Origin: a virus
Reading direction: 5' to 3' (one strand)
IMG/VR virus record: IMGVR_UViG_3300043409_001462
Span: 1-64,000 of that record
DNA length: 64,000 nt
In this document: one piece after another, positions 1 through 64,000 of the stretch
How the letters are laid out: each line of letters begins with the position of its first letter
How positions within the stretch are numbered: the first letter of the stretch is position 1
Notes under the pieces: model-generated
What the model saw: the letters and a program-made list of their open reading frames with translations, nothing else
Database searches by the model: none
What the model was told of the DNA's origin: nothing
Translations under genes and position numbers: made by a program

Positions 1-50
1 GACTTCTACCTTGAACTAGAGAATTACGTTGAAACTAATTCAAAATAATT

Positions 51-127
51 TATTGTCTAGCTCCGATTTAGGGTTGACTTCTTTTGAAAACAAGCGTATA
101 CTAATAGCATGGTTGAGAAGGGGAATG
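51..127 (+). repeat. 77-bp direct repeat copy 1 (contains early promoter)
   Basis: tattgtctagctccgatttagggttgacttcttttgaaaacaagcgtatactaatagcatggttgagaaggggaatg is identical to 344-420. Confidence 0.95.
74..102 (+). promoter_or_regulatory. sigma70-type early promoter
   Basis: TTGACT (74-79), 17 nt spacer, TATACT (97-102). Confidence 0.85.
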
Positions 128-337
128 AAAATGTTTCTAGTTTATAAAAATAAGGTCGTCGTCGCGGTCGCCCTAAACGAAACTGAAGCTAGAGAATTAG
201 CTTGCGAAAGCGAAGCTTCCGTCGGCGCTTCGGCTCGGGTGAAGTACCGTATTGTTGAGGTCAAGTCTTCCGCCTTTCTCGAAGACGTACTTGACCGCGA
301 GTTTAAGGTCGCCGTACCTTTTCACTCGCCTTTCTAA
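125..337 (+). CDS. small hypothetical early protein
   Basis: ATG at 125/131 follows GAGAAGGGG downstream of the promoter; the track's longer 29..337 call runs through the promoter. Confidence 0.65.
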   Translation: MKMFLVYKNKVVVAVALNETEARELACESEASVGASARVKYRIVEVKSSAFLEDVLDREFKVAVPFHSPF

Positions 338-343
338 AAAAAG

Positions 344-420
344 TATTGTCTAGCTCCGATTTAGGGTTGACTTCTTTTGAAAACAAGCGTATACTAATAG
401 CATGGTTGAGAAGGGGAATG
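344..420 (+). repeat. 77-bp direct repeat copy 2 (contains early promoter)
   Basis: Identical to 51-127. Confidence 0.95.
367..395 (+). promoter_or_regulatory. sigma70-type early promoter
   Basis: TTGACT (367-372), 17 nt spacer, TATACT (390-395). Confidence 0.85.
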
Positions 421-452
421 GTCCCCGAAGTGAAAAAGGAAGAGGTTGTATA

Positions 453-977
453 ATGGCTACTCAGGCTGGTCTCGCGAACGAACTCTATACCAGTAACGCT
501 AACATCACCCACGAGGCTTTCGTGGCTGAGTTCCTGAAGGTTTTCCCCGCCCAGACGGCGAAGATCGCCGCCCTCTACTGGCAGAACCGCCCTCGTCGGG
601 CTTCTTTCGGTCTCGCCGCTATCGCGCTCCCCGAAATTTACAAGGACTCTACCTCGGCTAAGGAGCCTAAGCCCACCAAGGCAGTTAAGGCTACGGTCAA
701 GCGTATGGCTAAGGAAGCGTTCGCTAAGAAAGGTTTGGCTGACTCTTCCGAAGCGATTGCTAAGATCAAGGAAGCTAACCTGGCTCGGCTGAAGGAAGTT
801 TCTGCCAAGCTTAAGCCCAAGGGTAAGGTTCGTGACTTCGGTACTCGTGTCGCGAAAGCCGAAGGCGAAGGTGTAGCTGACTTTGATCCTACGCTGGCTC
901 GTGAGGAAATCAACTCTATCCTCCGCGACGAGCGTTTGATTGACGTTTGCCCCAAGTTCGTCCGCGAGGACATTTGA
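453..977 (+). CDS. hypothetical basic Lys/Ala-rich early protein
   Basis: ATG 453 follows GGAAGAGG; biased, highly-expressed-looking codons (aag, gct, ttc, cgt). Confidence 0.75.
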   Translation: MATQAGLANELYTSNANITHEAFVAEFLKVFPAQTAKIAALYWQNRPRRASFGLAAIALPEIYKDSTSAKEPKPTKAVKATVKRMAKEAFAKKGLADSSEAIAKIKEANLARLKEVSAKLKPKGKVRDFGTRVAKAEGEGVADFDPTLAREEINSILRDERLIDVCPKFVREDI

Positions 978-989
978 TAAGTTCGGGTT

Positions 990-1044
990 CGGACCTACGG
1001 GTCCGTTCCTTTCAAGCTGATTACGGTCGGCTTTAACGGAACGG
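990..1044 (+). terminator. tandem UACG-tetraloop hairpins; terminator or structured RNA element
   Basis: cggacc-tacg-ggtccg followed by ttccttt, then aagctgat-tacg-gtcggctt. Confidence 0.5.
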
Positions 1045-1057
1045 TTTCTAGGAGAAT

Positions 1058-1243
1058 ATGATGACTTCACTTGATGAACGCATGAACGAGGGTATTGACC
1101 GCCTGATCGCCACTCTCGAGGAGATCAAAGCCAAGCAAGGCGGGTACTACGTCAAGGCTATAACCGTGGCTGAGGTTGGTGAGCGAGCCAAGCACTACGC
1201 CGAATACTGGGACTACAAGCTTACCGATTGGGCTACCGACTGA
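1058..1243 (+). CDS. hypothetical protein
   Basis: AGGAGA RBS; 61-aa ORF. Confidence 0.7.
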   Translation: MMTSLDERMNEGIDRLIATLEEIKAKQGGYYVKAITVAEVGERAKHYAEYWDYKLTDWATD

Positions 1244-1248
1244 GGAGA

Positions 1249-1416
1249 ATGATGATGGATAAGGCGGACAAAGAAGTTTTGAAAGCGTTGGCGCAAATAG
1301 CGGCTGGGCTTCTCAGCCTGATCGCTGGTATCACGCTGATCAGCTTAGGTACGAACCTGTATATCGGTCTCGGCGTGTTTTTCCTGATCATGTACTACAA
1401 CACTACTCGTGATTAA
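1249..1416 (+). CDS. small membrane protein (2 TM)
   Basis: GAGGAG RBS before ATG 1249; two hydrophobic stretches. Confidence 0.7.
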   Translation: MMMDKADKEVLKALAQIAAGLLSLIAGITLISLGTNLYIGLGVFFLIMYYNTTRD

Positions 1417-1423
1417 AAGCGAC

Positions 1424-1452
1424 TTGACTTGTTGTAAAATCTAGGCTATGAT
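1424..1452 (+). promoter_or_regulatory. sigma70-type early promoter
   Basis: TTGACT, 17 nt spacer, TATGAT upstream of the DUF932 gene. Confidence 0.8.
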
Positions 1453-1482
1453 TAACTATCGGTTGAAAGAAGGAAGTACACA

Positions 1483-2442
1483 ATGGCACATATGATTGAA
1501 TCCCTGAATGGCGTCGCTCAAATGGCTTACGCTGGCGACGTTCCGTGGCATGGTCTCGGCACCAAGGTTCCTAACGACCTGACCCCCGAGCAGATGCTTG
1601 ATGCGGCTGGTCTCAACTGGACCGTCGAAAAGGTTCCTGCCTACGCTAACGTAGCTGGTCAGAACGTAGCTATCGGACAGTCGGCTCTTGTCCGCTCTAT
1701 GGATAACAAGATCCTCGACGTTGTTTCTGACGACTGGAATCCTGTACAGAACCAGGAAGCGTTCGAGTTCTTCAACGACTTCGTAGCTGCTGGTGATATG
1801 GAAATGCACACGGCTGGCTCCCTCTGCGACGGTAAGATCGTCTGGGGTCTTGCTAAGGTTAAGGAGTCGTTCTCCCTGTTTAAGGGCGATCAGATTGATT
1901 CCTACCTGCTGTTTTCTAACTTCCACAAGTACGGTCATTCTACCGACGTTCGCTTTACGCCTATTCGCGTAGTGTGTAACAATACGCTGACTCTGTCGCT
2001 TAACTCTAAGGTTGAGCAGATGGCTAAGATCAGCCACCGTAAGGTATTCAACCCTGACGATGTGAAGGGTATGCTCGGTATTGCTCACGACAAGCTTGCT
2101 AAGTACAAGGATATGGCTGCGTTCCTTGGTTCTAAGCGTTACAACGACGAGAATATCGTTGAGTACTTCTGCCGTATCTTCCCTGTTTCTGGCTCTAACG
2201 AGAACAAGAAGAAGGAAGTTTCGAAGAACGCTGAATTGGCTCTTGACCTTCTCGAGACTCAGCCTGGTGCTGAATACGCTCCTGGTACGTTCTGGCAGGC
2301 TTTCAATGCTGTCACCTACTTGACCGATCACTTGTACGGTCGTAGCGCTGATAGCCGCCTGCAGTCTGCTTGGTATGGTTACCATAAGGGTGTCAAGACC
2401 AAGGCTCTCGAGACTGCGGTCGAAATGGCGGAGGCTGTGTGA
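1483..2442 (+). CDS. DUF932 family (TIGR03299 phage/plasmid-like) protein
   Basis: Motifs MAYAGDVPWHGLG, AAGLNWTV, PVQNQEAFEFF, TPIRVVCNNTL, GTFWQAFNAVT. Confidence 0.85.
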   Translation: MAHMIESLNGVAQMAYAGDVPWHGLGTKVPNDLTPEQMLDAAGLNWTVEKVPAYANVAGQNVAIGQSALVRSMDNKILDVVSDDWNPVQNQEAFEFFNDFVAAGDMEMHTAGSLCDGKIVWGLAKVKESFSLFKGDQIDSYLLFSNFHKYGHSTDVRFTPIRVVCNNTLTLSLNSKVEQMAKISHRKVFNPDDVKGMLGIAHDKLAKYKDMAAFLGSKRYNDENIVEYFCRIFPVSGSNENKKKEVSKNAELALDLLETQPGAEYAPGTFWQAFNAVTYLTDHLYGRSADSRLQSAWYGYHKGVKTKALETAVEMAEAV

Positions 2443-2792
2443 TGAAAAACGGAATTTTGTTTGACGAAGTTAAAAAGTCTTTGGTCGAAAACATCCCTCA
2501 TGGACGACGATTCAGATCTAGCGATCTAGCACGTTATGTTAAGAATTTTAATGCAACAGACGTAGCTTATGGTTTAAGTCGAATGAATCGAAACGGCGAA
2601 GTAAAAATCGTAGATTACGAATATACTGATAAGGTTCCTGCTGGACGCCTTCGTATTTACGAGAGAGCCGATATGCAAAACCGTTTGCCCTTAGCTCAAG
2701 CTCTTGCCAATATTATTGGTGTAAAAGAGAAAAAGTTATGGGAATATTCCGATGAAGAACTGCTTAACGAAATTAAGCGTCGTCTAATCTAA
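2439..2792 (+). CDS. hypothetical protein, possible winged-helix DNA binder
   Basis: Overlaps the upstream stop; FRSSDLARY...DVAYGLSRMNRNGEV resembles a wHTH. Confidence 0.6.
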   Translation: MMKNGILFDEVKKSLVENIPHGRRFRSSDLARYVKNFNATDVAYGLSRMNRNGEVKIVDYEYTDKVPAGRLRIYERADMQNRLPLAQALANIIGVKEKKLWEYSDEELLNEIKRRLI

Positions 2793-2802
2793 AGGAAGCG
2801 AA

Positions 2803-3027
2803 ATGCAAATTATTCAGTTCCCTGCTCGTGAAGATGTTACCTATATAGACAGCAAACCAGTTCAAAAGCCAAAGTATGGATATCAGTATCTTCTGATGTG
2901 CAAGGAAATCCTTGACATTCACGATTATGAAGAAGTGCTTCTAGCTATTATGGATGAAGACTACTACCAAGATGCTGATATGCAAATTCGTGCAATGGTA
3001 GATGCTTATTACACTTTCGATAGCTAG
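2803..3027 (+). CDS. hypothetical protein
   Basis: AAGGAAG RBS; 74 aa. Confidence 0.7.
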   Translation: MQIIQFPAREDVTYIDSKPVQKPKYGYQYLLMCKEILDIHDYEEVLLAIMDEDYYQDADMQIRAMVDAYYTFDS

Positions 3028-3036
3028 GAGAAATAA

Positions 3037-4164
3037 ATGGCTCGTCGCGCAGCAATGATAGCTAAGAAGCAGAAACCGATTCGTGTATCTCGTAGCGAAT
3101 CGTATCTGATCAATGTGAAGTATATGGGCGACGAGCCAGAGTTCCTTGGAGCAATGACCTCAGGCGAATATGGGTTGGCGTTGAATTGGTACAACTCAAT
3201 GTGTACCACCAACGATGCCAGAGAATACATAACCGAATATCTCACGAAGCGCAATCGTAAAGCTGAGGTCAAGCTGCTCGCCAAGCTTGACAATTGCTGG
3301 GTTCCTACGACTGTAGCTTGGCGTTGCCGTATGCTTGACCGTGGCTATGAAGTTCCGTCCGAGGGGAACTTTCTAGAGTCGGAACTAGCCAAGGCACTAG
3401 GTAGGGTCATCAAAGCCGATGAGGAGGCGTCTCTGGGCTCTCTAGCCTCGTCCAAACGGTCAATTCAGGACCGTATGAGGGAACGCCAAAGTGAAATCAT
3501 CGGCGAGCTCGAAGAGCTACTTGACCAGGACAATAACGAGCTTAACCTTTACGATTGGTTGAAGGCTAGGCAAATTCCAGCTACGTATTCTCCTGCTATA
3601 GCTGCTTACTACGCTGGTCCTCTCACTGAGTTGATCGAGGCGTATGAGGGGAAAGACCAACAGCTAAAGGAAGCCTACCGTCATATGACGAGAAAGCAAC
3701 TGGCGGACCGTATCAAGTTCTTCCATAATCTCATCTCTGACGCAGAGAAGTATGCTGGGGTCGCCAAGAAGACTCGTGCTCCTCGCAAGCCTCGTGCAAT
3801 ATCAAAGGAAAAGATCCTCAAGAATCTGAAGTTCCAGAAGGAAGACAATACCTACAAGATTGCATCATTGAATCCAGAGAAGATTCTCGGCGCACAAGAG
3901 CTATGGACGTTCAACACCAAGTACAAGATCGTGACGGTGTTTCGTGCACTCGATCGTGGTGGACTCCAAGTCAAGGGAACTAGCATCATCGGATATGATG
4001 AAGCAACAAGTATGAGCAAGAGCACTGGTCGAAAGCCTGAGATAGTGCTTGACAAACTCCAGAAATCAGGTAAGATAGTACTTAAGAAGTTGATGGAAGA
4101 ACTGAAAGATAAAACACTTCAGAACCGAATCAACGAAAACACTGTACTGATGAAGGTGATATAA
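3037..4164 (+). CDS. conserved hypothetical phage protein
   Basis: AGGAGA RBS; 375-aa ORF with phage-like codon use. Confidence 0.8.
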   Translation: MARRAAMIAKKQKPIRVSRSESYLINVKYMGDEPEFLGAMTSGEYGLALNWYNSMCTTNDAREYITEYLTKRNRKAEVKLLAKLDNCWVPTTVAWRCRMLDRGYEVPSEGNFLESELAKALGRVIKADEEASLGSLASSKRSIQDRMRERQSEIIGELEELLDQDNNELNLYDWLKARQIPATYSPAIAAYYAGPLTELIEAYEGKDQQLKEAYRHMTRKQLADRIKFFHNLISDAEKYAGVAKKTRAPRKPRAISKEKILKNLKFQKEDNTYKIASLNPEKILGAQELWTFNTKYKIVTVFRALDRGGLQVKGTSIIGYDEATSMSKSTGRKPEIVLDKLQKSGKIVLKKLMEELKDKTLQNRINENTVLMKVI

Positions 4165-4604
4165 TGAAAAACTGTTGGATCTTTGATATGGATGGTACGC
4201 TTTGTAATAGCGACCATAGAGCGCACTTCCTTGCTAATGGTAAGAAGGACTGGGCTGGTTGGTTCCGTGATATGGGTGATGATCCTATCCACAAGGATAT
4301 CGCTCAGTTCTATGACTATGCAGTCGCGAATAGTTTCCCTGTGTTTATCTGCACTGGTCGTGAAGAAGGCTATCGTTCGGTCTCGCAGTTCTGGTTGGAT
4401 AAGAACGGTATCAACGTCGATGGCTTGTTCATGCGTCGTGCAGGTGATCGTAGAGATGATTCTGTCATAAAGAAGGAAATGCTTGAGCAGCTACGTATTG
4501 CTGGGTTTAATCCTGTGATGGTTTTTGAGGATCGAGATCGTGTCGTGAAGATGTGGCGCGAGAATGGCATTCGTTGTATGCAAGTTGCTCCAGGAGATTT
4601 TTGA
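4164..4604 (+). CDS. HAD-superfamily phosphatase (PseT/PNK 3'-phosphatase-like domain)
   Basis: FDMDGTL, ICTGR, MRRAGDRRDDSVIKKE and FEDRDRVVKMWR match the Pnkp phosphatase domain. Confidence 0.85.
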   Translation: MKNCWIFDMDGTLCNSDHRAHFLANGKKDWAGWFRDMGDDPIHKDIAQFYDYAVANSFPVFICTGREEGYRSVSQFWLDKNGINVDGLFMRRAGDRRDDSVIKKEMLEQLRIAGFNPVMVFEDRDRVVKMWRENGIRCMQVAPGDF

Positions 4605-4834
4605 TGGCTCCTAGCATAGAAGAACGAAAAGCCTATGTCGAAGGTTACTCAATTGTGAATCAATTTAATTTGAGGTCACATAAGTTCCCTCTTAATCCAT
4701 ATGCTGCTTTTAAAGAGCCATTGCTCTGGGAAGCTTGGGAAGTTGGATTCAATGATGCGTTCGACGACGAAATTCAAATACTATCTCTAATTGAGGAAAT
4801 GACTGATGGCGAAGAAAACAGTAATGATGATTGA
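4604..4834 (+). CDS. small protein with RMF/CrpP-like motif
   Basis: KAYVEGY...NPY...WEAWEVGFNDA; ATG coupled to the upstream TGA. Confidence 0.55.
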   Translation: MAPSIEERKAYVEGYSIVNQFNLRSHKFPLNPYAAFKEPLLWEAWEVGFNDAFDDEIQILSLIEEMTDGEENSNDD

Positions 4835-5021
4835 TCCACCTTCGGGTTGGAAGTATGGATTCCCTATGCCAATCGATCTTATCGAGTCAAAGGGTCGTGT
4901 ACTCGAATGGTTGGTTGAGCAAGGATATCCTCAGGCTGAGATTGATGCATGCGGCGATCACTTCTATAGTCGCTACTGGGAAACGGAGATTGAAGATGAT
5001 GACAATCAAGACAATCGCTGA
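4806..5021 (+). CDS. hypothetical protein
   Basis: GAGG RBS; IDPPSGWKYGFP motif. Confidence 0.7.
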   Translation: MAKKTVMMIDPPSGWKYGFPMPIDLIESKGRVLEWLVEQGYPQAEIDACGDHFYSRYWETEIEDDDNQDNR

Positions 5022-5199
5022 TATCAGAGCAGTAAATTACTGGGGATGGATGCAAAATGAATGGGATGGTTTCAGCTACCCTAAACCAGAAAAGTATTGG
5101 ACAATTATCAATCATGAGATTCAGATAAAAGATCCCTCGGGCAAGTGGACCGCAATCGAAGTTGTTGATATTAACAAGGATGGAAAAGATGCAGTTTGA
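4996..5199 (+). CDS. hypothetical protein
   Basis: GGAG RBS before ATG 4996 (3' part of track ORF 4831..5199). Confidence 0.6.
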   Translation: MMTIKTIADIRAVNYWGWMQNEWDGFSYPKPEKYWTIINHEIQIKDPSGKWTAIEVVDINKDGKDAV

Positions 5200-5431
5200 A
5201 ATTGATGACACACTCCTCGATAAGCTTATCGTTGATACGCTAAAGCGAGATTATATCTCTCAGCAGAACGATATTGCTCGGCTGCTAGGTAAGGCAGTTC
5301 CTCTTCAACCTTTCGAGAAAGAGGATCTTTGGATGCATAAAGAAACTGCTGAAGGTCTTGCAATCGTTCTTCGGTACTATATGTATCGCCCTGATGCTGA
5401 TGCTTTTATTGCAGAGCATACGTATCCATGA
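5189..5431 (+). CDS. hypothetical protein
   Basis: AAGGA RBS before ATG 5189; packed in operon. Confidence 0.65.
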   Translation: MQFEIDDTLLDKLIVDTLKRDYISQQNDIARLLGKAVPLQPFEKEDLWMHKETAEGLAIVLRYYMYRPDADAFIAEHTYP

Positions 5432-5637
5432 TTACTCGATTGGATCCTCCTATGCCGATCATGACCCCGAAGGGTCGTGCTCTTGCTCATTTTCTTATTG
5501 ATTATGGTCCTGAGCACGACCTGATGTGGGTATGTTTTCAAGATGATACTGGTGAATGTTGGACCTGGGAAAATGCTCATATTAGAGCTAGAGTAAATCA
5601 AACATTAGGTAGAAATCAAATTTCAAAAATAACTTGA
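5428..5637 (+). CDS. hypothetical protein
   Basis: ATGA overlap with previous gene; IDYGPEHDLMW...TGECWTW. Confidence 0.7.
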   Translation: MITRLDPPMPIMTPKGRALAHFLIDYGPEHDLMWVCFQDDTGECWTWENAHIRARVNQTLGRNQISKIT

Positions 5638-5667
5638 CTTTCACTAGATGTTCCGCTATACTAAATA
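5634..5667 (+). promoter_or_regulatory. sigma70 promoter for tmRNA/tRNA, with overlapping late-like CTAAATA
   Basis: TTGACT (5634-39), 17 nt spacer, TATACT (5657-62) continuing as AAATA. Confidence 0.8.
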
Positions 5668-5668
5668 C

Positions 5669-5976
5669 ATTGCTTAGTTGTTGAAACGTAAGGAATAGAC
5701 GATTCGGACTCGGGGGCAGTACCCGACGCCTCCACCATAAGGAAATTAACATGGAAAAGGTACAAGCATATCTATTATTTACGATGCTGTTTTTCTTAGG
5801 TATGTATCTCTTAATATATTAATTTCTTTATGATGGGGGCGAAATAGGCTCGACGGATTGTAGTAAAGTTACGAAGAGACTAAGTAAACTCGTAAATGCA
5901 AACGATAACAATGCATCTCGTTTGGCTCTAGCAGCCTAACATGCGTCCGAGGGGAACGTGGAAACAGAATCCCCTC
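5669..5976 (+). ncRNA. ssrA: circularly permuted two-piece tmRNA (alphaproteobacterial type); tag ANDNNASRLALAA*
   Basis: Acceptor piece ends with T-arm tcggg-GGCAGTA-cccga, CGCCTCC-A-CCA (5710-5737). Intervening segment 5738-5834. Coding piece starts GGGGGCG (5835-41) and pairs with CGCCTCC including G3.U70. Resume codon GCA at 5898 after TAAAT, frame to TAA 5939. 3' hairpin gagggga/tcccctc. Outer ends are approximate. Confidence 0.92.
5751..5822 (+). CDS. putative 23-aa hydrophobic peptide MEKVQAYLLFTMLFFLGMYLLIY inside the tmRNA intervening segment
   Basis: AAGGA RBS at 5739-43, ATG 5751, TAA 5820-22; single TM-like helix. Confidence 0.5.
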   Translation: MEKVQAYLLFTMLFFLGMYLLIY

Positions 5977-5987
5977 AATTCTATCAA

Positions 5988-6064
5988 GGTTCCTTAGCTC
6001 AGCTGGATAGAGCAACGGATTTCTACTCCGTGGGTCGAGGGTTCGAATCCTTCAGGAACCGCCA
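5988..6064 (+). tRNA. tRNA-Arg (anticodon UCU)
   Basis: GGTTCCT/AGGAACC acceptor stem, D-arm, acgga-TTTCTAC-tccgt anticodon arm, GTTCGAATC T-loop, encoded CCA. Confidence 0.95.
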
Positions 6065-6099
6065 TATTATGTGTGTTTAACAAACGAAAAGGAAAAAAT

Positions 6100-6636
6100 A
6101 TGAAGCGTACATTCACAACTCTTGCTATTCTTGCTGCTGCAGTAAGTTTTGCTGCTGCAGCGGATCTTCCTAGCAAGAAGATTCCAACTCCTCCAGCTCC
6201 ATTGTTCACCCAGCTTAATAACTACGCTGGTGTTAATATTGGTATGGATACCGCCGATCATACTGTATACTCAGGCGGTATTGCAGTTGGGACAAATGTC
6301 CTTCCATATCTTGCAGTAGAAGCTGCATATGATTTCGGATACCAGAAGGACAAGATTAATGGTAAGCGTGAAATGCAGAACGAACTATTCGTTAATGCAA
6401 TTCCACAGTACAAGATCCCAGGCATGGATGTAACTGCCTATGTTCTTGGTGGTGTTGGATACGAGTGGAGTTCTGTTAAGAAAAATCATGCTTTGTATAA
6501 CGTAGGTGGTGGTGTTAAGTACGACTTTGCTCGTAACTTTGATGTCGATGCTCGCTATCGTTATATCGATTCTCTTGACGAAAAGTTTAAGGTTGAAGAC
6601 AATCGCTTTACTCTTGGTGTGAACTACAAGTTCTAA
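6100..6636 (+). CDS. outer-membrane beta-barrel protein (Omp25/RopB/OmpA-like)
   Basis: Signal peptide MKRTF...AAA|ADLPSKK, Pro-rich linker, amphipathic beta strands, C-terminal GVNYKF. Confidence 0.85.
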   Translation: MKRTFTTLAILAAAVSFAAAADLPSKKIPTPPAPLFTQLNNYAGVNIGMDTADHTVYSGGIAVGTNVLPYLAVEAAYDFGYQKDKINGKREMQNELFVNAIPQYKIPGMDVTAYVLGGVGYEWSSVKKNHALYNVGGGVKYDFARNFDVDARYRYIDSLDEKFKVEDNRFTLGVNYKF

Positions 6637-6643
6637 TCCAAAT

Positions 6644-6680
6644 AGAATGGCTGGTGGTTTATCCAGCCATTCTTAATCTT
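6644..6680 (+). terminator. Rho-independent terminator
   Basis: agaatggctgg / ccagccattct inverted repeat after the Omp stop. Confidence 0.7.
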
Positions 6681-6691
6681 TAGAGGATATC

Positions 6692-6901
6692 ATGAAAGAA
6701 GTGAAAATTGTCAAAGACATTCCTGTTGGTGTTCTCTTAATAGTTTTATCTCAATTTGTTTTTTATGGAGTTATATACCTGACTAAATTTCCTAACTTTT
6801 GGGAATTAGCAGGTATAGTTTTTTGCACGTTAGTTTCTAGCGACATGATCCATTATGGGTTTAGGCTGATCAAAGGTTATGAACATGATACAAGTGAATA
6901 G
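6692..6901 (+). CDS. small membrane protein
   Basis: GAGGA RBS; two hydrophobic segments. Confidence 0.65.
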   Translation: MKEVKIVKDIPVGVLLIVLSQFVFYGVIYLTKFPNFWELAGIVFCTLVSSDMIHYGFRLIKGYEHDTSE

Positions 6902-7106
6902 CTCATTTATTGAAGACATAGAAAAAATTCACCGTACCAAGAATATGGATTACATCGACGCTGTAGTTATGTGGTGTGAAAAAAACAAATTAGAAGTTGA
7001 ATATGCTGCTTCCTTAATAAAGAAAGATCCAGCTATTAAAGGTAAGATCCAAGTCGAAGCTGAGAATTTAAATATTTTGAAACGTGGTGCGAGGTTACCG
7101 ATATGA
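6879..7106 (+). CDS. gp33: late promoter transcription co-activator gp33
   Basis: FIEDIE...YIDAVVMWCEKN...IQVEAENLN matches the gp33 pattern; synteny with gp59 and gp32. Confidence 0.8.
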   Translation: MNMIQVNSSFIEDIEKIHRTKNMDYIDAVVMWCEKNKLEVEYAASLIKKDPAIKGKIQVEAENLNILKRGARLPI

Positions 7107-8332
7107 AAACATACATCCTTTATATTGATCAAGAAAAGTCTATCGAATATGCTAAAGACTGTAGAGAAACAGCTGTTTCTTTTGGTCTTAAAACATTTAT
7201 GCATGAAGGTCTTTTTGGTAAACAAAATAGAGAGCTTACTCGCAGGACAGGATTGAATATTCTTACAACCGAATATTCATCAGAGTATTGCGGAACTGTT
7301 GGTCATATTGAAATTTGGAAATCAATCGCACAGTCGGGTGAAATTGGTGTTGTGCTTGAACACGACTGCGTAGTTATGGGCGATTATAGCAAGCTTACTG
7401 TTGGAGATGGAGAAATTCTTTTCCTCGGTCCACGTATGTTCCATAGATCTCACTACGAGTTTCCTGTTGACGAAGAAGTTGATTATTACGATGTAAACCA
7501 TTATAATGGTGCTCATGCATATATGATCACTCCGAATACTGCTGCGATGCTTCTTGCAGAGCTTGATCGTATCAAGATGATCCTGATGCCTATCGATGGA
7601 TTGCTTGGTCTCAAGAACAAATTTAACATGAAGTTGAAGACGGTTGATCCTGCGTTTGTAATTTCTGAGATTGGTACTCATCGTAAGTCGTTCAATTTCG
7701 ATCAGCCTGACACAACCAATCGCAAATACTTCCCTAAATTTTTGAAGGGTGTACGAGATCGTGTTTCGTTGCCTCCAATCGCAGAATACAAGTTCACGAC
7801 TGATTGGTTTACCGAGCATATTCCACACTGGCTTGAAACTTTCAAGATAGCCAATCTTAATTTTGAAGATAAAATTGATGTTCTTGAAATTGGTACGTAT
7901 GAAGGTAGATCTACATGTTGGATTCTTGATAACATGTTGCTTAATATTGACAGTCGTATGGATGCAATCGACTCATTTTTGGAAGATACAAAGCTGTACG
8001 AAGCTTTTGTAAAGAATATTGCTATTGCTAAAAATCCAGAAAAGATGAAGATGTGGGCTGGTGATAGTCGAGTGTATCTTCCGATGCTTTTAAATATTGA
8101 GAAAAAATACGATTTCATATACATCGATGGATGTCACAAAACAGAAATTGTTATCATCGATGGATTGTGTGCATATCATCTTCTAAAGGATAATGGTGTA
8201 ATTATCTTCTCGAATTATGATTACGAAGAAGAAGGCCAGCTTACTGTTAAGCCAGCATTGGAAAAGCTAGAAAAAATGCTACCAATCAAATCAGTCTTGA
8301 CAGGTTTACAGTATTCGTATATGAAGAAATAA
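7103..8332 (+). CDS. glycosyltransferase family 25 fused to SAM-dependent methyltransferase (Methyltransf_24-like)
   Basis: N-terminal GHIEIWKSI, VLEHD and GAHAYMITP (GT25); C-terminal VLEIGTYEGRS and YDFIYIDGCH (class I MTase). Confidence 0.75.
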   Translation: MKTYILYIDQEKSIEYAKDCRETAVSFGLKTFMHEGLFGKQNRELTRRTGLNILTTEYSSEYCGTVGHIEIWKSIAQSGEIGVVLEHDCVVMGDYSKLTVGDGEILFLGPRMFHRSHYEFPVDEEVDYYDVNHYNGAHAYMITPNTAAMLLAELDRIKMILMPIDGLLGLKNKFNMKLKTVDPAFVISEIGTHRKSFNFDQPDTTNRKYFPKFLKGVRDRVSLPPIAEYKFTTDWFTEHIPHWLETFKIANLNFEDKIDVLEIGTYEGRSTCWILDNMLLNIDSRMDAIDSFLEDTKLYEAFVKNIAIAKNPEKMKMWAGDSRVYLPMLLNIEKKYDFIYIDGCHKTEIVIIDGLCAYHLLKDNGVIIFSNYDYEEEGQLTVKPALEKLEKMLPIKSVLTGLQYSYMKK

Positions 8333-8366
8333 ATAGAATGGGAACACCAATAATGAGGAGACTAAG

Positions 8367-8819
8367 ATGTACCTCAAGACAGTCGGTAAACCATCTAAGG
8401 TTGGTTTGAAGCTTTGTAAAGAAGCAATAAAATTTTATGGAAGACAACTCCTAGGTGAAATATTATATCACCGTGTAGACGTAACTCTCAACTTCGATAA
8501 ATCTTTATCAAAGAAAAACGAATATGCTTTCTGTGAATGGGAAGACCAAAGTCACAGAGGTAAAGAATTTACCATAACTGTAGATCCTGAATTAGGTAAA
8601 CGTAACATGCTTCTTGCACTAGCGCATGAAATGGTGCATGTTAAACAGTATGCCAAAGGTGAGTTGAAAGATTATGTTAAATCAAATAAAAGTAAATGGA
8701 AGACAGAGATAATTGATCCAGATAAAGTAGATTACTGGGATTTTCCATGGGAGATAGAAGCTCATGGGCGTGAAAAGGGATTGTATATCCGCTATCTAAG
8801 TTATGAAAGGAATAAGTGA
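8367..8819 (+). CDS. putative zinc metallopeptidase (HExxH)
   Basis: ALAHEMVHVKQY and YWDFPWEIEA motifs. Confidence 0.75.
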   Translation: MYLKTVGKPSKVGLKLCKEAIKFYGRQLLGEILYHRVDVTLNFDKSLSKKNEYAFCEWEDQSHRGKEFTITVDPELGKRNMLLALAHEMVHVKQYAKGELKDYVKSNKSKWKTEIIDPDKVDYWDFPWEIEAHGREKGLYIRYLSYERNK

Positions 8820-9097
8820 TGGGATACCGTAGTCCAACAAGAACAGCATGTGTAGAGGTTGATGTTGATGTTAACCTCGATGACTTTGATGAATCAGACC
8901 TGATTGATTATATCGAAGAAAAAGGTTACACTGTTTTAGAAGGTAAGGTGAGTACCAAGTACGAAACCTTTGATCAGCTTGATAAACAAATCTGGCAGCT
9001 GTATCTAACATATATCTCATGCAAAGGCGCTGGACATTTGATGGATAAAGAGCTTGGTAATTTCTTTGCTGAATACTACAACAAAGTAAGTGTATGA
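8816..9097 (+). CDS. hypothetical protein
   Basis: Overlapping ORF in the operon. Confidence 0.65.
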   Translation: MMGYRSPTRTACVEVDVDVNLDDFDESDLIDYIEEKGYTVLEGKVSTKYETFDQLDKQIWQLYLTYISCKGAGHLMDKELGNFFAEYYNKVSV

Positions 9098-9675
9098 TGT
9101 CAGCTTTTGAGTGCTATAAAGAGTATGTGGCTCTCAAGAACCACTTCACTAAACCATCATACAATTACCACAAATACAACGGTAAGAGCAAGCTATCTTT
9201 CGATTCTTTCGATGTTAGAAAAGATAAGCTATACTTTATGAAGGTCGCTAAACACCCTGATCCAAGAAACTATATCTTATCTAATTTGGTCGAAAACCCG
9301 AAATTATGGATAAAAGAAATTGCATTTTCTTCTAGCTCTGAGGAAGTGTATAAAGGTTGGGCAAAGCGTCAGCAGTCGCTTATGTACATCTTTAAAGAAG
9401 AATTGTCTAAGCTAAATGGAGATTTTGATTCAAACTTCAAAGCTGAAGACCGAACCCATCCCTACATTTTGAAGCTGTATATTCGTAAAGAGATCAGCCT
9501 CGAAACGTTAGTGATACTCGTTGACTTAGTAAGATGTGCATCCTACTGGTCGAAGAGATTTGAATATGACCCTACGATCCAAGACGTCTTGAACAAGATT
9601 ATGAAGTATCGACCGTTTCTAACTTACGATCGAGAAAAAGTAAAAAATATTGTACTTGACAAATTCGGCTCGTAG
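9094..9675 (+). CDS. gp59: DNA helicase loader gp59
   Basis: YVALKNHF...YNYHKYNGK, RKDKLYF, ISLETLVIL, KYRPFL; lies directly upstream of gp32. Confidence 0.85.
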   Translation: MMSAFECYKEYVALKNHFTKPSYNYHKYNGKSKLSFDSFDVRKDKLYFMKVAKHPDPRNYILSNLVENPKLWIKEIAFSSSSEEVYKGWAKRQQSLMYIFKEELSKLNGDFDSNFKAEDRTHPYILKLYIRKEISLETLVILVDLVRCASYWSKRFEYDPTIQDVLNKIMKYRPFLTYDREKVKNIVLDKFGS

Positions 9676-9689
9676 TAGTATACTAAATA
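9656..9689 (+). promoter_or_regulatory. sigma70 promoter for gp32, with overlapping late-like CTAAATA
   Basis: TTGACA (9656-61), 17 nt spacer, TATACT (9679-84) continuing as AAATA. Confidence 0.8.
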
Positions 9690-9753
9690 ATGTTGGGCGC
9701 TGAAACAGTCCAACACGACAATATTATCAATATTAACAATACGGAGAATACAA

Positions 9754-10656
9754 ATGGTAGATTTTGCAAAGCTTAAGGCTAACTCAGGTAAGAAGTCACT
9801 CGAAGCTCTTACCGCTGAACTCACTAAGATTTCAGGTGGTCAATTCGATAACTCCAAAGATGACAGACTGTGGTATCCAAACGTCGATAAGGCGGGTAAT
9901 GGTTATGCAGTCATTCGTTTTCTTCCTGCTCCTGGTGAGGAAGATATGCCTTTCGTGCGTACATTCTCGCATGGGTTCAAGGGTCCGACTGGTTCTTGGT
10001 TGATTGAGAACTGCTCGACAACCATTGGTCATAAGTGCCCTGTTTGTGAAGCTAATTCAGAGCTCTGGAATAGTGGTATCGAAGCAGACAAGAAGATTGC
10101 ACGTGAACGTAAGCGTAAGCTAACTTTTATCTCTAATGTTCTTGTGATCACTGATCAGCAGAATCCTGAGAACGAAGGTAAGGTATTCTTGTTTAAGTAC
10201 GGCAAGAAGATCTTTGATAAGCTTAATGAGACTATGAATCCTCAGTTTGCTGACGAAGACGCTATGAACCCATTCGATCTTTGGTCTGGCGCTAACTTCA
10301 AGCTCAAGATTCGTAACGTTGATAACTATCGTAACTACGATAAGTCAGAGTTTGCTAATGCTGGTCCTTTGTCTAATGATGATTCAGAGATGGAAACAAC
10401 CTGGAAGAAGGCATATTCGCTTCAGGAATTCCTTGCTCCTACTAACTTCAAGTCATACGATGAACTGAAGGGTAAGTTGGTTAAGGTTCTTGCTTCTGGC
10501 TCTGCAGCAGCAGCTCGTGCTTCTGCTGTTACTGAGGAAGATGATGCTCCTTGGAATGAAGCTCCTGCACCAAAGTTGAAGGCAGCTGCACCTCCTAAGT
10601 TTGATGAAGATGAAGATGATGAGTCTTTGGAATTTTTCAAGAAGCTGGCAGGTTAA
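9754..10656 (+). CDS. gp32: single-stranded DNA-binding protein gp32
   Basis: DKAGNGYAVIRFLP, Zn motif H...C...CPVC, KYGKKIFDK, acidic C-terminal tail. Confidence 0.95.
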   Translation: MVDFAKLKANSGKKSLEALTAELTKISGGQFDNSKDDRLWYPNVDKAGNGYAVIRFLPAPGEEDMPFVRTFSHGFKGPTGSWLIENCSTTIGHKCPVCEANSELWNSGIEADKKIARERKRKLTFISNVLVITDQQNPENEGKVFLFKYGKKIFDKLNETMNPQFADEDAMNPFDLWSGANFKLKIRNVDNYRNYDKSEFANAGPLSNDDSEMETTWKKAYSLQEFLAPTNFKSYDELKGKLVKVLASGSAAAARASAVTEEDDAPWNEAPAPKLKAAAPPKFDEDEDDESLEFFKKLAG

Positions 10657-10660
10657 GATT

Positions 10661-10687
10661 AAGGGAGCTTCGGCTCCCTTTTTTTAT
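10661..10687. terminator. bidirectional terminator with cUUCGg tetraloop
   Basis: aagggagc-ttcg-gctccctt followed by a T-run, between convergent genes. Confidence 0.85.
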
Positions 10688-13497
10688 CCGAAAGAAGTCA
10701 TACCAAACAATTCTTTTAATCTTAATCTAGCGTCAACTGGTTCTACAATACCAACATCACCAGAGCTATATTTACCTTTGGTGCTATCTGATGTTGGTGT
10801 ACTCATAGTATTTTGATTTACAGTAATTCCTTGTTTAGCGGATCTTTGATCAGCCATATCTTTAGTTGAAGCTTGGCCAAGTTCAGCACCTTTTGAAGAA
10901 CCAGCTGGTTGTAATGCAGCTGTTTGAAGAGTTTGTGATTCTTTTGGAGACAATTGAGCGGATGTTGACCCAGTAGATGGTGTAAGAGCGCCAGGAGTGC
11001 CACCAACAGTTGAATCTGTTTTATTTTTATCTCCACCTGCTAATTGAGTACCACCGCCTCTTCTTACCATCAGCTGTGAATTTACAGGAACCATATATTT
11101 TCTTACAGCGCCGCTACTATTACCAGCAATCATTTCAACTTGACCGTTTCTATAAACACCAGTTGCTATACCAACGTGACCACCAGTTTGACCTGGTCCT
11201 TTACCTCTTGTTTGAAGAACAACATCACCTGGTTGTATTTGAGAAGGATCTACTCCAGAACCAAAATTTTGAAAACTATTAGCAACAGCAGAACCAGAAC
11301 CACTAGCTCCTGATTGTTTTAAAGAAGAATTGACGAATTGAGCACACCATGCTTCGCCTTGGTTGTTATATCCACCAGCTCTCAAGAAATCTAATGATTG
11401 ATTTCTATTTTTACCAACCATAGTTTCGGCTAATTGTACAGCAGTAGCATTTGGTGGTCCACCAGCACTAGGACCATTATTACCAAGTGCAGCAACTTGT
11501 TGATTTGGTTGTACTCTTGCAGGAGCAGATTGTCCTGGAGTAACTCCGAAAGATTGTGAACCAGAAGCAGAAGCTTGTTGTCTTGCAGCTTCTATAGTAT
11601 TTGTACCACCACCTGGTTGACGTTCAGCAGCTGGAACCTGAGAATTATTAGATCCAGTACCTTGTTTTAATGTTTCAACCTTACCTTCTTTAAATCCTTC
11701 AACTTTATGCATAGCAGCAAGTAATGCTTTACGTTGTTCAGCATTAAGTGAACCCATTTGAGTGTTTGGTGACACACCAGCTGCAGCTGCCACTGTATTA
11801 ATATAATTACCAGTGTTATTTTCATTTGGTGGGGCGTATTTCGAAATAGCCTGAGATACTGATAAATTTTTATATGAACTACTTTCAAATAAAAGTTTTT
11901 CTTGAGCTTTGTTACCTGAATCTAATGTTGGGAATATAGCAAAACGACCATCAGTTCCAATTGCACCATTTGATTTAGAAAATGCACCGTATTCTAAATT
12001 ACCAGGATTATTATTACGCCAGTTTCTAGCTCCTGTTCTTTTTTCAACTGAGCCATCCGCTAGTTCTACAGTATTAGATCCAGCTTTTGTTTCTAATATT
12101 TTTGCGATACCAGGACCACCAGAGCCACCTGGAGATGGTAATGATGATGCTGCAGCAGAAGGTTTAGCATCTCCAGCTGGTGTGGTACTAGTATTAGTGT
12201 TTGTTGCACCTTGATTTGGTTGTACGCCCTGTTGATTTTTAGAATTGAATACTAAATTTTCAGCATTGAATGTTAATGTTTTAACATTTACGATAGAATC
12301 AGTTGGATTTTTTATATCTTTGTTTTCTAGTTTTGTAGCTTGAGCTTCTTTGATATCAGCACTGGCTCCTGGACCTGGAGCAAGCATATCATATGCACCT
12401 TTACCAGCTTTACTACCAAGCCAAGATCCACCAAGACCACCACCAACAGCGCCAAGCAACCCACCGATTGCCATACCTACAGGACCACCGAATGCTCCTA
12501 ATGCTGCGCCAGCAGTTGCTCCTCCCCATGCACCAAGACCACCACCAGCTGCAGCGCCAGCGCCAGTAGATACTGCTCTACCTGCATTACCTGACTCTTG
12601 GTATTCATCATATCCAGACAAACCACCACCAAGTAATGCACCGATAACAGGTGCTCTTCTTAATACGCTACCAGCTGCACCAAGCATTCCACTTTTTGGA
12701 GCTACTTTACTCGAAGCTTTTCCTTTACCTCCACCAAGACCACTGAGTGCATCAGCTGCAGCATCTATTAAACTTGGTTTCTTTATTTGTTGAACTTCTT
12801 TTAGAATAGAACCAAGAAGCTGATTAGTCATTTCCTGACGTGCAATAGAAGTTTGCATCATCATATTTGTAGTGTTTACTTCGTCTGCAACTCTATTAAC
12901 AGCCTGTCTTACGCTGCCATCAGTTGCGTCAGAGGCACCACCACCTCCACCACCAGCTGCTGCATTTCCTTGAGGTTTTATTGCAAATGAAGGGAAAGCT
13001 GCATTAAAAGCAGTTGCGCCAGCGTTCATAGCTGCTTCTTTAAACGCTCCTTTAACTTTATCGCCCGTTGATTGAGGTGCATCAGCTGCAGGAGCTTGTT
13101 GTGTTTGTTTAGGAGGAGCTGATTGTTTTACGTTAGATGTTCTTTGACGATTAGTTTCTGCTTGTTGTCGTCTTGCATCAGATGCAGACTGCGCTTCTTG
13201 TTTTCTAGCTTCAATTTGCTCTTGTCTTTGACGTTGAGCAGCTTCTCTTTCCGCAGCCTTACGAGCTATCTCAGCTGACTTTGCAGCAGCTGCCTGACGT
13301 TTAGATTCTTCAGCTGCAGCTTTGGCTGCTTCTTGCGCTTTAGCTTTCTCTTGTTGTTTAGATTCATATTCATCGGCGAGCATCTTGGCCATTGGTCCCT
13401 TAAGGACATTACCTGAATCGTCAATTATTTGGCCATCGGGAGTTCTGTAATAAACAGAATCTCCCATAGCACCAACACGTTCGCCTTTTTTAGCCAT
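10684..13497 (-). CDS. tape-measure/baseplate-hub-like virion protein with lysozyme-like (RNNNPGNL) and CHAP/NlpC-P60 (TIGR02594-like) peptidoglycan hydrolase domains
   Basis: Helical Ala/Gln N-terminus, Gly-zipper region, RNWRNNNPGNL...YAPPNEN, AWCAQFVN...GHVG...IAGN. Confidence 0.7.
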   Translation of the reverse strand: MAKKGERVGAMGDSVYYRTPDGQIIDDSGNVLKGPMAKMLADEYESKQQEKAKAQEAAKAAAEESKRQAAAAKSAEIARKAAEREAAQRQRQEQIEARKQEAQSASDARRQQAETNRQRTSNVKQSAPPKQTQQAPAADAPQSTGDKVKGAFKEAAMNAGATAFNAAFPSFAIKPQGNAAAGGGGGGASDATDGSVRQAVNRVADEVNTTNMMMQTSIARQEMTNQLLGSILKEVQQIKKPSLIDAAADALSGLGGGKGKASSKVAPKSGMLGAAGSVLRRAPVIGALLGGGLSGYDEYQESGNAGRAVSTGAGAAAGGGLGAWGGATAGAALGAFGGPVGMAIGGLLGAVGGGLGGSWLGSKAGKGAYDMLAPGPGASADIKEAQATKLENKDIKNPTDSIVNVKTLTFNAENLVFNSKNQQGVQPNQGATNTNTSTTPAGDAKPSAAASSLPSPGGSGGPGIAKILETKAGSNTVELADGSVEKRTGARNWRNNNPGNLEYGAFSKSNGAIGTDGRFAIFPTLDSGNKAQEKLLFESSSYKNLSVSQAISKYAPPNENNTGNYINTVAAAAGVSPNTQMGSLNAEQRKALLAAMHKVEGFKEGKVETLKQGTGSNNSQVPAAERQPGGGTNTIEAARQQASASGSQSFGVTPGQSAPARVQPNQQVAALGNNGPSAGGPPNATAVQLAETMVGKNRNQSLDFLRAGGYNNQGEAWCAQFVNSSLKQSGASGSGSAVANSFQNFGSGVDPSQIQPGDVVLQTRGKGPGQTGGHVGIATGVYRNGQVEMIAGNSSGAVRKYMVPVNSQLMVRRGGGTQLAGGDKNKTDSTVGGTPGALTPSTGSTSAQLSPKESQTLQTAALQPAGSSKGAELGQASTKDMADQRSAKQGITVNQNTMSTPTSDSTKGKYSSGDVGIVEPVDARLRLKELFGMTSFG

Positions 13498-13982
13498 TAT
13501 TGCTTACTCGCAACTTTCTCTTGAGTTCTGCCATAAGCAGCAACACCAAGGATGGCACCGAATGCCATGTGAATTAAACCACCATTTGATAGTGTCAGTG
13601 ACTGCCAAGCTGCATACTGCATCGTAATACCAATACCTTTAAGCATTACTGGTAGGAACATTGCGATAGCTGGGAATACAACGAAGTCCATTAAACAGAT
13701 AAGCATGTAAAGCCAACCCATTGCTGGTCTCCACATTGACTTAACCCAACCTTCCTCTTTCTTTGGTTCAGTAGAAGGTTCAGCAACCGTGAAATTAAAT
13801 TCAGGCGGTGGAGGAGAAGGTGGAACTGCAGCTGCAGCTACTGGTGCAGGAGTTACTGGTGGAGGAGGTGGAACAATAGCTTCTACAACAGGAGCTGCAG
13901 CTGGAGGTGGTACATACTGTGGAGATACTTTAACCTCCACAGCGATATCGTCGCCTATGATTGATTTTCCAAATTTAGCCAT
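13497..13982 (-). CDS. putative holin-like membrane protein (3TM GTA-holin-like) with Pro-rich N-terminus
   Basis: WRPAMGWLYMLIC motif, hydrophobic helices, basic C-terminal GRTQEK. Confidence 0.6.
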   Translation of the reverse strand: MAKFGKSIIGDDIAVEVKVSPQYVPPPAAAPVVEAIVPPPPPVTPAPVAAAAVPPSPPPPEFNFTVAEPSTEPKKEEGWVKSMWRPAMGWLYMLICLMDFVVFPAIAMFLPVMLKGIGITMQYAAWQSLTLSNGGLIHMAFGAILGVAAYGRTQEKVASKQ

Positions 13983-14166
13983 CTTGATTTCTCTTCTGTT
14001 CTTCTAGTTCTTTGAGATGATTCATTAACATTTCAACATAAATGTCACGCTCGAATGGCAAAAGGTTTTCAATATCACTTATAGAATATTTATGATGCTG
14101 AATCAAAGAAAAATTAGTAGTATAATAATTCTCTAGAGTATTATGATTCAGCGCAATGTAAAAAAA
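13975..14166 (-). CDS. gp51: gp51-like baseplate hub assembly protein; no canonical start, candidate -1 frameshift extension of gp26
   Basis: Frame absent from the track: ...HNTLENYYTTNFSLIQHHKYSISDIENLLPFERDIYVEMLMNHLKELEEQKRNQDG*, matching the YYxxNFxLxQHHKYS...PxER gp51 pattern. Confidence 0.75.
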   Translation of the reverse strand, partial: FFYIALNHNTLENYYTTNFSLIQHHKYSISDIENLLPFERDIYVEMLMNHLKELEEQKRNQDG

Positions 14167-14855
14167 TCTGTTAACGAGGTCAGTTCAATTTGACGGTTGT
14201 TACCTAGCTTGTTCTTATACTCAATAATGTAATTAAGCTTAGGTTGGTTGAGAATAAAATCTCTTACTTTGTCGAAAGTTTTAACGTCAAGGTTATCGAT
14301 ATATTCAGAAATTTCATCCATAGTATAGTTCTTGGTGTCGTAAACATTATCAGCATCATAGAACTTTTCAATACATCTAAGCACTAGCTGATAGAAAGCT
14401 TCTTCGCCAGAGTTCATAAAATCTTTATCTTCATACAAACTAGCTTCTGGATATTTCATTACAATACCAGATGTTTCTGTTAGCTTGATTGTTTTTTCTA
14501 AATTTAATGGGAAAACAACATTGACATTATTCAAGTCAATATCGAAATCATAGTCCATGGTATCTTCGTTGTCACGATAGGTAACAGAAACGATATTGTT
14601 AACTGACTGTGCTCTGATACGTAGGAATAGATATTCAACATCAAACAAAGCTAGCTTATCAATATTTAAATCGTCAAGAGCGCAGTTGTTGACTACTTGC
14701 TTAATCGCCAAAAGGATATCGTTTTCCTGTTCGCTTGTTTTAGCAATAAGTAGAATCTTTTCTTCCTTCACAAGGAATGGACGAAATCTAACTTCTCTTT
14801 TCGATGATGGGATTTTAATTTTAAAAATAGGGTGTTCAATTTTAGGTAAAGACAT
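14148..14855 (-). CDS. gp26: baseplate hub subunit gp26
   Basis: MSLPKI...FRPFLVKEEKILL, FDVEYLFLRIRAQSV, ends LTDFF. Confidence 0.85.
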   Translation of the reverse strand: MSLPKIEHPIFKIKIPSSKREVRFRPFLVKEEKILLIAKTSEQENDILLAIKQVVNNCALDDLNIDKLALFDVEYLFLRIRAQSVNNIVSVTYRDNEDTMDYDFDIDLNNVNVVFPLNLEKTIKLTETSGIVMKYPEASLYEDKDFMNSGEEAFYQLVLRCIEKFYDADNVYDTKNYTMDEISEYIDNLDVKTFDKVRDFILNQPKLNYIIEYKNKLGNNRQIELTSLTDFFTLR

Positions 14856-14880
14856 ATTATTCTCCAATGTTATATTTCAA

Positions 14881-15657
14881 TTATCCGAAAGGCGAACCTA
14901 CAGCTAGCGGTCCAGTTCCTTGCATCGCCTCTTGACTATTCAATATTTCTTTCGTAGTATCAGATGTAAGTGTAGCCTGCGCTCCAGAAGGATTGCCAGC
15001 GAAAGTAGTAAATGGGTTTGTTGGCGTTGCTTGTATTTGACTATTCATCGCGCTACTAACACCAACCATAGCCCAATCTCTATAGCTGATACTAACTGTT
15101 ATTTTCATTAAATTGCTATTGTCACTCCAGCTAAGATTAATATCATTAATCGATTCTGGAAATGCTCGGTACATAACGATATCGTTTACTTGATTGCCAG
15201 CATTATCGTATACGTACACGTGAAGATCAGTTACATAATTGTCTTTATATTCAGTTGCATATGATGCACCGACATTTGATTCATATGCAGAGCCACTGAA
15301 ATCGAATATCTTATTCATCCATGTGTAGAAATACATGTATATCTGACTGTTTCGATCTGATATAAAAGTAATCGAGTTTTCAGTAAAGCGTGCATTGAAC
15401 GGCATCTTTTGAGATGGTCCAACACCGTATCGATTAATATCGCTTTGTAGTAATGCAACTCCAGGAACCTTAACTGACTCAGCTCGAACCTGCATTAATC
15501 TTTCAGTAGTAAGAACATCATTCGTTCCTTGATTAGTTCCAAAATAACTATTTTGCATACAGCGTGGTGAATTAAATGCAACGATAAATTTGTTGGTTTG
15601 TAACACACCATTTTTAGATATATCTGATCTGAAATTATTTAAATTAAAACCAGCCAT
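14881..15657 (-). CDS. tail tube initiator gp54-like
   Basis: Tube-protein-like fold pattern (VKVPG, AFPESINDINLSW, ITVSISYRDW); synteny. Confidence 0.65.
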   Translation of the reverse strand: MAGFNLNNFRSDISKNGVLQTNKFIVAFNSPRCMQNSYFGTNQGTNDVLTTERLMQVRAESVKVPGVALLQSDINRYGVGPSQKMPFNARFTENSITFISDRNSQIYMYFYTWMNKIFDFSGSAYESNVGASYATEYKDNYVTDLHVYVYDNAGNQVNDIVMYRAFPESINDINLSWSDNSNLMKITVSISYRDWAMVGVSSAMNSQIQATPTNPFTTFAGNPSGAQATLTSDTTKEILNSQEAMQGTGPLAVGSPFG

Positions 15658-16263
15658 TTATCGAACTTTCGCTATTGAGTCGTTGAACACTTTTGTCTTT
15701 GTAGCCTTTTGGAATCTTTCAAGAGGTAGCATTAATGCAGTGTCCCAGTTCGTTGGCTCTACGTATAGAAATTTACTTTGCACGTGATCCCATAGATATC
15801 TTTTAACACAGGGAGAAAATGCACCAAACTTAGCTGCGCTGTTCAGCATATTATAAGATAATTTAAGTTTAGTCGTATCATCGTATTTATTGTTATTAGC
15901 TGTAGAGTATAAAGCATCCATCAACTTAGCTCTAAGGTATGGTGGAAGGTAATGTAAATTAATACCAAGAAATCCACCTTCTTGGAAACCAATTGGGAAT
16001 ATCATTGGGAAAATATCATAGTATGGGAGTGTAGCTTTACCCTTTGGTTCGTAGAAAAACATAAACATACTACCGATATCTGTTGTTGATATAGACCCAA
16101 CAACGTTTTGTTTATCGTTCATCATACGGTTCTTGTTTACATTTCTAGATGTTAATTTTGAAGCTTCATCGCGATACCAGTTTCTGGCTGAAGCTGTTTT
16201 ATTTGGAGTAATGCCTTCGGCTTTACCTTTTTTAGCTACCGATTGGAATATGTAAGCTGCCAT
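15658..16263 (-). CDS. gp2: DNA end protector protein gp2
   Basis: LPYYDIFP, GFLGINLHYLPP, CVKRYL motifs. Confidence 0.88.
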   Translation of the reverse strand: MAAYIFQSVAKKGKAEGITPNKTASARNWYRDEASKLTSRNVNKNRMMNDKQNVVGSISTTDIGSMFMFFYEPKGKATLPYYDIFPMIFPIGFQEGGFLGINLHYLPPYLRAKLMDALYSTANNNKYDDTTKLKLSYNMLNSAAKFGAFSPCVKRYLWDHVQSKFLYVEPTNWDTALMLPLERFQKATKTKVFNDSIAKVR

Positions 16264-16703
16264 TAAAATTTAATTCCTAATTCTTTTTCGGTAAAGATAC
16301 TAAAAGTCCATTTACGGTCTTCGCAAAACTCTCTTGCTGCTTTCCACTTAGCACTATTTATGCCCCAAGTACAAACCTCATTAATGTATCTTCTTGATTT
16401 GGTTTCTTTAATGACAGGTGGTACTGTTTGATAAGCTGGCTTTACTTCGATTATTTGAACCTCTATTTTGCCGTCAGCTGTATGTTTCTTAACATAGAAA
16501 TCTGGGAAATAGCGATGCACCTTACCATCAACAGGCGATCGATATGGAATACAAAACTCTTCTGACGACCATTGAATAACATGTGGATGATCATCCAGAT
16601 GCATCATTAGCTTTAATTCCCAACGAGATCTATAAATAACATTATTGGGATCGCCTTTGTATTTATGTGGATTTTTGGGTCTAAAATATCCTTTGTATGC
16701 CAT
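16263..16703 (-). CDS. gp4: head completion protein gp4 (TnsA-like nuclease fold)
   Basis: MAYKGYFRPKNPHKYKGD, YRSRWE, WSSEE, HRYFPDF, IEVKP; AAGGA RBS before ATG 16703. Confidence 0.88.
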   Translation of the reverse strand: MAYKGYFRPKNPHKYKGDPNNVIYRSRWELKLMMHLDDHPHVIQWSSEEFCIPYRSPVDGKVHRYFPDFYVKKHTADGKIEVQIIEVKPAYQTVPPVIKETKSRRYINEVCTWGINSAKWKAAREFCEDRKWTFSIFTEKELGIKF

Positions 16704-16715
16704 TCCTTGCACCAT

Positions 16716-16740
16716 AATAAATAGTAAAAAGATATTTATA
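16716..16740. promoter_or_regulatory. opposed T4 late promoters serving the two divergent operons
   Basis: AATAAATA (+, 16716-23) and TATAAATA (-, 16733-40) in the gap between gp4 and gp48. Confidence 0.7.
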
Positions 16741-16750
16741 GGATTAACAT

Positions 16751-17713
16751 ATGTCGATACTAACGACAATCAAAGATAAAGCAGTTCAAGGCGGACAATG
16801 GGTTAAGGCTAATCCTAAAATTGCAATTGGCGCAGGCATGGCTATTGGTGGTGCAGCCATTGTGGGAAATGCATTTCTTAAACCACCAAGAGCTGTATCA
16901 GAGTCAAAATATCTTGGTGATTTGATGTTCCCAGGAGATTTGATTGATTCTTCGGCGAACCGTAATTCATATATTGCTATTCAGTTTCAAAAGTACGAAC
17001 GTCGTTCTATTTTTAATCAACCATTTTTATCTGCAACTGGTGGTATTCGTTTACCTGTACCAAATCAATTAAGTGATAATCAACAAGTAAATTTTGAACC
17101 AGCAGAAGCATCTAGTCCCGCTGTTGGTGCTGGTATCGAACAAGGTTTAAGAGGTGGTAGCGGATTTGTTGGAGGTGGTATTATTTCTGGTATAGCTGCA
17201 AATGTTGGTACAAGAATGGCACAAGCAACAGGCGCAGTAGCATCATCATTAACAGGAGCTAGCACTGCTGAAATGTTACAGCTTGGTGGTCTTGCCCAAA
17301 ACCCATTCCTTACTGTGTTGTTTAAATCACCAAATTTTAAAAAACATCAGTTTTCTTGGAAGCTTGCACCAAACAATGCACAAGAATCAAACACTATTCG
17401 CGATATAGTTAACACATTTAAATCAAACATGCTTCCTGCTATGGCACCAAATGCTGGTGGTACATTGTTAACTTATCCTAACATTGCAATTATCAGTCTT
17501 TATCCAGACGAAACTTTTCTTTATAAATTTAAACCATGCGTTATCGAATCAATGGATGTTAATTACGCTATTGGAGGACAACCTTCATTTTTCAAAGGAA
17601 CTAACGCTCCTACCATTGTAGAAATTAGCATTAATTTACTCGAAATTGAATACTGGTTAAAGGAAGATTACGAAGACAATTCATTCCGTGGTGGAGGATC
17701 TTTCTTTGGCTGA
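16751..17713 (+). CDS. gp48: baseplate tail tube cap gp48
   Basis: NPFLTVLFKSPNFKKHQFSWKLAP, ESNTIRDIVNTFK, CVIESMDVNY. Confidence 0.8.
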   Translation: MSILTTIKDKAVQGGQWVKANPKIAIGAGMAIGGAAIVGNAFLKPPRAVSESKYLGDLMFPGDLIDSSANRNSYIAIQFQKYERRSIFNQPFLSATGGIRLPVPNQLSDNQQVNFEPAEASSPAVGAGIEQGLRGGSGFVGGGIISGIAANVGTRMAQATGAVASSLTGASTAEMLQLGGLAQNPFLTVLFKSPNFKKHQFSWKLAPNNAQESNTIRDIVNTFKSNMLPAMAPNAGGTLLTYPNIAIISLYPDETFLYKFKPCVIESMDVNYAIGGQPSFFKGTNAPTIVEISINLLEIEYWLKEDYEDNSFRGGGSFFG

Positions 17714-18593
17714 GAACTATTTTAAAAAATTCCCTCTTACATATTACAATAATTACCTTGCTGTTGATATAACAAAAAGATCAGCTGTAACTCAGGATGC
17801 GTTTAAAAATCCATATTACTTTTACCCATACGATATTCCACAGGGCGAAAGACCAGATCAGTTTGCAGACAACTACTACAATGATCAGTTTATGGATTGG
17901 GTGTTATATCTTGGGAATAAAACTATAGACCCATATAGCTGGTATATGAGTGAGAATAATTTTAACAATTTTCTCATCAAAAAATACAACGTTAGTATTG
18001 ATGTACTTCAAGATAAAATAGCTTTCTATAGAAATAACTGGTACGAGAAAGAAGAGAAGATATCTGTATCAGAGTATGCTGTATTAGCTAATAATGTTCA
18101 TAGATACTGGCAACCATATTACAACAACAGTACTGCGATATCTGGTTATGAAAGAGTTAAACAAGACTGGATTATCAATACTAATTCTGTGAGAAAATAC
18201 ACAGCTAATAGTTCTTCGTTCGTTAATTTTAAAACAAACGAAATTGTAGATATAACTTTCGATGTATCTAATAAAGGAACAGGGCAGGTTGTTGTAGCTA
18301 ATTCTTCCTCTATCACGCTCCAAAATATATATGGTACTTCTCTTGCTAATAGCACAGTTGTTATTTCTGGAACAAGTTATTTAAAAGGAAGAGAAAGCTC
18401 CGCCAATGCTAAATTTGGCACAGCTTCAAACGTAGTAGATAATATTCCTCTTAATGAAGTAATTTACTGGAGTCCAGTTTCTGTATATGAAGCTGAAAGA
18501 GAAAAAAACGAACAGAAGAAATCTATCAATGTACTTGATAATAGATATTCAATGAGAGTTTCAAGCGAATTAACCAAATTGATGAAAATTTAA
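17706..18593 (+). CDS. gp53: baseplate wedge subunit gp53
   Basis: YFKKFP, GERPDQFADNYY...WVL (LysM-like), YEAEREKNEQKKSI; TTG start after GGAGG. Confidence 0.8.
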   Translation: MAENYFKKFPLTYYNNYLAVDITKRSAVTQDAFKNPYYFYPYDIPQGERPDQFADNYYNDQFMDWVLYLGNKTIDPYSWYMSENNFNNFLIKKYNVSIDVLQDKIAFYRNNWYEKEEKISVSEYAVLANNVHRYWQPYYNNSTAISGYERVKQDWIINTNSVRKYTANSSSFVNFKTNEIVDITFDVSNKGTGQVVVANSSSITLQNIYGTSLANSTVVISGTSYLKGRESSANAKFGTASNVVDNIPLNEVIYWSPVSVYEAEREKNEQKKSINVLDNRYSMRVSSELTKLMKI

Positions 18594-19826
18594 ATGGCTG
18601 ACGGCTACAATCCTGGGGATATCATAATCGATACTTTCTCGCTTTCTTCTCAAAGAGGAAGCTTGAATCTTGCATCATCATTTATATCCGCCTCGATATT
18701 CGAAAGCATATTTACTCCTGGTATTATAGGCGATATTAGTGTTCTTGATACTGATGATCAGTTAGGCAAATTAAAAATAACTGGCGACGAAACTGTTGAA
18801 ATATCTTTTAAAGCTCCTGGTGGCGAATCAGCTAATTACAAATTCGCCTTACATGCGCTCGAGGATGTTAAGTCTGAAGGCACTCAGAAAGCTAAAACGT
18901 ATACACTTAAGGTTGTTTCCGAAGAAGCTCTTCACTCTAAAACTAATTACGTTCAGAAAAGTTTTAACTCTCCAATATCTGATATGGTTAAAGATATCCA
19001 TAAAAACTTTATGAAGAGTGAAAAGCCATTAGAGGTCGAAGATACTAAAGGTAAACAGAAAATAATTATTGGTCATCAAAATCCATATAAAGCGACTGAT
19101 ATTGTTCGTCGTCGTAGTATATCTAATGAAAATAAATCATCTGCTTATGTGTTCTTTGAAACTAGAAATGGTGGTAATCAAACATTTAAATTTACAACAA
19201 TTGAAAAGCTGTTTGGTGAAGAAGCGATTAAAGATTTCCAACAGTCGGATGCAATTAACAGTAGTATTATGAATCAAACTGATAACAATATTATTGCATA
19301 TGAAGTACCTAAACAGTTCTCGTCTACAGAGCGTATTTCAATCGGTGGTAAAACAAGAGTATCAAGTTTCGATATTAGAACACATACTTATAAAACAAAA
19401 GACGTTGATACTGACTCTACTCAATTTAAAATGGGCGGTAAAGGCGATTACGATTCTTCTGAATTTAAATCAAAATACCAACAGCCAAAAATACCAACAC
19501 AGGCAATGATACCAGTCGATACATCACAAAGACCAGTAACTAACATACCAGAGCAAACGGCAGATCAAAAAGCTTTCCTTGCAAGTCTTATGCAAAACGC
19601 TATGAAGATTAGAGTTTATGGAGACGCTAAACTAGCAGCTGGATATACAATAAATGCAGCTATACCAAACAAAGTAAGTACAACTGATAATGGTCAAACT
19701 GATCCTATGTTGTCTGGTAAATTTTTAATTTCTAGAATACATCATCAAATTGGTACTGCAGGAGAGCGTCCTAGATATACCTGCGTTCTAGAACTGTTAA
19801 AAGGTAATCTTGAGGAAGGCGTATAA
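18594..19826 (+). CDS. baseplate hub protein (gp27-like)
   Basis: SIFESIF...GDETVEISF, YVFFET, SGKFLISRIHHQI; lies before gp5. Confidence 0.7.
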   Translation: MADGYNPGDIIIDTFSLSSQRGSLNLASSFISASIFESIFTPGIIGDISVLDTDDQLGKLKITGDETVEISFKAPGGESANYKFALHALEDVKSEGTQKAKTYTLKVVSEEALHSKTNYVQKSFNSPISDMVKDIHKNFMKSEKPLEVEDTKGKQKIIIGHQNPYKATDIVRRRSISNENKSSAYVFFETRNGGNQTFKFTTIEKLFGEEAIKDFQQSDAINSSIMNQTDNNIIAYEVPKQFSSTERISIGGKTRVSSFDIRTHTYKTKDVDTDSTQFKMGGKGDYDSSEFKSKYQQPKIPTQAMIPVDTSQRPVTNIPEQTADQKAFLASLMQNAMKIRVYGDAKLAAGYTINAAIPNKVSTTDNGQTDPMLSGKFLISRIHHQIGTAGERPRYTCVLELLKGNLEEGV

Positions 19827-21562
19827 TGACAGAAAGAGATTTCGGTTCTGGTAAATGGATAGCTGAAGTTGTTAATGTAAAAGATCCAGACCAATCTGGC
19901 AGAGTACAAATACGTATTTTTGGTAGACACGACGATAAAGAAAATATCAAAGACGAAGATCTTCATTGGGCTATACCAATGCAGCCTGTTACTTCTGCTG
20001 CTTATGGTAAAATTGGTATGTCGCCATTAGGATTAGTTAGAGGTTCTAAAGTTTATGGAGAGTGGTTCGACTCAGATAATCAGCTTCCAATTATCTTTGG
20101 TAGTCTTGGTAAAGCTGGTGATCCAAAAGAGGGTGGTGATACAACTGATGGTATACCAGAAATTGATACTAAGAAAGGTAGCATACCTGGTCCTTCTCAA
20201 AACTATAGCGATCCAGTACCGATAAACCCATACAGTAATTTGTTCGGTAGCAAAATCGATATTAACAAAATCAACAACGAAAAAACAGAAGATTTTAAAA
20301 CTATCGCTACTTACACACCTGCAACTGGTATCGTTAATAATGAAAAGGTTGATGAGAAGCTCAAAGAACCAAAGAAACCAACAACAGCTTCTGCTAAAAA
20401 AGATGATACATCCGACGTTCTTGATATTGTAAAACAGGTTGACCCAGACAAGAAAAGCAGAGTATTACCAGAAGCTGCTGACGGGTTCAAACAAGTGCAA
20501 AACATAATGAGTATGACTAGTCCAGGAGGTATCACCAAACTATTAAGTGGTGGTATACAAGGAGCTATTGGTGGACTAGCTAAAAATTTAGGACTGGCTA
20601 ATGTTATGGGTCCGTTAAATCAGGTGCTTAAACAAGCTAACTTACCACCAGTTGTACAAAATGCATTACGTGGTGCATTAGCTAATGTAGCTAAATCTGC
20701 AATGAGTAGTGGTGGTAAATATAATTCTAATGCAATAAGCAATACAATACCAGGTATAAATCCAAGAAGAGGTTCGCCATCTACAAATTTGATAGTAGCT
20801 ACGGTAGCTGCTACATACATACAACAATATTTTGCTCTTGATAAAGAACCATACCCAGGTTATATTCAATGGAAAGATCCTACTTCAGGTAATTTACGTT
20901 ATACTTTAAGAGGTCAAGAACCACACTATTCTTCTGCACAAGCGCACGTTCAAGGAAACTCAGCTGCTCAAATGGTGAAAACCTTAGCTCCAATATTGAC
21001 AAAGCTGACGCAAGGAGGAACATTATCTACTTCTGATATAACTAAATTAGCAACAACTCTAACTAAATCAATGGACGGTGTTGCAGCTGATGGTCTTTCA
21101 AAAGTATTAGGTAAAGGTGTTGATTTAAAATCGATTATAGGAATGGCTAGCAAACTTATACCAAACATAGCTGGCGCTATTGGTAAATTGACTGGTGGTC
21201 ATTTACCTAAATCTGTTTTAGATGTTGGTAAAGTTGGTGAATCTATGAACGATTTTACAAAGAACCAATCATTACTTGCGATGAAAAAGAAAGAGATGAA
21301 AAAAGCTATAGAACCAGAACCACCTGCAGAGCAAGACGCCCAAATACAGGCGTACAATGATTATGTTGCTAAAGGTGATATGTCTATATCAGGCGAAGGT
21401 GGAGCTTTTGGTGCTGCGGCTGATGTTGCTGCAGATAACGCAGCAGCTGCTGGAGCTGGTGCAGCTGCTCCTATGATAACAAATGATACACAAAATATTA
21501 TTGACAATCAACAATCTATTCAAGGTGTTGGTCCGTTAGTTACTGGCTCAGCATTCGGTTAA
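19826..21562 (+). CDS. gp5: baseplate central spike gp5, N-terminal OB-fold part
   Basis: DPDQSGRVQIRIFGRH...LHWAIP...GSKVYGEWFD...QLPIIFGSL; no recognisable T4 lysozyme domain. Confidence 0.75.
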   Translation: MTERDFGSGKWIAEVVNVKDPDQSGRVQIRIFGRHDDKENIKDEDLHWAIPMQPVTSAAYGKIGMSPLGLVRGSKVYGEWFDSDNQLPIIFGSLGKAGDPKEGGDTTDGIPEIDTKKGSIPGPSQNYSDPVPINPYSNLFGSKIDINKINNEKTEDFKTIATYTPATGIVNNEKVDEKLKEPKKPTTASAKKDDTSDVLDIVKQVDPDKKSRVLPEAADGFKQVQNIMSMTSPGGITKLLSGGIQGAIGGLAKNLGLANVMGPLNQVLKQANLPPVVQNALRGALANVAKSAMSSGGKYNSNAISNTIPGINPRRGSPSTNLIVATVAATYIQQYFALDKEPYPGYIQWKDPTSGNLRYTLRGQEPHYSSAQAHVQGNSAAQMVKTLAPILTKLTQGGTLSTSDITKLATTLTKSMDGVAADGLSKVLGKGVDLKSIIGMASKLIPNIAGAIGKLTGGHLPKSVLDVGKVGESMNDFTKNQSLLAMKKKEMKKAIEPEPPAEQDAQIQAYNDYVAKGDMSISGEGGAFGAAADVAADNAAAAGAGAAAPMITNDTQNIIDNQQSIQGVGPLVTGSAFG

Positions 21563-21571
21563 AGGTGGAAT

Positions 21572-22282
21572 ATGGCAACAGAATACGATCCAAATAACGC
21601 CCATCCTAAAATACCTTTCAAAGGTACATATCCTAATCTTTGGGTTACTCAGAGGGCAGATGGTAGTCAAGAAATACGCAGTTTAGAACCAGGTCAAGAA
21701 AGTTTTTTTGTAGTACAACCAACTGGTAATTATACTGGGCATGGTCCTGATGGCGCTGAGATTAAAGTAACAGTTGGTAAACAACACACATACAATGCCG
21801 ATGGTACATCTCAAACAACAGATGGGCATACTGATACGAAAGTGAGTGGATCTAATCGTTCTTCTATCGCAGGTAGTGACCACTCAGAAACAGCAGGAAA
21901 CAAATACTCTGGTGGTGGAGGTGTTTGTGTTGTAGGAACAAAAGGCTCTCAGATAACTCACTCTGACGGCGATGTGTTTCACGTGAGCGAAGGTAATATA
22001 GTTACTGATCATACAGGCTCGGTAAACCATAATTATACTGGTGATTTTGTTGATCAAGTAAATGGTAATAAAGTAAATATGATCAAAGGTGAGTATGGCG
22101 TAAACATATCAGAAGGCAACTATGATGTGCAAGTAGATGCTGGTAAAGCTAGAGTTTGGGCGTCAGATGATATATTAATTGAAAGTATTTCAAAAATAAC
22201 ATTAAAGGTTGGTGGTTCTACTATTGTTATTGAACCTTCAGTAATTACAATTAAGAGCGCTAAGGTGGATATTAATCCATGA
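21572..22282 (+). CDS. gp5 C-terminal beta-helix spike-like protein
   Basis: VxGx repeats, ends ITLKVGGSTIVI...KVDINP; lies upstream of PAAR. Confidence 0.7.
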   Translation: MATEYDPNNAHPKIPFKGTYPNLWVTQRADGSQEIRSLEPGQESFFVVQPTGNYTGHGPDGAEIKVTVGKQHTYNADGTSQTTDGHTDTKVSGSNRSSIAGSDHSETAGNKYSGGGGVCVVGTKGSQITHSDGDVFHVSEGNIVTDHTGSVNHNYTGDFVDQVNGNKVNMIKGEYGVNISEGNYDVQVDAGKARVWASDDILIESISKITLKVGGSTIVIEPSVITIKSAKVDINP

Positions 22283-22476
22283 ACCACGAATTTGTTATAT
22301 TAAACAATAACGTGCTAGAAACTTACACTAAATATGAGGATATACCCGAATCTTTTGATCATGTAATTAAATTTTTGCCTCAGATTCCTGAACCGCCACA
22401 TACAGAAGCTCAACACGAAGAAATAGAGCAATGGAACGATAAGCTTCAAGAGCTTATGAAGAGGGAAAAGAAATAA
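22279..22476 (+). CDS. small conserved hypothetical protein
   Basis: Overlapping start and stop; YEDIPESFDHVIKF...PPHTEAQHEE. Confidence 0.65.
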   Translation: MNHEFVILNNNVLETYTKYEDIPESFDHVIKFLPQIPEPPHTEAQHEEIEQWNDKLQELMKREKK

Positions 22477-22766
22477 TGCCAGCAGCAACAAGAATAGGTG
22501 ATGCAGATGTTGCTCATTGTTCTGGAATGACAAGAGCCCAGGGTTCTCCAAACGTATTCGTTAATAGTATTGCCTGGAGTCGTCAGGGCGACAATAACAC
22601 TGGTCATCTTTTACCTGGTTCGCCTTGTCCTTCTCATGCTGCACCTATAGCTTCTGGATCTTCGACTGTATTTGTTAACGGTAAGGGGGCTGGTCGAGTT
22701 GGTGATGCTATTTCTGGTTGTACTTCAGTAGCAGCTGGTTCTCCAAACGTATTTGCAGGCGGATAA
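22476..22766 (+). CDS. PAAR spike-tip protein (gp5.4-like)
   Basis: MPAATRIGD, GSPNVFVN, GSSTVFVNGKGAGRVGD, His/Cys metal ligands. Confidence 0.9.
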   Translation: MPAATRIGDADVAHCSGMTRAQGSPNVFVNSIAWSRQGDNNTGHLLPGSPCPSHAAPIASGSSTVFVNGKGAGRVGDAISGCTSVAAGSPNVFAGG

Positions 22767-22767
22767 A

Positions 22768-23190
22768 ATGTTAACAACTAGAGCAGACAAATTAACTAAT
22801 ACGATAAAACAAGATTATTTTTCTGATTTTTTAAATGATTTTGACAGTCATCCAATTAATAATTCATTGGCTAAAGTTACTAATGAAAACGCTGTCAAGC
22901 AATCGATTCGAAACTTGATACTTACCAACAGAGGCGAAAGATTATTCCAACCTACAATCGGTTCGGATATCTATCGTTCATTGTTCGAACCAAACGATAC
23001 AGTTACAGCTGAAAATATAACTTTCTTTGTAAGAAGCACTATTTCTCAAAATGAACCAAGAGCTTTGTTATTACAAGTAAATGTTTATCCTAATCCTGAT
23101 AGAAATGCATTTACAGTAAATGTTGTTTTCTCTTTAATAAATAGTAATACACCTATCCAAATATCCGTAATTCTCAAAAGAGTAAGATAA
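22768..23190 (+). CDS. gp25: baseplate wedge subunit gp25
   Basis: AVKQSIRNLILTNRGERLFQPTIGS...LFE...EPR. Confidence 0.9.
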   Translation: MLTTRADKLTNTIKQDYFSDFLNDFDSHPINNSLAKVTNENAVKQSIRNLILTNRGERLFQPTIGSDIYRSLFEPNDTVTAENITFFVRSTISQNEPRALLLQVNVYPNPDRNAFTVNVVFSLINSNTPIQISVILKRVR

Positions 23191-25013
23191 TGGCAAATAG
23201 CTCGTTAAGCCTTGTATCATTAGACTTTGACACTTTAAAGGCAAATTTTAAAACATACCTGAAGTCTCAGAGCGTATTCAGAGATTACGATTTTGAAGGT
23301 TCGAATATCAACGTTCTCCTTGATGTTCTTTCATACAACTCATATTTAAACTCTTTCTACTTAAATATGGCTGTTTCTGAAGGATTTCTTGACTCAGCTC
23401 AGATGATGAGTTCTGTTATTTCACACGCCAAAGAATTAAACTACACTCCAAGATCAGCTAGATCTGCAAAAGCGTTTGTTAATCTTAATATTAGTGTAAC
23501 ATCTGGTACTACTAAAACGATAGAAATTCCAAAGGGTACACAATTTAGTGGACAAAACGCTAATGGATCGTTTGTGTATACTACCGCAGAAACTCATGTG
23601 TTGACATCAACATCTACTGCTTTTTCTATTGCTAATTTGGCTATCTATGAAGGCACATACATAAACGAAACACAAATTATCGATAACTCTATCGAAAATC
23701 AGAAATTTGTATTATCAAATAAAAACGTAGATACAACAAGTATAGCTGTTACTGTTTTAGAAAACGATGGTTTAAATGTATTCGATTATAAACAGGCTAC
23801 AAATTTATATGGTTTAACCAATACTTCTCCTGCATATTTCGTTCAGTGCACTTTAGAAGGTTATTATGAAGTAGTATTTGGTGATGGTGTATTTGGTCGT
23901 ACTCCTCAAAACAACGCTACTGTTCTTATAACATATAGAATAACAAATGGATTAAATGGTAATGGCGTAGGTTCATTTAATGCAGACAGAGACATTGGTG
24001 CATTTAATAATGTACAAGCTACAGTAAGAGTTACAACTGTAAGTGCATCTGTTGATGGTGACGCTATAGAGTCTATTGAATCTATACGTTACAGAGCTCC
24101 TAGACATTATCAAACTCAAGATAGAGCTATTACTACCAATGATTATGCAAATATGATATATGAAAACTATCCAGAAATTAAAGCTGTTAATGTGTTTGGT
24201 GGTGAAACAGTTTCTGGCACCATAGAATATGGTAGAGTGTATATTTCAGCTGTTAGTCGTTCAGGCGCTACTATTACAAATTCTCTTAAGACTGATATTG
24301 TAAATTATATTTCAAATAAAAATTCAATTTCTATAAAGCCAGTAATTATAGATCCTATTTTTTTATACGTTATTCCTTCAATAACAGCCACTGTAAATTT
24401 CAATCAGACTAATCAATCTCCAGCTGATTTAAAAAGCATAGTTTTAAGGGCTGCTGAATCTTTTAATTCTTCTTACCTTCAAAATTTCAATACATCTTTT
24501 AGATTTTCGAAATTTATGAGCGCATTAAATGATGCTGATGCTAGTATTGAAAGTATTCAGGTATATAACGTAATTAAAAAAATAGCAAATCCTGTGTTAA
24601 ATATTAGCACTCCTGTGTCAGTATCATTTAATAACATCATAGTAGCAGGAACTTTGGTAAGTAGTGAATTTCTATTAAATGATGGTAACACATATATTTT
24701 AACTGACTACAATCCAAACAAAAACACATTCGTAAGAACAGGGTTTCAATCTACCTATGATGTTGAAAACACAAACAAAGTCGTTTATCTAAAACAGATA
24801 TCCTCTGCTAATATCCAAAATTATACAGAGGTTGGAGCTATTGATTACGATAGCGGAACTGTAACAGTAAAATCGTTGACTATATCTAATTTCTTAGGGC
24901 AGGTTGGTATTACGTTCTACGCTTCGCCAAAATATGAAGATTTGTATGCTGTAAAAAACGATTTAATTGAAATCGACATGGATAACATTATCATTTCAGT
25001 AGTATCTACATGA
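23190..25013 (+). CDS. gp6: baseplate wedge subunit gp6
   Basis: LDFDTLK...DYDFEGS...LLDVLSYN, FGDGVFG, ESIESIRYRAP...QDRAITTNDY. Confidence 0.9.
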   Translation: MANSSLSLVSLDFDTLKANFKTYLKSQSVFRDYDFEGSNINVLLDVLSYNSYLNSFYLNMAVSEGFLDSAQMMSSVISHAKELNYTPRSARSAKAFVNLNISVTSGTTKTIEIPKGTQFSGQNANGSFVYTTAETHVLTSTSTAFSIANLAIYEGTYINETQIIDNSIENQKFVLSNKNVDTTSIAVTVLENDGLNVFDYKQATNLYGLTNTSPAYFVQCTLEGYYEVVFGDGVFGRTPQNNATVLITYRITNGLNGNGVGSFNADRDIGAFNNVQATVRVTTVSASVDGDAIESIESIRYRAPRHYQTQDRAITTNDYANMIYENYPEIKAVNVFGGETVSGTIEYGRVYISAVSRSGATITNSLKTDIVNYISNKNSISIKPVIIDPIFLYVIPSITATVNFNQTNQSPADLKSIVLRAAESFNSSYLQNFNTSFRFSKFMSALNDADASIESIQVYNVIKKIANPVLNISTPVSVSFNNIIVAGTLVSSEFLLNDGNTYILTDYNPNKNTFVRTGFQSTYDVENTNKVVYLKQISSANIQNYTEVGAIDYDSGTVTVKSLTISNFLGQVGITFYASPKYEDLYAVKNDLIEIDMDNIIISVVST

Positions 25014-27049
25014 ACATAGAAAAACATATCTCACCATTTATAGCTTCACAGTTCCCTAGCTTCTATGAAGAAGAAGGAACTAATTTTATCGCATTTGTGA
25101 AAGCGTATTATGAATGGGCTGAACAGCAAGACAAATTTATTAATCTATCTCGTTCGATATATGAGATCAAAGATATCGATTCGACTTCAGAAAGCTTTAT
25201 CAAATACTTCAAGAATAAGTATATCTTATCACTTCCAGAATCTATTATAGCGGATAAGAAGCTTTTAGTCAAGCACATATTAGAGTTATATAGATCAAAA
25301 GGTACACAGAGAGCTTATGAACTACTTTTTCGTTTATTCTTCAATGAGGAAATTTCTCTATACATACCAAGTGAATACATATTTAAACCATCAGAAGCCC
25401 TTTGGTATATACCATATTACATAGAAGTTTCAGACCATCCATTACTACCTGAATTGGTTGGTAAAAAAATATACTCTAAGAAAGAAGGTTTTGCGACTGT
25501 AGAAAACTACTTTGTAAAAATCGTTAATAATAAAACTATTAATGTGTTAACACTTTCTGGACTAGAAGGTAATTTTAATTTTAATGAGCAGATATATTGT
25601 GATGATTTCCCTGCAATAACTCCTGAAAATGCACCTATAATTTTTGGTTCGCTTTCATCTATCAGTATAACAAATGGCGGAAGTAACTTTAAAATTGGTG
25701 ATCTACTGAATATAAATGCTGGTGGAGAAGGTGGTATTGCACGTGTAGCTGCTACTAAAGAAGAAAACGGTAAAGTTGATTTTACTCTAGTAGATGGCGG
25801 GCATGGATTTTCTGTTAATGCTATTGTATCAGTAACTGGTGGATACGGTACAGGCGCTTCGTTCCAAGTTGGTGGTATAACAGACAAACAAGTGTATAGA
25901 ATTGTTTCTGATAAGTTATCAAATTATAATCAAACTGCTTTGGAAGATTCTGCTGCGGGTATTCGTTTTTCAATAAGCAGTCCGACTGGAACATATATCG
26001 TAGGCGAAAAGGTAAAAGGTTCTGCTAATACACGTTTGTTAGATGTTCAGGAATTGTATTCTGCAGCTGCAAATGGCGAAACTTTCTCAAATACATTTTT
26101 AGGTATTAGTGATCTAATAGCGTACAATGTCGACGGTAACAGTATTTCTATAACTGGAACAGATACTAATTTAAATAACGCAAATTTAGCTACTGGTGCT
26201 ATCCTTATTAGTAGTGGTTCTTCTGCACTTATTAAAATTAATAGAGCAAATACTAAGGTTCAAAACGTAGCGAATGGTATCGTAGTTACAGCTAATACTT
26301 CGGAAGTATTACTAAATCAAATTCAAGGTAAATTTATTTCTGGTAGTATTGTGACAGGAACTGAGTTTGGTGATTTGTATAGCTATACAGCTACAATCGA
26401 TTCTCAAATAAAAATGACGAACTGGATGTTCCCTTACGCAACAGGAATCGGGTTTAGATCAAATTTAGATACACCATTAAACAAGCTATTAACTATAAGA
26501 AATTTTGAAGTTGGAACTATCACATATCTTAAAAATGTAAACCCTGGTAAAGGATACTCTGATGATCCAACAGTTAGTATTATTGAGCCAGATATTTACG
26601 ATTTGAGAATAAACAACGGTCGTGATGGTTATTATGGATATGATGCTATTGTAACATCAAAAGCTAGTTCTGCTAAAGGTGTTGTTACTGCATTAGAAGT
26701 TGTTGACTCGGGTTATGGATACAATCAAAACGAAACTTTGTATTTGAGTAATCCTAACAACTCTGTAGTTGTTAGTGGTGTATCTGTTGTTGATAATAAC
26801 GGTAAGGGTATGGGATATTGGAAGAACAATAAAAGCTTTACATCAGACACTATAAATATCCAAGATAGCTACTATTACCAGAGTTTTTCATATGAAATTG
26901 TAGCTTCTCGTATGATGAATACCTATGAAAAATACGTTAAAGATTTAATACACCCAAGCGGTATGAAAATGTTTGGTAAATATGCACTAAACAGTTATTT
27001 GGTAGATGATTACAATAAGCCACAAACATTTTCGATCGCGCAATCATAA
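25010..27049 (+). CDS. baseplate wedge subunit gp7-like
   Basis: QFPSF...FVKAYYEW, YRSKGT...LFR, IQDSYYYQSFSY, HPSGMKMFG. Confidence 0.75.
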   Translation: MNIEKHISPFIASQFPSFYEEEGTNFIAFVKAYYEWAEQQDKFINLSRSIYEIKDIDSTSESFIKYFKNKYILSLPESIIADKKLLVKHILELYRSKGTQRAYELLFRLFFNEEISLYIPSEYIFKPSEALWYIPYYIEVSDHPLLPELVGKKIYSKKEGFATVENYFVKIVNNKTINVLTLSGLEGNFNFNEQIYCDDFPAITPENAPIIFGSLSSISITNGGSNFKIGDLLNINAGGEGGIARVAATKEENGKVDFTLVDGGHGFSVNAIVSVTGGYGTGASFQVGGITDKQVYRIVSDKLSNYNQTALEDSAAGIRFSISSPTGTYIVGEKVKGSANTRLLDVQELYSAAANGETFSNTFLGISDLIAYNVDGNSISITGTDTNLNNANLATGAILISSGSSALIKINRANTKVQNVANGIVVTANTSEVLLNQIQGKFISGSIVTGTEFGDLYSYTATIDSQIKMTNWMFPYATGIGFRSNLDTPLNKLLTIRNFEVGTITYLKNVNPGKGYSDDPTVSIIEPDIYDLRINNGRDGYYGYDAIVTSKASSAKGVVTALEVVDSGYGYNQNETLYLSNPNNSVVVSGVSVVDNNGKGMGYWKNNKSFTSDTINIQDSYYYQSFSYEIVASRMMNTYEKYVKDLIHPSGMKMFGKYALNSYLVDDYNKPQTFSIAQS

Positions 27050-27075
27050 ATAGATAAAATAAATTGGACTGAAGA

Positions 27076-30000
27076 ATGGCAGTATTAACAATAAATCAGT
27101 ACATAGACACCATCAGTTCTTTCATCAACAACGTTGAAAGCTCTAAGAATTCGTATTATCTATTTTATGGTAAGGCTGATTCTTGGGTAAATTCCAATGG
27201 TCAAATAGATGATACGGCTGTTGTAACAGCTAATTCTTCTGTTTATTCCTATGAACAGTCAGTATATAATGACATTGTTTTTGGTAAATTGATTACACCA
27301 GAAGACATTACATATATGATTCCAAGATATAATTGGGTTAGTGGCACAGTATATTCTTCATACAATCAATCTGAAGCTAATTTGTACGATAAACAATTTT
27401 ACGTTATGACAGATGCTTATGAAGTTTACAAGTGTATCGATAACAATGGTGGAGCTAATTCAACTGTAAAACCTTCTTTGACGACCACTAGTGGAGTATT
27501 TTCTACTTCTGATGGTTATGTTTGGAAGTACATGTATACGGTTGATTCGAATGCAAATACTAAATTTACATCCTCTTCATATATTCCAGTTACACCAAAT
27601 AATAGTGTAACAAATAATGCTGTTAGAGGCTCTATTGACTTCATCAAGGTAGCTAATACTGGTAATAATTATCAGGCATATCATACTGGTTACATACAAA
27701 ATTTTCAAAACAACTTCGTAGTTCAAATCGCTAATACTGCTTCACCAATTACTGGTAGATATGTTGATTCTTCTATCTATTTAAAAACAGGTTTCGGCGC
27801 AGGTCAAATAAGAGACATTATTACATATAGTGGTTTGAATAGACTTGTGACAGTTTCACAGCCATTCAATACAGCTGTTGTTTTGAATATCGAAAATTTC
27901 AGTGGCTCTTTTGATGTAGGAACGCTTGCAACACAAAGACTAGAATATATCTCTTTCCTTTATCAGCAAGGTTATTTTAACGTAGGCGATCAGATAGTAC
28001 AGTCTGATACTGTTGCTACTGCTGATATTTTAAATGCTAACGTAACACAAATACGCGCAATTAAATCTAGTTCGAACGATTTCGTACAGGAACTACCATT
28101 CTATAATACTTCTCAAAGCGGTACTCTCCAAACTGGATCAGCGGATATCAAAACTAATATTATTAGAACGCTAACATTGACAAGACCTGGTTCAGGATAT
28201 ATTGCAAATGCAACAGTAACAATAGCTAATTCAGTTAATGATACTACTGGAACAGGAGCTACTGCTAATTCTGTTGCTAACTCAACTGGTAAAATTGCCA
28301 CTATCAATATAGTAAATCCTGGTTCTGGATTTACTCTTACACCAACTGTTACAATTTCTTCGCCACCATCTATCTTTTTTGACGCTTTTTATAACGTAAA
28401 TACAACAAGTGATTTTATAACCCTGTCAGGATATGCTCAGTATTTTTCAAACGGTGATTATGTTCGATATAATGTAGCTGTAGGTAATACAGCATTGACT
28501 AATTTATCTAATAATACATATTATTACGTTCTTGGAGCTAACAGTACTGGATTTAAAATTGCAGCGAACAATACTACATCAACTCCAATTAATTTAACTG
28601 CTGGTATTCAAGAACCAGGTCACTCGTTCACTGGCGAAACAGCTATCGCTACTCCTACTATTCTAACGTATATTGTTAGCGCAAATAGCGGAACACCGTT
28701 TGCTAATTTTTCTGCTGGCGATTATATTCGTATTGGTGCAAATGCTAATACTAACATCCGCCGTATTATATCTGTTAATAGTAGTATTGTTACTGTTAAT
28801 TATCCATTGTCAACCAATGCAATTGCTAATAGTGTATACAAAGTTACCTATGCAGCGCTACCAACTTCTATTACAACAACTCAAGCTAATGGTATTATTT
28901 CTGACACTAATCTTAACAGCGTAACTTTAAAATATAACAACTCTTCGATAAACAGTTTATTGTTCACAGTAGGCGAACGTGTTGATATGGTTGGTGGAGA
29001 TAATATTGTACAGGGCGCTAATGGTATTGTTTCGTACTGCAATTCTACCTCTGTTATTTTAAGTTCAATCCAAGGTACGTTTGCTACCAGCACTAATAAT
29101 TTTATTCGTGGTGTTTCTAGTTTGCAAAAATCAAATATTGTTTCTTCTGTTTCTTTCCCTAATATTACATTAGCTTCGCCGCAGGGTGAGTTTATATCTG
29201 GGCAAAAAATATTCATTAAAACTCTACCTAGCCTTTCAACAGTAGCTAATGCAACCCTAATCGCTTCATATAATATTCCAAACGAATTGACAGAATATGT
29301 TATTTCGCCAGCTGTTAAAATTGTTGGTGATGGTACTGGCGCTCTAGCATATTCTGTTGTCAATACTACGTTTCTATCAGCTAACGAAATTAACTCTATC
29401 GTTATGTTGAACACAGGGCAAAATTATACCTACGCAAATATTTCTATCACATCTAATAATTTGTTTGGAACTGGAGCTGTTGCTACTCCTGTAGTTTCTC
29501 CTCTTTCTGGTCATGGCTCTAATGCTTACAAAGAATTAGGTGCTAGATATGCTGGTGTTTCGATGACTATCGATACTGGCGAGAACGAAGGTTATAAGTA
29601 TCCTACATATGGTAGTTATCGCAGAGTTGGTATAATTGAAAATCCATTGTTCGCTGATGCTTCTGCTCGTATATCTGATTTCGAACGCATCAACCTTTCA
29701 CTAAGAAATAGAAGCGGTACTGGATTTCTTGTTGGTGAATACGTAGTACAATCTAATTCAAGCGCTGCTGGTTTTATTGTAACTGCAAATAGCACATATT
29801 TACAGTTGAAGAATATAAAAGGATCTTTCGTTCAAGCTATAAGTGGTGATAATATTAGAGGATTATCTTCAAATACCACAGCTAACGTATTTATTGCAAA
29901 TGTAATTACTTTCTCCGTATCAAATGTAGTAATTGTTTCTGAAACTATCTCTAATGCTCAGGCTCAGGTTATTCAAGCTAACAATACAGTATTGAAATTG

Positions 30001-30672
30001 ACTAATGTTTCGGGGCGTTTCGATGCTAACGATATCGTTTATGATTCTGTAATTAATGCATATGCTAACGTAACTGCTATCTATACAGTAAACAATACAG
30101 TAGATTCAACTACAAACTTCGGTAGAAAATTTTCTCAGGTAGCGAGAATTACAATATCTTCGAATACTGGAGCGTTTGTTGTTGGTGAAACTGTTACCCA
30201 AGCGGTAACATTAGCTTCTGGAACAATTATAAGTACGAATACAGATATCGATTTAGTGTATACAAATTCGAATGGCGCTTTCTCTGTCGGTAATCGTGTA
30301 ACTGATAGCACATCAAACGCCAATGGAATTGTAACTTTCGCGAACAATACTTACCTAAGAATTACTTCAAAAAATGGCGTGTTTGCATCTGGCCACAGAA
30401 TCATAAATAATGTAAATATAGGTGCTGATATTACGAATGTTTATCCAGCTTTAGTATTAAACGATGTAAGTGGAAGTAATAAGTTCCAAACTGGTGCTAA
30501 CGTGGTAATTGGTAGTATAAGCGGCGCGATAGGTAAAAGTGAAATAGCAACAACTATAATTTATCCAGAGTTAGTAAGAGATAGTGGTTCGGTGGTTTAT
30601 TTGGAAAATATAGCGCCAGTAACTAGAACAGCTACTTCTAAAGAAAAAATTAATTTGATTATTAAGTTTTAG
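27076..30672 (+). CDS. gp8: baseplate wedge subunit gp8 with large insertions
   Basis: IPRYNWVSGTVY, FYVMTDAYEVYKCIDNN, DGYVWKYMY, GHG...ELGA, SGSVVYLEN..P..R...KEKINLIIKF. Confidence 0.78.
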   Translation: MAVLTINQYIDTISSFINNVESSKNSYYLFYGKADSWVNSNGQIDDTAVVTANSSVYSYEQSVYNDIVFGKLITPEDITYMIPRYNWVSGTVYSSYNQSEANLYDKQFYVMTDAYEVYKCIDNNGGANSTVKPSLTTTSGVFSTSDGYVWKYMYTVDSNANTKFTSSSYIPVTPNNSVTNNAVRGSIDFIKVANTGNNYQAYHTGYIQNFQNNFVVQIANTASPITGRYVDSSIYLKTGFGAGQIRDIITYSGLNRLVTVSQPFNTAVVLNIENFSGSFDVGTLATQRLEYISFLYQQGYFNVGDQIVQSDTVATADILNANVTQIRAIKSSSNDFVQELPFYNTSQSGTLQTGSADIKTNIIRTLTLTRPGSGYIANATVTIANSVNDTTGTGATANSVANSTGKIATINIVNPGSGFTLTPTVTISSPPSIFFDAFYNVNTTSDFITLSGYAQYFSNGDYVRYNVAVGNTALTNLSNNTYYYVLGANSTGFKIAANNTTSTPINLTAGIQEPGHSFTGETAIATPTILTYIVSANSGTPFANFSAGDYIRIGANANTNIRRIISVNSSIVTVNYPLSTNAIANSVYKVTYAALPTSITTTQANGIISDTNLNSVTLKYNNSSINSLLFTVGERVDMVGGDNIVQGANGIVSYCNSTSVILSSIQGTFATSTNNFIRGVSSLQKSNIVSSVSFPNITLASPQGEFISGQKIFIKTLPSLSTVANATLIASYNIPNELTEYVISPAVKIVGDGTGALAYSVVNTTFLSANEINSIVMLNTGQNYTYANISITSNNLFGTGAVATPVVSPLSGHGSNAYKELGARYAGVSMTIDTGENEGYKYPTYGSYRRVGIIENPLFADASARISDFERINLSLRNRSGTGFLVGEYVVQSNSSAAGFIVTANSTYLQLKNIKGSFVQAISGDNIRGLSSNTTANVFIANVITFSVSNVVIVSETISNAQAQVIQANNTVLKLTNVSGRFDANDIVYDSVINAYANVTAIYTVNNTVDSTTNFGRKFSQVARITISSNTGAFVVGETVTQAVTLASGTIISTNTDIDLVYTNSNGAFSVGNRVTDSTSNANGIVTFANNTYLRITSKNGVFASGHRIINNVNIGADITNVYPALVLNDVSGSNKFQTGANVVIGSISGAIGKSEIATTIIYPELVRDSGSVVYLENIAPVTRTATSKEKINLIIKF

Positions 30673-30680
30673 AGGAAAAT

Positions 30681-33600
30681 ATGGCATTACAAACAGATTT
30701 ATCACGTAGTCCTTATTATGATGATTACAGCTCTGGTAAAAATTTCTACAGAGTCCTGTATAGACCAGGCACAGCTGTCCAAACTCGTGAACTTAATCAA
30801 ATGCAAACTATTTTGCAGGATCAAATTGACAAATTTGGTCGTCATATTTTTTCAGAGGGTTCAGTAGTAGAGGGTTGTTCTTTTACTTTCGATAACTCTT
30901 ATGATTACGTTAAAATTAGCGACACATACGCTAATGGTTTCGCTTTTACTATTTCTGATTTCCAGGACAAATATGCATACAATACGAATGGATTAACAGC
31001 CTTAATTATCAACACTGTTGTTGGATACTCTTCACAAGATCCAGACCTTAATACTATTTATTTGAAGTATTTGAATGTAGGAACATTTGCGAACGGTTCT
31101 CCTCAAACTACATTCGCTAATAACGAAACACTGGTTGTATCAGCAAATAGTCAAACAAGTAATACATCAGCTATTGTTGGTAGCGTTTCTGTTCCTACAG
31201 TTACAGCTTCTACTGGTAGAGGTTATGCCTTCACAACAACAGCTGGCGTTATTTTTCAAAAAGGTTTTTTCATTAATGTTCCACCACAAACATTAATTGT
31301 ATCTAAGTATTCGAATAACCCAGATAACATTTCTGTTGGGTTTAATTCTGTTGAAAATATTATAACACCAGAAGCAGACACTTCGTTGTTAGATAACGCT
31401 GCAGGCGCTCCTAACTATGCAGCTCCTGGCGCTCATAGACTTCAACTTGTACCAACACTTTTTACAGCTATAACTTCTCAAGTTGAAAACGAAGCTTCAT
31501 TTTTCTCGTTAGTAGATTTTACAGACGGTGTACCTACTTCTATTAATAACACTGCAGAGTACGCTGCTCTTGGAAAACAACTAGCCAAAAGAACTTTCGA
31601 AACAAACGGTAATTATATTGTTTCTCCATTTTTACTTTCAGCAGAAGAAAAAGCAGAAACTGATGCGCTTTATCAGGACTATGTAAATCTTGTTTCATCT
31701 CCTGGTATTGGATACGCAGAAGGTTTTAGAGTTGAATTTGTCAACAATGCAAGAATTAACCTTAGAAAAGGTTTAGATATTAGTTCGATTGATGGGCAGG
31801 TTGTTAGTGCTAACTACGGTAATTACATATCAGTTAATGAATATGTTGGCGATTTCGACACCGAAAATGTTACATTAGTTGAAATTCATAACGTATCAAA
31901 AACAGCTATAACATCTCGTGGATTTTTAGGAATTGGATATTCGTCTGGTACAAAAATTGGTACTGCTTATATAAAAGCCGTAGAGTATAGTTCTGGTATT
32001 ATAGGCAATCAAGCAGCAATATATAAATTATATCTTTTCAATATCAATATGAATGCTGGTCAAACATTCAGTAATGCTAGAAGTTTAATACGTTATAGCG
32101 CTAGTGCTGTAAAGGCGGTTGCTGATATTGTTCTTACGTATAGCGCTGCTATCGCTAATAGTGTTGCATCTATCCAACAGCCAAAACTTGACACCTTAAT
32201 TTTTCCATTAGGTCAACAAGCGATAACATCAAATGGGTTTAGTAGCACACAATATGTTTATAGAAATAAAAATAGTGCACAAATACAAACTACAGGTAGT
32301 ATGGCTGTAGGATTACCTACTGTTGTTGGTTCTGGTACTGAAAGTTTTAACGTTTCTGGTGCTTTATCAACAAGCGAAATTAACAATTTTCTAGTTATAC
32401 CAACAGCTAGTGTTTCTACAACTAACAAAGGTGGTACAGTAACTGTTATTTCTGGCAATTCAACTGTTAATAAAGGTAGTACTACGACCTATTTTAGTGA
32501 TGATTACAGAAGTGGTGATTTTATAAAAATTGGCACTAACGTTTATCAAATCGCTTCTATTGCTAATAGTACACAACTTATTCTTACTACTAACTCAGTT
32601 GCAAGTGCAACCAATTCTGTACATAGTAAATCCTTTGTAACTGGCGTCCCTATTGATTTTTCTCAACCGCATAGAAGCATTACAGTAGTCGCTAATTCTT
32701 CTGCTACTTTTAGTTTAGGTGAAAATTTAGCAAGTACTCTACAAACAACTGTATACCACGATATTCTTAGAAAAAATACTGTTTCTATCGGTAAAAGTAT
32801 TGTAAAAAATGCTCTGGTTAAAATCGATTGCTCGTCGCACTCAGCGAATAGTACTGGACCATGGTGTTTAGGTCTTCCAGATATTGCTGGAATCAATGGC
32901 ATTTACATTGGAACTGATGGTGTATATTCGAATTCTACTACAGCTTCTGATTCTTCTAATCTATTTACTTTTATTGGTGGACAAACTGACAATAGCTATG
33001 ATTTAGGATTTATCAAATATAAAAACATTGACACATCATTAATAGACAATACTTCTACAATCCTTGTAGATTTAAATGTGTACACTCATAATCGTTCTCA
33101 GGGCGTTGGTTTCTTTACTGCTAACTCTTATCCTGTTAATGATACTCCTACTAGTCAACAAAGAACTACATCTATATACACTCAAGAAATTCCAACATAT
33201 ACTTCAACTTCTGGTTTAGTTTATGATCTTCGTGATTGCGTTGATTATCGTTATTTTGCTGCTAATACTGCAAACCCAACAACTACAGTAGGTTCTGCGA
33301 CAGTAAATCCAAGTAGTACTCAAACGTTTAATATTCTTCCTTCTGGTTCATATTTACCAAGTGTTAATAGTAACTGGCAGTCAGATGTAAAACATTACCT
33401 ACCAAGAAAAGACTTAGTTGTTGTAACTACCAAAGGTCGTTTGAAAATTATAGAAGGTGTTTCTAAAACTATTCCAAGAGCTCCAAATAATAAACCAGGT
33501 GGTATGCCTTTAGGTGTAGTAACAATACCACCATATCCATCTCTTACTTCTAAGAAAGCTAAAGAAGTTAACAGATATGATTATGCTATTTCTGCTTCTA

Positions 33601-35057
33601 TTACACAAAACAAACGTTTTACTATGGCGGAAATTGGCGCTCTGGCAACTAGAGTTGATAATCTAGAATACTACACTTCGCTCAATCTTCTTGAACAAGC
33701 AACTAGTAGTTTACTTGTTAAAAATAGCAGTACTGGTTTAAATAGATTTAAAAACGGTATTTTAGTTGATCCTTTTGCTGGTCATGATATAGGTGATACT
33801 ATAGATCCAAACTATAATATAGCTATAGATCCTATAAATAAAGAACTTAGACCAAAATTTAATCAGCGTCAAGAAGTATTTTTTATAGATCCTGAGTTAA
33901 GCACTGGTGTTGTTAAACGTGGTGATCTTGTAATGCTTGATTATCAAGAAAAGCAGTACATTGCTCAAAATTATGCAAGTAAATACAGAAACTGTGTTGA
34001 AGGTAATATATATGTATTTAAGGGATCAATTAACCTATTTCCAAATTACTCAGCTTCACCATCATTAAAAGAAAATCCAGACGTTGTTAATAATTTAGAC
34101 TTGTCTCAAAACTGGATTAATTTACAAAAAGCTTGGGGTACTCAGTGGGGTAATTGGACTACAGTAAGTTCATCAACTACTCCTTCTATTGGCGAAAAAA
34201 CTGAAACTGGTTCGAAAACCGACAGTGTTGGTAACGTATTAAAATCCTATACACAAAGAACTAAAACTACTACTACAACTAAAGAAGAAGCATTAGGAAC
34301 AAAATTAAATGTTTCTGGATTCAATGATACAAAAATGAATCTTGGAACTTTCGTTCAAGATATAACTATTCAGCCTTATATCAACAGTTTGAAAGTTCAA
34401 TTTAATTGTTTTTCATTAAAACCTGGTGCGAGAGTTTATGCTTATTTTAATAACATAGCAGTTTCTGACTGGTGTAAACCAACTTATAGAAATTTTCATG
34501 AAGCAGCAGAAGGTGGATTAGAATCTACTAATAGTGAATTACCTTTAAACTATTCAAAATACGGCGATCCTTTAATTGTTAATAGTGATGGTTCTATATT
34601 TGGTATATTCTTAATACCACCAAATAAATTCCAGTCGACTGAATTACAATTTATGCTTTGTGATATTGATAATTTAACATTAGGCTCTAGTGCAATTTCA
34701 ACACAAGCTAGTGCTACTTTTTATGCTACAAATCTTTCTATAGCAAAAGGTTCTTCTATTTTAAATACAAGAGATGTTGTAGTAAGTAGTGAAGAAGTAA
34801 AAAGCGAAAGAGATGTATTAAGCAGTCCTTCAATAACTGATAATACTACATATGAATTAACACCTGGTCCTAAAGTAAATCCACCTGGTTCTAAACTACC
34901 AGTGACTATAGGTCATCTAGATGATAATATTATTACTGTTGGAGATGGTTGGAATAATTGGGACGGTGGTGGTTATTATTCAGAAGGCGGCGGTGGTGAT
35001 GGTGGTGGCGCAGGTGGTTGTGGTTGTGACTCTGATGATTCTAGTTGCGACGAATAA
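30681..35057 (+). CDS. VrlC/DUF4815-like virion structural protein (N-terminal part)
   Basis: PYYDDY...RVLYRPG.AVQTRELNQMQTILQ, APGAHRL, RFKNGILVDPF. Confidence 0.8.
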   Translation: MALQTDLSRSPYYDDYSSGKNFYRVLYRPGTAVQTRELNQMQTILQDQIDKFGRHIFSEGSVVEGCSFTFDNSYDYVKISDTYANGFAFTISDFQDKYAYNTNGLTALIINTVVGYSSQDPDLNTIYLKYLNVGTFANGSPQTTFANNETLVVSANSQTSNTSAIVGSVSVPTVTASTGRGYAFTTTAGVIFQKGFFINVPPQTLIVSKYSNNPDNISVGFNSVENIITPEADTSLLDNAAGAPNYAAPGAHRLQLVPTLFTAITSQVENEASFFSLVDFTDGVPTSINNTAEYAALGKQLAKRTFETNGNYIVSPFLLSAEEKAETDALYQDYVNLVSSPGIGYAEGFRVEFVNNARINLRKGLDISSIDGQVVSANYGNYISVNEYVGDFDTENVTLVEIHNVSKTAITSRGFLGIGYSSGTKIGTAYIKAVEYSSGIIGNQAAIYKLYLFNINMNAGQTFSNARSLIRYSASAVKAVADIVLTYSAAIANSVASIQQPKLDTLIFPLGQQAITSNGFSSTQYVYRNKNSAQIQTTGSMAVGLPTVVGSGTESFNVSGALSTSEINNFLVIPTASVSTTNKGGTVTVISGNSTVNKGSTTTYFSDDYRSGDFIKIGTNVYQIASIANSTQLILTTNSVASATNSVHSKSFVTGVPIDFSQPHRSITVVANSSATFSLGENLASTLQTTVYHDILRKNTVSIGKSIVKNALVKIDCSSHSANSTGPWCLGLPDIAGINGIYIGTDGVYSNSTTASDSSNLFTFIGGQTDNSYDLGFIKYKNIDTSLIDNTSTILVDLNVYTHNRSQGVGFFTANSYPVNDTPTSQQRTTSIYTQEIPTYTSTSGLVYDLRDCVDYRYFAANTANPTTTVGSATVNPSSTQTFNILPSGSYLPSVNSNWQSDVKHYLPRKDLVVVTTKGRLKIIEGVSKTIPRAPNNKPGGMPLGVVTIPPYPSLTSKKAKEVNRYDYAISASITQNKRFTMAEIGALATRVDNLEYYTSLNLLEQATSSLLVKNSSTGLNRFKNGILVDPFAGHDIGDTIDPNYNIAIDPINKELRPKFNQRQEVFFIDPELSTGVVKRGDLVMLDYQEKQYIAQNYASKYRNCVEGNIYVFKGSINLFPNYSASPSLKENPDVVNNLDLSQNWINLQKAWGTQWGNWTTVSSSTTPSIGEKTETGSKTDSVGNVLKSYTQRTKTTTTTKEEALGTKLNVSGFNDTKMNLGTFVQDITIQPYINSLKVQFNCFSLKPGARVYAYFNNIAVSDWCKPTYRNFHEAAEGGLESTNSELPLNYSKYGDPLIVNSDGSIFGIFLIPPNKFQSTELQFMLCDIDNLTLGSSAISTQASATFYATNLSIAKGSSILNTRDVVVSSEEVKSERDVLSSPSITDNTTYELTPGPKVNPPGSKLPVTIGHLDDNIITVGDGWNNWDGGGYYSEGGGGDGGGAGGCGCDSDDSSCDE

Positions 35058-35086
35058 ATAAGATAGTAATCTAAAAAGGTAAAAAT

Positions 35087-37579
35087 ATGAAACCTATTGC
35101 ACAAACTTTTTATGTAAACGAACCAGAAAATGGTGTAGCTGGTGTTCATTTAACTAGCATCGAATTATTTTTTAAATCGAAAAGCCCAACTTTTGGCGTA
35201 CAAGTACAAATACGTACAACTGATAATGGTAATCCTACAAAAAATGCATTACCATTTGCCGACGTCCAATTACCTTCTTCTTCGGTAAACATAAGCGATG
35301 ATGCTAGTGTTTCTACTAAATTTATATTTAGATGTCCTATTTTTTTACAAGCAGCTACTTCGTATGCTATTGTAATTATACCACTTGGAAGCAATCCAGA
35401 TTATCAAATTTGGACTGCAGAATTAGCGCCTGGAACTGTCGATGTAACAACAAATACACCAATTAAAACAAATAATGACACTGGTACGCTGTTTCTTTCA
35501 TCAAATGATATTCAATTTACGTCAATACAAACAGAAGACATTAAGTTTGTATTGTATATTGCTGATTTTAAATCTACTTCAGGTCGTGCAGTATTTCATT
35601 CTGCAAATTCTGATTATGCTATTCTTAAAGAAAAAATTGGTAATTATATTCCTAGAGAAAAATTAGTTATTTCAAATAACTCTTATGATTTAGCTAGATT
35701 AACTGTGACTTCTAATACTGCTGCATTTATAAATGGAGAAGTTATTTTCCAAACTAATAGCACATCTGCTAATATTGCAACGGGTGTAGTGCATTCAGCT
35801 AACACAACTTCAATTAAAATTACTAACAGTGTCGGAACTTGGGTTACCAATCGTCAAGTTAAAGGATTATCTTCTAGTGCTAATGCTGTTATTTCAGCAG
35901 CATTTCAAAATGTAATAACAACCGAAGGTTCAAATAATATTACTGTTCCATTCAGTAACATTTTCTCTGCTGGACAAATGATTTATGTAGGTAATAATAA
36001 TAGATTAATAATGCAACCAGCTTTCGTAAATTCTGTTATCGATGTTGCAACTATAAAATTAAATAGTAACATAGTATTTTCAGAATCAGCTAGTTTATTT
36101 GGAAGAATTAGAGGTGATGGAAATCTTTATGCAGGGGCGCAAAGTGTATCTGATAATGATACTAATGATCGTTTTACTATTATTTTAGACAATATATCTG
36201 GTAATACTACAATGAATTTCGCTGATGCAAAAAATCAGTATTTAATTGGTACATCATCTGGAACTTCCGCTAGAGTTATTACAGTATATGATTCTGAATA
36301 TAATGCTATCGTTCCTCAATTCGCAGAGTCAATTCCAAACGATACTAATATTAATTGGTCTTTCAGTGGTGTAGCTGCTGATAATAGTAGAACTGTCGAT
36401 GCTTTTGAAACACCTTTGATAAACAATGTAGAAAAAGAATTGTATGATACTCCTAGAACATTGATGTCTAGAAGTAACGAATTAGCCAAGCTTTCTGGAA
36501 ATAGAAAAGGTAGTTTTTCTTCATCAGTATACGCTGATTTATTTACAGGCAATAATATGATTTCGCCAGTTATCGATGTTGGCGCTAAAGCAATGGTAAC
36601 TACTATTTCTAATGCTATTGTACCAGAAGAAAAATTAACTGGTTATCGTTTATTAATTGAAAATAATCCATTTAGTGTTGGTGATATCGTTAAACAACAA
36701 AATGCAAATTCTGTATTCAGTGGGGGAATCCCATACGTATATGGTGAAGGTAGAGTATTTAAAGCGGATGATACTCAAGTTCTTGTAACAAATGTTAATG
36801 GTTATTTTCAGAGCGCAAATAGTATTATGCTTTCTTCTGACACTAATACTAACGCTTTTGTTACAGATTCGAACTGGTTTAGAGAATCAGGCAATTTTAA
36901 TATTAGATATTCTTCTCGTTATATTTCTAAAAGCGTTATTCTTGCAGAAGGACAAGATGCAGAAGATATTAAAGTTTATCTTACTGCTTATCGTCCAGCT
37001 GGAACTGATTTCTTAGTTTATGGTAAATTTCAAAATGGAGAAGATCCAGATCCATTCAAGAATAAGAACTGGACGTTACTCAATCAAATATCTTCACCTT
37101 CATTACTAAGTAGTTTTGTAAATACTAACGATTTCGTAGAAATTGAATATGGTTTACCGAAGAGTTATCGCATAGCAAGAGATTCTTCGAATTGTAATAT
37201 CAACGATGAAACTATGAGAGTTAACGCTATAGCAGTTCAAAAAATTGATGTTGGTAGTTTTGTATATGTTGCAGATACTGCTTCTGATAAATTCTTCGTT
37301 GGAAAAGTTCGTAAAATCGTTAATACTAACTTAATTATGCTTACTGATTATCCTCCATTTTCTATTGCTAACGGTGAATTTGGAGTTATCAGAAACTTAG
37401 AAACAACTGCAGGAGCTTTTGTTTATACTGCGAATAATAACGTTATAAGATATGTTTCAGCTGATAAGGTTGTGTATGATACTTACAAAACTTTCGCTAT
37501 AAAAATTGTACCTATTTCTTCTTCAACAGCGATTGTTCCTAGAGCAAGAGATTTGAGAGCTATCGCGCTGCAGGTGTAA
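35087..37579 (+). CDS. virion structural protein (VrlC-like C-terminal part)
   Basis: Starts PIAQTFYV...LTSIELFFKSK; ends FAIKIV...VPRARDLRAIAL. Confidence 0.75.
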   Translation: MKPIAQTFYVNEPENGVAGVHLTSIELFFKSKSPTFGVQVQIRTTDNGNPTKNALPFADVQLPSSSVNISDDASVSTKFIFRCPIFLQAATSYAIVIIPLGSNPDYQIWTAELAPGTVDVTTNTPIKTNNDTGTLFLSSNDIQFTSIQTEDIKFVLYIADFKSTSGRAVFHSANSDYAILKEKIGNYIPREKLVISNNSYDLARLTVTSNTAAFINGEVIFQTNSTSANIATGVVHSANTTSIKITNSVGTWVTNRQVKGLSSSANAVISAAFQNVITTEGSNNITVPFSNIFSAGQMIYVGNNNRLIMQPAFVNSVIDVATIKLNSNIVFSESASLFGRIRGDGNLYAGAQSVSDNDTNDRFTIILDNISGNTTMNFADAKNQYLIGTSSGTSARVITVYDSEYNAIVPQFAESIPNDTNINWSFSGVAADNSRTVDAFETPLINNVEKELYDTPRTLMSRSNELAKLSGNRKGSFSSSVYADLFTGNNMISPVIDVGAKAMVTTISNAIVPEEKLTGYRLLIENNPFSVGDIVKQQNANSVFSGGIPYVYGEGRVFKADDTQVLVTNVNGYFQSANSIMLSSDTNTNAFVTDSNWFRESGNFNIRYSSRYISKSVILAEGQDAEDIKVYLTAYRPAGTDFLVYGKFQNGEDPDPFKNKNWTLLNQISSPSLLSSFVNTNDFVEIEYGLPKSYRIARDSSNCNINDETMRVNAIAVQKIDVGSFVYVADTASDKFFVGKVRKIVNTNLIMLTDYPPFSIANGEFGVIRNLETTAGAFVYTANNNVIRYVSADKVVYDTYKTFAIKIVPISSSTAIVPRARDLRAIALQV

Positions 37580-37583
37580 GAAA

Positions 37584-37799
37584 ATGGTTGAGTATATCAA
37601 AGTTCAAGATCATAAAAATTTACTGAGACAAAAAAACAGTAAAGGTATAATAAATTGCGACTTGGACGAACTTAATAAATACAAATTAGAACGTGAGTAT
37701 AAAACAAAAATAGCTAGGGTTGTTAAAGAGCATGACGAAATGAAAAACGACCTAAACGAGATTAAAGAAATGTTAAAAACTCTGTTAGGAAAAAGATAA
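37584..37799 (+). CDS. small coiled-coil hypothetical protein
   Basis: Ends KNDLNEIKEMLKTLL. Confidence 0.7.
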   Translation: MVEYIKVQDHKNLLRQKNSKGIINCDLDELNKYKLEREYKTKIARVVKEHDEMKNDLNEIKEMLKTLLGKR

Positions 37800-37802
37800 T
37801 AA

Positions 37803-40800
37803 ATGGCCATTCAAATTTCGCAAATTGCAATTTCTCAATCTTTTGGTGTCGTTATTCAAAGAATAAACGACATGGCAGATTCTTTTACCGCTAACGTTGT
37901 TACGACTGGAGCATTAGCTGGTGGTGCTTACACTACTGGCAATGCATATGTCAATGGTATGTTCGGTTCAAATGTGCTCTATACAACTACTCTTGCTGGT
38001 GGTAATATTTCTACCAATACAGCGTTATTGATTGCATCAAATACATATGTAAACAACTATCTCAGTGTTGGTAATACTACTATCAATGCAGCTTTTGGAT
38101 ATGTAACAGCAACTCAGTCTATTGCTTCTTTTTACGCAAGTACCAATTCATATATTCAAACAACTACTACTAACGTAAACACAGGACCATCTGCTTCTGC
38201 GGATTGGACTGCGTATAATGACATAGAAAATGGATCTGTATTCATTGATATGGGTGTTTTGAGTAGTACTTGGTCTAATACACAATGGACTATCGGCGGA
38301 GCAAACGACGGTTATCTTTATACTGGTGGTGGAAATCTTTCTGTTGGTACTAACTCTGAAAACAAGTATATTAATTTCTTTACTGGTGGTGGATTTACCG
38401 AAAACGAAAGAATGAGAATTACTGGCAGTGGTAATGTTGGTATCAAAAATACTAATCCAGACGCTACTCTTGCTGTTACAGGTACAGCTAACGTTTCTGC
38501 TAACGTTAGAATCGGCGGTTATACTACTGTCGCTAACAGCTTCAGCGTCAGCACGATAGATTCAAATTTAACTCCTAACACAAACAATACTCGAAGCTTA
38601 GGCAACTCAACTAATCGTTGGGCTTCGCTTTATGTTTCTGGTTCTACAATATACCTAGGAACAGTATCGCTTTTTGATAGTTCTGGTAGCCTTCAAACTT
38701 CTGGCGGGGCTGTCGTTAATGGAGCTCTATCAGTAAACAGTTCTATTACTGGAGCAAATACTATTTCTGTAACAGGCAATGCTACTTTTAGTAATACAAT
38801 AATTGTGACAGGTAATTCTACATTTGGTAATACAATCGCTGTTACTGGTAATGCTACTTTTAGTAATTCTGTAGCGGTTACTGGAGCTGTCGCTCTTGCT
38901 AATACAATTACTGTTACTGGAGCTACTACACTTTCGAATACTATCGCAGTTACTGGTGCTACTACTTTAAGTAATACTATCACTGTAACAGGCGCTGCTA
39001 CATTCAGTAATTCTTCCGCTTACACTGGTCCAGCTTCTTTCAGTAATACTATCACAGCTGTAGGAAATGTTACTTTCGGTAATACTTTCTTTGTAAATGG
39101 AGCTGTTACAGTTAATAGTTCTATGAATGTAGTAAGTAATGTACAGTTTGCAAATACTCTTTCGGTTACAGGTAATGTTTCCTTTGCTAATTTAATTATT
39201 GTTACTGGTGCAGCAACTCTATCTAATACTATATCCGTTACTGGCGCTGCTACTCTAAGCAATAGTATAGCTATCACAGGCGCTGCTACACTTTCAAATA
39301 CTATCTCTGTAACTGGAGCAGCAACGTTCAGTAATTCTTCAGCTCATACTGGAGCTGCTACATTCGGTAACACAGTAGCAATTGAAGGAGCGGTAACAGT
39401 AAACAATAGTATTACTGCAAATAGTTCTCTTTCAGTTAATGGCGCTGTGATTGTTTCTAATAATAATTTAAGTATCGCAACAAGTAGCGGTTCTTCTATT
39501 AGCGTAGGAGATGGCGCTGTTAATACTGTAATTAATTCTTCTTCTATTACAGTAACAAACATAGTTGGAACTAACATCGCTGGTTTGATTACTACTATCA
39601 GTCAACCAAGAATTACTGCAAACAATGCATTGTTCTTGAATGGTAATAGTGCAGCAACTCTAAGATCTTATACTGATACAGCTTATACTAATGCTACTTC
39701 ATATGCTGATACAGCAGCTGCTACTGCATATGCTAATTCTCTTGTATACGCTGCATCTGCTTCTCAATCATCTTATCTTAATGCACAATCAGATCTCCAG
39801 GCTGCTGTTGCTGCTTTAAACGCAGGTATTACTTCTGGTTCTTCAAACGCCCATAATTTAATTACTGGTACAGTGCCTTCAGGAAGACTTACTGGTTCTT
39901 ATACTGGTGTTACAGCTGTTGGTACGCTACCAACATTATCTGCTAATGTTATTACTTCAAACAGTATAAATGTCGCAAACTCAGTTAGTATCGGTAACAG
40001 TGTTATTGTGACAGGTAATGCAAACGTTGGAGGAGACCTTCGCGTAATAGGTAACATGTTTATTAGTGGCACTCTTGCTGCTTCTCAATCAGCTGCTGGT
40101 GATATTATCCCAACAAGTAATGGTGTTAACCTTGGTAGCGTTACGAAAAGATTTAACGTATATGCTATGACTGGTAATTTCGCTGAACCAGTAACAGTTT
40201 CTAATAGTGTTACATTTGGTAATACTTACCCAGAATCAAATGGGCGTTTGTTCGGTAATAATACATTACGTTGGACTATTTCTGCTAATACTATCGATTG
40301 CGGTAATGGTACATTTACAAATGCTTCTTTCGCTAACGTTACTGTATCATCAAATTCATCACTAAACGTCGCTACAGTAAATACAGTATTCATTACTGGT
40401 GTTAGCTCTCATACTGGTAACAGTTCTTTCGCTTCAAATACTTCATTCGATGCAAATGCTACTTTCTCTGGTGTTGTTTCTGTAAGTAATAACGTTACTA
40501 TAACAGGTAATACTAGCGTTTCAAATTTCTTATCCGTGAATGGAATTTCTTACGGATATTCTACGAAATATAATGTAACAACGACAGCTCTGCAAACTGC
40601 AGATAATTTCAGTGCTACATCATATAGATCCGCTGAATATATCGTTCAAATGACTGATTCAACTAACTATCAGGTAAGTAAACTACTAGTTCTTCATGAC
40701 GGAACTACAGCTTACGTAACTGAATATGCTCAGTTGTATAATAATAGTCTTTTAGGTACATTCAGCGCTGATATTAACAGCGGTAACGTCAGACTGCGTG

Positions 40801-40859
40801 TAACCCCAACAACAGGTACAGTTGTTGTTACATTAACTAGAACTAGTTTGGTGGTATAA
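37803..40859 (+). CDS. tail fibre-like protein with 12-aa beta repeats
   Basis: Tandem (TGAATLSNTIxV)n; ERMRITGSGNVGI; C-terminal YRSAEY...HDGT...TEY domain. Confidence 0.75.
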   Translation: MAIQISQIAISQSFGVVIQRINDMADSFTANVVTTGALAGGAYTTGNAYVNGMFGSNVLYTTTLAGGNISTNTALLIASNTYVNNYLSVGNTTINAAFGYVTATQSIASFYASTNSYIQTTTTNVNTGPSASADWTAYNDIENGSVFIDMGVLSSTWSNTQWTIGGANDGYLYTGGGNLSVGTNSENKYINFFTGGGFTENERMRITGSGNVGIKNTNPDATLAVTGTANVSANVRIGGYTTVANSFSVSTIDSNLTPNTNNTRSLGNSTNRWASLYVSGSTIYLGTVSLFDSSGSLQTSGGAVVNGALSVNSSITGANTISVTGNATFSNTIIVTGNSTFGNTIAVTGNATFSNSVAVTGAVALANTITVTGATTLSNTIAVTGATTLSNTITVTGAATFSNSSAYTGPASFSNTITAVGNVTFGNTFFVNGAVTVNSSMNVVSNVQFANTLSVTGNVSFANLIIVTGAATLSNTISVTGAATLSNSIAITGAATLSNTISVTGAATFSNSSAHTGAATFGNTVAIEGAVTVNNSITANSSLSVNGAVIVSNNNLSIATSSGSSISVGDGAVNTVINSSSITVTNIVGTNIAGLITTISQPRITANNALFLNGNSAATLRSYTDTAYTNATSYADTAAATAYANSLVYAASASQSSYLNAQSDLQAAVAALNAGITSGSSNAHNLITGTVPSGRLTGSYTGVTAVGTLPTLSANVITSNSINVANSVSIGNSVIVTGNANVGGDLRVIGNMFISGTLAASQSAAGDIIPTSNGVNLGSVTKRFNVYAMTGNFAEPVTVSNSVTFGNTYPESNGRLFGNNTLRWTISANTIDCGNGTFTNASFANVTVSSNSSLNVATVNTVFITGVSSHTGNSSFASNTSFDANATFSGVVSVSNNVTITGNTSVSNFLSVNGISYGYSTKYNVTTTALQTADNFSATSYRSAEYIVQMTDSTNYQVSKLLVLHDGTTAYVTEYAQLYNNSLLGTFSADINSGNVRLRVTPTTGTVVVTLTRTSLVV

Positions 40860-40860
40860 A

Positions 40861-41190
40861 ATGGCATCAAAAGCTAACTTAGTAATAGATCAAGGCGCTA
40901 CATTTTCTACTGATTTGTATTTGACAGATACAGATGGTGCACCATTATTATTGAATGGTTATACAGCAGATTCTCAGATGAGAAAATGGTATACTTCTTC
41001 TAATTCTTCGGCTGTTTTTACGACCTTTGTTAATGTAGAATCTTCGTTTATAACTCTAAGCTTGGCGGCTAATTCGACAGGCGCTTTGACTGCTGGTAGA
41101 TATGTTTATGATGTAGAAATATCTGATGGTAATACTGTGTCGAGAGTTGTGGAAGGAATTGTTACAGTAACACCTCAAGTAACGAGATAA
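40861..41190 (+). CDS. small virion protein (BppU-like Ig domain)
   Basis: ANLVIDQGATF...GRYVYDVEI...RVVEGIVTVTP. Confidence 0.7.
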   Translation: MASKANLVIDQGATFSTDLYLTDTDGAPLLLNGYTADSQMRKWYTSSNSSAVFTTFVNVESSFITLSLAANSTGALTAGRYVYDVEISDGNTVSRVVEGIVTVTPQVTR

Positions 41191-41193
41191 CAA

Positions 41194-41535
41194 ATGGTTA
41201 ACGTAGCAGTACTAAACAAAATTCAAAGTATTAGAGTAAACACTAGTATTGATAAAATGAAATCTACTAATGTAGTAGTTGCAAATAAAAGAAACGTTCA
41301 AGTTTCTGCAAATGCTACAATGGGCGTAATAGATTCTACTACTCCTGTAACCATAATAAATACTCCTACGTTAATTTCTATGGGTGCTACAAGATTAAGC
41401 CAGCTCGAAGATGTTAACACAAGTAACAAAGTACAAGGTGCTACACTTGTTTACGAATCTGGTAATAATACTTACGTTGTGACACAGCTTGATATGCAAT
41501 ATATTACAGGAGGATTACAGGGAGGTACTTTTTAG
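41194..41535 (+). CDS. fibre adaptor-like hypothetical protein
   Basis: LSQLEDV motif; C-terminal LQGGTF. Confidence 0.65.
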   Translation: MVNVAVLNKIQSIRVNTSIDKMKSTNVVVANKRNVQVSANATMGVIDSTTPVTIINTPTLISMGATRLSQLEDVNTSNKVQGATLVYESGNNTYVVTQLDMQYITGGLQGGTF

Positions 41536-41536
41536 A

Positions 41537-41544
41537 TATAAATA
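41537..41544 (+). promoter_or_regulatory. T4 late promoter
   Basis: Intergenic TATAAATA. Related NATAAATA boxes lie at or near gene junctions 8328, 23136, 27045, 35053, 43373, 50183, 54893 and 61420. Confidence 0.75.
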
Positions 41545-41565
41545 TTAGAAAAAGAGCTTTAAAAT

Positions 41566-42318
41566 ATGGCTTATAGACCAATTCAAATAAAGTATTCGGT
41601 ATCGAATGCGGTTGTACCTACCTTAATTCCTGGCGAACTTGCGTTCACACAAGCTGGGAATAATTTTTTTATTGGTGCACCTGATGGCGTTTCGGGTAAT
41701 ATACGTATTGGACATAAGTTTCATGATGGTGTGCTTACCGCCAACGAAGCTTTAGTTGCCAACTCTTCTGGTGGTATAGATAGATTATACGCCGCAGCTG
41801 GTGATATTTACTCTATTAATTCTTATTCTATTACTACTAATAGTCTTTCAACTGGAAGTCTTTCAGTAACTCAATTAAACAGTTCGAATATAAGCATTAC
41901 AACCATGTTGGCCAACAGTTCTTCTGGCGAACCTGGATATGTTCTTACTTCTGCTGGCGTTAATGGAAATGTATACTGGAAGCAAATAACCGAAGGAAGT
42001 GCGACGTCTAATACTTATTACGTAACCAGTAATATGTATGATTTTAGAGCGTATAACATGGGGTTTATGAATATAGCACCAAATCAAAATGCCGAAACTC
42101 TTGGATTTAGAACTGAAATAACAATACCATATGGTTCTATTTGGCTTCTTGCTAAAAACACAACAGACCAGCCACCTGTTTCAATATCTTCTCCTGGTAC
42201 TACTATAACACCGATGATGTGGATTTCAGTCGATAAAAGTGGAACTTATGATCCTGATACTAATCCAAACGGTAAAGATTATTGGTTTAACATAACACCA
42301 CCACCGTCGGGAGCATAG
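41566..42318 (+). CDS. tail fibre-associated protein
   Basis: N-terminal IQIKYS...LIPGELAF; GYVLTS...VYW motif. Confidence 0.7.
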   Translation: MAYRPIQIKYSVSNAVVPTLIPGELAFTQAGNNFFIGAPDGVSGNIRIGHKFHDGVLTANEALVANSSGGIDRLYAAAGDIYSINSYSITTNSLSTGSLSVTQLNSSNISITTMLANSSSGEPGYVLTSAGVNGNVYWKQITEGSATSNTYYVTSNMYDFRAYNMGFMNIAPNQNAETLGFRTEITIPYGSIWLLAKNTTDQPPVSISSPGTTITPMMWISVDKSGTYDPDTNPNGKDYWFNITPPPSGA

Positions 42319-42319
42319 A

Positions 42320-43369
42320 ATGGCATTACCCACACGTGGTACGTTAGGACAAATAGTTGTTAACAATGGTTACAACTATCAATGGACTGGTGTAGGCTGG
42401 AACAATATTGGTATAGCCACTATTACTGTTGGTGCGACCACAATCAATTCTACATCTTTATCAACTGGTACCACTACAGTAAACTCTACTGGAGTATCAG
42501 CTGGTACAACATCATTAACAACTACTGGTATTACAGCTGGTACTACTACAGTAAACTCTACTGGAGTTGCTGCAGGTACTACTACCTTAACGAGTTCAGG
42601 AGTAACAGCTGGATGTACTTCTATTACATCTACTGGTATTACAGCTACATCCGTAGTTTCAAATTCTGTATCTGTTGGCGCGACCACAATTAATTCTACT
42701 GGAGTTGCAGTAGGTTGTACTTCTATTTCCACGGTTGGTGTTTCAATAGGTTGTACTTCAATCACAACAACTGGTATTGTAGCAACTTCGTTAACAACTG
42801 GTACTACTACTATCAATTCTACTGGAGTTGCAGTAGGTTGTACTTCTATTACATCTGTCGGTATATCTGCAGGAGATACAGTTTTAACAACTGGTGGTAT
42901 GAGTTTTGGTACAGGTGCAAACAGTAGCGTAGTAAACTCTACTGTTGTTTCTGTTGGTACTACAGAAATACGTAACGATAGAATTACAGCTGGTAGTATC
43001 GTAATCGGTCAATCTAATAATATCGTTCTTGGTAATAGTACTGTTAACAGTGTTATTTCATCTACATTCATATCTGTTGGTGATGGTGTAATCAACTCTT
43101 CGTTCTTCACAGCAACGTCTAACAATGCGAATAACTTAGGTGGCGTTTCGTCTGATTACTACATAAACACTTATGGTAATTACGTAATAAGTGGAGTTCA
43201 TACATATAATGCTAATGTCGCAATAAATAGTCGTATTATAATTGGAGGTAGTGCAGGTAACACGTGGGATTTACTTACATCTAATGGTGTATCTAATAGC
43301 GTGTTTTGGGCTAATATTGCAACAGTAATTACTTCAACAGGCGCTAGTTTGGACGGTGGGGATTTCTAA
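42320..43369 (+). CDS. Thr/Gly-rich repeat fibre protein
   Basis: About 11-aa repeats TT(I/V)NSTGVxxG / CTSITxxG; C-terminal LDGGDF. Confidence 0.7.
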   Translation: MALPTRGTLGQIVVNNGYNYQWTGVGWNNIGIATITVGATTINSTSLSTGTTTVNSTGVSAGTTSLTTTGITAGTTTVNSTGVAAGTTTLTSSGVTAGCTSITSTGITATSVVSNSVSVGATTINSTGVAVGCTSISTVGVSIGCTSITTTGIVATSLTTGTTTINSTGVAVGCTSITSVGISAGDTVLTTGGMSFGTGANSSVVNSTVVSVGTTEIRNDRITAGSIVIGQSNNIVLGNSTVNSVISSTFISVGDGVINSSFFTATSNNANNLGGVSSDYYINTYGNYVISGVHTYNANVAINSRIIIGGSAGNTWDLLTSNGVSNSVFWANIATVITSTGASLDGGDF

Positions 43370-43399
43370 TTAAATAAATAATAAAAAAAGGATTCCGTA

Positions 43400-45652
43400 A
43401 TGGCACGCAATACAATTCAAGTTAGACGTTCGGCGACAAATAGCATCACTAGCCTTCTTAGTGGTGGTTCGCTTGCGGCTGGTGAATTAGCATATACCAG
43501 TAATGGTGTTTTACTTTACATCGGTGATGCGAATAGCGTAGGTACACCTATCCGTATCGGCGGACAGATGAATCCTGGTGTTCTTACTGCTAATCAAGCT
43601 CTTGTTGCTAACTCTACACTTGGTATCGATAAAATTATAGTTGCAAATCTTGCAATTAGTAGAATTACTGCAAACGGCGAATTTGGAACTCCTGGTTATG
43701 TGTTGGCTACATCTGGTACGCTTGGTAATGCTTACTGGACTTCGTCTTCTGGTTTCGGTGTAGATCCTTTCGCTTCTTATGTTTGGACAAACACACATAC
43801 ATTTAGTAACTCAGTTACTTTTGAACAAACAATCATAGGTACATCATATAACTCTGCTAGACTTGGTGGTCTTGAGGCTGGTCAGTATGTTAATTCTACA
43901 TATCTAACTACCAATTTTCAATTAAGTGGTAGTGCGCTTTCTGATAATGTTGCTTCCCTTACAGCAAACAATGCTACTAATTTAGGTACGCAACCAGCTA
44001 CTTACTTTGCTGCTAATTCTGCTCTGAGTAATTACACAAATACTGCTAGTTTACCTGGATTTATGTCTACGAGAGCAGCTAACAGCGCCAGTTATCTTGG
44101 TGGTGAAGCAGCTACTTACTTTGCTGCTAATTCAGCTCTTGGTAATTATACAAATACTGCTAGTTTACCTGCATATATAGCTACAATATCTGCTAATAAT
44201 GCGAGTCATCTCGGCGGTCAGGTAGCGACTTACTTTGCTGCTAACTCTGCATTAGCAAACTATACAAATACTGCTAGTTTACCAGCATATATAGCTACAC
44301 AAACAGCATATAGCGCCGACAGACTTAATGGTCAGTTACCAACGTATTATACAACTAACTCAGCATTGTCTGGGTATGTTGCAACAATGACTGCAGGTAA
44401 TACTTCATTTGTCGGTGTAAGTCCAGCTTCTAGTATTGTTAATGCAACAACATTAACTGCAAATCTTAATAATTACGCTGCTCTTGCTGGTGCAAATTTT
44501 AGCGGTGTTGTTAATGCATACTCTTACAAAACTGGTACAGGATACGGTGGAGCTGGTGGCCCAACAACTACAGGCGCTATAGTTAATACAACTCATATCG
44601 CTATCGGTAACAGTAGTGTTAATGGTGCGATAACAGCTAACTCTACTAATGTATTTTTTACTGGTGTTGCATATAATGCTAACGTCGCTGCATATATCGG
44701 TACCGTAGCAGCTGCAGATGTTGCACCTCGTTCTGAAGTTGTAGCGTTAATTTATGATGCTTCTTATGGCGGTGCTACTCAATCATACGTTGATACAAAA
44801 GCTGCTCAAGCTTATACTAATGCGTTTAATTATGCGAGTATCAACCATAGCCTTGCTATAGCGAACTCTGTAACAGCATACACTAACGCTTTAGCTGTTA
44901 CGCTTACAAGAAATGCAACGTATACTGGTAATAATATATTCAATGGCACTATAGCAACATTTAATGCTAATATTGTTGCTTCTAATGCATCTTTTTGGAA
45001 TCTTAATGTTACTGGCAATTTAAATATTTCTGGTACACTAACTACTATCAATAGTACAGAACTTCAAATAAAAGACAACAGTATACTTCTATCTGATTCA
45101 CAAGCTAATTCGTCAACTTATACAGACGCTGTTGATATTATTGTATATGGTCAATTTGGTAATACTTCGAATACTTGGTATTCTGGTTTATATCGTGATT
45201 CTTCTGCTAGTCTAGGTCGAACTAATCCTAACTTAGGTGTTTGGAAATTATTTTCTGCAAAAAGTGGTACTGGTGATAATTCTATATCTAATTCTACTGT
45301 AGCTGCGATGACAGCTACTGAAGGAGATGTCAATTATAAACTAGGTATATTAACAGCTTACCTTGAACCATATGGCGAAACTGGCAGATTTGTTGCTAAT
45401 GCTACTTCTATTTCAATAACAGCTAACAGTACTGTTAATGTAAATATTTCTGCCAATTCATTAGTACTAAGTAGTCCGTTAGCAGCTGTAAGTGGTGGTA
45501 CTGGCATTAACACTTATAGCGTTGGTGATATGCTTTATGCTGCCAGTTCATCAACATTTACTAAAATATCTGTTGGTACTCCTGGTCAAATACTACAAAT
45601 ATCAGATCAAAACCTTCCACGTTATGCAGATTTGGATGGTGGCTCGTTTTAA
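43400..45652 (+). CDS. tail fibre protein
   Basis: N-terminal IQVRRS...GELAY; tandem ~39-aa ATYFAANSALxNYTNTASLP repeats; C-terminal LDGGSF. Confidence 0.75.
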   Translation: MARNTIQVRRSATNSITSLLSGGSLAAGELAYTSNGVLLYIGDANSVGTPIRIGGQMNPGVLTANQALVANSTLGIDKIIVANLAISRITANGEFGTPGYVLATSGTLGNAYWTSSSGFGVDPFASYVWTNTHTFSNSVTFEQTIIGTSYNSARLGGLEAGQYVNSTYLTTNFQLSGSALSDNVASLTANNATNLGTQPATYFAANSALSNYTNTASLPGFMSTRAANSASYLGGEAATYFAANSALGNYTNTASLPAYIATISANNASHLGGQVATYFAANSALANYTNTASLPAYIATQTAYSADRLNGQLPTYYTTNSALSGYVATMTAGNTSFVGVSPASSIVNATTLTANLNNYAALAGANFSGVVNAYSYKTGTGYGGAGGPTTTGAIVNTTHIAIGNSSVNGAITANSTNVFFTGVAYNANVAAYIGTVAAADVAPRSEVVALIYDASYGGATQSYVDTKAAQAYTNAFNYASINHSLAIANSVTAYTNALAVTLTRNATYTGNNIFNGTIATFNANIVASNASFWNLNVTGNLNISGTLTTINSTELQIKDNSILLSDSQANSSTYTDAVDIIVYGQFGNTSNTWYSGLYRDSSASLGRTNPNLGVWKLFSAKSGTGDNSISNSTVAAMTATEGDVNYKLGILTAYLEPYGETGRFVANATSISITANSTVNVNISANSLVLSSPLAAVSGGTGINTYSVGDMLYAASSSTFTKISVGTPGQILQISDQNLPRYADLDGGSF

Positions 45653-45668
45653 ATGATGGAGATATATT

Positions 45669-45995
45669 ATGAATGAAGAATTTATTAACACTTACATTGA
45701 AATGAACAACAAGAAAATTGAAGAACTAACTCGTTCTGAAATACTTCTTCAAACAAGGATAGTTATAGCCGAAAAGGCTGTTACTAAATTAAACGACGAG
45801 AAGAAAAGCTTTTCAGACGATTTTGAAAATTTCAAAGAAGTACAACTTAATGTTCAAAAAGAATACAGTGAGAAGAACAAAGAGTTGTTTAATGAAAATC
45901 AGGATTTAATTAATCAGAAAAAAATGTTATTGCAGGAAATTGAATCGTTGAAACAAGCAATCACTTTGGTTTCGGAGAATCAAAAAAAGAAGTAA
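45669..45995 (+). CDS. coiled-coil protein, possible fibre chaperone
   Basis: GGAGA RBS; charged heptad-rich sequence. Confidence 0.7.
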   Translation: MNEEFINTYIEMNNKKIEELTRSEILLQTRIVIAEKAVTKLNDEKKSFSDDFENFKEVQLNVQKEYSEKNKELFNENQDLINQKKMLLQEIESLKQAITLVSENQKKK

Positions 45996-46028
45996 TACCT
46001 CGGTATATACCGATTATGAGGATGCCAT

Positions 46029-48851
46029 ATGGCTGATAATAAAATTTTAATTAAGCGCACGAACATCCCAGGTCGTGTCCCTAACACCACCAATTCATCT
46101 AATTCGATGTACATCGCAGCAGGTGAATTTGCGCTTAACATGGCGGACAAACAGCTATACACGTCAAATGGCTCCTCATTAATTACTATTGGATCTTCTC
46201 CTACAACATTAACGCTTGCTGATTCTTTACGTATTGGTTTAATTGAAACTAATTTACTGCTTATTAATTCAACAGCTGTATTTACTGGTAACGTTACTTC
46301 TAATACATTAGTAGGTACAGGTTCTATTTCAGTTCAAAATACTACTAGTAATTCAACAATAAGTCCAACAACGATTTATGTTGGTAACAATATAGCTAAT
46401 ATTTCATTGGACGTAACTGGTGGTGTGAAAACTATTCCAATTAGCTTTGCTAATATCAATTCTTCTGGTGTTGCAACAATACAAACTACTATCAATCACG
46501 GTATTACTCTTGTTACTCAGGCTAAACTATACGTAAATACTTCACAAATTTCTTTGAATACTGCGAACTACAGTTCTGATTATAACCCAGCTGGTTTTAA
46601 TATAGTCGCTATACCATCAGCAAATAGCGTAAAGGTTAACATACCTACAGCTGAATTTAAATATAGATGGGGTGATAGAACAATCACCTACATCAATAGA
46701 AATTTACAGGGTGTAGTTACCATCCTCACAAAAGGCGCTCATGGTTATCAAAATGGTGATAAAGCATACACTACTAATGTTAAGTACGACCCAAATAAAG
46801 CACCATTTACATTTCTAGATAATGTATTATTACCTGTACCGAGTACGCTTACTGTAGTAGATGATTTTACTGTAAATTACACTCAATCTGATTATTCTAG
46901 TGTTTCTAGATCAATTCAAGGAGCTAAGTTTACTTTAGCTGCTGTTGAACCTGTAATAGTAGGTATTCCTGAAAGAGGGCAGTATTTTGATAAAAAAATA
47001 GTTATTATTAGAGTTACTAGTTCAGTAGTATCTAGTTTTAAAGTAGGCGATCCTATAACACTTTCTGGTCTTCCATATCAACCAAATAGGGGCGATCATG
47101 ATAGAGTTGCTTCAGAAAGAGGAACTTATTTTAATAACGTAACTCAAATTTCTCCTTCTTATTTGAATAAAACTTGGTTCATTAAAGATATTGTTATTAA
47201 TAATGATAATACTACCTCTATTTCTATTTTTATAGTAGAAGAAGATCGATTGAAAAAGTGGTATTTTACTGGTGGTTTAAACGAAATAACTATAGGCGCT
47301 GGCGCATACATCTTAGTAAATTACACAGATACAGGCGTATTGACCAATACTTCTCAGCTTTGTCCATATTTTGCTAATAGTTCTATTGGCGGTGAAATTT
47401 ATGCAACAAACCCAACAGGTATTACTATCAAAAACGGATCAAAATTAATCTATGTTCTTGATAGCGCTGTATACGTTGGCAACAATACTATTGGTAATAT
47501 TATTGACGTTTCTGGTTCAAGAGTTTTTAAACCTACAGATGTAGAATCTATTATACCACCAACTTATATTGTTCAAGCAAGCACTGCTTCTTTAAACGAA
47601 GGCGGTACTGTAATTTACAGTATCACTACTTCTAATTTTGGTACAGGAACATTATACTGGACGAACTCTGGAACTACAATCGGTGCCGACTTTACAGATG
47701 GAACTAACTCAGGTACGATAAGTATAGTTAATAATTTCGGTACGATTAGTAAAACGTTAGTAAATGATTTTACTGCCGAAGGATTAGAAACTATTATATT
47801 AGAACTTCGCACTAACTCTACTTCTGGACCTATAGTTGCAACATCAAGTACAGTATCAGTTATCGATACTTCTTCTCAAACATACGCTATTGCCGCAAGT
47901 TCTTCTTTCAGAGACGAAGGTCAAACTATTACATTTACTGTGACAACACAGGGCGTTCCAAACGGAACTACTTTGTATTATAAAAACGTTGGTACGACAA
48001 TTGCAGCTGACTTTGATGATGGATTAAATTTTGGTAGCTTTAATATAAACGACAATAGTGGCACTGTCGTTAAAACAGTACGTAACGACTTTACTTCTGA
48101 AAATCAAGAAAATATTCGAATAGAAATTCATACTGTTTCTGTTGATGGACCTACAGTTGTTACTTCAAGTACGGTGCAAGTATTTGATACTTCTATTCCA
48201 ACATACTCTATTGCTGCTGATGTTAACCCAGTCGCAGAAGGTAATAAGGTTACATTTACTGTAACAACTCAAGGCGTTCCTGATGGAACTACTCTGTTTT
48301 GGACGAACTCAGGAACCACTACTGCAGCTGACTTCTACGAAAATACAAATTCAGGAAACTTTACTGTTTCAAATAACAGAGGAACAGTATCTAGAATTCT
48401 ATATTATGATTTACTCACAGAAGGATCCCAAAGTATTATATTCCAAGTTCGAACAGGTTCGACTTCTGGAACTATTGTCGCCTTCTCAGTACCAGTAACA
48501 GTAACCGATACTTCGATCGCAACTAGCCCATACTATGGAATAACACCAACAACTTATAGTACAAGCGAAGGAAACTCAGTTTCTTTTGACGTTTACGCCG
48601 AACAAACTCCAAACGGAACCACTCTTTATTGGACGAATGAAGGAACATCTACTGCGGCTGATTTTACAGACGATTTAAATTTTGGAACTGTTACTATTAA
48701 TAGTAGCCATGGTACTGTGGTCAGAAATATCAGACAGGATAGTTTGACAGAAGGGTCAGAAACATTTATATTTGCGTTAAGAACTGGTTCTATTACTGGA
48801 CCTATTGTTATTATGACAACTCCAATTACTATAGCCGCTAACGCTACTTAA
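46029..48851 (+). CDS. tail fibre/adhesin with four Calx-beta/Ig-like repeats
   Basis: N-terminal ILIKRT...GEFALN; four ~105-aa repeats EG..V.F...GT(T)LY(W)...ADF...D..(T)EG.E. Confidence 0.75.
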   Translation: MADNKILIKRTNIPGRVPNTTNSSNSMYIAAGEFALNMADKQLYTSNGSSLITIGSSPTTLTLADSLRIGLIETNLLLINSTAVFTGNVTSNTLVGTGSISVQNTTSNSTISPTTIYVGNNIANISLDVTGGVKTIPISFANINSSGVATIQTTINHGITLVTQAKLYVNTSQISLNTANYSSDYNPAGFNIVAIPSANSVKVNIPTAEFKYRWGDRTITYINRNLQGVVTILTKGAHGYQNGDKAYTTNVKYDPNKAPFTFLDNVLLPVPSTLTVVDDFTVNYTQSDYSSVSRSIQGAKFTLAAVEPVIVGIPERGQYFDKKIVIIRVTSSVVSSFKVGDPITLSGLPYQPNRGDHDRVASERGTYFNNVTQISPSYLNKTWFIKDIVINNDNTTSISIFIVEEDRLKKWYFTGGLNEITIGAGAYILVNYTDTGVLTNTSQLCPYFANSSIGGEIYATNPTGITIKNGSKLIYVLDSAVYVGNNTIGNIIDVSGSRVFKPTDVESIIPPTYIVQASTASLNEGGTVIYSITTSNFGTGTLYWTNSGTTIGADFTDGTNSGTISIVNNFGTISKTLVNDFTAEGLETIILELRTNSTSGPIVATSSTVSVIDTSSQTYAIAASSSFRDEGQTITFTVTTQGVPNGTTLYYKNVGTTIAADFDDGLNFGSFNINDNSGTVVKTVRNDFTSENQENIRIEIHTVSVDGPTVVTSSTVQVFDTSIPTYSIAADVNPVAEGNKVTFTVTTQGVPDGTTLFWTNSGTTTAADFYENTNSGNFTVSNNRGTVSRILYYDLLTEGSQSIIFQVRTGSTSGTIVAFSVPVTVTDTSIATSPYYGITPTTYSTSEGNSVSFDVYAEQTPNGTTLYWTNEGTSTAADFTDDLNFGTVTINSSHGTVVRNIRQDSLTEGSETFIFALRTGSITGPIVIMTTPITIAANAT

Positions 48852-48860
48852 GGATGATAA

Positions 48861-50222
48861 ATGGCTAACAATTTTTCTTCTATACTATCTTCTGATCACT
48901 TAGCAATTGAAACGCTCAGTGAACTACTGGATGGTCAGGTAGATCAAACTGCTAATAGTTTATACGCTAATGCTAGTATAATCAGCATTGGTAATTCTTC
49001 TGTATACACTTATATTACACCTTATGATTTTACTACTTCGAAAGTTACAATAGGCACCGCTTCTGCAAACGTAGTTATAGATCCATTAAGTATTAATTTA
49101 AGTTATGCTGGACGTAATACTTCTATTACTCCATTCAATTCTACTTTTGCTGGTTTATTAACAGCTGAAAGTGGTATTTTTGTAACAGGACAAACATATC
49201 TTGGTCAAGAATTATATGCTAATGGTATTGCTGGAAATAGCGGCGATGTACTTGTAGCTTCTGGCGCTGGTCAATACTGGTCAAATTCAGTAAACAATGC
49301 AATAAATCTTGCTGGCGTTCCTTCTACTTCTTATGTTAATTCTACTGGTACCTATACTATCAGCGGCGTTCATACACATATTGCAAACCTAGTATTTGGT
49401 AACTCTACCGTTAATTCTACTATGTTTGCTAACTCTACCAATGTATTCTTTACTGGAATTTCATATACAGCAAACAACTCTATAAATCTTGGTGGTGAAC
49501 CAAAATCTTATTACGCTGCGAATAGCTTATTAGATAACTATCTAACGCTTTCTGGAACAGCAGCTAACGTTGCTGAATTAACTGCTAACAATTCAAACTA
49601 CCTTGGTGGTATTGCAGCAAACGAATATATGTTGCTGACTACTCTTCCAGGTTTACAAACTAAAGCTGCTTTGGCAGATGACGTTCATAAATTAACAGCT
49701 AATAGTTCTGATTATCTTGGTTCTTATGCTGCAGATCAATACGCATTCGCTAACGTTATACCTACACTTCAAACTAAATCTGCATTACCATATGATGTTT
49801 CTCAATTATTAGCAAATAGCGCTAACTATCTTGGTGGTTTATATCATACTTTATACCCTACTAAATTTAATAATTCTATCATTACTGGTGTTTATACATA
49901 TAATGCAAATGTTCAGTTAAGAGCAGCTTTATGGGCTAACGGTAGTCCTGGAGCTCTTGGACAAGTACTGGCTGCAGATGCAAGCGGTAACGTGTTCTGG
50001 CAAACTACTAATGGTCAATCTATTTCTGTAAATAACTTTGTTGTTACTGGTAGAGTTGTAGCAAATTCTTTCGTTGGTGAAAAAGGATTAGTGTTAACGT
50101 CAAATGGTAATGGTGTTTATTGGTCTGATGTTAGCACTACAGGCGCAGGTACTTTCGATGGGGGTACACCTTTGTCTTCTTATATAAATAGTCCAAAACT
50201 AGACGCTGGCGGAGTGTATTAA
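48861..50222 (+). CDS. tail fibre protein
   Basis: ANxxxYLGG repeats, GQVL...VFW motifs, C-terminal FDGG...LDAGGVY. Confidence 0.72.
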   Translation: MANNFSSILSSDHLAIETLSELLDGQVDQTANSLYANASIISIGNSSVYTYITPYDFTTSKVTIGTASANVVIDPLSINLSYAGRNTSITPFNSTFAGLLTAESGIFVTGQTYLGQELYANGIAGNSGDVLVASGAGQYWSNSVNNAINLAGVPSTSYVNSTGTYTISGVHTHIANLVFGNSTVNSTMFANSTNVFFTGISYTANNSINLGGEPKSYYAANSLLDNYLTLSGTAANVAELTANNSNYLGGIAANEYMLLTTLPGLQTKAALADDVHKLTANSSDYLGSYAADQYAFANVIPTLQTKSALPYDVSQLLANSANYLGGLYHTLYPTKFNNSIITGVYTYNANVQLRAALWANGSPGALGQVLAADASGNVFWQTTNGQSISVNNFVVTGRVVANSFVGEKGLVLTSNGNGVYWSDVSTTGAGTFDGGTPLSSYINSPKLDAGGVY

Positions 50223-53200
50223 TGGCAATTCAAATTCAATTTCGCAGAGGAACAGCCGCCCAGTGGGCTTCTGCGAACACTACACTTACGCAAGGTGAAC
50301 TTGGACTAGAAATAGACACAAGCTATTTTAAAATTGGTGATGGAAATACTGCTTGGACTAATTTAGGTTATGCTATATCACAGCTAGCAAATAATGCTAC
50401 ACATGCAAATAACTCTGCATATCTTGGTGGACTTATTGCTACTGGTTATCAAACCACTGCAGGACTAGCAGCTAACGTTGTTACTTTAGAAGCTAACTCT
50501 GCAACTTATCTTGGCGGTAACACAGCTGCTACGTTAAGAACATATACTGATGATAGAGCAGCTAATGCATACTCTAATTCTGTTTCGTATGTAGAAACAC
50601 AAATTAGTGGGAAAATTGCAAATTCTATTACAGCTAACTCTGCTACTGCTTACACTAACGCTGTAAACATAGCTGCAGCTGATGCATCAGCAAAAGTTGG
50701 TGGTGTTATATCTTATGTTGGTGTTGTAATTGGTACAGCTAATACTGCTATGGTTGCAAACGCTGAAGCTGCTTATACTAACTCTACAATATTCGCTTCG
50801 AACGCTACTAATATTAATACTGGTACGTTATCTGAAACTCGTTTACCATACCGTATGAACCAAAATGTTCGTACAACAGATAACGTTACATTCAATGATA
50901 TGGCGATTACTGGTAACTTGACTGTTACTGGAAATACTACAATCGTTGGCGCAAATAATCTAGTAGTTAAAGATTCTGTTATCAGTCTTCATACACAAGC
51001 TAACCTAGCTGCATGGACTTCGAATGATGGCAAGCTAGTTGGTGTTGCTTATCATTACTACGATACACAAGATCGTCAAGCTCTACTTGCGATGAATCCA
51101 TCGAATACATTTCTTACATATTACAAAACATCAACTGACGCTGCTATAGCTGATCCTACTGGTACTGATCTTGGTACTATTCAAGCTGATACTTTCTATG
51201 CTGGTAACTCTACTGTTTACTCAACAGTTAATGCTACTGTATACAGCGGAACAGCGAATAACGCATCATACTTAAATGGTAATTCAGCTGCAACGTTAAT
51301 ATCTCTTAGTAGCACATCGTATACGAATGCTGTTTCATATACAGATACCAAGATCGGTCTAGTTAACACAGCTATCACAGCTAACTCTTCTGCTGCTTAC
51401 TCTAATGCTGTACTTTATGTCGACAACAAATTATACGTCAACTCTGCTCAGTTGTCAAGCAATTTATCAAGCTATCAGACGACAGCAGGATTGAGCGCAA
51501 ATGTTGCTACTCTTACATCTAACAGTGCATCGTTTATAGGAACATTACCAGCTGTCAATGTTGTTTCTAATTCACAGTTATCTTCGAATCTAGCTAACTA
51601 CGTAACAACAACTAACCTTACAAACAACCTAGCTAACTATCAAACTACTGCTGGGTTAAGTTCAAATGTTGCTACTCTTACATCTAACAGTGCATCATTT
51701 GTTGGTGCTGTATCGGCTGCAAATGTCGTATCAAACGCCCAGCTTGTAGCAAACCTAGCTAACTACGCGACTACTACTGCAGCTACTGCATATGCAGCAA
51801 CAGCCTACTCGAATGCTGTATCTTATGTTGATGCTAAACCATACGTAAATACATCTCAGCTTTCATCTAACCTAGCTAACTACCAAACTACTGCTGGTTT
51901 GTCAGCAAATGTTGCAACACTAACTTCTAACAGTACATCGTTTGTTGGCGCTGTATCAGCTGCTAACGTTGTATCGAACACTCAGTTATCATCTAATCTA
52001 GCTAACTACCAAACTACTGCTGGTTTGGCAGCTAATGTCGCTACTCTTACAGCTAATAATAGTAGTTTTATTGGCGCAATATCTGCTGTTAACGTTGTAT
52101 CTAATTCTCAATTAAGTTCTAATCTTTCTGGGTATGCTTCATTAAGTGGTGCTACTTTTACTGGCGCTGTTCAAATTTCAAATAATTTAACAGTGTCTGG
52201 AAATATAACTTTTTCTGGTAATAGTGTTTCTGTTGGCGCAAATAGTTTAGTTATTCAAGACGCTGTTATCAGCCTTCATACTAATTCTAGTTTGGGTGCG
52301 TTATCTTCAAATGATGGTAAATTGATTGGTATAGAATATCATTACTATGATACTTCTGATAAACATGCATTACTAGCAATCAATCAATCAAACGCTTTTC
52401 TTTCATATTATAAAACTGCAACAGACGCAGCTATCGGAGATCCTACTGGTATATTACTTGGTACTATTCAGGCGGATACATTTTACGCTGGTAACTCTAC
52501 TGTATACACCACAACAAACTCTACAATTTATACTGGTACATCTAACAATACTTTATACGTAGGAACAGTATCAGCAGCCAACGTTGTATCTAATGCACAG
52601 CTAGCAGCTAACCTAGCAAACTTTGCTTCTTCTGGTTCTCTTTCAGGATACCAAACAACAGCGGGATTAGCAGCTAACGTAGCAACCTTAACATCTAACA
52701 GCACTAATTTTGTTGGTACTGTATCTGCCGCTAACGTTGTATCAAATAGTCAACTTAGCTCTAATCTTGCGAATTATCAAACTACTGCTGGCTTGTCAGC
52801 AAACGTAGCTACGCTTGCATCTAATAATGCATTGTATCTTGGAGGCGTAGCAGCTGCTTCATATGTTAATACTACTGGCTCTTATAGTATTACTGGCGTT
52901 CATACATATAACGCTAATATAGTTATTAGCACATTAGCTGGTATTTCTACTAATGGAACATTTGGTACATCTGGGCAGGTATTGACAACAAACGGTTCTG
53001 TTGTTTACTGGGCACCTACAGGCGCTGGTAGCTTTACTAATGGTCAATCTATTTCTGTTAATAATTTTGTAATTTCTGGAGTTATCACAGCTAATTCTTC
53101 TAATGGTACTGCAGGTCAGGTATTAACATCAAACAGTACTGGTGTTTATTGGGATGCGCCAGCTGTATCTATAACTGCTGCTAATGCTACTTCACAATCA

Positions 53201-53473
53201 TTTACTGGTGACAATACAACAGCAATATTTACGCTAACCAATTCAGTAGCAAATCAAAGGAACGTAATTGTTTCTATTAATGGTTTGCTGCAGGTTCCAG
53301 TAACTCATTATACTATTTCAGGAACAACATTAACATTCACTGATGCTCCTTATACTGGAGCTGTTATTGAAGCAAGAAGTATAGAAGGTGTTGCGCTTGT
53401 TAGTGGAGGTTCTGGTGGAACAATTTCTAGTGGTGATCTATTCATAGGTTCAATGCTCTTAGGCGGAATGTAA
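50222..53473 (+). CDS. tail fibre protein with Mtd_N-like N-terminal domain and internal repeats
   Basis: IQFRRGTAAQW...QGELGLEIDT..FKIGDG..W; repeated QLSSNLANYQTTAGLSANVATL; duplicated ~100-aa YHYYDT domain. Confidence 0.8.
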   Translation: MAIQIQFRRGTAAQWASANTTLTQGELGLEIDTSYFKIGDGNTAWTNLGYAISQLANNATHANNSAYLGGLIATGYQTTAGLAANVVTLEANSATYLGGNTAATLRTYTDDRAANAYSNSVSYVETQISGKIANSITANSATAYTNAVNIAAADASAKVGGVISYVGVVIGTANTAMVANAEAAYTNSTIFASNATNINTGTLSETRLPYRMNQNVRTTDNVTFNDMAITGNLTVTGNTTIVGANNLVVKDSVISLHTQANLAAWTSNDGKLVGVAYHYYDTQDRQALLAMNPSNTFLTYYKTSTDAAIADPTGTDLGTIQADTFYAGNSTVYSTVNATVYSGTANNASYLNGNSAATLISLSSTSYTNAVSYTDTKIGLVNTAITANSSAAYSNAVLYVDNKLYVNSAQLSSNLSSYQTTAGLSANVATLTSNSASFIGTLPAVNVVSNSQLSSNLANYVTTTNLTNNLANYQTTAGLSSNVATLTSNSASFVGAVSAANVVSNAQLVANLANYATTTAATAYAATAYSNAVSYVDAKPYVNTSQLSSNLANYQTTAGLSANVATLTSNSTSFVGAVSAANVVSNTQLSSNLANYQTTAGLAANVATLTANNSSFIGAISAVNVVSNSQLSSNLSGYASLSGATFTGAVQISNNLTVSGNITFSGNSVSVGANSLVIQDAVISLHTNSSLGALSSNDGKLIGIEYHYYDTSDKHALLAINQSNAFLSYYKTATDAAIGDPTGILLGTIQADTFYAGNSTVYTTTNSTIYTGTSNNTLYVGTVSAANVVSNAQLAANLANFASSGSLSGYQTTAGLAANVATLTSNSTNFVGTVSAANVVSNSQLSSNLANYQTTAGLSANVATLASNNALYLGGVAAASYVNTTGSYSITGVHTYNANIVISTLAGISTNGTFGTSGQVLTTNGSVVYWAPTGAGSFTNGQSISVNNFVISGVITANSSNGTAGQVLTSNSTGVYWDAPAVSITAANATSQSFTGDNTTAIFTLTNSVANQRNVIVSINGLLQVPVTHYTISGTTLTFTDAPYTGAVIEARSIEGVALVSGGSGGTISSGDLFIGSMLLGGM

Positions 53474-53482
53474 GAGGAAACA

Positions 53483-53809
53483 ATGGCAACAACATATAAA
53501 GTATTAGGTAATGTTAATCCAGCTTCAACAACAGCGACAACATTATATACAGTACCAGCAGCAACAAGTACAATTGTATCAACAATAAACGTTTGTAATC
53601 AAGGAGCAACTGGTTCTTTCAGAATAGCTATTAGACCAGCTGGAGCTACATTAGCAGCAAGTCATTACATTGCATATGATACACCAATCCCAGCTACTGA
53701 CTCAGTAGCATTAACAATGGGTATAACTCTAGCAACAACAGATGTTATAACTGTTTATGCTAGTTCAGCAACTATGTCATTTTTAGCATTTGGATCTGAG
53801 ATTACGTAA
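53483..53809 (+). CDS. small virion protein
   Basis: TTLYTVPA...INVCN...FGSEIT pattern typical of fibre-associated proteins. Confidence 0.7.
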   Translation: MATTYKVLGNVNPASTTATTLYTVPAATSTIVSTINVCNQGATGSFRIAIRPAGATLAASHYIAYDTPIPATDSVALTMGITLATTDVITVYASSATMSFLAFGSEIT

Positions 53810-54891
53810 TGTCGATTAGAGTACTTTCACAAAGAAAACTCAGTAGTAATAGAATAAACACTACTAATGTTATTGCGCCTTACGCTGCAGAATACATAGT
53901 TGTAGCTGGTGGTGGAGGTGGTGGTGGAGCTGCTACGCCTGCTTGGTCTATAGGTAGTGGAGGCGGAGGCGCTGGTGGTTATCTTGCAAGCTCAGTTTTA
54001 CTAGTATCTGGAACAACATATAATTTTGTAATTGGTGGAGGAGGAGCTGGTCAAACTTATGTTCGTGGATCAAATGGGAGCAATACTACTGGATTTGGTG
54101 TAACTTCAATTGGTGGCGGTGGTGGTGGTACACAACAAATTTTTGCTGGTGCTGCAGGAGGCTCTGGTGGCGGTGGTGCAGCGGATCAAAATAATGTCGT
54201 TGGTTCTGGTGGCGCAGGAACAGCTGGTCAAGGCAGTAACGGTTCTGCAGGAGCTACTAACGCAGTTTACCAACAAGCCGCTGCATCTGGTGGTGGTGGT
54301 GGTGGAGCTGGTGCAGCCGCAACTAATCAAAATGGTGGCAATGGATTAGCCACTACTATAAGCGGTACAACAGCTTCTTTCACAGGATCAATATCAGGAA
54401 CATCATTGACTGTAAGTGCTGTTTCATACGGAACTATAAGAAGCGGCGCAGTTATAACAGGATCAAGTATACAATCTAATACAATTATAATGGGTCTTGT
54501 TGAAAATGGTGGCGTTGGAACTTACACTGTAAATGTTTCACAATTTACCTCATCAAATACTATCACAATATCACAACTTTATTATGCAGGTGGTGGCGGT
54601 GGTGGCAGTCGTGGTGGATATCCAGTTGGTACGGGTGGAGTAGGTGGAGCAGGAGACGGTAGATCTGGCGCAGCTGGTTACAGCGCTTTAGCCTACACAG
54701 GCGGTGGTGGAGGCGGATGTGGTGGAACGAATAATATAGCAGGTGGAAATGGAGGTTCTGGTGTAGTAATATTAGCAGTTCCAACAAGTTCATACACTGG
54801 AATAACTGGAGGTTCTCCAACAGCAAATAATACTGTCAGAGCTGGTTACACAATTTTAACATATACTGCATCTGGATCGTATACCGCATAA
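53809..54891 (+). CDS. glycine-rich fibre/adhesin protein
   Basis: YIVVAGGGGGG...GGSGVVI...YTASGSYTA glycine-rich domain. Confidence 0.75.
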   Translation: MSIRVLSQRKLSSNRINTTNVIAPYAAEYIVVAGGGGGGGAATPAWSIGSGGGGAGGYLASSVLLVSGTTYNFVIGGGGAGQTYVRGSNGSNTTGFGVTSIGGGGGGTQQIFAGAAGGSGGGGAADQNNVVGSGGAGTAGQGSNGSAGATNAVYQQAAASGGGGGGAGAAATNQNGGNGLATTISGTTASFTGSISGTSLTVSAVSYGTIRSGAVITGSSIQSNTIIMGLVENGGVGTYTVNVSQFTSSNTITISQLYYAGGGGGGSRGGYPVGTGGVGGAGDGRSGAAGYSALAYTGGGGGGCGGTNNIAGGNGGSGVVILAVPTSSYTGITGGSPTANNTVRAGYTILTYTASGSYTA

Positions 54892-54924
54892 CAATAAATA
54901 AACAGTAACTAATTGGAATTTTAA

Positions 54925-57900
54925 ATGGCTGTTCAAAAGATACTTTCGCAACAAATAGCTAACACTGGTGGTACAGCAGGGCAGGTTCTTGTTGCCAACT
55001 CTACTGGTGTTACTTGGGGTGATGCTAATAACGCAACAAACCTCGGTGGTGTTGCGGCTGCTTCTTACGTTAACACAGCTGGCGCGTATACCAGAACAGG
55101 TGTTACTACATTTAATGCAAATGCAGTTATTGGGCCAACTGGCGAGTTAGTATTCGACGCTAATTCTGGTATCTATGCCAATGGATCACTTGGTACGGCT
55201 GGCCAGGTATTAACTTCTAATGCAACAACTATATATTGGGCTAACTCTTCTGGCGGTGGCGGTGGGTTTACCAATGGTCAGTCAATTTCAGTTAATAACT
55301 TTGTGGTGTCTGGTTCATTTACTGCTAACGGGTCAGTTGGTGCGTCTGGTCAAACATTATTATCAACTGGTACTGGTGTACAGTGGGGTACAAATTCGCC
55401 TGCGTATAATTATAGCACACAGCTTAACGGCGCTGCTCATTTTTTCACTTTTCCTTCTAATGCAGCATTTGGTTTCGGTACAGGTGATTTTACAATTGAA
55501 TGTTGGATATATCCAATAATACTGAGTGCTGGAAGTCAACCTCTTATAGATTTTCGAAATGCTAACTCAGGTGCTTATCCAACCCTATTCATAAACGGTT
55601 CAACTGTTAGTTATTACGTAAACAGCGCCACTAGAATATCTGCAGGAAGTACAATATCAAATAACAATTGGTATCACTTAGCACTTGTAAGAATAAGCGG
55701 TTCGACTAAATTATACATCAATGGTGTACAATCGGGAAGTACTTACGCTGATACTACGAATTACCTTACATCTCCCATAACCATTGGTAATTTTAATGAT
55801 GGTGTAGGTGGCTCATATACAAATGGATTAATTACAAATGCTCGTGTTGTAAAAGGAACTGGCGTTTATACAGGAGCATTTACAGTTCCAACAAGTCCAT
55901 TATCAGCAATATCTGGAACATCGCTTTTAACTTGTAATTCTATTACTCCGAGTGATTCATCATCATATAATTTTGCACCAATTAATAATGGTCTTGCTGT
56001 TGGTACAGCTACTCAATCACCATTCACCTCCACCACAGTATCAATACCAACCAGTTCACTTACTGCAGTAAACCAACAATTCACTGGCGACGGATCAACA
56101 ACTACATTCTCTGTTGCTGGTGGTTATACTCCAAATGCTATTGCTGTTTATTATAATGGTTTGAAACTTCGTAATGGTTCAGACGTTACTGTTACTAATG
56201 GTTCAACTGTTGTGTTTGCTATTGCGCCTCAAATTGGTGCAATGCTTGACGTGGTGGCATCTGTTCCAACAACTTATAGTTCGATTACTCCTGTTGGATA
56301 CAGCGTATTGTTTAACGGAACAAATCAGTATTTTACTATACCAAACAATACTGCATTTACTATGGGAACTAGTGATTTTACAATTGAATATTGGGCTTAT
56401 ATTACATCAGGTAGTAGAGATTCTAGTGTATATGCTAAAGGAGCTACTAGTGCAATATATAGATTAACTACTGGGTTTAACACATCTAATCAAGTTACGG
56501 CTGGTATACCAAATGCTGCTGGTAATGGATGGACACAACTACTTGTCGGTTCTGCTGTTTCAGTTAATAAATGGGTTCATGTAGCTTTAGTAAGGTCAGC
56601 TGGAACAGCAACTCTTTATTTAAATGGCATTGCTGTAGCTTCTGGTGCTGCTAGTAACTCTTTATATGATGATGGAACTGCTCTTGCTATAGGTACTACT
56701 GGTTCTGTAACTCCTGCTTCCTATTTTGCTGGCTATATTTCAAATTTACGTGTCGTTAAAGGCGTTGCAGTTTATACAGGATCATTCTTACCAACTGGCC
56801 CATTAGCTGCTGTTCAATTAGCAACATCAACTCAATCGGCAATCACTGGCACACAAACATCACTACTTACTTGTAACGGACCAACGATTATTGATGGTTC
56901 AACTAATGCGTTCACAATAACTAATAATGGAACTGCAACTGTATCAACTGCTATTGTTCCCACATTTACTAATGTGACGGTTACTAATACTAGTAACACA
57001 GCTGGAGGTTTTTCTTGGCAGTCTGTTCAATCAACTAATTTTACTGCTGTTGCTGGTTATGCTTATCCAGTCAATACTACAGCTGGTTCAATTACAGTAA
57101 CATTACCCGCAAGTCCATCCCCAGGTAACATTGTACAAATAACAGACTATGCTGGCACATTTGGAACATATCCAGTTACCGCTGTTAGAAATGGATCGCT
57201 TATAACTGGATTAACTATAAATGCCACTTTAGGATCATCTCGTGGAAGTTATTCTTTTGTTTATATAGATTCTACTCAAGGCTGGATAACTTATTCTGTT
57301 TCTGTAACAAATATATTTCAACCGTATGCGGCAACATATTTAATGGTCGCGGGCGGAGGTGGAGGTTCTGGTGGCTCAACAGGCGCATGGGAAGGCGGTG
57401 GTGGTGGTGCTGGTGGATTATTAACTGGAAGTACAAACCTATCGCCTGGAACAACTTACAGTTTTGTTGTTGGTGGTGGTGGACCAGGAGGTGCTGGCGG
57501 TTCGAGTGCTGGTACTTCTGGTTCAAACTCTACTGGATTTACATTATCAGCAATTGGTGGTGGAAATGGAAGAGGATCAGTAGGTGCTGGTGGAGCTGGC
57601 GGTTCTGGTGGCGGAACTTGGAATGGTGCGGGTGGCGCTGGAACAGTTGGTCAAGGTAATGCTGGAGCTTCAGGAAATGCAACTAATGCTGCTGGTGGTG
57701 GTGGTGGCGCTGGTGCTGTTGGTGGTCTATCAAATGGTGGTGTTGGTGCAGCATCATCAATTACTGGTTCAGCAGTAACATATGCTGGCGGTGGCGGTGG
57801 TAGTCAAGGCGGCGTTGGAGGAGCTGGTGGTGGTGGCAACGCCTTCAACCCTGGCACAGCTAATCTTGGTGGTGGTGGAGGAGGAGGTAGCTCTAGTATG

Positions 57901-58050
57901 GGCGCAGGTGGCACTGGTGGTTCTGGCGTTGTGATTATTTCTATACCGACAGCAAACTATACAGCAGCTACAACTGGTTCACCAATAGTAACAACAAATG
58001 GTTCAAACACCATCATTAAATTCACAGCATCTGGTTCTTATACGGCTTAA
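54925..58050 (+). CDS. tail fibre/adhesin with two LamG (ConA-like) domains and a Gly-rich C-terminus
   Basis: GDFTIECW...WYHLALVR...LYING...RVVKG twice; FTGDGSTTTF domain; Gly-rich end. Confidence 0.8.
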   Translation: MAVQKILSQQIANTGGTAGQVLVANSTGVTWGDANNATNLGGVAAASYVNTAGAYTRTGVTTFNANAVIGPTGELVFDANSGIYANGSLGTAGQVLTSNATTIYWANSSGGGGGFTNGQSISVNNFVVSGSFTANGSVGASGQTLLSTGTGVQWGTNSPAYNYSTQLNGAAHFFTFPSNAAFGFGTGDFTIECWIYPIILSAGSQPLIDFRNANSGAYPTLFINGSTVSYYVNSATRISAGSTISNNNWYHLALVRISGSTKLYINGVQSGSTYADTTNYLTSPITIGNFNDGVGGSYTNGLITNARVVKGTGVYTGAFTVPTSPLSAISGTSLLTCNSITPSDSSSYNFAPINNGLAVGTATQSPFTSTTVSIPTSSLTAVNQQFTGDGSTTTFSVAGGYTPNAIAVYYNGLKLRNGSDVTVTNGSTVVFAIAPQIGAMLDVVASVPTTYSSITPVGYSVLFNGTNQYFTIPNNTAFTMGTSDFTIEYWAYITSGSRDSSVYAKGATSAIYRLTTGFNTSNQVTAGIPNAAGNGWTQLLVGSAVSVNKWVHVALVRSAGTATLYLNGIAVASGAASNSLYDDGTALAIGTTGSVTPASYFAGYISNLRVVKGVAVYTGSFLPTGPLAAVQLATSTQSAITGTQTSLLTCNGPTIIDGSTNAFTITNNGTATVSTAIVPTFTNVTVTNTSNTAGGFSWQSVQSTNFTAVAGYAYPVNTTAGSITVTLPASPSPGNIVQITDYAGTFGTYPVTAVRNGSLITGLTINATLGSSRGSYSFVYIDSTQGWITYSVSVTNIFQPYAATYLMVAGGGGGSGGSTGAWEGGGGGAGGLLTGSTNLSPGTTYSFVVGGGGPGGAGGSSAGTSGSNSTGFTLSAIGGGNGRGSVGAGGAGGSGGGTWNGAGGAGTVGQGNAGASGNATNAAGGGGGAGAVGGLSNGGVGAASSITGSAVTYAGGGGGSQGGVGGAGGGGNAFNPGTANLGGGGGGGSSSMGAGGTGGSGVVIISIPTANYTAATTGSPIVTTNGSNTIIKFTASGSYTA

Positions 58051-58059
58051 AGGTAAACA

Positions 58060-58536
58060 ATGACACAGATTCAACAATTAGGTTTTCTTGCTAATAATTT
58101 GACTGTAAATACAGCGGCCAATACAGCTACGATCACGAATGCATTGGTTGTTGGTAATAGTTCTGTTAATGTTGTTATTAATTCTTCTTCTGTTTATGTC
58201 AGTGGTGCTGCTCTTGGTGGTTCAACTAATGTCGCCGCTCAATATGCATGGACTAATACACATACATTTGGCGCCAATTTAACCATATCAAATACTTCTG
58301 AATTGATTTTAAGTACCAATGCTGGTATCTATGCTAATGGCTCGTTGGGCACAGCTGGTCAGTTATTAACATCCAATGGCACAACTGTTTATTGGTCTAC
58401 TGTTGCTGGTGGTGGGTTTACCAATGGTCAGTCTATTATGGTGTCTAATGTTGCTTTTTCAAATACATCAAACACAGCATCAGCTTATACATTCTATAAC
58501 ACATCAACAGCAAGTCTTGATACGGTATTTGTTTAA
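58060..58536 (+). CDS. short fibre-associated protein
   Basis: Shares GIYANGSLGTAGQLLTSNG..VYW and FTNGQSI modules with neighbours. Confidence 0.7.
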   Translation: MTQIQQLGFLANNLTVNTAANTATITNALVVGNSSVNVVINSSSVYVSGAALGGSTNVAAQYAWTNTHTFGANLTISNTSELILSTNAGIYANGSLGTAGQLLTSNGTTVYWSTVAGGGFTNGQSIMVSNVAFSNTSNTASAYTFYNTSTASLDTVFV

Positions 58537-61421
58537 TGGCATTAACTTCTAGATTAACATCAGCTGGCGACTTTTTAGTTACAAACCAGTTTGACGAATA
58601 TACATTACCAAGTAGTTCATATGCTACAGTATTCAGTGGTAGCCAATATCTTTCAACGCCAAACAGTAATGCTTTTGCTTTAACTGGCAATTTTACTATT
58701 GAATGTTGGGCATATTTTAATAATTTTAGTGATTACAGAACAGTTATAGGTATGTATGCATATGGTGCCTATTCAGGAGAATGGATTTTTCAACATATAA
58801 CAGGTACTAGTAAGATGGGGTTTTACCTAACTACAATAGGTAGTATAACATCAGGTCCAACAACCCTTAGTACAAATACCTGGTATCATATTGCTATGGT
58901 AAGATCAGGCACTACAATTACAGCATATATTAATGGTGTTTCTCAAGGAACATTAACATCTTCTGCTACAATAGGATATAATAACGGACCTCTTTATATT
59001 GGAGCGCCTCAAAATATTGGTTCTGCTAGAATGAACGGATTTATATCTAATGTTCGTATAGTTAATGGTACAGCATTATATACTTCAGCTTTTACGCCTC
59101 CAATATCACCGTTAACTGCCATCACAAACACTTCATTTCTTACCTGTCAAAATCCAACAATCATTGATAATTCAACTAATGCATTAACTATAACAAACAA
59201 TGGTACAGCAACAACAACCAATGTTCCATCTACATTCTATAGTGGTTTGTTTAACGGTAGTTCTCAATACTTAACTGGGGGTGGAGGCAGCACATCTCTT
59301 TATCTTGATGGCGCTTTTACTATAGAATTTTGGATAAATGGAAGCGGTGGTGGTTTTTATAGATATATGTTTTCAAAGTTAGCTGCATATACAGCAACGA
59401 ACAATGTAAGTTTAGCTTTTAGAAACGGAAATGGTACTGCTTTCGCAATCTTTAGAGGCGGGGCTGGTGGAAGTGCGGTAGTATTTTCTGGAGGAACCGT
59501 AACAGATGGTGTTTGGTATCATATTGCTATTGTTCGTAATTCAGCCAGTAGTTTGTATAAAGTTTTCATTAATGGTGTAGGATATAATTGGGCGATAAAT
59601 GATAATGGCGTGTTTGATTACAGCACTTTTACTATAATGGGCAATCCAAACGATGGCGGTTCTTCTCTTGCTCAAACAGCAACTGGTGGATATCTATCCA
59701 ATCTTAGAGTTGTTAAAGGAACTGCATTATACACCACTAACTTTACTCCACCAACAAGACAACTAACAGCTGTGGCTGGTACATCATTATTAACGTTACA
59801 ATCGCCGACTATAATTGATAAATCTAATACACCATTAACTATAACTAATAATGGAACTGCAGTTGTAAAAAATCCAATATCATGGAATACAGTAAAAAGA
59901 GAATTTTCTGATGGAACATTCCAAACATTTAACGATATTGATGAGTATACATTACCAAATAGTGTATATGCCACACAATTTAATGGTAGCTCTCAGTACT
60001 TGAGTTTAGCATCTAATGCAGCATTTCAACCAGGTTCAGGCAGTTTTAGTATTGAAGCTTGGATATATCCATTAAATACGTCTCAAGGGTGTATAGCTTT
60101 TTTTGGCGGAACAACCTCTTATTGGGGCATACGTTTTGAAAGAAACTCTGGCGGCGGATTACAAGTTCTATTAACAACAGATGCTGCTTCTTGGCAAATT
60201 AATTATACTGCAGGAAGCGTAACAAATAATGTTTGGAGTCATGTAGCTCTAGTAAAAAATGGAACCTCTGTTTTAATATTTCTTAATGGTGTGCAAGTAG
60301 GTACAACTCAAACAATATCTGGTTCGGTTTACACAGGTGGAACTTTGAATCAAATTGGTGTTTGTTATAATGTTAATTATTTTAATGGTTATATTTCTAA
60401 TTTTAGATTTGTTAAAGGTACAGCATTATACACAGCAGCATTTACTCCATCAATAGCGCCATTAACTGCTATTACAAATACATCTTTATTAACTTGTCAA
60501 AATCCAACGATCATTGATAACTCAACAAATGCATTTACTATAACCAATAATGGTTCAGCAACAACCTCTAAAGTAACAACAGGTGCTAGTTTTATACAAA
60601 CAAAAAGTAGATTGTTTAGTGATGGAGTTTTGCAGGTTGCTAATAGTTTTGATGAATACTCAATATCAGTATTGAACGTTGATTACCTTGTTGCAGCTGG
60701 TGGCGGTGGTGGTGCTGGTTATGGGTTGAATGTTGGTGGTGCTGGTGGTGGTGCTGGTGGCTTACTAACAGGTTCCTCTGTACTAGCAAGATCAGTATTA
60801 TATACTGTTGTTATTGGTAGCGGTGGTGCTACTGGCGGAAATAATGCTAGTGGTGGAAATGGTTCGGATAGTTCGTTTACTGGAACTGGTATATCTGTCA
60901 CATCGAAGGGTGGTGGTAAGGGTGGATTCTGGAATAACGAAGCTGGTAACGGTGGTTCTGGTGGTGGTTCAACTGGCGGTGCAGGTACAGTTGCTGGTAA
61001 AGGTGTTTATCCTGGATCAACTTATCTTGATGCACCAAGACAAGGTTATGATGGTGCACTTGGTAGCGGCAACTTAGGTTATACAGCTAGTACTGGTGGT
61101 GGTGGCGGTGGTGCTGGAGGTGCAGGATCAGGATCAACAGGCGGTACAGGTGTTGCTAGTTCTATTACAGGAACCAGTGTCACATATTGCGCTGGTGGTT
61201 CTGGTGGATCGTATAGTTCAGCATCTCCTGGATCAGCCGCTCTTGGTTGTGGTGGTAGAGGTGCTTACAGTAATTTCAGTGAATTGGGTGGTTCTGGTGT
61301 TGTTATTATTCGTTTCCCAGAAGCATTCCCACCAACATCTACAACTGGCTCACCAACTGTTACTAATACTGGTGGATATAAGATTTACCAGTGGACTTCA
61401 TCTGGCTCTATTACTTTCTAA
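58536..61421 (+). CDS. adhesin with three LamG domains and a Gly-rich C-terminus
   Basis: Three F(T/S)IExW...W.H.A.V...SN.R.V.GTALY units; Gly-rich end. Confidence 0.8.
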   Translation: MALTSRLTSAGDFLVTNQFDEYTLPSSSYATVFSGSQYLSTPNSNAFALTGNFTIECWAYFNNFSDYRTVIGMYAYGAYSGEWIFQHITGTSKMGFYLTTIGSITSGPTTLSTNTWYHIAMVRSGTTITAYINGVSQGTLTSSATIGYNNGPLYIGAPQNIGSARMNGFISNVRIVNGTALYTSAFTPPISPLTAITNTSFLTCQNPTIIDNSTNALTITNNGTATTTNVPSTFYSGLFNGSSQYLTGGGGSTSLYLDGAFTIEFWINGSGGGFYRYMFSKLAAYTATNNVSLAFRNGNGTAFAIFRGGAGGSAVVFSGGTVTDGVWYHIAIVRNSASSLYKVFINGVGYNWAINDNGVFDYSTFTIMGNPNDGGSSLAQTATGGYLSNLRVVKGTALYTTNFTPPTRQLTAVAGTSLLTLQSPTIIDKSNTPLTITNNGTAVVKNPISWNTVKREFSDGTFQTFNDIDEYTLPNSVYATQFNGSSQYLSLASNAAFQPGSGSFSIEAWIYPLNTSQGCIAFFGGTTSYWGIRFERNSGGGLQVLLTTDAASWQINYTAGSVTNNVWSHVALVKNGTSVLIFLNGVQVGTTQTISGSVYTGGTLNQIGVCYNVNYFNGYISNFRFVKGTALYTAAFTPSIAPLTAITNTSLLTCQNPTIIDNSTNAFTITNNGSATTSKVTTGASFIQTKSRLFSDGVLQVANSFDEYSISVLNVDYLVAAGGGGGAGYGLNVGGAGGGAGGLLTGSSVLARSVLYTVVIGSGGATGGNNASGGNGSDSSFTGTGISVTSKGGGKGGFWNNEAGNGGSGGGSTGGAGTVAGKGVYPGSTYLDAPRQGYDGALGSGNLGYTASTGGGGGGAGGAGSGSTGGTGVASSITGTSVTYCAGGSGGSYSSASPGSAALGCGGRGAYSNFSELGGSGVVIIRFPEAFPPTSTTGSPTVTNTGGYKIYQWTSSGSITF

Positions 61422-61450
61422 TAAATAAGTAAAATAACAGGTAACAATCG

Positions 61451-64000
61451 ATGGCAAAACTCAATTCAGGCACAAGAATATACGGTACAGCTAACGTCGA
61501 TACCAGCATTGGCATCGGTGGTAACTTAGTTGTCAATAATACTACGTTAACAATTACTGGTAATACTACGACTGCTCCAACTGCTATTTTTCAAGGCGCT
61601 AACGTAATTATTGGTAACTCTTCTATTACTGGAGCTCCACAAGCAATATTTGCTAACTCTCTTGGTAATACCGTAATAAGCACTACATCCTTTGTATTAT
61701 CTAACTCTACAGCAGTACCATTTACTGCTAATCTTTCTGGACTGTATCACACAGGTGTTATTAATGCTGCATCCCATACAACAGGCGCACCTTTAACAGG
61801 TACAGGCGGTATTACTGCTAACGTAACAACTATAGTTGTTGGTAATAATACAATTAACACTACAATTACCTCTGCTGGTTTAACAGTTAATGGTACAGCT
61901 GTTATTGCAAACTCTATTGGTGTTTATAGCACAGGTACGATCAACGCTGCTTCACATACTGTTGGTACTAGCTTTATTGCAAACAGCACTCAGTTAACAA
62001 CAACATATCCAACAGTTCATACTGCAAACGTTACTGTTAATGGCGCTATTATTGCAAACGCTACATCAGGCACTGCTGGTCAAGTACTGACATCAGCTGG
62101 TACTGGTAACGTATACTGGTCAACTGCATCTGGCGGTGGCGGTGGGTTTACCAATGGTCAGTCAATTTCAGTCGCTAACCTTGCAGTTACTGGTTCGCTG
62201 ACTGCTGGCGCATCAGTTGGTACATCTGGACAAGCATTAGTATCAACTGGTACTGGTGTACAATGGGGTGCATTGTCACCTGGATATAATTATAGTTCGC
62301 AGTTCGGTGGTGGTAATCAATATCTTGGTATTACTGCTTCAAACGCAGCATTTGGTTTTGGTACTGGTGAATTTACAATAGAAGGTTGGTTTTATCCAAC
62401 TCTTAATCCTGCAAATGGTGTTGGCACTATTTTTGAATTTAGGGTGACGAATAACGCATCTGCTCTTACAATGCGAATCAACACTTCGCTTCAATTAGTG
62501 TTTTATGATGGTGGCGCGAACGTAGAAACTGCATTTACAACTAGAACAGTTTCTTTAAATGCATGGCAGCATGTAGCATTTGTTAGAATTGGTAATACAG
62601 TATATGGATATATCAATGGATTATTAGCAGGAAGTGTTGCAGTAACTTCTAACCTTGGTAGTTCTCAACCTTTTTATATAGGCACAAATCAAACTGCTGG
62701 TTATAATTATTACGGATTAATTTCTAATGTTCGTGTTATTAAAGGAACTGGAATTTATACAGGTGCATTTACGCCGCCAACTTCACCACTTTCAGCTATA
62801 TCAGGCACATCAGTATTAACTTGTAATGCTATAACACCAACATCTGATTCATCAACGAACGCATTTCAATTTACGAATGGTAATGGCGTCACCACAACAG
62901 CCACTCTATCCCCATTCACATCCACAACAGTATCAATACCAACAGCATCACTAACCGCTGTCAGACAACAGTTCACTGGTGATGGGTCAACTACAACATT
63001 TGCTGTTGCTGGTGGATATACACCTAATGCCATTTCTGTATTTGTTAACGGTGTATTACTTCGCAATGGTACTGAAGTAACAGTAACGAACGGTTCAACT
63101 GTTGTGTTTGCTATTGCTCCTTTGAGTGGAGCATTGATTGATGTTATTGGAACTGTTCCAACAACTTATAGTTCGATTACACCTGTTGGATATAGTGTTG
63201 GGTTTAATGGAAGTAGTCAGTATTTAAGTGCTACTAATAATCCAGCATACGTTTTTGGAACTGGTAATTTTACTGTTGAACTATGGTTATATCCAACATC
63301 TGTTACAGCTTCAACTACAACTAAAGTTATAATGTCTACCTATCAAGATGCGTCTAATGGTTGGACTATCGGATTAAACAACACAAACAATTCTCTCTAT
63401 GTATCAGTTGCTGGTGACAGTGCAACGATTACTGATGGTTCTGGCACAATTGCAATAAATCAATGGTATCACATTGCTTTGGTTCGTAACGGTACAACAT
63501 TAACTTTATATAAAAATGGCGTAAGCATTGGAACACCATTAACTAATTCAACAAATATATCATCAACTTCAATACTTTCAATTGGTGCGTCAACTGGAGG
63601 AACTTTATTTTTTCCTGGGTATATTTCCAATGCTCGTATTACAAAAGGTGTAGCAGTTTACACCAACAACTTTACAGTCCCTCCTTCTCCATTAGCAGCA
63701 GTACAATCAGCTTCTGGTGCTTATATCCAAGCAATTACTGGCACACAAACATCACTACTCACTTGCAACGGACCAACTATTATTGATGGTTCAACCAACG
63801 CATTTACGATAACTAATAATGGTTCTGCACCAGTATCAACTTCTATTGTGCCTACGTTTACTAATGTTACGATTACAAATCCTATTACCTCCTTTTTGGC
63901 ATCTTATCTTGTTGTTGCTGGTGGTGGTTCTGGTGGTGCAACCAGTTCTGGTACTAGTTCTGGTGGTGGTGGGGGTGGTGCAGGAGGGGCGCTTACAGGC
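61451..64000 (+). CDS. partial LamG/Gly-rich tail fibre, paralog of 54925..58050 (runs off the window end)
   Basis: ATG 61451 (MAKLNSGTRIYG); the frame matches the window end (...GGGGAGGALTG); missing from the track because there is no stop; LamG and FTGDGSTTTF modules. Confidence 0.8.
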   Translation, partial: MAKLNSGTRIYGTANVDTSIGIGGNLVVNNTTLTITGNTTTAPTAIFQGANVIIGNSSITGAPQAIFANSLGNTVISTTSFVLSNSTAVPFTANLSGLYHTGVINAASHTTGAPLTGTGGITANVTTIVVGNNTINTTITSAGLTVNGTAVIANSIGVYSTGTINAASHTVGTSFIANSTQLTTTYPTVHTANVTVNGAIIANATSGTAGQVLTSAGTGNVYWSTASGGGGGFTNGQSISVANLAVTGSLTAGASVGTSGQALVSTGTGVQWGALSPGYNYSSQFGGGNQYLGITASNAAFGFGTGEFTIEGWFYPTLNPANGVGTIFEFRVTNNASALTMRINTSLQLVFYDGGANVETAFTTRTVSLNAWQHVAFVRIGNTVYGYINGLLAGSVAVTSNLGSSQPFYIGTNQTAGYNYYGLISNVRVIKGTGIYTGAFTPPTSPLSAISGTSVLTCNAITPTSDSSTNAFQFTNGNGVTTTATLSPFTSTTVSIPTASLTAVRQQFTGDGSTTTFAVAGGYTPNAISVFVNGVLLRNGTEVTVTNGSTVVFAIAPLSGALIDVIGTVPTTYSSITPVGYSVGFNGSSQYLSATNNPAYVFGTGNFTVELWLYPTSVTASTTTKVIMSTYQDASNGWTIGLNNTNNSLYVSVAGDSATITDGSGTIAINQWYHIALVRNGTTLTLYKNGVSIGTPLTNSTNISSTSILSIGASTGGTLFFPGYISNARITKGVAVYTNNFTVPPSPLAAVQSASGAYIQAITGTQTSLLTCNGPTIIDGSTNAFTITNNGSAPVSTSIVPTFTNVTITNPITSFLASYLVVAGGGSGGATSSGTSSGGGGGGAGGALTG

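Follow-up and report, generated by a model that had tools for sequence, protein, structure and literature searches.

A probable membrane-peptide gene in the excised spacer of a phage permuted tmRNA

The permuted tmRNA locus

The window, that is, the whole stretch of 64,000 nucleotides analysed here, covers the opening 64 kb of a T4-like virus record of 173 kb. ARAGORN and Rfam call a permuted alphaproteobacterial-type tmRNA gene at 5630–5979, followed by a tRNA-Arg gene, and covariance models score the tmRNA at 124.7 bits for RF01849 (cut-off 50) and 108.7 bits for RF04321 (cut-off 47). The order of the gene is the permuted one, with the T arm and the acceptor 3′ strand with its CCA upstream of the acceptor 5′ strand, and both the G3·U70 pair and a tag frame ending in ALAA-type residues are present. 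Because the CCA occupies 5735–5737 and the acceptor 5′ strand starts at 5835, the intervening segment (IVS) between the two pieces comprises the 97 nt from 5738 to 5834. The features of the locus are as follows.

5634–5662, plus strand: putative sigma-70-type promoter of the tmRNA (TTGACT-17-TATACT, 10/12 match)
5669–5737, plus strand: tmRNA acceptor piece (5′ end approximate)
5710–5726, 5727–5733, 5734 and 5735–5737, plus strand: T arm, acceptor 3′ strand, discriminator and CCA, respectively
5736–5749, plus strand: 5′ arm of the closing stem, purine-rich, containing the Shine–Dalgarno (SD) motif AAGGA at 5739–5743
5738–5834, plus strand: IVS, 97 nt, 25% G+C, a swappable cargo slot
5751–5822, plus strand: 23-codon ORF (ATG at 5751, TAA at 5820–5822), an orphan
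5791–5798, plus strand: second, internal anti-SD that can pair with 5738–5745 in nascent RNA (z only −1.6, may be chance)
5819–5832, plus strand: 3′ arm of the closing stem, containing the stop codon (5820–5822) and an anti-SD (5825–5830); also serves the coding piece as its RNase P leader (PMC3985003)
5835–5979, plus strand: tmRNA coding piece, with the acceptor 5′ strand at 5835–5841 (G3·U70) and a terminal hairpin
5898–5939, plus strand: tag frame within the coding piece
5988–6064, plus strand: tRNA-Arg(UCU), likely co-transcribed; syntenic in loci L236 and L237

In relatives, the tmRNA promoter is overlapped by a T4 late-promoter-like TATAAATA. Neither an SmpB gene nor an RNase III gene was found in the phage genome, so processing and function of the tmRNA would have to rely on host proteins. 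T4-type late coactivator, helicase loader and ssDNA-binding genes follow a few kilobases downstream. Directly after the tRNA-Arg gene, an outer-membrane beta-barrel-like gene with a signal peptide (6073–6636; weak NCBIfam match) keeps its start in L236 and L237. The 69-aa ORF at 5428–5637 has no PHROG match but at least 260 relatives in viral contigs, with a tmRNA gene adjoining in only 4 of 80 loci examined. A 409-aa ORF at 7103–8332, also without a PHROG match, looks by eye like a glycosyltransferase–methyltransferase fusion.

Reading frame and closing stem of the spacer

An earlier note on this DNA had described an AAGGA-7-ATG start and a complete 23-codon ORF inside the 97-nt IVS, and all of these coordinates hold (IVS, 5738–5834; AAGGA, 5739–5743; ATG, 5751; stop, 5820–5822). 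AAGGA at a spacing of 6–9 nt is the usual RBS of this phage, found in 13 of 14 cases in long genes; here the spacing is 7 nt. The ATG is position 13 of the IVS and the stop codon finishes 12 nt short of its end, a layout shared with at least eight unrelated IVS ORF families. The encoded peptide has a charged N-terminus and a hydrophobic stretch of 17 residues (7–23), with a best 17-residue Kyte–Doolittle mean of 2.2 and one predicted membrane helix, in agreement with the single-helix appearance noted earlier. In dinucleotide shuffles of the IVS, an SD with a start and an ORF of at least 23 codons arose with P = 0.00065, a value that rose to 0.025 when both stem arms were held fixed. The joint chance of an SD-led ORF and a membrane-type stretch is 0.002–0.006, and hydrophobicity given an open frame has P = 0.03 from base composition alone. 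As read from the sequence, the excised spacer probably carries a tiny gene for a predicted membrane peptide. Elsewhere in the genome, the only other AAGGA-led short membrane-peptide ORF encodes 33 aa and lies outside the window (G000 106731).

Homolog searches with the 23-aa peptide returned no match in Pfam, PHROG or NCBIfam, by exact look-up, in the phage's own genome, by tblastn of a phage collection or with a degenerate N-terminal pattern across metagenomes. IVS-shaped patterns run on metagenomes and viral contigs likewise found no homolog and matched other families instead, and 50 related virus records yielded none, a weak test without a positive control. Syntenic loci, retrieved via the upstream gene or the tag sequence, included near kin with the same tag and with mature tmRNA parts 87–95% identical to the window; in L236 and L237, the tRNA-Arg and the beginning of the downstream gene are shared as well. 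The 11 distinct IVSs of these near kin have a similarity of 0.41–0.56 to the window IVS, compared with a shuffle mean of 0.55, and an SD-led ORF is absent from all 11. Conservation of the RBS, start and ORF among related phages, which the earlier note had proposed as a check, is thus contradicted by unrelated, ORF-less spacers in near-identical tmRNA genes. Because the near kin lack the peptide, it is dispensable for the lineage. Judging from its anatomy only, the peptide most likely serves as an accessory factor that the phage can do without, inserting in the host inner membrane, where it would modulate a host membrane protein or superinfection.

The ends of the IVS region form the 14-bp stem proposed in the earlier note, with arms at 5736–5749 and 5819–5832 and one G·U pair (5741·5827), in both the MFE and centroid folds. 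The stem joins the acceptor helix through A5734–U5834 and a C·A mismatch, extending that helix over both RBS and stop (z −5.8 for 5728–5842). The enclosed loop was ruled out as a structured RNA, having no folding signal of its own (z −0.2). A stem of this kind is present in 81 of 82 unselected viral IVSs of at least 40 nt. Across 87 distinct viral arm pairs, the register is fixed and shows strong covariation, with a Watson–Crick fraction of 0.87, as opposed to 0.48 for swapped partners and 0.17–0.37 for slid registers; in bacterial IVSs, the register is weaker and variable. Because nearly all long viral IVSs have the stem, with or without an ORF, it did not evolve to lock an RBS, and we rejected the idea that it is special to the 23-codon ORF. 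It is best read as mainly a maturation clamp rather than a dedicated switch; RNase P and 3′-end processing are the proposed maturation route for permuted precursors (PMC3985003).

Conserved IVS ends supply stops in two frames in 83/90 and 71/90 cases and in the third frame, which the 23-codon ORF uses, in 16/90. A stop in or just past the 3′ arm is therefore largely automatic, and its burial in the stem is not informative by itself. The claim that the processing stem locks the RBS fared better in part: every position of the SD is predicted to be paired, in the finished precursor as well as in the excised IVS, but the stem is general to viral IVSs rather than dedicated to an RBS. In growing transcripts, the SD is predicted to be mostly open at transcript ends of 5760–5780, partly masked near 5800 and shut from 5830. 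Predicted SD accessibility rises from 0.04 to ~0.7 once the excised IVS is trimmed to 5824–5826, which removes 8–10 nt from its 3′ end. An SD lies in the 5′ arm of 11/24 ORF-filled IVSs versus 7/66 others, counts that include related, non-independent sequences. Median stem energies are −12.7 kcal/mol for ORF-type and −15.8 kcal/mol for ORF-less IVSs, with the window stem at −12.0 kcal/mol, a comparison confounded by G+C content and SD-selected sampling.

The IVS as a cargo slot in viral tmRNA genes

Viral IVSs have a median length of 90 nt (range 4–464), whereas the bacterial median is 34 nt, and an SD with an ORF covering at least 60% of the IVS occurs in 7 of 100 viral and 0 of 116 bacterial cases. 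The loops are diverse, with 62 families among 77 viral IVSs. Many viral IVS ORFs begin 10–18 nt inside the IVS and finish at the 3′ arm. Pooled dN/dS for multi-member cargo ORF families is 0.06–0.53 versus 0.82 for an overlapping frame, the pairs being non-independent; several of these families are selected, and many are membrane peptides. One such family, of 28–30 aa, first surfaced via a DNA pattern that placed no selection on the downstream frame; in a protein-only search, the 30-aa family lay inside an IVS at 63 of 63 loci. A second membrane-peptide family has 145 loci within an IVS and one outside. For at least six cargo families, copies outside an IVS were seen as well, in five cases within ~170 nt of one, which suggests capture of neighbouring genes. 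Single IVS families are found on differing tags and even on differing acceptor types, a pattern that suggests exchange by recombination in the conserved flanks. The viral IVS is therefore a long, swappable cassette, often with small ORFs under purifying selection. Since selected sister cargo families occupy the slot, it can be translated; by the sequence evidence, a protein-coding IVS appears plausible in the window and real in relatives.

Cargo of other kinds was also observed. The 464-nt IVS of L094 is filled by a gene for a 131-aa HNH endonuclease (1999–2391, minus strand), which could drive IVS exchange; in L041 and L132, related genes lie free-standing close to tmRNA genes. In L143 (1855–1959), L071 and L025, the end codons and stop of the ORF lie in the acceptor 5′ strand, past the RNase P site, and one family of this type has a dN/dS of 0.19; cleavage would convert these ORFs into non-stop messages, the tmRNA's own substrate. 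In L021, L159 and their relatives (IVS of 157–186 nt), the stem-buried SD opens a short frame with a dN/dS of 0.82, and a selected membrane-peptide gene begins further in with its own SD. IVSs of 256–304 nt in L146, L203 and L232 hold two tandem ORFs.

ORF-less IVS families can also span different tags (L002/L085/L370/L378, L065/L076, L086/L090 and L018/L020/L060). These shared IVSs show some compensatory changes, a multi-stem junction and, in L065/L076, a likely pseudoknot; no Rfam match for them was found in the loci scanned. They are possibly small RNAs of a new type carried in the slot. A median inner-loop z of −0.3 and the absence of an Rfam match made it less likely that ORF-less IVSs are structured RNAs throughout. 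The tag peptides of viral tmRNAs (L001–L119) vary widely in the middle, keep both ends and reassort against IVS families.

We also compared the 23-aa peptide with the 30-aa family. The two have the first three residues in common, which the search pattern had selected, and one gap brings further matches into line (Y-L, a T and two Y positions). The similarity is borderline, with P = 0.08–0.16 against the profile and P = 0.04–0.06 in gapped pairwise protein and DNA comparisons, and the conserved C-terminal tail of the family is missing from the 23-aa peptide. Similar stem arms were rejected as proof of homology because unrelated ORFs can lie between almost identical SD-bearing arms, as they do in L181 and L216. 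The 30-aa family itself keeps the stem but varies in its SD, with about one-third of members lacking the SD core. On sequence grounds, homology is a serious prospect but falls somewhat short of an even one, and we did not file the peptide in this family.

Interpretation and known systems

We modestly favour the interpretation that the ORF is a passenger gene in the IVS slot, translated from the nascent precursor and silenced as the processing stem closes. A stem of ~12–14 bp in a fixed register closes almost every long viral IVS, and IVS contents are exchanged between otherwise near-identical tmRNA genes. The stem would clamp both halves of the tRNA-like domain across the long insert for host RNase P and 3′-end nucleases; recombination within the conserved tRNA-like flanks would exchange the cassettes, and small genes nearby could be captured. 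For ORF cargo, the purine-rich 5′ arm would serve also as the RBS. Ribosomes would load on the nascent transcript from the tmRNA promoter ahead of synthesis of the 3′ arm, and the message would be silenced and destroyed once the stem closes and processing sets in, so that each transcript would yield a short burst of translation. Such a shut-off would be a by-product of the processing stem, tolerated through the weaker stems of ORF-type IVSs. In the modelled folds, the internal anti-SD may mask the SD once 5798 has been made, in which case the translation window would be very short.

It is rather unlikely that the arrangement is a selected switch, with tmRNA processing gating a toxin-like peptide or with translation of the peptide blocking maturation. 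Such a switch might operate, for example, if 3′ trimming of ~8–10 nt after RNase P cleavage freed the SD and spared the stop codon, an analog being the activation of hok/aapA-type type I toxin mRNAs by 3′ trimming. The placement of the anti-SD (5825–5830) downstream of the stop suits such a mechanism, as do the predicted opening of the SD on trimming to 5824–5826, the association of a 5′-arm SD with ORF-filled IVSs, with the same caveat of non-independent sequences, and the retention of the stem in the 30-aa family although the SD varies. However, the stem is universal, ORF-less spacers included, and an SD core is missing from about one-third of the 30-aa family. In other families, the stop is a terminal TGA or lies past the RNase P site, so that trimming or cleavage would leave non-stop messages; because stop positions differ between families, no single gating logic fits the slot. 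The earlier note likened the peptide to a type I toxin in size and hydrophobicity, but it has no toxin family match and no cationic C-terminus, and a consensus scan found no minus-strand promoter-like site, as expected for an antisense antitoxin, across or downstream of the ORF.

Two further explanations assign the frame little or no present function. It is unlikely that the ORF is a captured gene now silent or decaying, locked in the stem and rapidly degraded like the S23p ORF of Coxiella 23S rRNA. The full pairing predicted for the SD in both the finished precursor and the excised piece would fit this account, as would the orphan status of the peptide, the loss of the conserved C-terminal tail if it is kin to the 30-aa family, and the Coxiella precedent, reported as untranslated in vivo (PMC4990558); yet SD, spacing, start, frame and stop are all intact, and purifying selection acts on the sister cargo families of the slot. 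More improbable still is that the ORF arose by chance in a neutral, A/U-rich spacer selected only for its closing stem. Arm-fixed shuffles do yield an SD-led ORF of equal length in 2.5% of cases, IVS starts are often TAA(G/A), which is near an SD, the ends hold built-in stops, U-rich codons favour hydrophobic residues, and such cases are expected when many windows are scanned. Against this stand the low joint probability once the membrane stretch is included, a high prior for true ORFs in the IVS slot and an arm that deviates from the viral consensus at precisely the position of the SD (G in 8/87 arms), with a matching partner base.

Beyond the passenger gene itself, a broader generalization is possible but doubtful: in aquatic T4-like phages, the IVS may be a general expression socket, whose RBS and stops would come from the stem and whose small genes and RNAs would be brought in by recombination; tmRNA folding and maturation would, under selection, set the time of their translation, with a membrane-active peptide as the cargo here. 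The IVS of two-piece tmRNAs is usually regarded as a linker that is thrown away, and its contents are missed or masked by gene callers. If the cargo is translated, the precursor of a ribosome-rescue RNA doubles as an mRNA, and a phage stable-RNA promoter drives a hypervariable cassette of small RNAs and unannotated microproteins, many of them membrane-bound. With IVS cargo, the competition between RNase P processing and translation on one transcript could also be studied in a simple setting. Because the window peptide is an orphan, the value lies in the slot more than in its 23-aa member.

The host gene resembles known permuted alphaproteobacterial-type tmRNAs (RF01849, RF04321), a group to which the tmRNAs of Melnitz (PMC9004378) and other aquatic T4-like phages belong, in its order of acceptor piece, IVS and coding piece, its G3·U70 pair, tag frame and upstream promoter, and its position shortly upstream of the late-transcription coactivator gene. 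It differs from the permuted tmRNAs of bacteria, whose IVSs are short and never held a spacer-filling SD-led ORF in our sample. The paper on Melnitz describes a two-piece tmRNA in aquatic phages and does not mention IVS cargo (PMC9004378), and in a 2025 tmRNA database paper, the only IVS contents noted are a tRNA gene and a repetitive element, with no ORFs (PMC11915505). A full-text literature search, in which the older key literature was only partly covered, found no description of IVS cargo ORFs.

Type I toxin mRNAs (Ibs, Hok, AapA and TisB) encode very small hydrophobic peptides, and their SD is masked by long-range 5′–3′ pairing. The window ORF resembles them in its tiny hydrophobic peptide with one predicted helix, its masked SD and possibly its internal anti-SD, a matter of resemblance only; it differs in having no cationic tail and in owing its masking stem to tmRNA processing. 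Group I introns in tmRNA and rRNA genes can harbour homing-endonuclease genes (PMC11915505), which are likewise protein genes nested in a removable part of a stable RNA, and one viral IVS (L094) holds an HNH gene. Unlike these introns, the IVS is not self-splicing and its ends are not ligated; in the window, moreover, the cargo is not a nuclease, the loop is unstructured and there is no Rfam intron match.

A further parallel is the IVS of Coxiella burnetii 23S rRNA with its S23p gene, an ORF in a segment closed by a stem and cut out of a stable-RNA precursor whose ends are not rejoined (PMC4990558). ORFs in excised stable-RNA segments are thus already known from 23S rRNA, while the IVS cargo slot of tmRNA is apparently undescribed. 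Here the host RNA is a tmRNA rather than 23S rRNA, excision is expected by RNase P and 3′-end processing rather than by RNase III, and the 23-aa peptide does not match the four-helix S23p. Whereas S23p is one family, reported in Coxiella as decaying and untranslated (PMC4990558), the viral slot carries many unrelated, swappable small ORFs and RNAs, with purifying selection on its cargo.

Follow-up and report, generated by a model that had tools for sequence, protein, structure and literature searches.

The window analysed here is a stretch of 64,000 nucleotides (positions 1 to 64,000 of IMG/VR record IMGVR_UViG_3300043409_001462) from an uncultured marine T4-like phage, whose genome of 173,384 bp is rated complete by CheckV (100%). 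Read along the minus strand, the locus encodes a DNA end protector, a tail-tube-like protein, a gp26-like protein, a peptide in the -1 frame, a holin-like 3TM protein and a tape-measure-like protein of 937 aa. The order of tube-like gene, gp26, gp51, holin-like gene and tape-measure-like gene had been proposed in the initial annotation, and matches to Pfam and PHROG families bear it out. The upstream tail-tube-family gene (gp54-like, 258 aa; 14881..15657, minus strand) matches phrog_45 'tail tube' with an E-value of 7.7e-32 as well as Pfam PF23849 (Phage_TTP_2). The 3TM protein (161 aa; 13497..13982, minus strand) has a proline-rich N-terminus as well as three transmembrane segments and matches Pfam PF11351 (GTA_holin_3TM; E 1.3e-5) and phrog_3427 'holin'; the ATG of its gene overlaps the end of the -1 ORF (GATGGCTAA). 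The 937-aa protein (10684..13497, minus strand), which is probably the analogue of gp29, matches phrog_2276 and phrog_794, both 'tail length tape measure protein', and contains in addition a Pfam CHAP domain (E 8.8e-7) and a stretch matching lysin/endolysin PHROG families. The gp26/51 region is located between the tube-family and the tape-measure-like genes, with one small 3TM gene intervening before the tape measure.

The gp26-like gene itself (14148..14855, minus strand) spans 235 codons and a TGA in the 0 frame and would give rise to the short, G-like product. It starts with an ATG at 14855-14853, with GGAGA 6 nt upstream. Its product matches Pfam PF12322 (T4_baseplate) over residues 10-232 with an E-value of 7.3e-48 and a score of 163.6 bits against a cut-off of 24.5, covering profile positions 3-218 of 219, and matches phrog_150 'baseplate hub' (E 1.4e-55) over profile positions 5-234 of 282. 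Across all 173,384 bp, we found a single PF12322 locus and a single locus for the -1 peptide. As the genome is complete, this phage thus has no separate gene 51.

At its 3' end, the gp26-like gene reads TTA ACA GAT TTT TTT ACA TTG CGC TGA on the minus strand, with the stop at 14150-14148. The slippery U UUU UUU heptamer that had been noticed in this gene end is present as described: the T7 run at 14166-14160 (14160..14166, minus strand) is in phase with the gp26 frame (GA-T TTT TTT), such that T_TTT_TTT, or U_UUU_UUU in the RNA, takes the X_XXY_YYZ arrangement of a canonical in-phase -1 heptamer, 9 nt before the gp26 stop. From the last T of the run (14160), the -1 frame reads YIALNHNTLENYYTTNFSLIQHHKYSISDIENLLPFERDIYVEMLMNHLKELEEQKRNQDG and continues for 61 codons to a TAA at 13977-13975 (13975..14160, minus strand). 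This 'T-like' part was recognized through phrog_634, phrog_150, tblastn and alignment. A TGA at 14187-14185 closes the -1 frame six codons before the heptamer, and in the window no ATG, GTG or TTG stands in this frame ahead of the conserved motifs: the first TTG is found 44 nt past the gp26 stop, within the conserved motif NFSLIQHH, and the first ATG 119 nt past it. The initial annotation had described precisely such a frame of 61 codons, closed by a TGA before the heptamer and devoid of ATG or GTG ahead of gp51-like motifs. The whole recoded unit (13975..14855, minus strand) would encode a long product of 293 aa, a conceptual fusion of 232 aa from frame 0 (through ...DFF) and 61 aa from frame -1. 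The predicted junction peptide is ...LTDFFYIALNHNTLENYY... for the window type (...DFF-YIAL... type) and ...GLQSFFRISMFYNNLENYY... for the S-PM2 type.

T7/A7 runs occur 17 times in the window compared to 39.9 ± 8.7 times in shuffled sequences and are, if anything, avoided. A single T7 run on its own is within chance; it is the conservation of the heptamer that goes beyond it. We compared 80 related IMG/VR loci, with gp26 identities ranging from 96% down to 50%. All 80 keep the heptamer, which ends 9 nt before the stop, and carry the peptide in the -1 frame. In these loci and in the window, the homology that tblastn detects in the -1 reading sets in at its residues 1-3, right at the heptamer. 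Within the window clade, moreover, all 53 unique gp26 genes have T_TTT_TTT. These genes share 40 columns with an invariant residue of degenerate codon, and the codon itself is invariant in only three of them, namely GAT TTT TTT; in the rest of the gp26 gene, TTC accounts for 35% of the Phe codons and GAC for 28% of the Asp codons.

Eleven named phages that represent six or more T4-like lineages show the same arrangement. They include Kyanoviridae, Methylophilales phage Melnitz, the KVP40-like phi-pp2, Sinorhizobium phiN3 and the pf16-like Milchi, and all 11 keep N-NT TTT TTY and the peptide in the -1 frame. The heptamer of distant lineages is either T_TTT_TTC or T_TTT_TTT, with only six T (TTTTTTC) in cyanophages and in KVP40-like and pf16-like phages. 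While the residue ahead of FF varies in the named phages (D, S, N, A or T), the third base of its codon is always T. The 0-frame stop follows 0-3 codons past the heptamer in the 80 metagenome contigs as well as in the 11 isolate genomes. A comparison of gp26 3' ends had been suggested at the outset as a check, with variable frame offsets named as the outcome that would speak against recoding; it shows a conserved T-run with FF codons across T4-like lineages and the gp51 part in the -1 frame in every case.

The -1 peptide matches phrog_634 'baseplate hub assembly catalyst' with an E-value of 9.9e-27. Within phrog_150 it covers profile positions 235-281, directly after those covered by the gp26 of the window. 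Searches by tblastn yielded matches in 566 phage records (E <= 1e-3), among them that of Aeromonas phage Aes012, where the matching part is the C-terminus of gp51 (249 aa). Purifying selection clearly acts on the peptide.

Downstream of the heptamer, the MFE fold contains a stem of 9 bp. Fold and alignment place it behind a spacer of 7 nt (ACAUUGC; 14153..14159, minus strand). The 5' arm of this predicted stimulatory stem (GCUGAAUCA; 14144..14152, minus strand) includes the gp26 stop codon, and the 3' arm (UGAUUCAGC; 14097..14105, minus strand) is delineated by the MFE fold together with covariation. Over 40 distinct sequences, the stem is 92.8% paired compared to 35-46% in slid controls. Both sides have changed in three of the nine pairs, each time in a compensatory manner (CG/UA, AU/GC and CG/UA), and the covariation score exceeds that of 500 out of 500 shuffles. 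As the sequences are related and both arms double as code for conserved parts of the peptide (ALNH and SLIQH), a part of this pairing signal possibly reflects coding constraint or shared descent. Milchi and phiN3 possess unrelated stems at the same spacing. Rfam covariance models run over positions 13900-14300 returned no relevant frameshift-stimulating family at E <= 1. We also considered a Shine-Dalgarno-like stimulator, as some cyanophages have a GGAGG ~11 nt upstream of the heptamer; this GGAGG encodes a conserved LEGL motif and is missing from the window, and we make no claim for it.

Our reading of the locus, to which we assign a probability of roughly 0.8, is that ribosomes undergo a programmed -1 frameshift at the 3' end of the one gp26-family gene that this phage possesses. 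The majority would translate GAU UUU UUU ACA UUG CGC UGA and terminate with the gp26 of 235 residues. A smaller share would pause on U_UUU_UUU, held by the 9-bp stem-loop 7 nt downstream, whereupon the two tRNA-Phe could re-pair one base back and the ribosome would translate 61 codons in the -1 frame, giving the 293-residue gp26-gp51 fusion.

The same ...DFF-YIAL... fusion would arise without any ribosomal slip if RNA polymerase added one U at the T7 run. The site is a homopolymer, one inserted U would give the identical protein, and the scarcity of T7/A7 runs in the window is what one would expect if such runs were error-prone. However, to slip productively, a polymerase usually requires a run of some 8-9 bases or longer, while the run comprises only seven T here and six T in cyanophages, KVP40-like and pf16-like phages. 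Polymerase slippage furthermore requires neither the X_XXY_YYZ phase, which is always kept, nor a covarying stem at the 7-nt spacing typical of ribosomal stimulators. We therefore regard transcriptional slippage as unlikely.

Slightly less likely still is that gp51 is a gene of its own, in which case a free peptide of ~5-7 kDa would be made by (re)initiation at an ATT, at the CTG that overlaps the stop of gp26, or at the internal TTG, and the T-run would represent Asp-Phe-Phe codons only. Many relatives do have a separate short 'gp51' in their annotation, the CTGA overlap resembles coupled stop-start arrangements, and in some cyanophages (S-PM2 and P-TIM68) the -1 reading has an ATG four codons in, where independent initiation may take place. 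Nevertheless, no independent start, be it ATG, GTG, TTG or the CTG at the stop, is conserved among the relatives, which speaks against an objection that the initial annotation had raised against itself. All checks at the level of sequence that it had suggested turned out in its favor. In most cases the first ATG comes 119 nt after the stop and falls within the conserved region, and the starts set by gene callers scatter over query residues 1 to 20; two GenBank records are without any annotated gp51. The codon overlapping the gp26 stop is CTG, CTA, TTG or TTA across relatives, all of them synonyms for Leu, and as CTA and TTA are among them it does not represent a start codon. Moreover, the -1 homology begins directly after the heptamer and thus upstream of every candidate start, amino acids alone do not explain the invariance of the GAT TTT TTT codons, and in T4-type phages the peptide occurs only as a C-terminal extension of a gp26-like domain.

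When the 61-aa peptide was searched by phmmer against 1.84 billion representatives, the top 150 matches were nearly all short called ORFs. P0175, a protein from a metagenome, does read through in frame around the junction, but is a fragment; P0168 and P0231, candidates for natural in-frame fusions, look like frame errors or chimeras. It is highly improbable that a once-fused gene has left the -1 ORF as a decaying relic, or that a homopolymer sequencing error split a continuous gp51-type ORF. Homopolymer runs are admittedly well known for sequencing indels, and P0175 reads through; yet the same frame relation recurs in 80 independent contigs from metagenomes and 11 genomes of isolates, obtained in different laboratories by different sequencing methods, and purifying selection maintains a peptide found in 566 phage records.

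The ribosomal frameshift would supply from one gene what T-even phages encode in two. PF12322 matches T4 gp26 with an E-value of 8.8e-64 and residues 1-201 of T4 gp51 with 3.9e-52. By sequence homology, T4 gp51 is a paralogue of gp26 that carries a C-terminal extension of ~48 residues homologous to the -1 peptide, and in a MAFFT alignment the conceptual fusions are collinear with T4 and Aes012 gp51 across the junction. T4 gp26 ends three residues past its own FF, and its gene terminates in GAG TTC TTT GAG TTA CTA TAA. The predicted pair would correspond to T4 gp26 as the short form and to T4 gp51, a gp26-like domain with the same C-terminal extension, as the long form. In a tree of gp26-like domains, T-even gp26, T-even gp51 and the frameshifting lineages form a near-trifurcation with long branches, in which no order of events stands out. 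The suspicion that two hub genes are usually annotated where there is only one holds for the short 'gp51' of marine, KVP40-like, phiM12-like and pf16-like phages, and fails for the T-even phages, which have two real genes.

An AF2 model of gp26 (pLDDT 90.6) was compared to 48,161 PDB representatives, and the top three matches were 3FGX (Z 8.0), 2OB9 (Z 7.2) and 3KLU (Z 7.1), with the first clearly unrelated entry at 4.4; the match is limited to gp26 residues 1-95, and Z-scores of 7-8 are modest and in a range common for best matches. These entries are Rbstp2171 (3FGX), the HK97 tail assembly chaperone (2OB9) and YqbN (3KLU); according to PMC9603447, which cites Pell et al. 2013, they are the tail assembly chaperones with solved structures. 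The superposition gives an r.m.s.d. of 4.0 Å over 84-85 residues at 8-12% identity. Thus, the model suggests, at modest Z-scores, that the N-terminal domain of gp26 has the fold of a tail assembly chaperone (TAC). For the T4 gp51-like model (VIA-align), generic helix-hairpin matches to residues 205-250 took up the list, in which the chaperones did not appear. Foldseek gave no match of the gp26 model to the PDB at E <= 0.001, phmmer found no relative of gp26 among PDB sequences, scanning 64 clade members against Pfam (E <= 5) yielded PF12322 only and no TAC family, and hhalign of the gp26 clade against the alignment of the HK97 chaperone family (PF06222) returned a probability of 0.2. TAC families are known not to detect one another by sequence, and the missing match therefore weighs little against a protein that works like one. 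The proposal of the initial annotation that gp26 and gp26-51 are a G/GT chaperone pair thus finds backing in the heptamer, the frame, the startless extension, the synteny and the modelled fold, and none in a sequence match to a TAC family; the function is what we infer from the former.

By analogy with lambda G/GT and given the modelled fold, the gp26 part common to both products may coat the tape-measure protein from the gene just downstream, or hold it. The long form's rare extension would recruit a tube or hub partner, such that assembly of hub and tube starts on the tape measure, and neither form would be expected to remain in the virion. T4 gp51 is needed for assembly but does not form part of the particle, and Leiman et al. 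(2010, PMC3004832) tabulate both gp26 and gp51 as chaperones of hub assembly. This behavior of T4 gp51 parallels that of G/GT as described in PMC5009743.

With little more than even confidence, we favor a broader view in which the gp26 -1 frameshift is general to the whole T4 superfamily and probably ancestral there, T4 gp26 and gp51 are G/GT equivalents from duplicated genes, and the 'catalytic' gp51, long without explanation, serves as the rare GT-like adaptor linking the tape measure gp29 to initiation of hub and tube. If so, a short/long tail-chaperone pair would be universal in long-tailed phages, and T4 would be exceptional only in how it is encoded. With the frameshift proposed here, T4-like phages would very probably follow the tail-chaperone frameshift rule too, which would close the one named gap in it, the exemption of T4 in the review by Atkins et al. 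(PMC5009743). The gp51 of cyanophages and marine vibriophages has been described as ~20% of normal length, with the first ~200 residues missing (Sullivan et al. 2010, PMC3037559), a puzzle that the frameshift would explain. None of the 11 frameshift-type records inspected contains a joined CDS, some truncating the ORF and some omitting it, and the annotation of hundreds of genomes would have to be corrected given the 566 phage records with the peptide. The two groups of lineages also constitute a natural experiment, in which the same protein pair would be provided by recoding in some and by gene duplication in others. We found no report of a gp26-gp51 frameshift in T4-like phages in the literature and database records searched, in which subscription journals were thinly covered, so that an earlier publication is possible.

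A conserved -1 frameshift in the tail chaperone genes of long-tailed phages was reportedly described by Xu, Hendrix and Duda in 2004. The tail chaperone families of P2 and Mu are, as far as we know, unrelated to the window protein at the sequence level. In these contractile-tailed myoviruses, G/GT logic applies as well (gpE/E+E' in P2), the gene with the frameshift lying just upstream of that for the tape measure (cf. PMC5009743). An example of the conserved frameshift is lambda gpG/gpGT (Atkins et al. 2016, PMC5009743). The window locus resembles it in having X_XXY_YYZ close to the chaperone gene's 3' end, between tube-family and tape-measure genes, in the predicted combination of an abundant short and a rare C-terminally extended product, and in the modelled N-terminal chaperone fold. 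It differs in its heptamer (U_UUU_UUU or U_UUU_UUC), in a protein about twice as long and from another sequence family (PF12322), in the extra domains that follow the chaperone-like 90 residues, and in the 3TM gene before the tape measure; in addition, the genetics of gp26 and gp51 in T4 concern baseplate hub assembly. HK97 gp13/gp13-14 shares the locus layout, in that the small gene gp15 separates the tape measure from the frameshifted chaperone, whereas the HK97 chaperone is a single domain of 128 aa. T4 gp26 (208 aa) and gp51 (249 aa) are true homologues; the short form ends 0-3 residues past FF, and the long form continues collinearly. However, in T4 and close relatives such as Aeromonas phage Aes012, 26 and 51 are separate, divergently transcribed genes without a slippery site, whereas in the window phage and most other T4-like lineages one gene and a -1 frameshift would have to supply both forms.

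The gp26 gene comprises 235 codons on the minus strand, with an ATG at 14855 and, as read from the sequence, a GGAGA 6 nt upstream. It ends in GAT TTT TTT ACA TTG CGC TGA, of which the stop codon occupies 14150-14148 (-), and the T7 run at 14166-14160 (-) is in phase with gp26 as X_XXY_YYZ. From the last T of this run, the -1 frame continues for 61 codons up to a TAA at 13977-13975 (-), while a TGA at 14187-14185 (-) closes the same frame six codons ahead of the heptamer. The first ATG, GTG or TTG in this frame is a TTG 44 nt beyond the gp26 stop, located within the conserved motif NFSLIQHH. All elements from which the initial annotation had proposed a -1 frameshift fusing gp26 to gp51 (i.e., the gp26 end, the in-phase T7 run and the -1 ORF lacking a start) are present. 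One T7 run alone carries no significance. T7/A7 runs number 17 on both strands of the window, compared to 39.9 ± 8.7 in dinucleotide-preserving shuffles (at least 17 in 100 of 100 shuffles), and are, if anything, avoided.

The ORF encodes a homolog of gp26 (Pfam PF12322 T4_baseplate, E 7.3e-48; phrog_150, E 1.4e-55), and the -1 peptide matches phrog_634, 'baseplate hub assembly catalyst' (E 9.9e-27). On the phrog_150 profile, positions 5-234 are taken by gp26 and 235-281 by the -1 peptide. The source record is a 173,384-bp IMG/VR genome (100% complete by CheckV); among named phages, marine cyanomyoviruses and the Methylophilales phage Melnitz are closest to it at the DNA level. Nucleotide similarity to these phages begins exactly at the heptamer and spans the -1 ORF.

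We then compared 80 IMG/VR loci encoding gp26 relatives of 96% to 50% identity. All 80 contain GAT TTT TTT with the heptamer ending 9 nt ahead of the 0-frame stop, and all 80 encode a gp51-like peptide in the -1 frame, with tblastn homology to the window peptide setting in at residue 1-3 of the -1 reading. When 53 unique gp26 genes are aligned, the residue is invariant in 40 columns where more than one codon could encode it. Only three of these columns also keep a single codon throughout, and they form the slippery site (GAT, TTT, TTT). In the rest of the gene, TTC makes up 35% of Phe codons and GAC 28% of Asp codons. The expectation that gp26 3' ends of T4-like phages would share this site was borne out by 11 named phages from distant lineages, which show the same arrangement: NNT TTT TTC in S-PM2, P-TIM68, S-MbCM6, ACG-2014j, S-H34, BUCT-ZZ01 and S-B05, AGT TTT TTT TAA in Melnitz, GAT TTT TTC GTA TAA in the KVP40-like phi-pp2, AAT TTT TTT ACT TTG TGA in Sinorhizobium phage phiN3 and GAT TTT TTC TAA in the pf16-like Milchi. 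The residue ahead of the two phenylalanines is D, S, N, A or T in these phages, with a T as third base in every case, as the heptamer requires.

A predicted 9-bp stem lies 7 nt past the heptamer, formed by GCUGAAUCA (14152-14144, -, including the stop codon) and UGAUUCAGC (14105-14097, -), with a minimum free energy of -17.6 kcal/mol and a z-score of -2.2 against shuffles. Across 42 aligned clade sequences, 40 of them distinct, this helix is 92.8% paired; pairing falls to 35-46% when the 3' arm is slid by 1-3 columns. In three of the nine pairs, both partners vary (CG to UA; AU, GU and GC; CG, UA and UG), and the covariation score lies above 500 of 500 column shuffles. As both arms encode conserved peptide and the sequences are related, this covariation is supportive of an RNA structure rather than proof of it. 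In a subclade whose gp26 stop is TAA (L020, L041 and L044), the register of the window stem is lost; its place is taken by an 11-bp stem (UUGCGCUAAAC / GUUUAGCGCAA) that is displaced by 5 columns and sets in 4 nt past the heptamer. Here, structure is preserved through re-pairing and not through column-wise compensation. Stems of 8-9 bp that are unrelated to the window stem occur at similar spacing in Milchi and phiN3. Transcriptional slippage at the T run would yield the same protein as a ribosomal frameshift; however, the run is short (T6 in many lineages), its phase is fixed and a spaced stem follows it, all of which disfavor this explanation.

Similarly disfavored is a free gp51-like peptide arising from independent initiation. 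A conserved start is lacking, and homology extends upstream of every candidate. The first -1-frame ATG in the IMG/VR loci is usually found 119 nt beyond the stop. The CTG overlapping the gp26 stop, which the initial annotation had considered as a possible start, reads CTG, CTA, TTG or TTA among relatives, as expected from a Leu codon and not from a start. Furthermore, the invariance of the slippery site at the codon level argues against a free peptide, which in T4-type gp51 never stands alone. A phmmer search of 1.84 billion cluster representatives with the -1 peptide yielded 863 hits. Almost all of the best 150 are short called ORFs whose first residue aligns at query residue 1 to 20, a scatter that gene callers produce where any true start is missing. 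The annotated gp51 start of Melnitz excludes the conserved N-terminal part, and the S-MbCM6 and ACG-2014j records contain no gp51 CDS. That gp51 of cyanophage and marine vibriophage origin lacks the first ~200 residues has been described, with no explanation offered (Sullivan et al. 2010, PMC3037559). The same arrangement recurs in over 90 independent sequences and the peptide is under purifying selection (566 phage records), which excludes a sequencing error or a relic.

In one 192-aa metagenomic protein (P0175), the gp26 C-terminal region (...LEGLACFF) continues in frame via QSRYGSH to the gp51 motif (TNLESYYKINF...); either an indel in the run or a gene naturally fused in frame, outside the T-even group, would account for this. 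In the precomputed Pfam annotation of the protein database, PF28602 stands beside PF12322 on all full-length T4-type gp51 (P0276-P0367) and is presumably a new family for the gp51 C-terminal extension; the 61-aa -1 peptide gave no matches against a Pfam copy lacking PF28602.

T4 gp51 (249 aa) itself matches PF12322 with residues 1-201 (E 3.9e-52), as does T4 gp26 (208 aa; E 8.8e-64), and phrog_150 includes both, gp26 on positions 14-235 and gp51 on 13-280. A further match of the -1 peptide, to gp51 of Aeromonas phage Aes012 (249 aa), lies at the C-terminal end of that protein. For nine phages, the conceptual -1 fusions align collinearly across the junction with gp26 and gp51 of T4 and Aes012: T4 gp26 stops at ...GLKEFFELL, T4 gp51 runs on to ...MIPAERGF, and the window product reads ...SLTDFF, followed by YIALNHNTLENYYTTNFSLIQHHK...LLPFERDIY. 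A PF12322 locus and the -1 peptide each occur exactly once in the window's genome, so that a protein of T4 gp51 architecture is obtainable only by a shift of frame. At the level of sequence, the frameshift signal, its conservation and the homology to gp51 are established. T4 gp26 and gp51 have two Cys pairs in their C-terminal two-thirds, which the marine proteins lack.

To gain insights into the fold, we modeled gp26 with AlphaFold2 (64-sequence alignment; pLDDT 90.6, pTM 0.86). Foldseek returned no matches for this model. An exhaustive VIA-align search of 48,161 PDB representatives ranked 3FGX_B (Z 8.0), 2OB9_B ('HK97 tail assembly chaperone', Z 7.2) and 3KLU_A (YqbN, Z 7.1) at the top, all on gp26 residues 1-95 with an rmsd of 4.0 Å over 84-85 residues, followed by 5IR0 (Z 5.0) and unrelated chains (Z ≤4.4). 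Each of these top three is identified as a tail assembly chaperone in PMC9603447, with reference to Pell et al. 2013. A Z of 7-8 is, by the tool's own warning, common for best hits; the argument lies in the identity of these proteins and the gap beneath them. The model therewith suggests, at modest Z, a tail assembly chaperone fold for the N-terminal region. Sequence methods gave no link between gp26 and tail assembly chaperone families. The model of P0276, a protein 95% identical to T4 gp51 (pLDDT 92.3), forms the extension from four helices (residues 196-249), whose helical hairpin filled its structure search list, so that the chaperone match seen for gp26 was not replicated with this model. 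Residues 85-229 of the gp26 model (14169-14603, -) gave six oddly consistent matches to Hsp40/DnaJ peptide-binding C-terminal domains (2Q2G, 7ZHS, 3AGZ, 3I38, 3LZ8 and 1NLT), too weak at Z 3.1-3.8 to claim a likeness of the C-terminal two-thirds.

Upstream of gp26 lie a tail-tube-family gene (phrog_45) and gp2-like and gp4-like genes; gp48-, gp53- and gp5-like genes occupy the divergent strand. Downstream, the gene of a tape-measure-like protein of 937 aa, which includes a CHAP domain, precedes gp32. Between it and the chaperone gene, a protein of 161 aa is encoded (13497-13982, -; PF11351 GTA_holin_3TM, E 1.3e-5) that is proline-rich at its N-terminus and has three transmembrane segments. The ATG of this protein overlaps the final codons of the -1 ORF (GATGGCTAA) rather than the gp26 stop, which could couple its translation to frameshifted ribosomes. 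A small ORF takes this place in Melnitz and phiN3 and is absent in S-PM2 and P-TIM68. Moreover, four of the 49 ATG-initiated ORFs of at least 100 aa in the window end in ...FG (0.17 expected), i.e., the tape-measure-like (10684-13497, -), tube-like (gp54-like; 14881-15657, -), gp48-like (16751-17713, +) and gp5-like (19826-21562, +) proteins, two of them sharing a longer motif at the C-terminus, QG(T/V)GPL..GS.FG. Their counterparts in T4, phiN3, phi-pp2 and Milchi lack the FG end, several having G-x-F-like tails. As a shared tag, the FG tail could serve in docking or processing of the proteins that line the tube or hub.

We propose that ribosomes on gp26 pause at U_UUU_UUU while the stem-loop lies at the mRNA entrance. 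In both the P- and the A-site, tRNA-Phe would then re-pair in the -1 frame, with UUU and UUU still cognate, and UAC (Tyr) would be read next. Two products would result, gp26 (235 aa) and gp26-51 (232 + 61 = 293 aa). By analogy to lambda G/GT, whose functional scheme is summarized in PMC5009743, many copies of the short form may bind the tape measure, while the rare long form would bind it via the shared domain and recruit a tube or hub partner through its extension, neither being retained in the virion. Such a function agrees with T4 gp51 being required yet absent from the particle, and with gp26 and gp51 being listed as hub assembly chaperones (PMC3004832).

A joined CDS is annotated for HK97 gp13-14 but in none of the 11 frameshift-type T4-like records inspected. 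G-T frameshifting has been regarded as conserved in long-tailed phages 'except T4' (Atkins et al. 2016, PMC5009743), and the literature searched, which omits most subscription journals, contained no report of a gp26/gp51 frameshift. Our data place a probable tail-chaperone -1 frameshift in the one lineage believed to be without it. In contrast to the single gp26-family gene of the window's genome, T4 has two divergent genes, and its gene 26 ends in GAG TTC TTT GAG TTA CTA TAA without a slippery site. A maximum-likelihood tree of gp26-like domains resolves three nearly trifurcating clans, one of T-even gp26, one of T-even gp51 and one with the frameshifting lineages as a whole, which dates the duplication before the T4/Aes012 split and is compatible with either polarity. 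As the frameshift arrangement is more widespread and also found within Straboviridae (KVP40-like), we infer it to be ancestral, with T4 appearing to have swapped recoding for a duplicated gene.

Follow-up and report, generated by a model that had tools for sequence, protein, structure and literature searches.

A conserved joint of C-terminal DGG peptides and N-terminal Mtd_N-like heads probably links consecutive fibre proteins in a T4-like marine phage

The fibre array of a T4-like marine phage (IMG/VR record IMGVR_UViG_3300043409_001462, a 173-kb genome of 173,384 bp) probably encodes multi-protein fibres whose trimeric segments are linked end to end by a conserved joint, a reading to which a probability of about 0.7 is assigned. 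The array lies in the window, that is, the whole stretch analysed here, positions 1 to 64,000 of the record. The joint would consist of a plug, the C-terminal peptide hydrophobic-D-G-G-x-F/P placed at the very end of a protein or before a short second DGG-like motif, packing on the first β-strand (I-Q-x-K/R-R) and adjacent residues of the Mtd_N-like domain of the next segment. The end that bears the plug is called the tail below, the N-terminal domain the head, and genes are named by their first position. An earlier, sequence-only reading of this DNA had proposed that the DGG peptide docks into the N-terminal domain of the following protein, and this predicted binding is supported by the gene adjacency, one multimer model and the link with T4. 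We infer the docking itself from that model, from covariation between the two ends and from the precedent of T4 gp36-gp37.

The genes concerned are collected in Table 1, and their eight termini, reread from the DNA, were identical to those given in the sequence-only reading. All lie in one fibre array with tails and heads alternating, and a plug-ending gene stands ahead of every head gene (4/4), with the small gene 45669 between 43400 and 46029, while 43400 bears both ends, as had been claimed. Of the 904 ORFs in the record that reach 40 aa, only 41194, 42320, 43400 and 48861 end in GG-x-[FYW], and among its long ORFs only 41566, 43400, 46029 and 50222 carry the N-terminal I-Q-x-K/R-R strand motif together with GE[LF][AG]. 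When the order of the 16 array genes was shuffled in 200,000 permutations, a tail preceded all four heads in approximately 0.12% of them (p ~0.0012). Regarding the spacing, the start codon of 50222 and the stop codon of 48861 have one base in common.

Table 1. Genes of the fibre array and of its upstream flank, with their terminal elements (positions of the window)
Coordinates	Strand	Length (aa)	Product	Head (N-terminus)	Tail (C-terminus)	Remarks
40861..41190	+	109	protein			phrog_1084, E 4.5e-24; phrog_3304 'L-shaped tail fiber protein assembly', E 6e-20
41194..41535	+	113	small tail-bearing protein, putative first link		plug GLQGGTF, 41512-41532
41566..42318	+	250	fibre protein	type 1, ~41566-41700; start ..IQIKYS..GELAF	without tail
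42320..43369	+	349	repeat-rich fibre protein	without head	plug SLDGGDF, 43346-43366; end LDGGDF
43400..45652	+	750	fibre protein, both ends	type 1, ~43400-43555; start ..IQVRRS..GELAY	plug DLDGGSF, 45629-45649; end LDGGSF
45669..45995	+	108	charged, probably coiled-coil protein			between the 43400 tail and the 46029 head
46029..48851	+	940	distal fibre protein (candidate)	gp37 type (type 3), ~46029-46202; start ..ILIKRT..GEFAL		C-terminal Ig-like repeats; Pfam Ig_3 match, E 1e-9
48861..50222	+	453	fibre protein	without head	long tail AGTFDGGTPLSSYINSPKLDAGGVY, 50145-50219; end FDGGTP...LDAGGVY	two DGG-like motifs
50222..53473	+	1083	fibre protein	canonical Mtd_N, ~50222-50371; start ..IQFRRGT..GELGL

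In other phage genomes, the adjacency is very strongly enriched both from head to tail and from tail to head, all counts taking in related sequences. Across the loci L001-L052 and the window, 46 distinct genes end in a tail, and a head gene follows directly (25/46) or after one small gene (14/46), the remaining seven mostly having two intervening small genes or a head overlooked by the search pattern; the cultured Prochlorococcus phage P-HM1 possesses this cassette as well. When loci were found by the Mtd_N head of 50222 alone, hydrophobic-[DN][GA]G occurred in the last 30 aa of 38 of the 45 distinct upstream genes, against 6 of the 298 other genes of the same loci (Fisher 6e-37, for sequences that are related and not phylogenetically independent). 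Those 45 upstream genes range from 55 to 1322 aa and are otherwise unrelated. In the opposite direction, all 44 distinct tails found by a tail-only search are C-terminal, at most 6 aa from the stop codon in proteins 61-1018 aa long, and, as judged by eye, the next gene starts MA(I/V)QIQ(F/Y/L)RRG in 43 of the 44. A DNA scan for L-D-G-G-x-F-stop, a codon-restricted pattern that detects part of such ends, gave a similar picture among the matches listed, with a head within the next two genes in 45 of 68 cases, compared to 76 of 560 other genes (p 9e-20).

The same succession is seen in Streptococcus Javan531, where an endopeptidase ending ..ILDGGNQ precedes HylP, in Arthrobacter Ranunculus (gp33, ..NIDGGTP, before gp34), Gordonia Catfish (gp26, ..VLDGGEL, before gp27), Stenotrophomonas DLP5 (gp24, ..ILDGGGA, before gp25) and Bordetella BPP-1, whose fibre bbp9 ends ..ADLGGIA before Mtd. 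About 15% of the canonical heads are without a recognisable upstream tail, as in Synechococcus phage S-SM1. Meanwhile, roughly one fifth of the LDGGxF ends of viral contigs, among the matches listed, fall in two unrelated, recurrent non-fibre gene contexts, ..KEKxKLDGGDF before MSILDKIKKNSS (8 cases) and ..NLDGGTF before MSRPKPTVLLE (~5 cases), so the LDGGxF ending by itself is insufficient to mark a joint. In the literature searched, which did not take in subscription journals, no description of the tail-head rule was found.

The 21 distinct relatives of 41194, of 74-113 aa, each have a head-bearing fibre gene directly downstream, and 17 of the 21 end in DGGxF in the alignment. The 48861-type tail has the consensus N-[LIF]-DGG-x-P-x-S-x-YGG-I-x-S-I-DAGGV among 29 aligned relatives. 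In locus L010, a single gene of 213 aa bears both head and tail; its product is 55% identical to the N-terminal 125 aa of 41566, and its C-terminus is 66% identical to the C-terminal 145 aa of 42320, while locus L012 has the head gene and the tail gene split as in the window.

The heads had been called Mtd_N-like, and for 50222 this holds in Pfam, as its residues 5-43 match Mtd_N (PF18454) at 51.5 bits (E 9.4e-14; 55 bits in the genome search), above the gathering cut-off of 26.3 bits. The other three fall below that cut-off and are related only by profile-profile comparison: 43400 reaches 16.2-16.6 bits, and 41566 and 46029 are without a direct match to Mtd_N. The hhalign comparison of the 43400 family profile (A7) with the Mtd_N-type profile (A5) gave a probability of 94.5% (E 8e-8), and the profile of the 46029-type head (A8) matched A7 at 96.4% and A5 at 70%, supporting a remote homology of the 41566, 43400 and 46029 heads to Mtd_N at the level of sequence profiles. 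In a single BLASTP comparison of residues 1-100 of each protein, residues 4-97 of 46029 aligned with residues 5-88 of T4 gp37 (E 3e-7), and tblastn gave matches to the gp37 proteins of T4-like phages of Klebsiella and of the Acinetobacter phage Ac42 (E 7e-5 to 4e-3); judged by this similarity, the 46029 head is homologous to the gp37 N-terminus. The window contains three head sub-types, type 1 (41566 and 43400), the gp37 type (46029) and the canonical Mtd_N type (50222), each preceded by its own tail sub-type.

Among solved structures, the head profile matched HylP crystal structures only (E 1e-11 to 2e-17) and the tail profile had no match at E <= 10; a solved tail-head complex of like kind was not detectable by sequence. 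The joint of 48861 and 50222, one of the four pairs of the window, was modelled with the 50222 head and the 48861 tail each present as three copies. This 3+3 model passed against its controls, with ipSAE values of 0.76, 0.77 and 0.77 compared to 0.00 for the best of three controls. Of 80 solved complexes, 58 attain the ipSAE mark, as do 2 of 110 mismatched pairs, a calibration that is only rough for this pair because its own alignments and 3+3 chains were used. At least 87% of the contacts were common to the runs, with a low pLDDT of 55-58 for the partner tail. The predicted interface comprises residues 429-439 and 441 of 48861 and residues 1-10, 14, 15, 17, 18, 20, 23 and 45 of 50222, pairing the most conserved residues of each side, F-D-G-G-T-P of the tail and residues 1-10 plus W15 of the head. 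The modelled contact is made by the first DGG of 48861 (FDGGTP) and not by the last motif, LDAGGVY.

Covariation between the ends points in the same direction. A plug D stands opposite a head K/R-R in 36 distinct pairs, while a plug Q or H occurs exactly where the head has K-Y, in three pairs (the window, L010 and L012); in the window, K-Y replaces in 41566 the K-R of other heads and is paired with the Q of the 41194 plug. As the window, L010 and L012 form one clade, this change was probably a single event.

One of the closest known systems is the long tail fibre of T4, where the gp36 trimer attaches to the N-terminal part of gp37 (PMC3004832). In both phages, consecutive genes would give consecutive trimeric fibre segments, the downstream protein (46029 in the window) starts with a gp37-like N-terminal region, and the upstream one ends in hydrophobic-D-x-G-x-aromatic, a pattern that the LDGGSF of 43400 fits. 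The gp36 endings directly before gp37 are QDFGYY in T4, LDYGTY in Ac42 and IDFGSY in Miro, following hydrophobic-D-F/Y-G-x-Y, whereas the window has D-G-G-x-F. Unlike T4, the window also possesses an intervening small coiled-coil gene and has the joint at four places, with heads of three sub-types. The body of 43400 has no similarity to T4 gp36 (best E 0.39) or gp34 (best E 2.7), and no atomic description of the gp36-gp37 joint was found in the searched literature. Through 50222, the array is also related to the domain family of BPP-1 Mtd and the streptococcal phage hyaluronidase HylP, and in both model phages the upstream gene likewise ends in a DGG/LGG peptide, the difference being the sub-threshold heads of 41566, 43400 and 46029. 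The structures of the Mtd_N type (PDB 2C3F, 2YVV, 2DP5, 3EKA and 6X3M) are of isolated proteins, and the searched literature described no binding partner for the domain. A further comparison is offered by Klebsiella and related phages, where a conserved peptide at the N-terminus of one spike attaches to the T4gp10-like domain of another (PMC6872550). Both this anchor-and-branch arrangement and the joint predicted for the window would couple receptor-binding proteins to each other in a modular way, a small domain accepting a short conserved element, but the polarity differs and the parts are others, as the window pairs a C-terminal peptide with an N-terminal domain, and the ten array proteins scanned gave no Pfam or PHROG match to a T4gp10-like domain.

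As the joint resembles gp36-gp37 and the pairing recurs in many unrelated phages, the fibres are probably assembled in gene order. The chains likely to occur in the virion would be 41194, as a small adaptor, followed by 41566; 42320 followed by 43400 and the distal, gp37-like 46029; and 48861 followed by 50222. Because 41566 is without a tail and 42320 without a head, a single continuous chain would need another joint at that point. In the window, 46029 and 50222 are candidates for distal pieces and 41194 for an adaptor. It is conceivable, though rather doubtful, that hydrophobic-DGG tails and Mtd_N/gp37-type heads amount to a docking code nearly universal among tailed phages, with the sub-types acting as orthogonal address labels that sort several fibre chains per virion. 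Such labels might be a plug D with a head K-R against a plug Q/H with a head K-Y, or a C-terminal F where the head is without the W loop against P where the head has the W. With two of the window plugs, LDGGDF and LDGGSF, nearly identical, the way in which cognate pairs would be kept apart is a weak point of the docking reading as a whole.

Alternatively, the conserved boundary could be a recombination linker for the swapping of fibre modules, the two ends lying apart in the virion. Its flanks are indeed mosaic, with upstream proteins of 55-1322 aa and downstream ones of 65-1394 aa having only the junction in common, and compared with L010 the window has conserved its head and tail while the middle part has been replaced. 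However, the conservation is at the protein level across very different base compositions and host phyla, the intergenic spacing ranges between an overlap of 20 bases and a gap of 64, and in L041-L052 the tail gene lies about 3 kb from the gp37-like head gene, with two opposite-strand genes between them. Together with the modelled 48861/50222 interface, which passed its controls, and the known binding of T4 gp36 and gp37, this makes the linker on its own improbable. The two are not exclusive, as a docking joint would itself serve as a swap point.

Equally unlikely is that the DGG tail is a tag recognised by a fibre chaperone (e.g., the small coiled-coil protein) or a processing protease, or at a baseplate site, with the heads attaching elsewhere. 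Small chaperones, gp57A and gp38, are required for the T4 fibres, in the window, as in most relatives, the small coiled-coil gene lies next to the 43400 tail, and non-fibre proteins also end in LDGGxF. Nevertheless, three of the four window pairs and nearly all canonical pairs elsewhere are without such a small gene, the tail sub-type follows the head sub-type, and in the model the tail contacts the head, while the controls scored 0.00. Finally, accidental neighbourhood of the glycine-rich ends of low-complexity fibre proteins has next to no probability, for although the window fibre proteins are rich in G, S, T and N and neighbouring genes share internal linkers of a related kind (..GGGF-TNGQSISV..), the motifs occur nowhere else in the genome (permutation p ~0.001), the enrichment elsewhere reaches 6e-37 and 9e-20, and the tails of the tail-only search were C-terminal in 44 of 44 cases.

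Fibre and receptor-binding genes are annotated more poorly than any other part of phage genomes, and here 41194, 41566, 42320, 43400, 45669 and 48861 had no useful family in Pfam, PHROG or NCBIfam, and the whole 43400 protein had no tblastn match in cultured phages. If true, the end-motif rule would tell which gene products join and would set adaptors apart from the distal pieces that touch the host, and with the docking-code reading fibre architecture would be readable from gene order and end motifs alone. It would also mend annotations, such as that of P-HM1 gene 095, labelled gp7 baseplate wedge initiator and bearing a gp37-like head, and would assign to the Mtd_N domain of Mtd and HylP the role of attaching to the preceding tail protein. 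Moreover, it supplies a testable model of the T4 gp36-gp37 junction, and the joint would be a natural module boundary for work on fibre evolution and exchange.

AlphaFold2 monomers were poor, as expected for obligate trimers, the small tail protein having a pLDDT of 55.5 with one hairpin only and 41566 a pLDDT of 33.5. The possibility that the gene pairs are fused by programmed frameshifting or readthrough was dropped, as neither the spacing nor the frame is fixed from pair to pair. In the window, the T4 late-promoter box TATAAATA occurs 6 times against 9.65 expected, which is no enrichment. Regarding the small gene 45669, it may encode a chaperone or a knee piece, and a small gene of 64-182 aa is found at its position in most relatives and in P-HM1. 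At the other side of the array, 40861..41190, whose counterpart precedes the cassette throughout the relatives, is context of the cassette and outside any joint, this protein standing directly upstream of the small tail-bearing gene in most of the loci L004-L052.

In the fibre array, whose genes are named here by start coordinate, the termini on which the sequence-only reading had based its proposal, namely that a C-terminal DGG-type tail (the plug) docks into the N-terminal Mtd_N-like head (the socket) of the next protein, were all correct on re-reading of the proteins. Across the complete genome, with its 904 ORFs of 40 aa or longer, a GG-x-F/Y ending is found only in 41194, 42320, 43400 and 48861, and GE[LF][AG] together with an N-terminal strand of the form I-[QL]-x-[KR]-[RYK] only in 41566, 43400, 46029 and 50222. 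The two sets alternate as had been claimed, each head gene being preceded by a tail gene, with one small coiled-coil-like gene, 45669, between 43400 and 46029; shuffling the order of the 16 array genes gives the same pattern in about 0.12% of trials. Regarding the heads, the likeness to Mtd_N stands for 50222, which is above the Pfam threshold, while those of 41566, 43400 and 46029 fall below it and appear as remote relatives only by profile comparison, where hhalign between family profiles puts type 1 (41566, 43400) at 94.5% versus Mtd_N and at 96.4% versus the gp37 type (46029), with 70% between the gp37 type and Mtd_N. The TATAAATA box, a T4 late-promoter consensus, has two of its six window copies 22 and 32 bases 5' of the start codons of head genes 41566 and 50222, respectively, and no enrichment over the window as a whole.

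The adjacency expected in other genomes is enriched by head-only search, tail-only search and DNA pattern. When viral contigs were searched with the 56-aa head of 50222, a hydrophobic-[DN][GA]G motif was present in the last 30 residues of 38 of the 45 genes upstream of distinct heads, compared to 6 of 298 other genes of the same loci (related sequences included). These upstream genes encode 55-1322 aa, many collagen-like, and share only the tail, whose consensus N-[LIF]-D-G-G-x-P-x-S-x-Y-G-G-I-x-S-I-D-A-G-G-V is the tail of 48861. By tail-only search, all 44 distinct tails lie at most six residues from the stop codon, and a gene starting MA(I/V)QIQ(F/Y/L)RRG comes next in 43 as counted by eye, the automatic pattern having picked up 25 of these. 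A codon-restricted DNA pattern for L-D-G-G-x-F-stop, covering part of such ends, returned at least 68 distinct ORF ends; for 45 of 68 LDGGxF ends among the matches listed, one of the two following genes encodes a head, as is the case for 76 of 560 other genes. The hexapeptide alone is not diagnostic, because the headless ends among these matches fall mostly in two recurrent non-fibre contexts. Those two contexts are unrelated protein families that recur in viral contigs: one is Lys/Glu-rich, ending ..KEKxKLDGGDF before MSILDKIKKNSS.., and the other is a small protein ending ..NLDGGTF before MSRPKPTVLLE.. (both among loci L244, L246, L252, L255, L277, L300, L304, L311; L247, L280, L309, L313). 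The tail is also upstream of 8 of 12 heads in metagenome-assembled prokaryote genomes of several phyla, as well as in distant cultured phages (see the table), including BPP-1, the founding case of Mtd_N; among the cultured phages examined, Synechococcus phage S-SM1 departs from this, with no tail upstream of the head.

The docking proposed for the pair 48861/50222 was supported by multimer modelling of the 50222 N-terminus (90 aa) and the 48861 C-terminus (60 aa), with three chains of each and a 29-row alignment for each, as the ipSAE was 0.76, 0.77 and 0.77 in three runs versus 0.00 in all three controls; 58 of 80 solved complexes attain this mark, compared with 2 of 110 mismatched pairs, counts that apply only roughly here. 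The runs have at least 87% of contacts in common, with a partner pLDDT of 55-58. Since the confident interface joins head residues 1-10, 14, 15, 17, 18, 20, 23 and 45 to tail residues 429-439 and 441 (A-G-T-F-D-G-G-T-P-L-S and Y), the first DGG of the 48861 tail is the predicted plug, in agreement with the Arthrobacter, Streptococcus and Stenotrophomonas phages, whose minimal tails end immediately past the first DGG. The residues that the model brings together are those most conserved in the two alignments: on the tail side D, G and G, and on the head side R8 and W15. As far as sequence comparison can tell, the result is not recall of a solved complex, because the head profile finds only isolated HylP crystal structures in the PDB and the tail profile matched no chain. 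A boundary serving purely as a recombination linker is improbable, leaving unexplained this model, the protein-level conservation across host phyla and the variable gene spacing.

Plug and head also covary. Plug D is paired with head K-R or R-R in 36 distinct pairs, and plug Q or H with K-Y in all three such pairs (41194 of the window, L010 and L012), probably a single event, as the three form one clade. Such a change would be expected if the plug D touches the second basic residue of the head; the model places R8 and R9 against G41-T43, adjoining D40. Type-1 heads lack the three-residue stretch holding W15, and their partner plugs have a final F in place of the P of the canonical tail, two changes that we infer to be matched. 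That the DGG tail is a chaperone or processing tag seems unlikely, since the match of tail sub-type to head sub-type would be left unexplained, and a chance origin of the pattern, by far the least probable reading, was excluded.

One cassette recurs in the relatives (10 viral contigs via 43400 and 42320, and 42 via the small protein 41194). Among the 46 distinct tail-ending genes of these loci and the window, a head follows directly in 25 and after one small gene in 14. Strict tail-head adjacency is not required, because in loci L041-L052 the tail and the gp37-like head have about 3 kb between them, taken up by two opposite-strand genes. The same cassette is present in the cultured Prochlorococcus phage P-HM1 (genes 091-095), where two annotations look wrong: the small tail-bearing adaptor, PHM1_092, is labelled a YadA-domain protein, and PHM1_095, which has a gp37-type head at its start and comes after a tail-bearing fibre and a coiled-coil gene, is labelled gp7 baseplate wedge initiator. 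In L010, the closest relative, a single 213-aa gene combines the 41566 head (55% identity) with the 42320 tail (66% identity), and this unit is split in the window and L012 into one head-only and one tail-only gene, which suggests another type of joint linking 41566 to 42320. In the split form, the C-terminal domain of the head-only gene (about 100 aa) is new, as are the N-terminus and long repeats of the tail-only gene.

Coordinates and composition of the features in the window and in other phages
Feature	Location	Description
Cassette position 1		109-aa protein, phrog_3304-related
Cassette position 2		small protein, 74-113 aa; DGGxF end in 17/21 distinct relatives
Cassette position 3		fibre, about 430-900 aa, bearing a head as well as a tail
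Cassette position 4		small coiled-coil gene
Cassette position 5		fibre with start ..NNKIQ[FI]KRT..GR.PNTT..GE[LF]A.N
Split unit, window	41566-43369	
Unit, L010	9791-10432	one gene
Split unit, L012	8373-10487	two genes
Insert, L041-L052	about 9.8-12.5 kb of each locus	minus strand; genes of about 200-430 aa and about 680 aa; after tail-bearing fibre and its coiled-coil gene, before gp37-like head gene
PHM1_092 (L220)	6928-7149	
PHM1_095 (L220)	8992-16269	
TATAAATA box	41537-41544	5' of 41566
TATAAATA box	50183-50190	5' of 50222
GQVLTS/TNGQSISVNNFV linker	about 53020-53080	in 50222
GQVLTS/TNGQSISVNNFV linker	about 55250-55300	in 54925
GQVLTS/TNGQSISVNNFV linker	about 58400-58450	in 58060
GQVLTS/TNGQSISVNNFV linker	about 62130-62180	in 61451
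Permuted tmRNA	5645-6064	ARAGORN call
Streptococcal HylP		preceding gene ends ..ILDGGNQ
Arthrobacter phage Ranunculus		gp33, own head and ..NIDGGTP end, before gp34
Gordonia phage Catfish		gp26 ends ..VLDGGEL
Stenotrophomonas phage DLP5		gp24 ends ..ILDGGGA
Cellulophaga phage phi14:2		g087 ends ..ILDGESLD
Bordetella phage BPP-1		putative tail-fibre gene bbp9 ends ..ADLGGIA, directly 5' of mtd

The phage itself is, judged by gene content, a T4-like myovirus of marine cyanophage type, since genes at 19.8-37.6 kb match T4 gp5, gp6, a baseplate wedge subunit, gp8, DUF4815 and VrlC; from 37.8 kb on, every long gene is on the + strand and fibre-protein-like. The T4 fibre is assembled end to end in gene order. 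Over the first 88 residues of T4 gp37, the 46029 head gives an alignment with E 3e-7, and it also matches gp37 of further T4-like phages, while gp36, directly before gp37, ends in the related tails ..QDFGYY (T4), ..LDYGTY (Ac42) and ..IDFGSY (Miro). As binding of the gp37 N-terminal region by trimeric gp36 is established (PMC3004832), the pair 43400 -> 46029 corresponds to gp36 -> gp37, even though the 43400 body is related to neither gp36 nor gp34. A motif-level tail-head rule, including its extension to Mtd_N, HylP and Mtd, was not found in the literature searched, which comprised work outside subscription journals. T4 gp34 (L217) has an internal ..VFDGGNPPQPSDIGALP.. about 50 aa before its C-terminus, resembling the canonical tail N-F-DGG-x-P-x-S-x-YGGI and followed by about 45 more residues in the same chain.

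Within the array, 41194 is likely a small adaptor with a plug that would fit 41566. Since 41566 has no plug and 42320 no head, a different joint or a chain end would lie between them. A long chain would then likely run 42320 -> 43400 -> 46029, with 45669 nearby, ending in the gp37-like 46029 with its Ig-like repeats, and 48861 -> 50222 would form a second chain. An internal linker, ..G-x-x-GQVLTS-x-G-x-x-x-YW..GGG-F-TNGQSISVNNFV.., is repeated in the four genes 50222, 54925, 58060 and 61451 and resembles the stretch before and at the 48861 plug (..GLVLTSNGNGVYW..GAGTF-DGGTP); it may be a covalent counterpart of the tail-head joint.

The record, of which the window is the first 64 kb, has 173,384 bp and is rated complete by CheckV. 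The G+C is about 0.32-0.39 across the phage structural genes and 0.46-0.50 in the first 4 kb of the window, above the remainder. Near the left end of the record, the permuted tmRNA, with tag peptide ANDNNASRLALAA, overlaps a tRNA-Arg(TCT).
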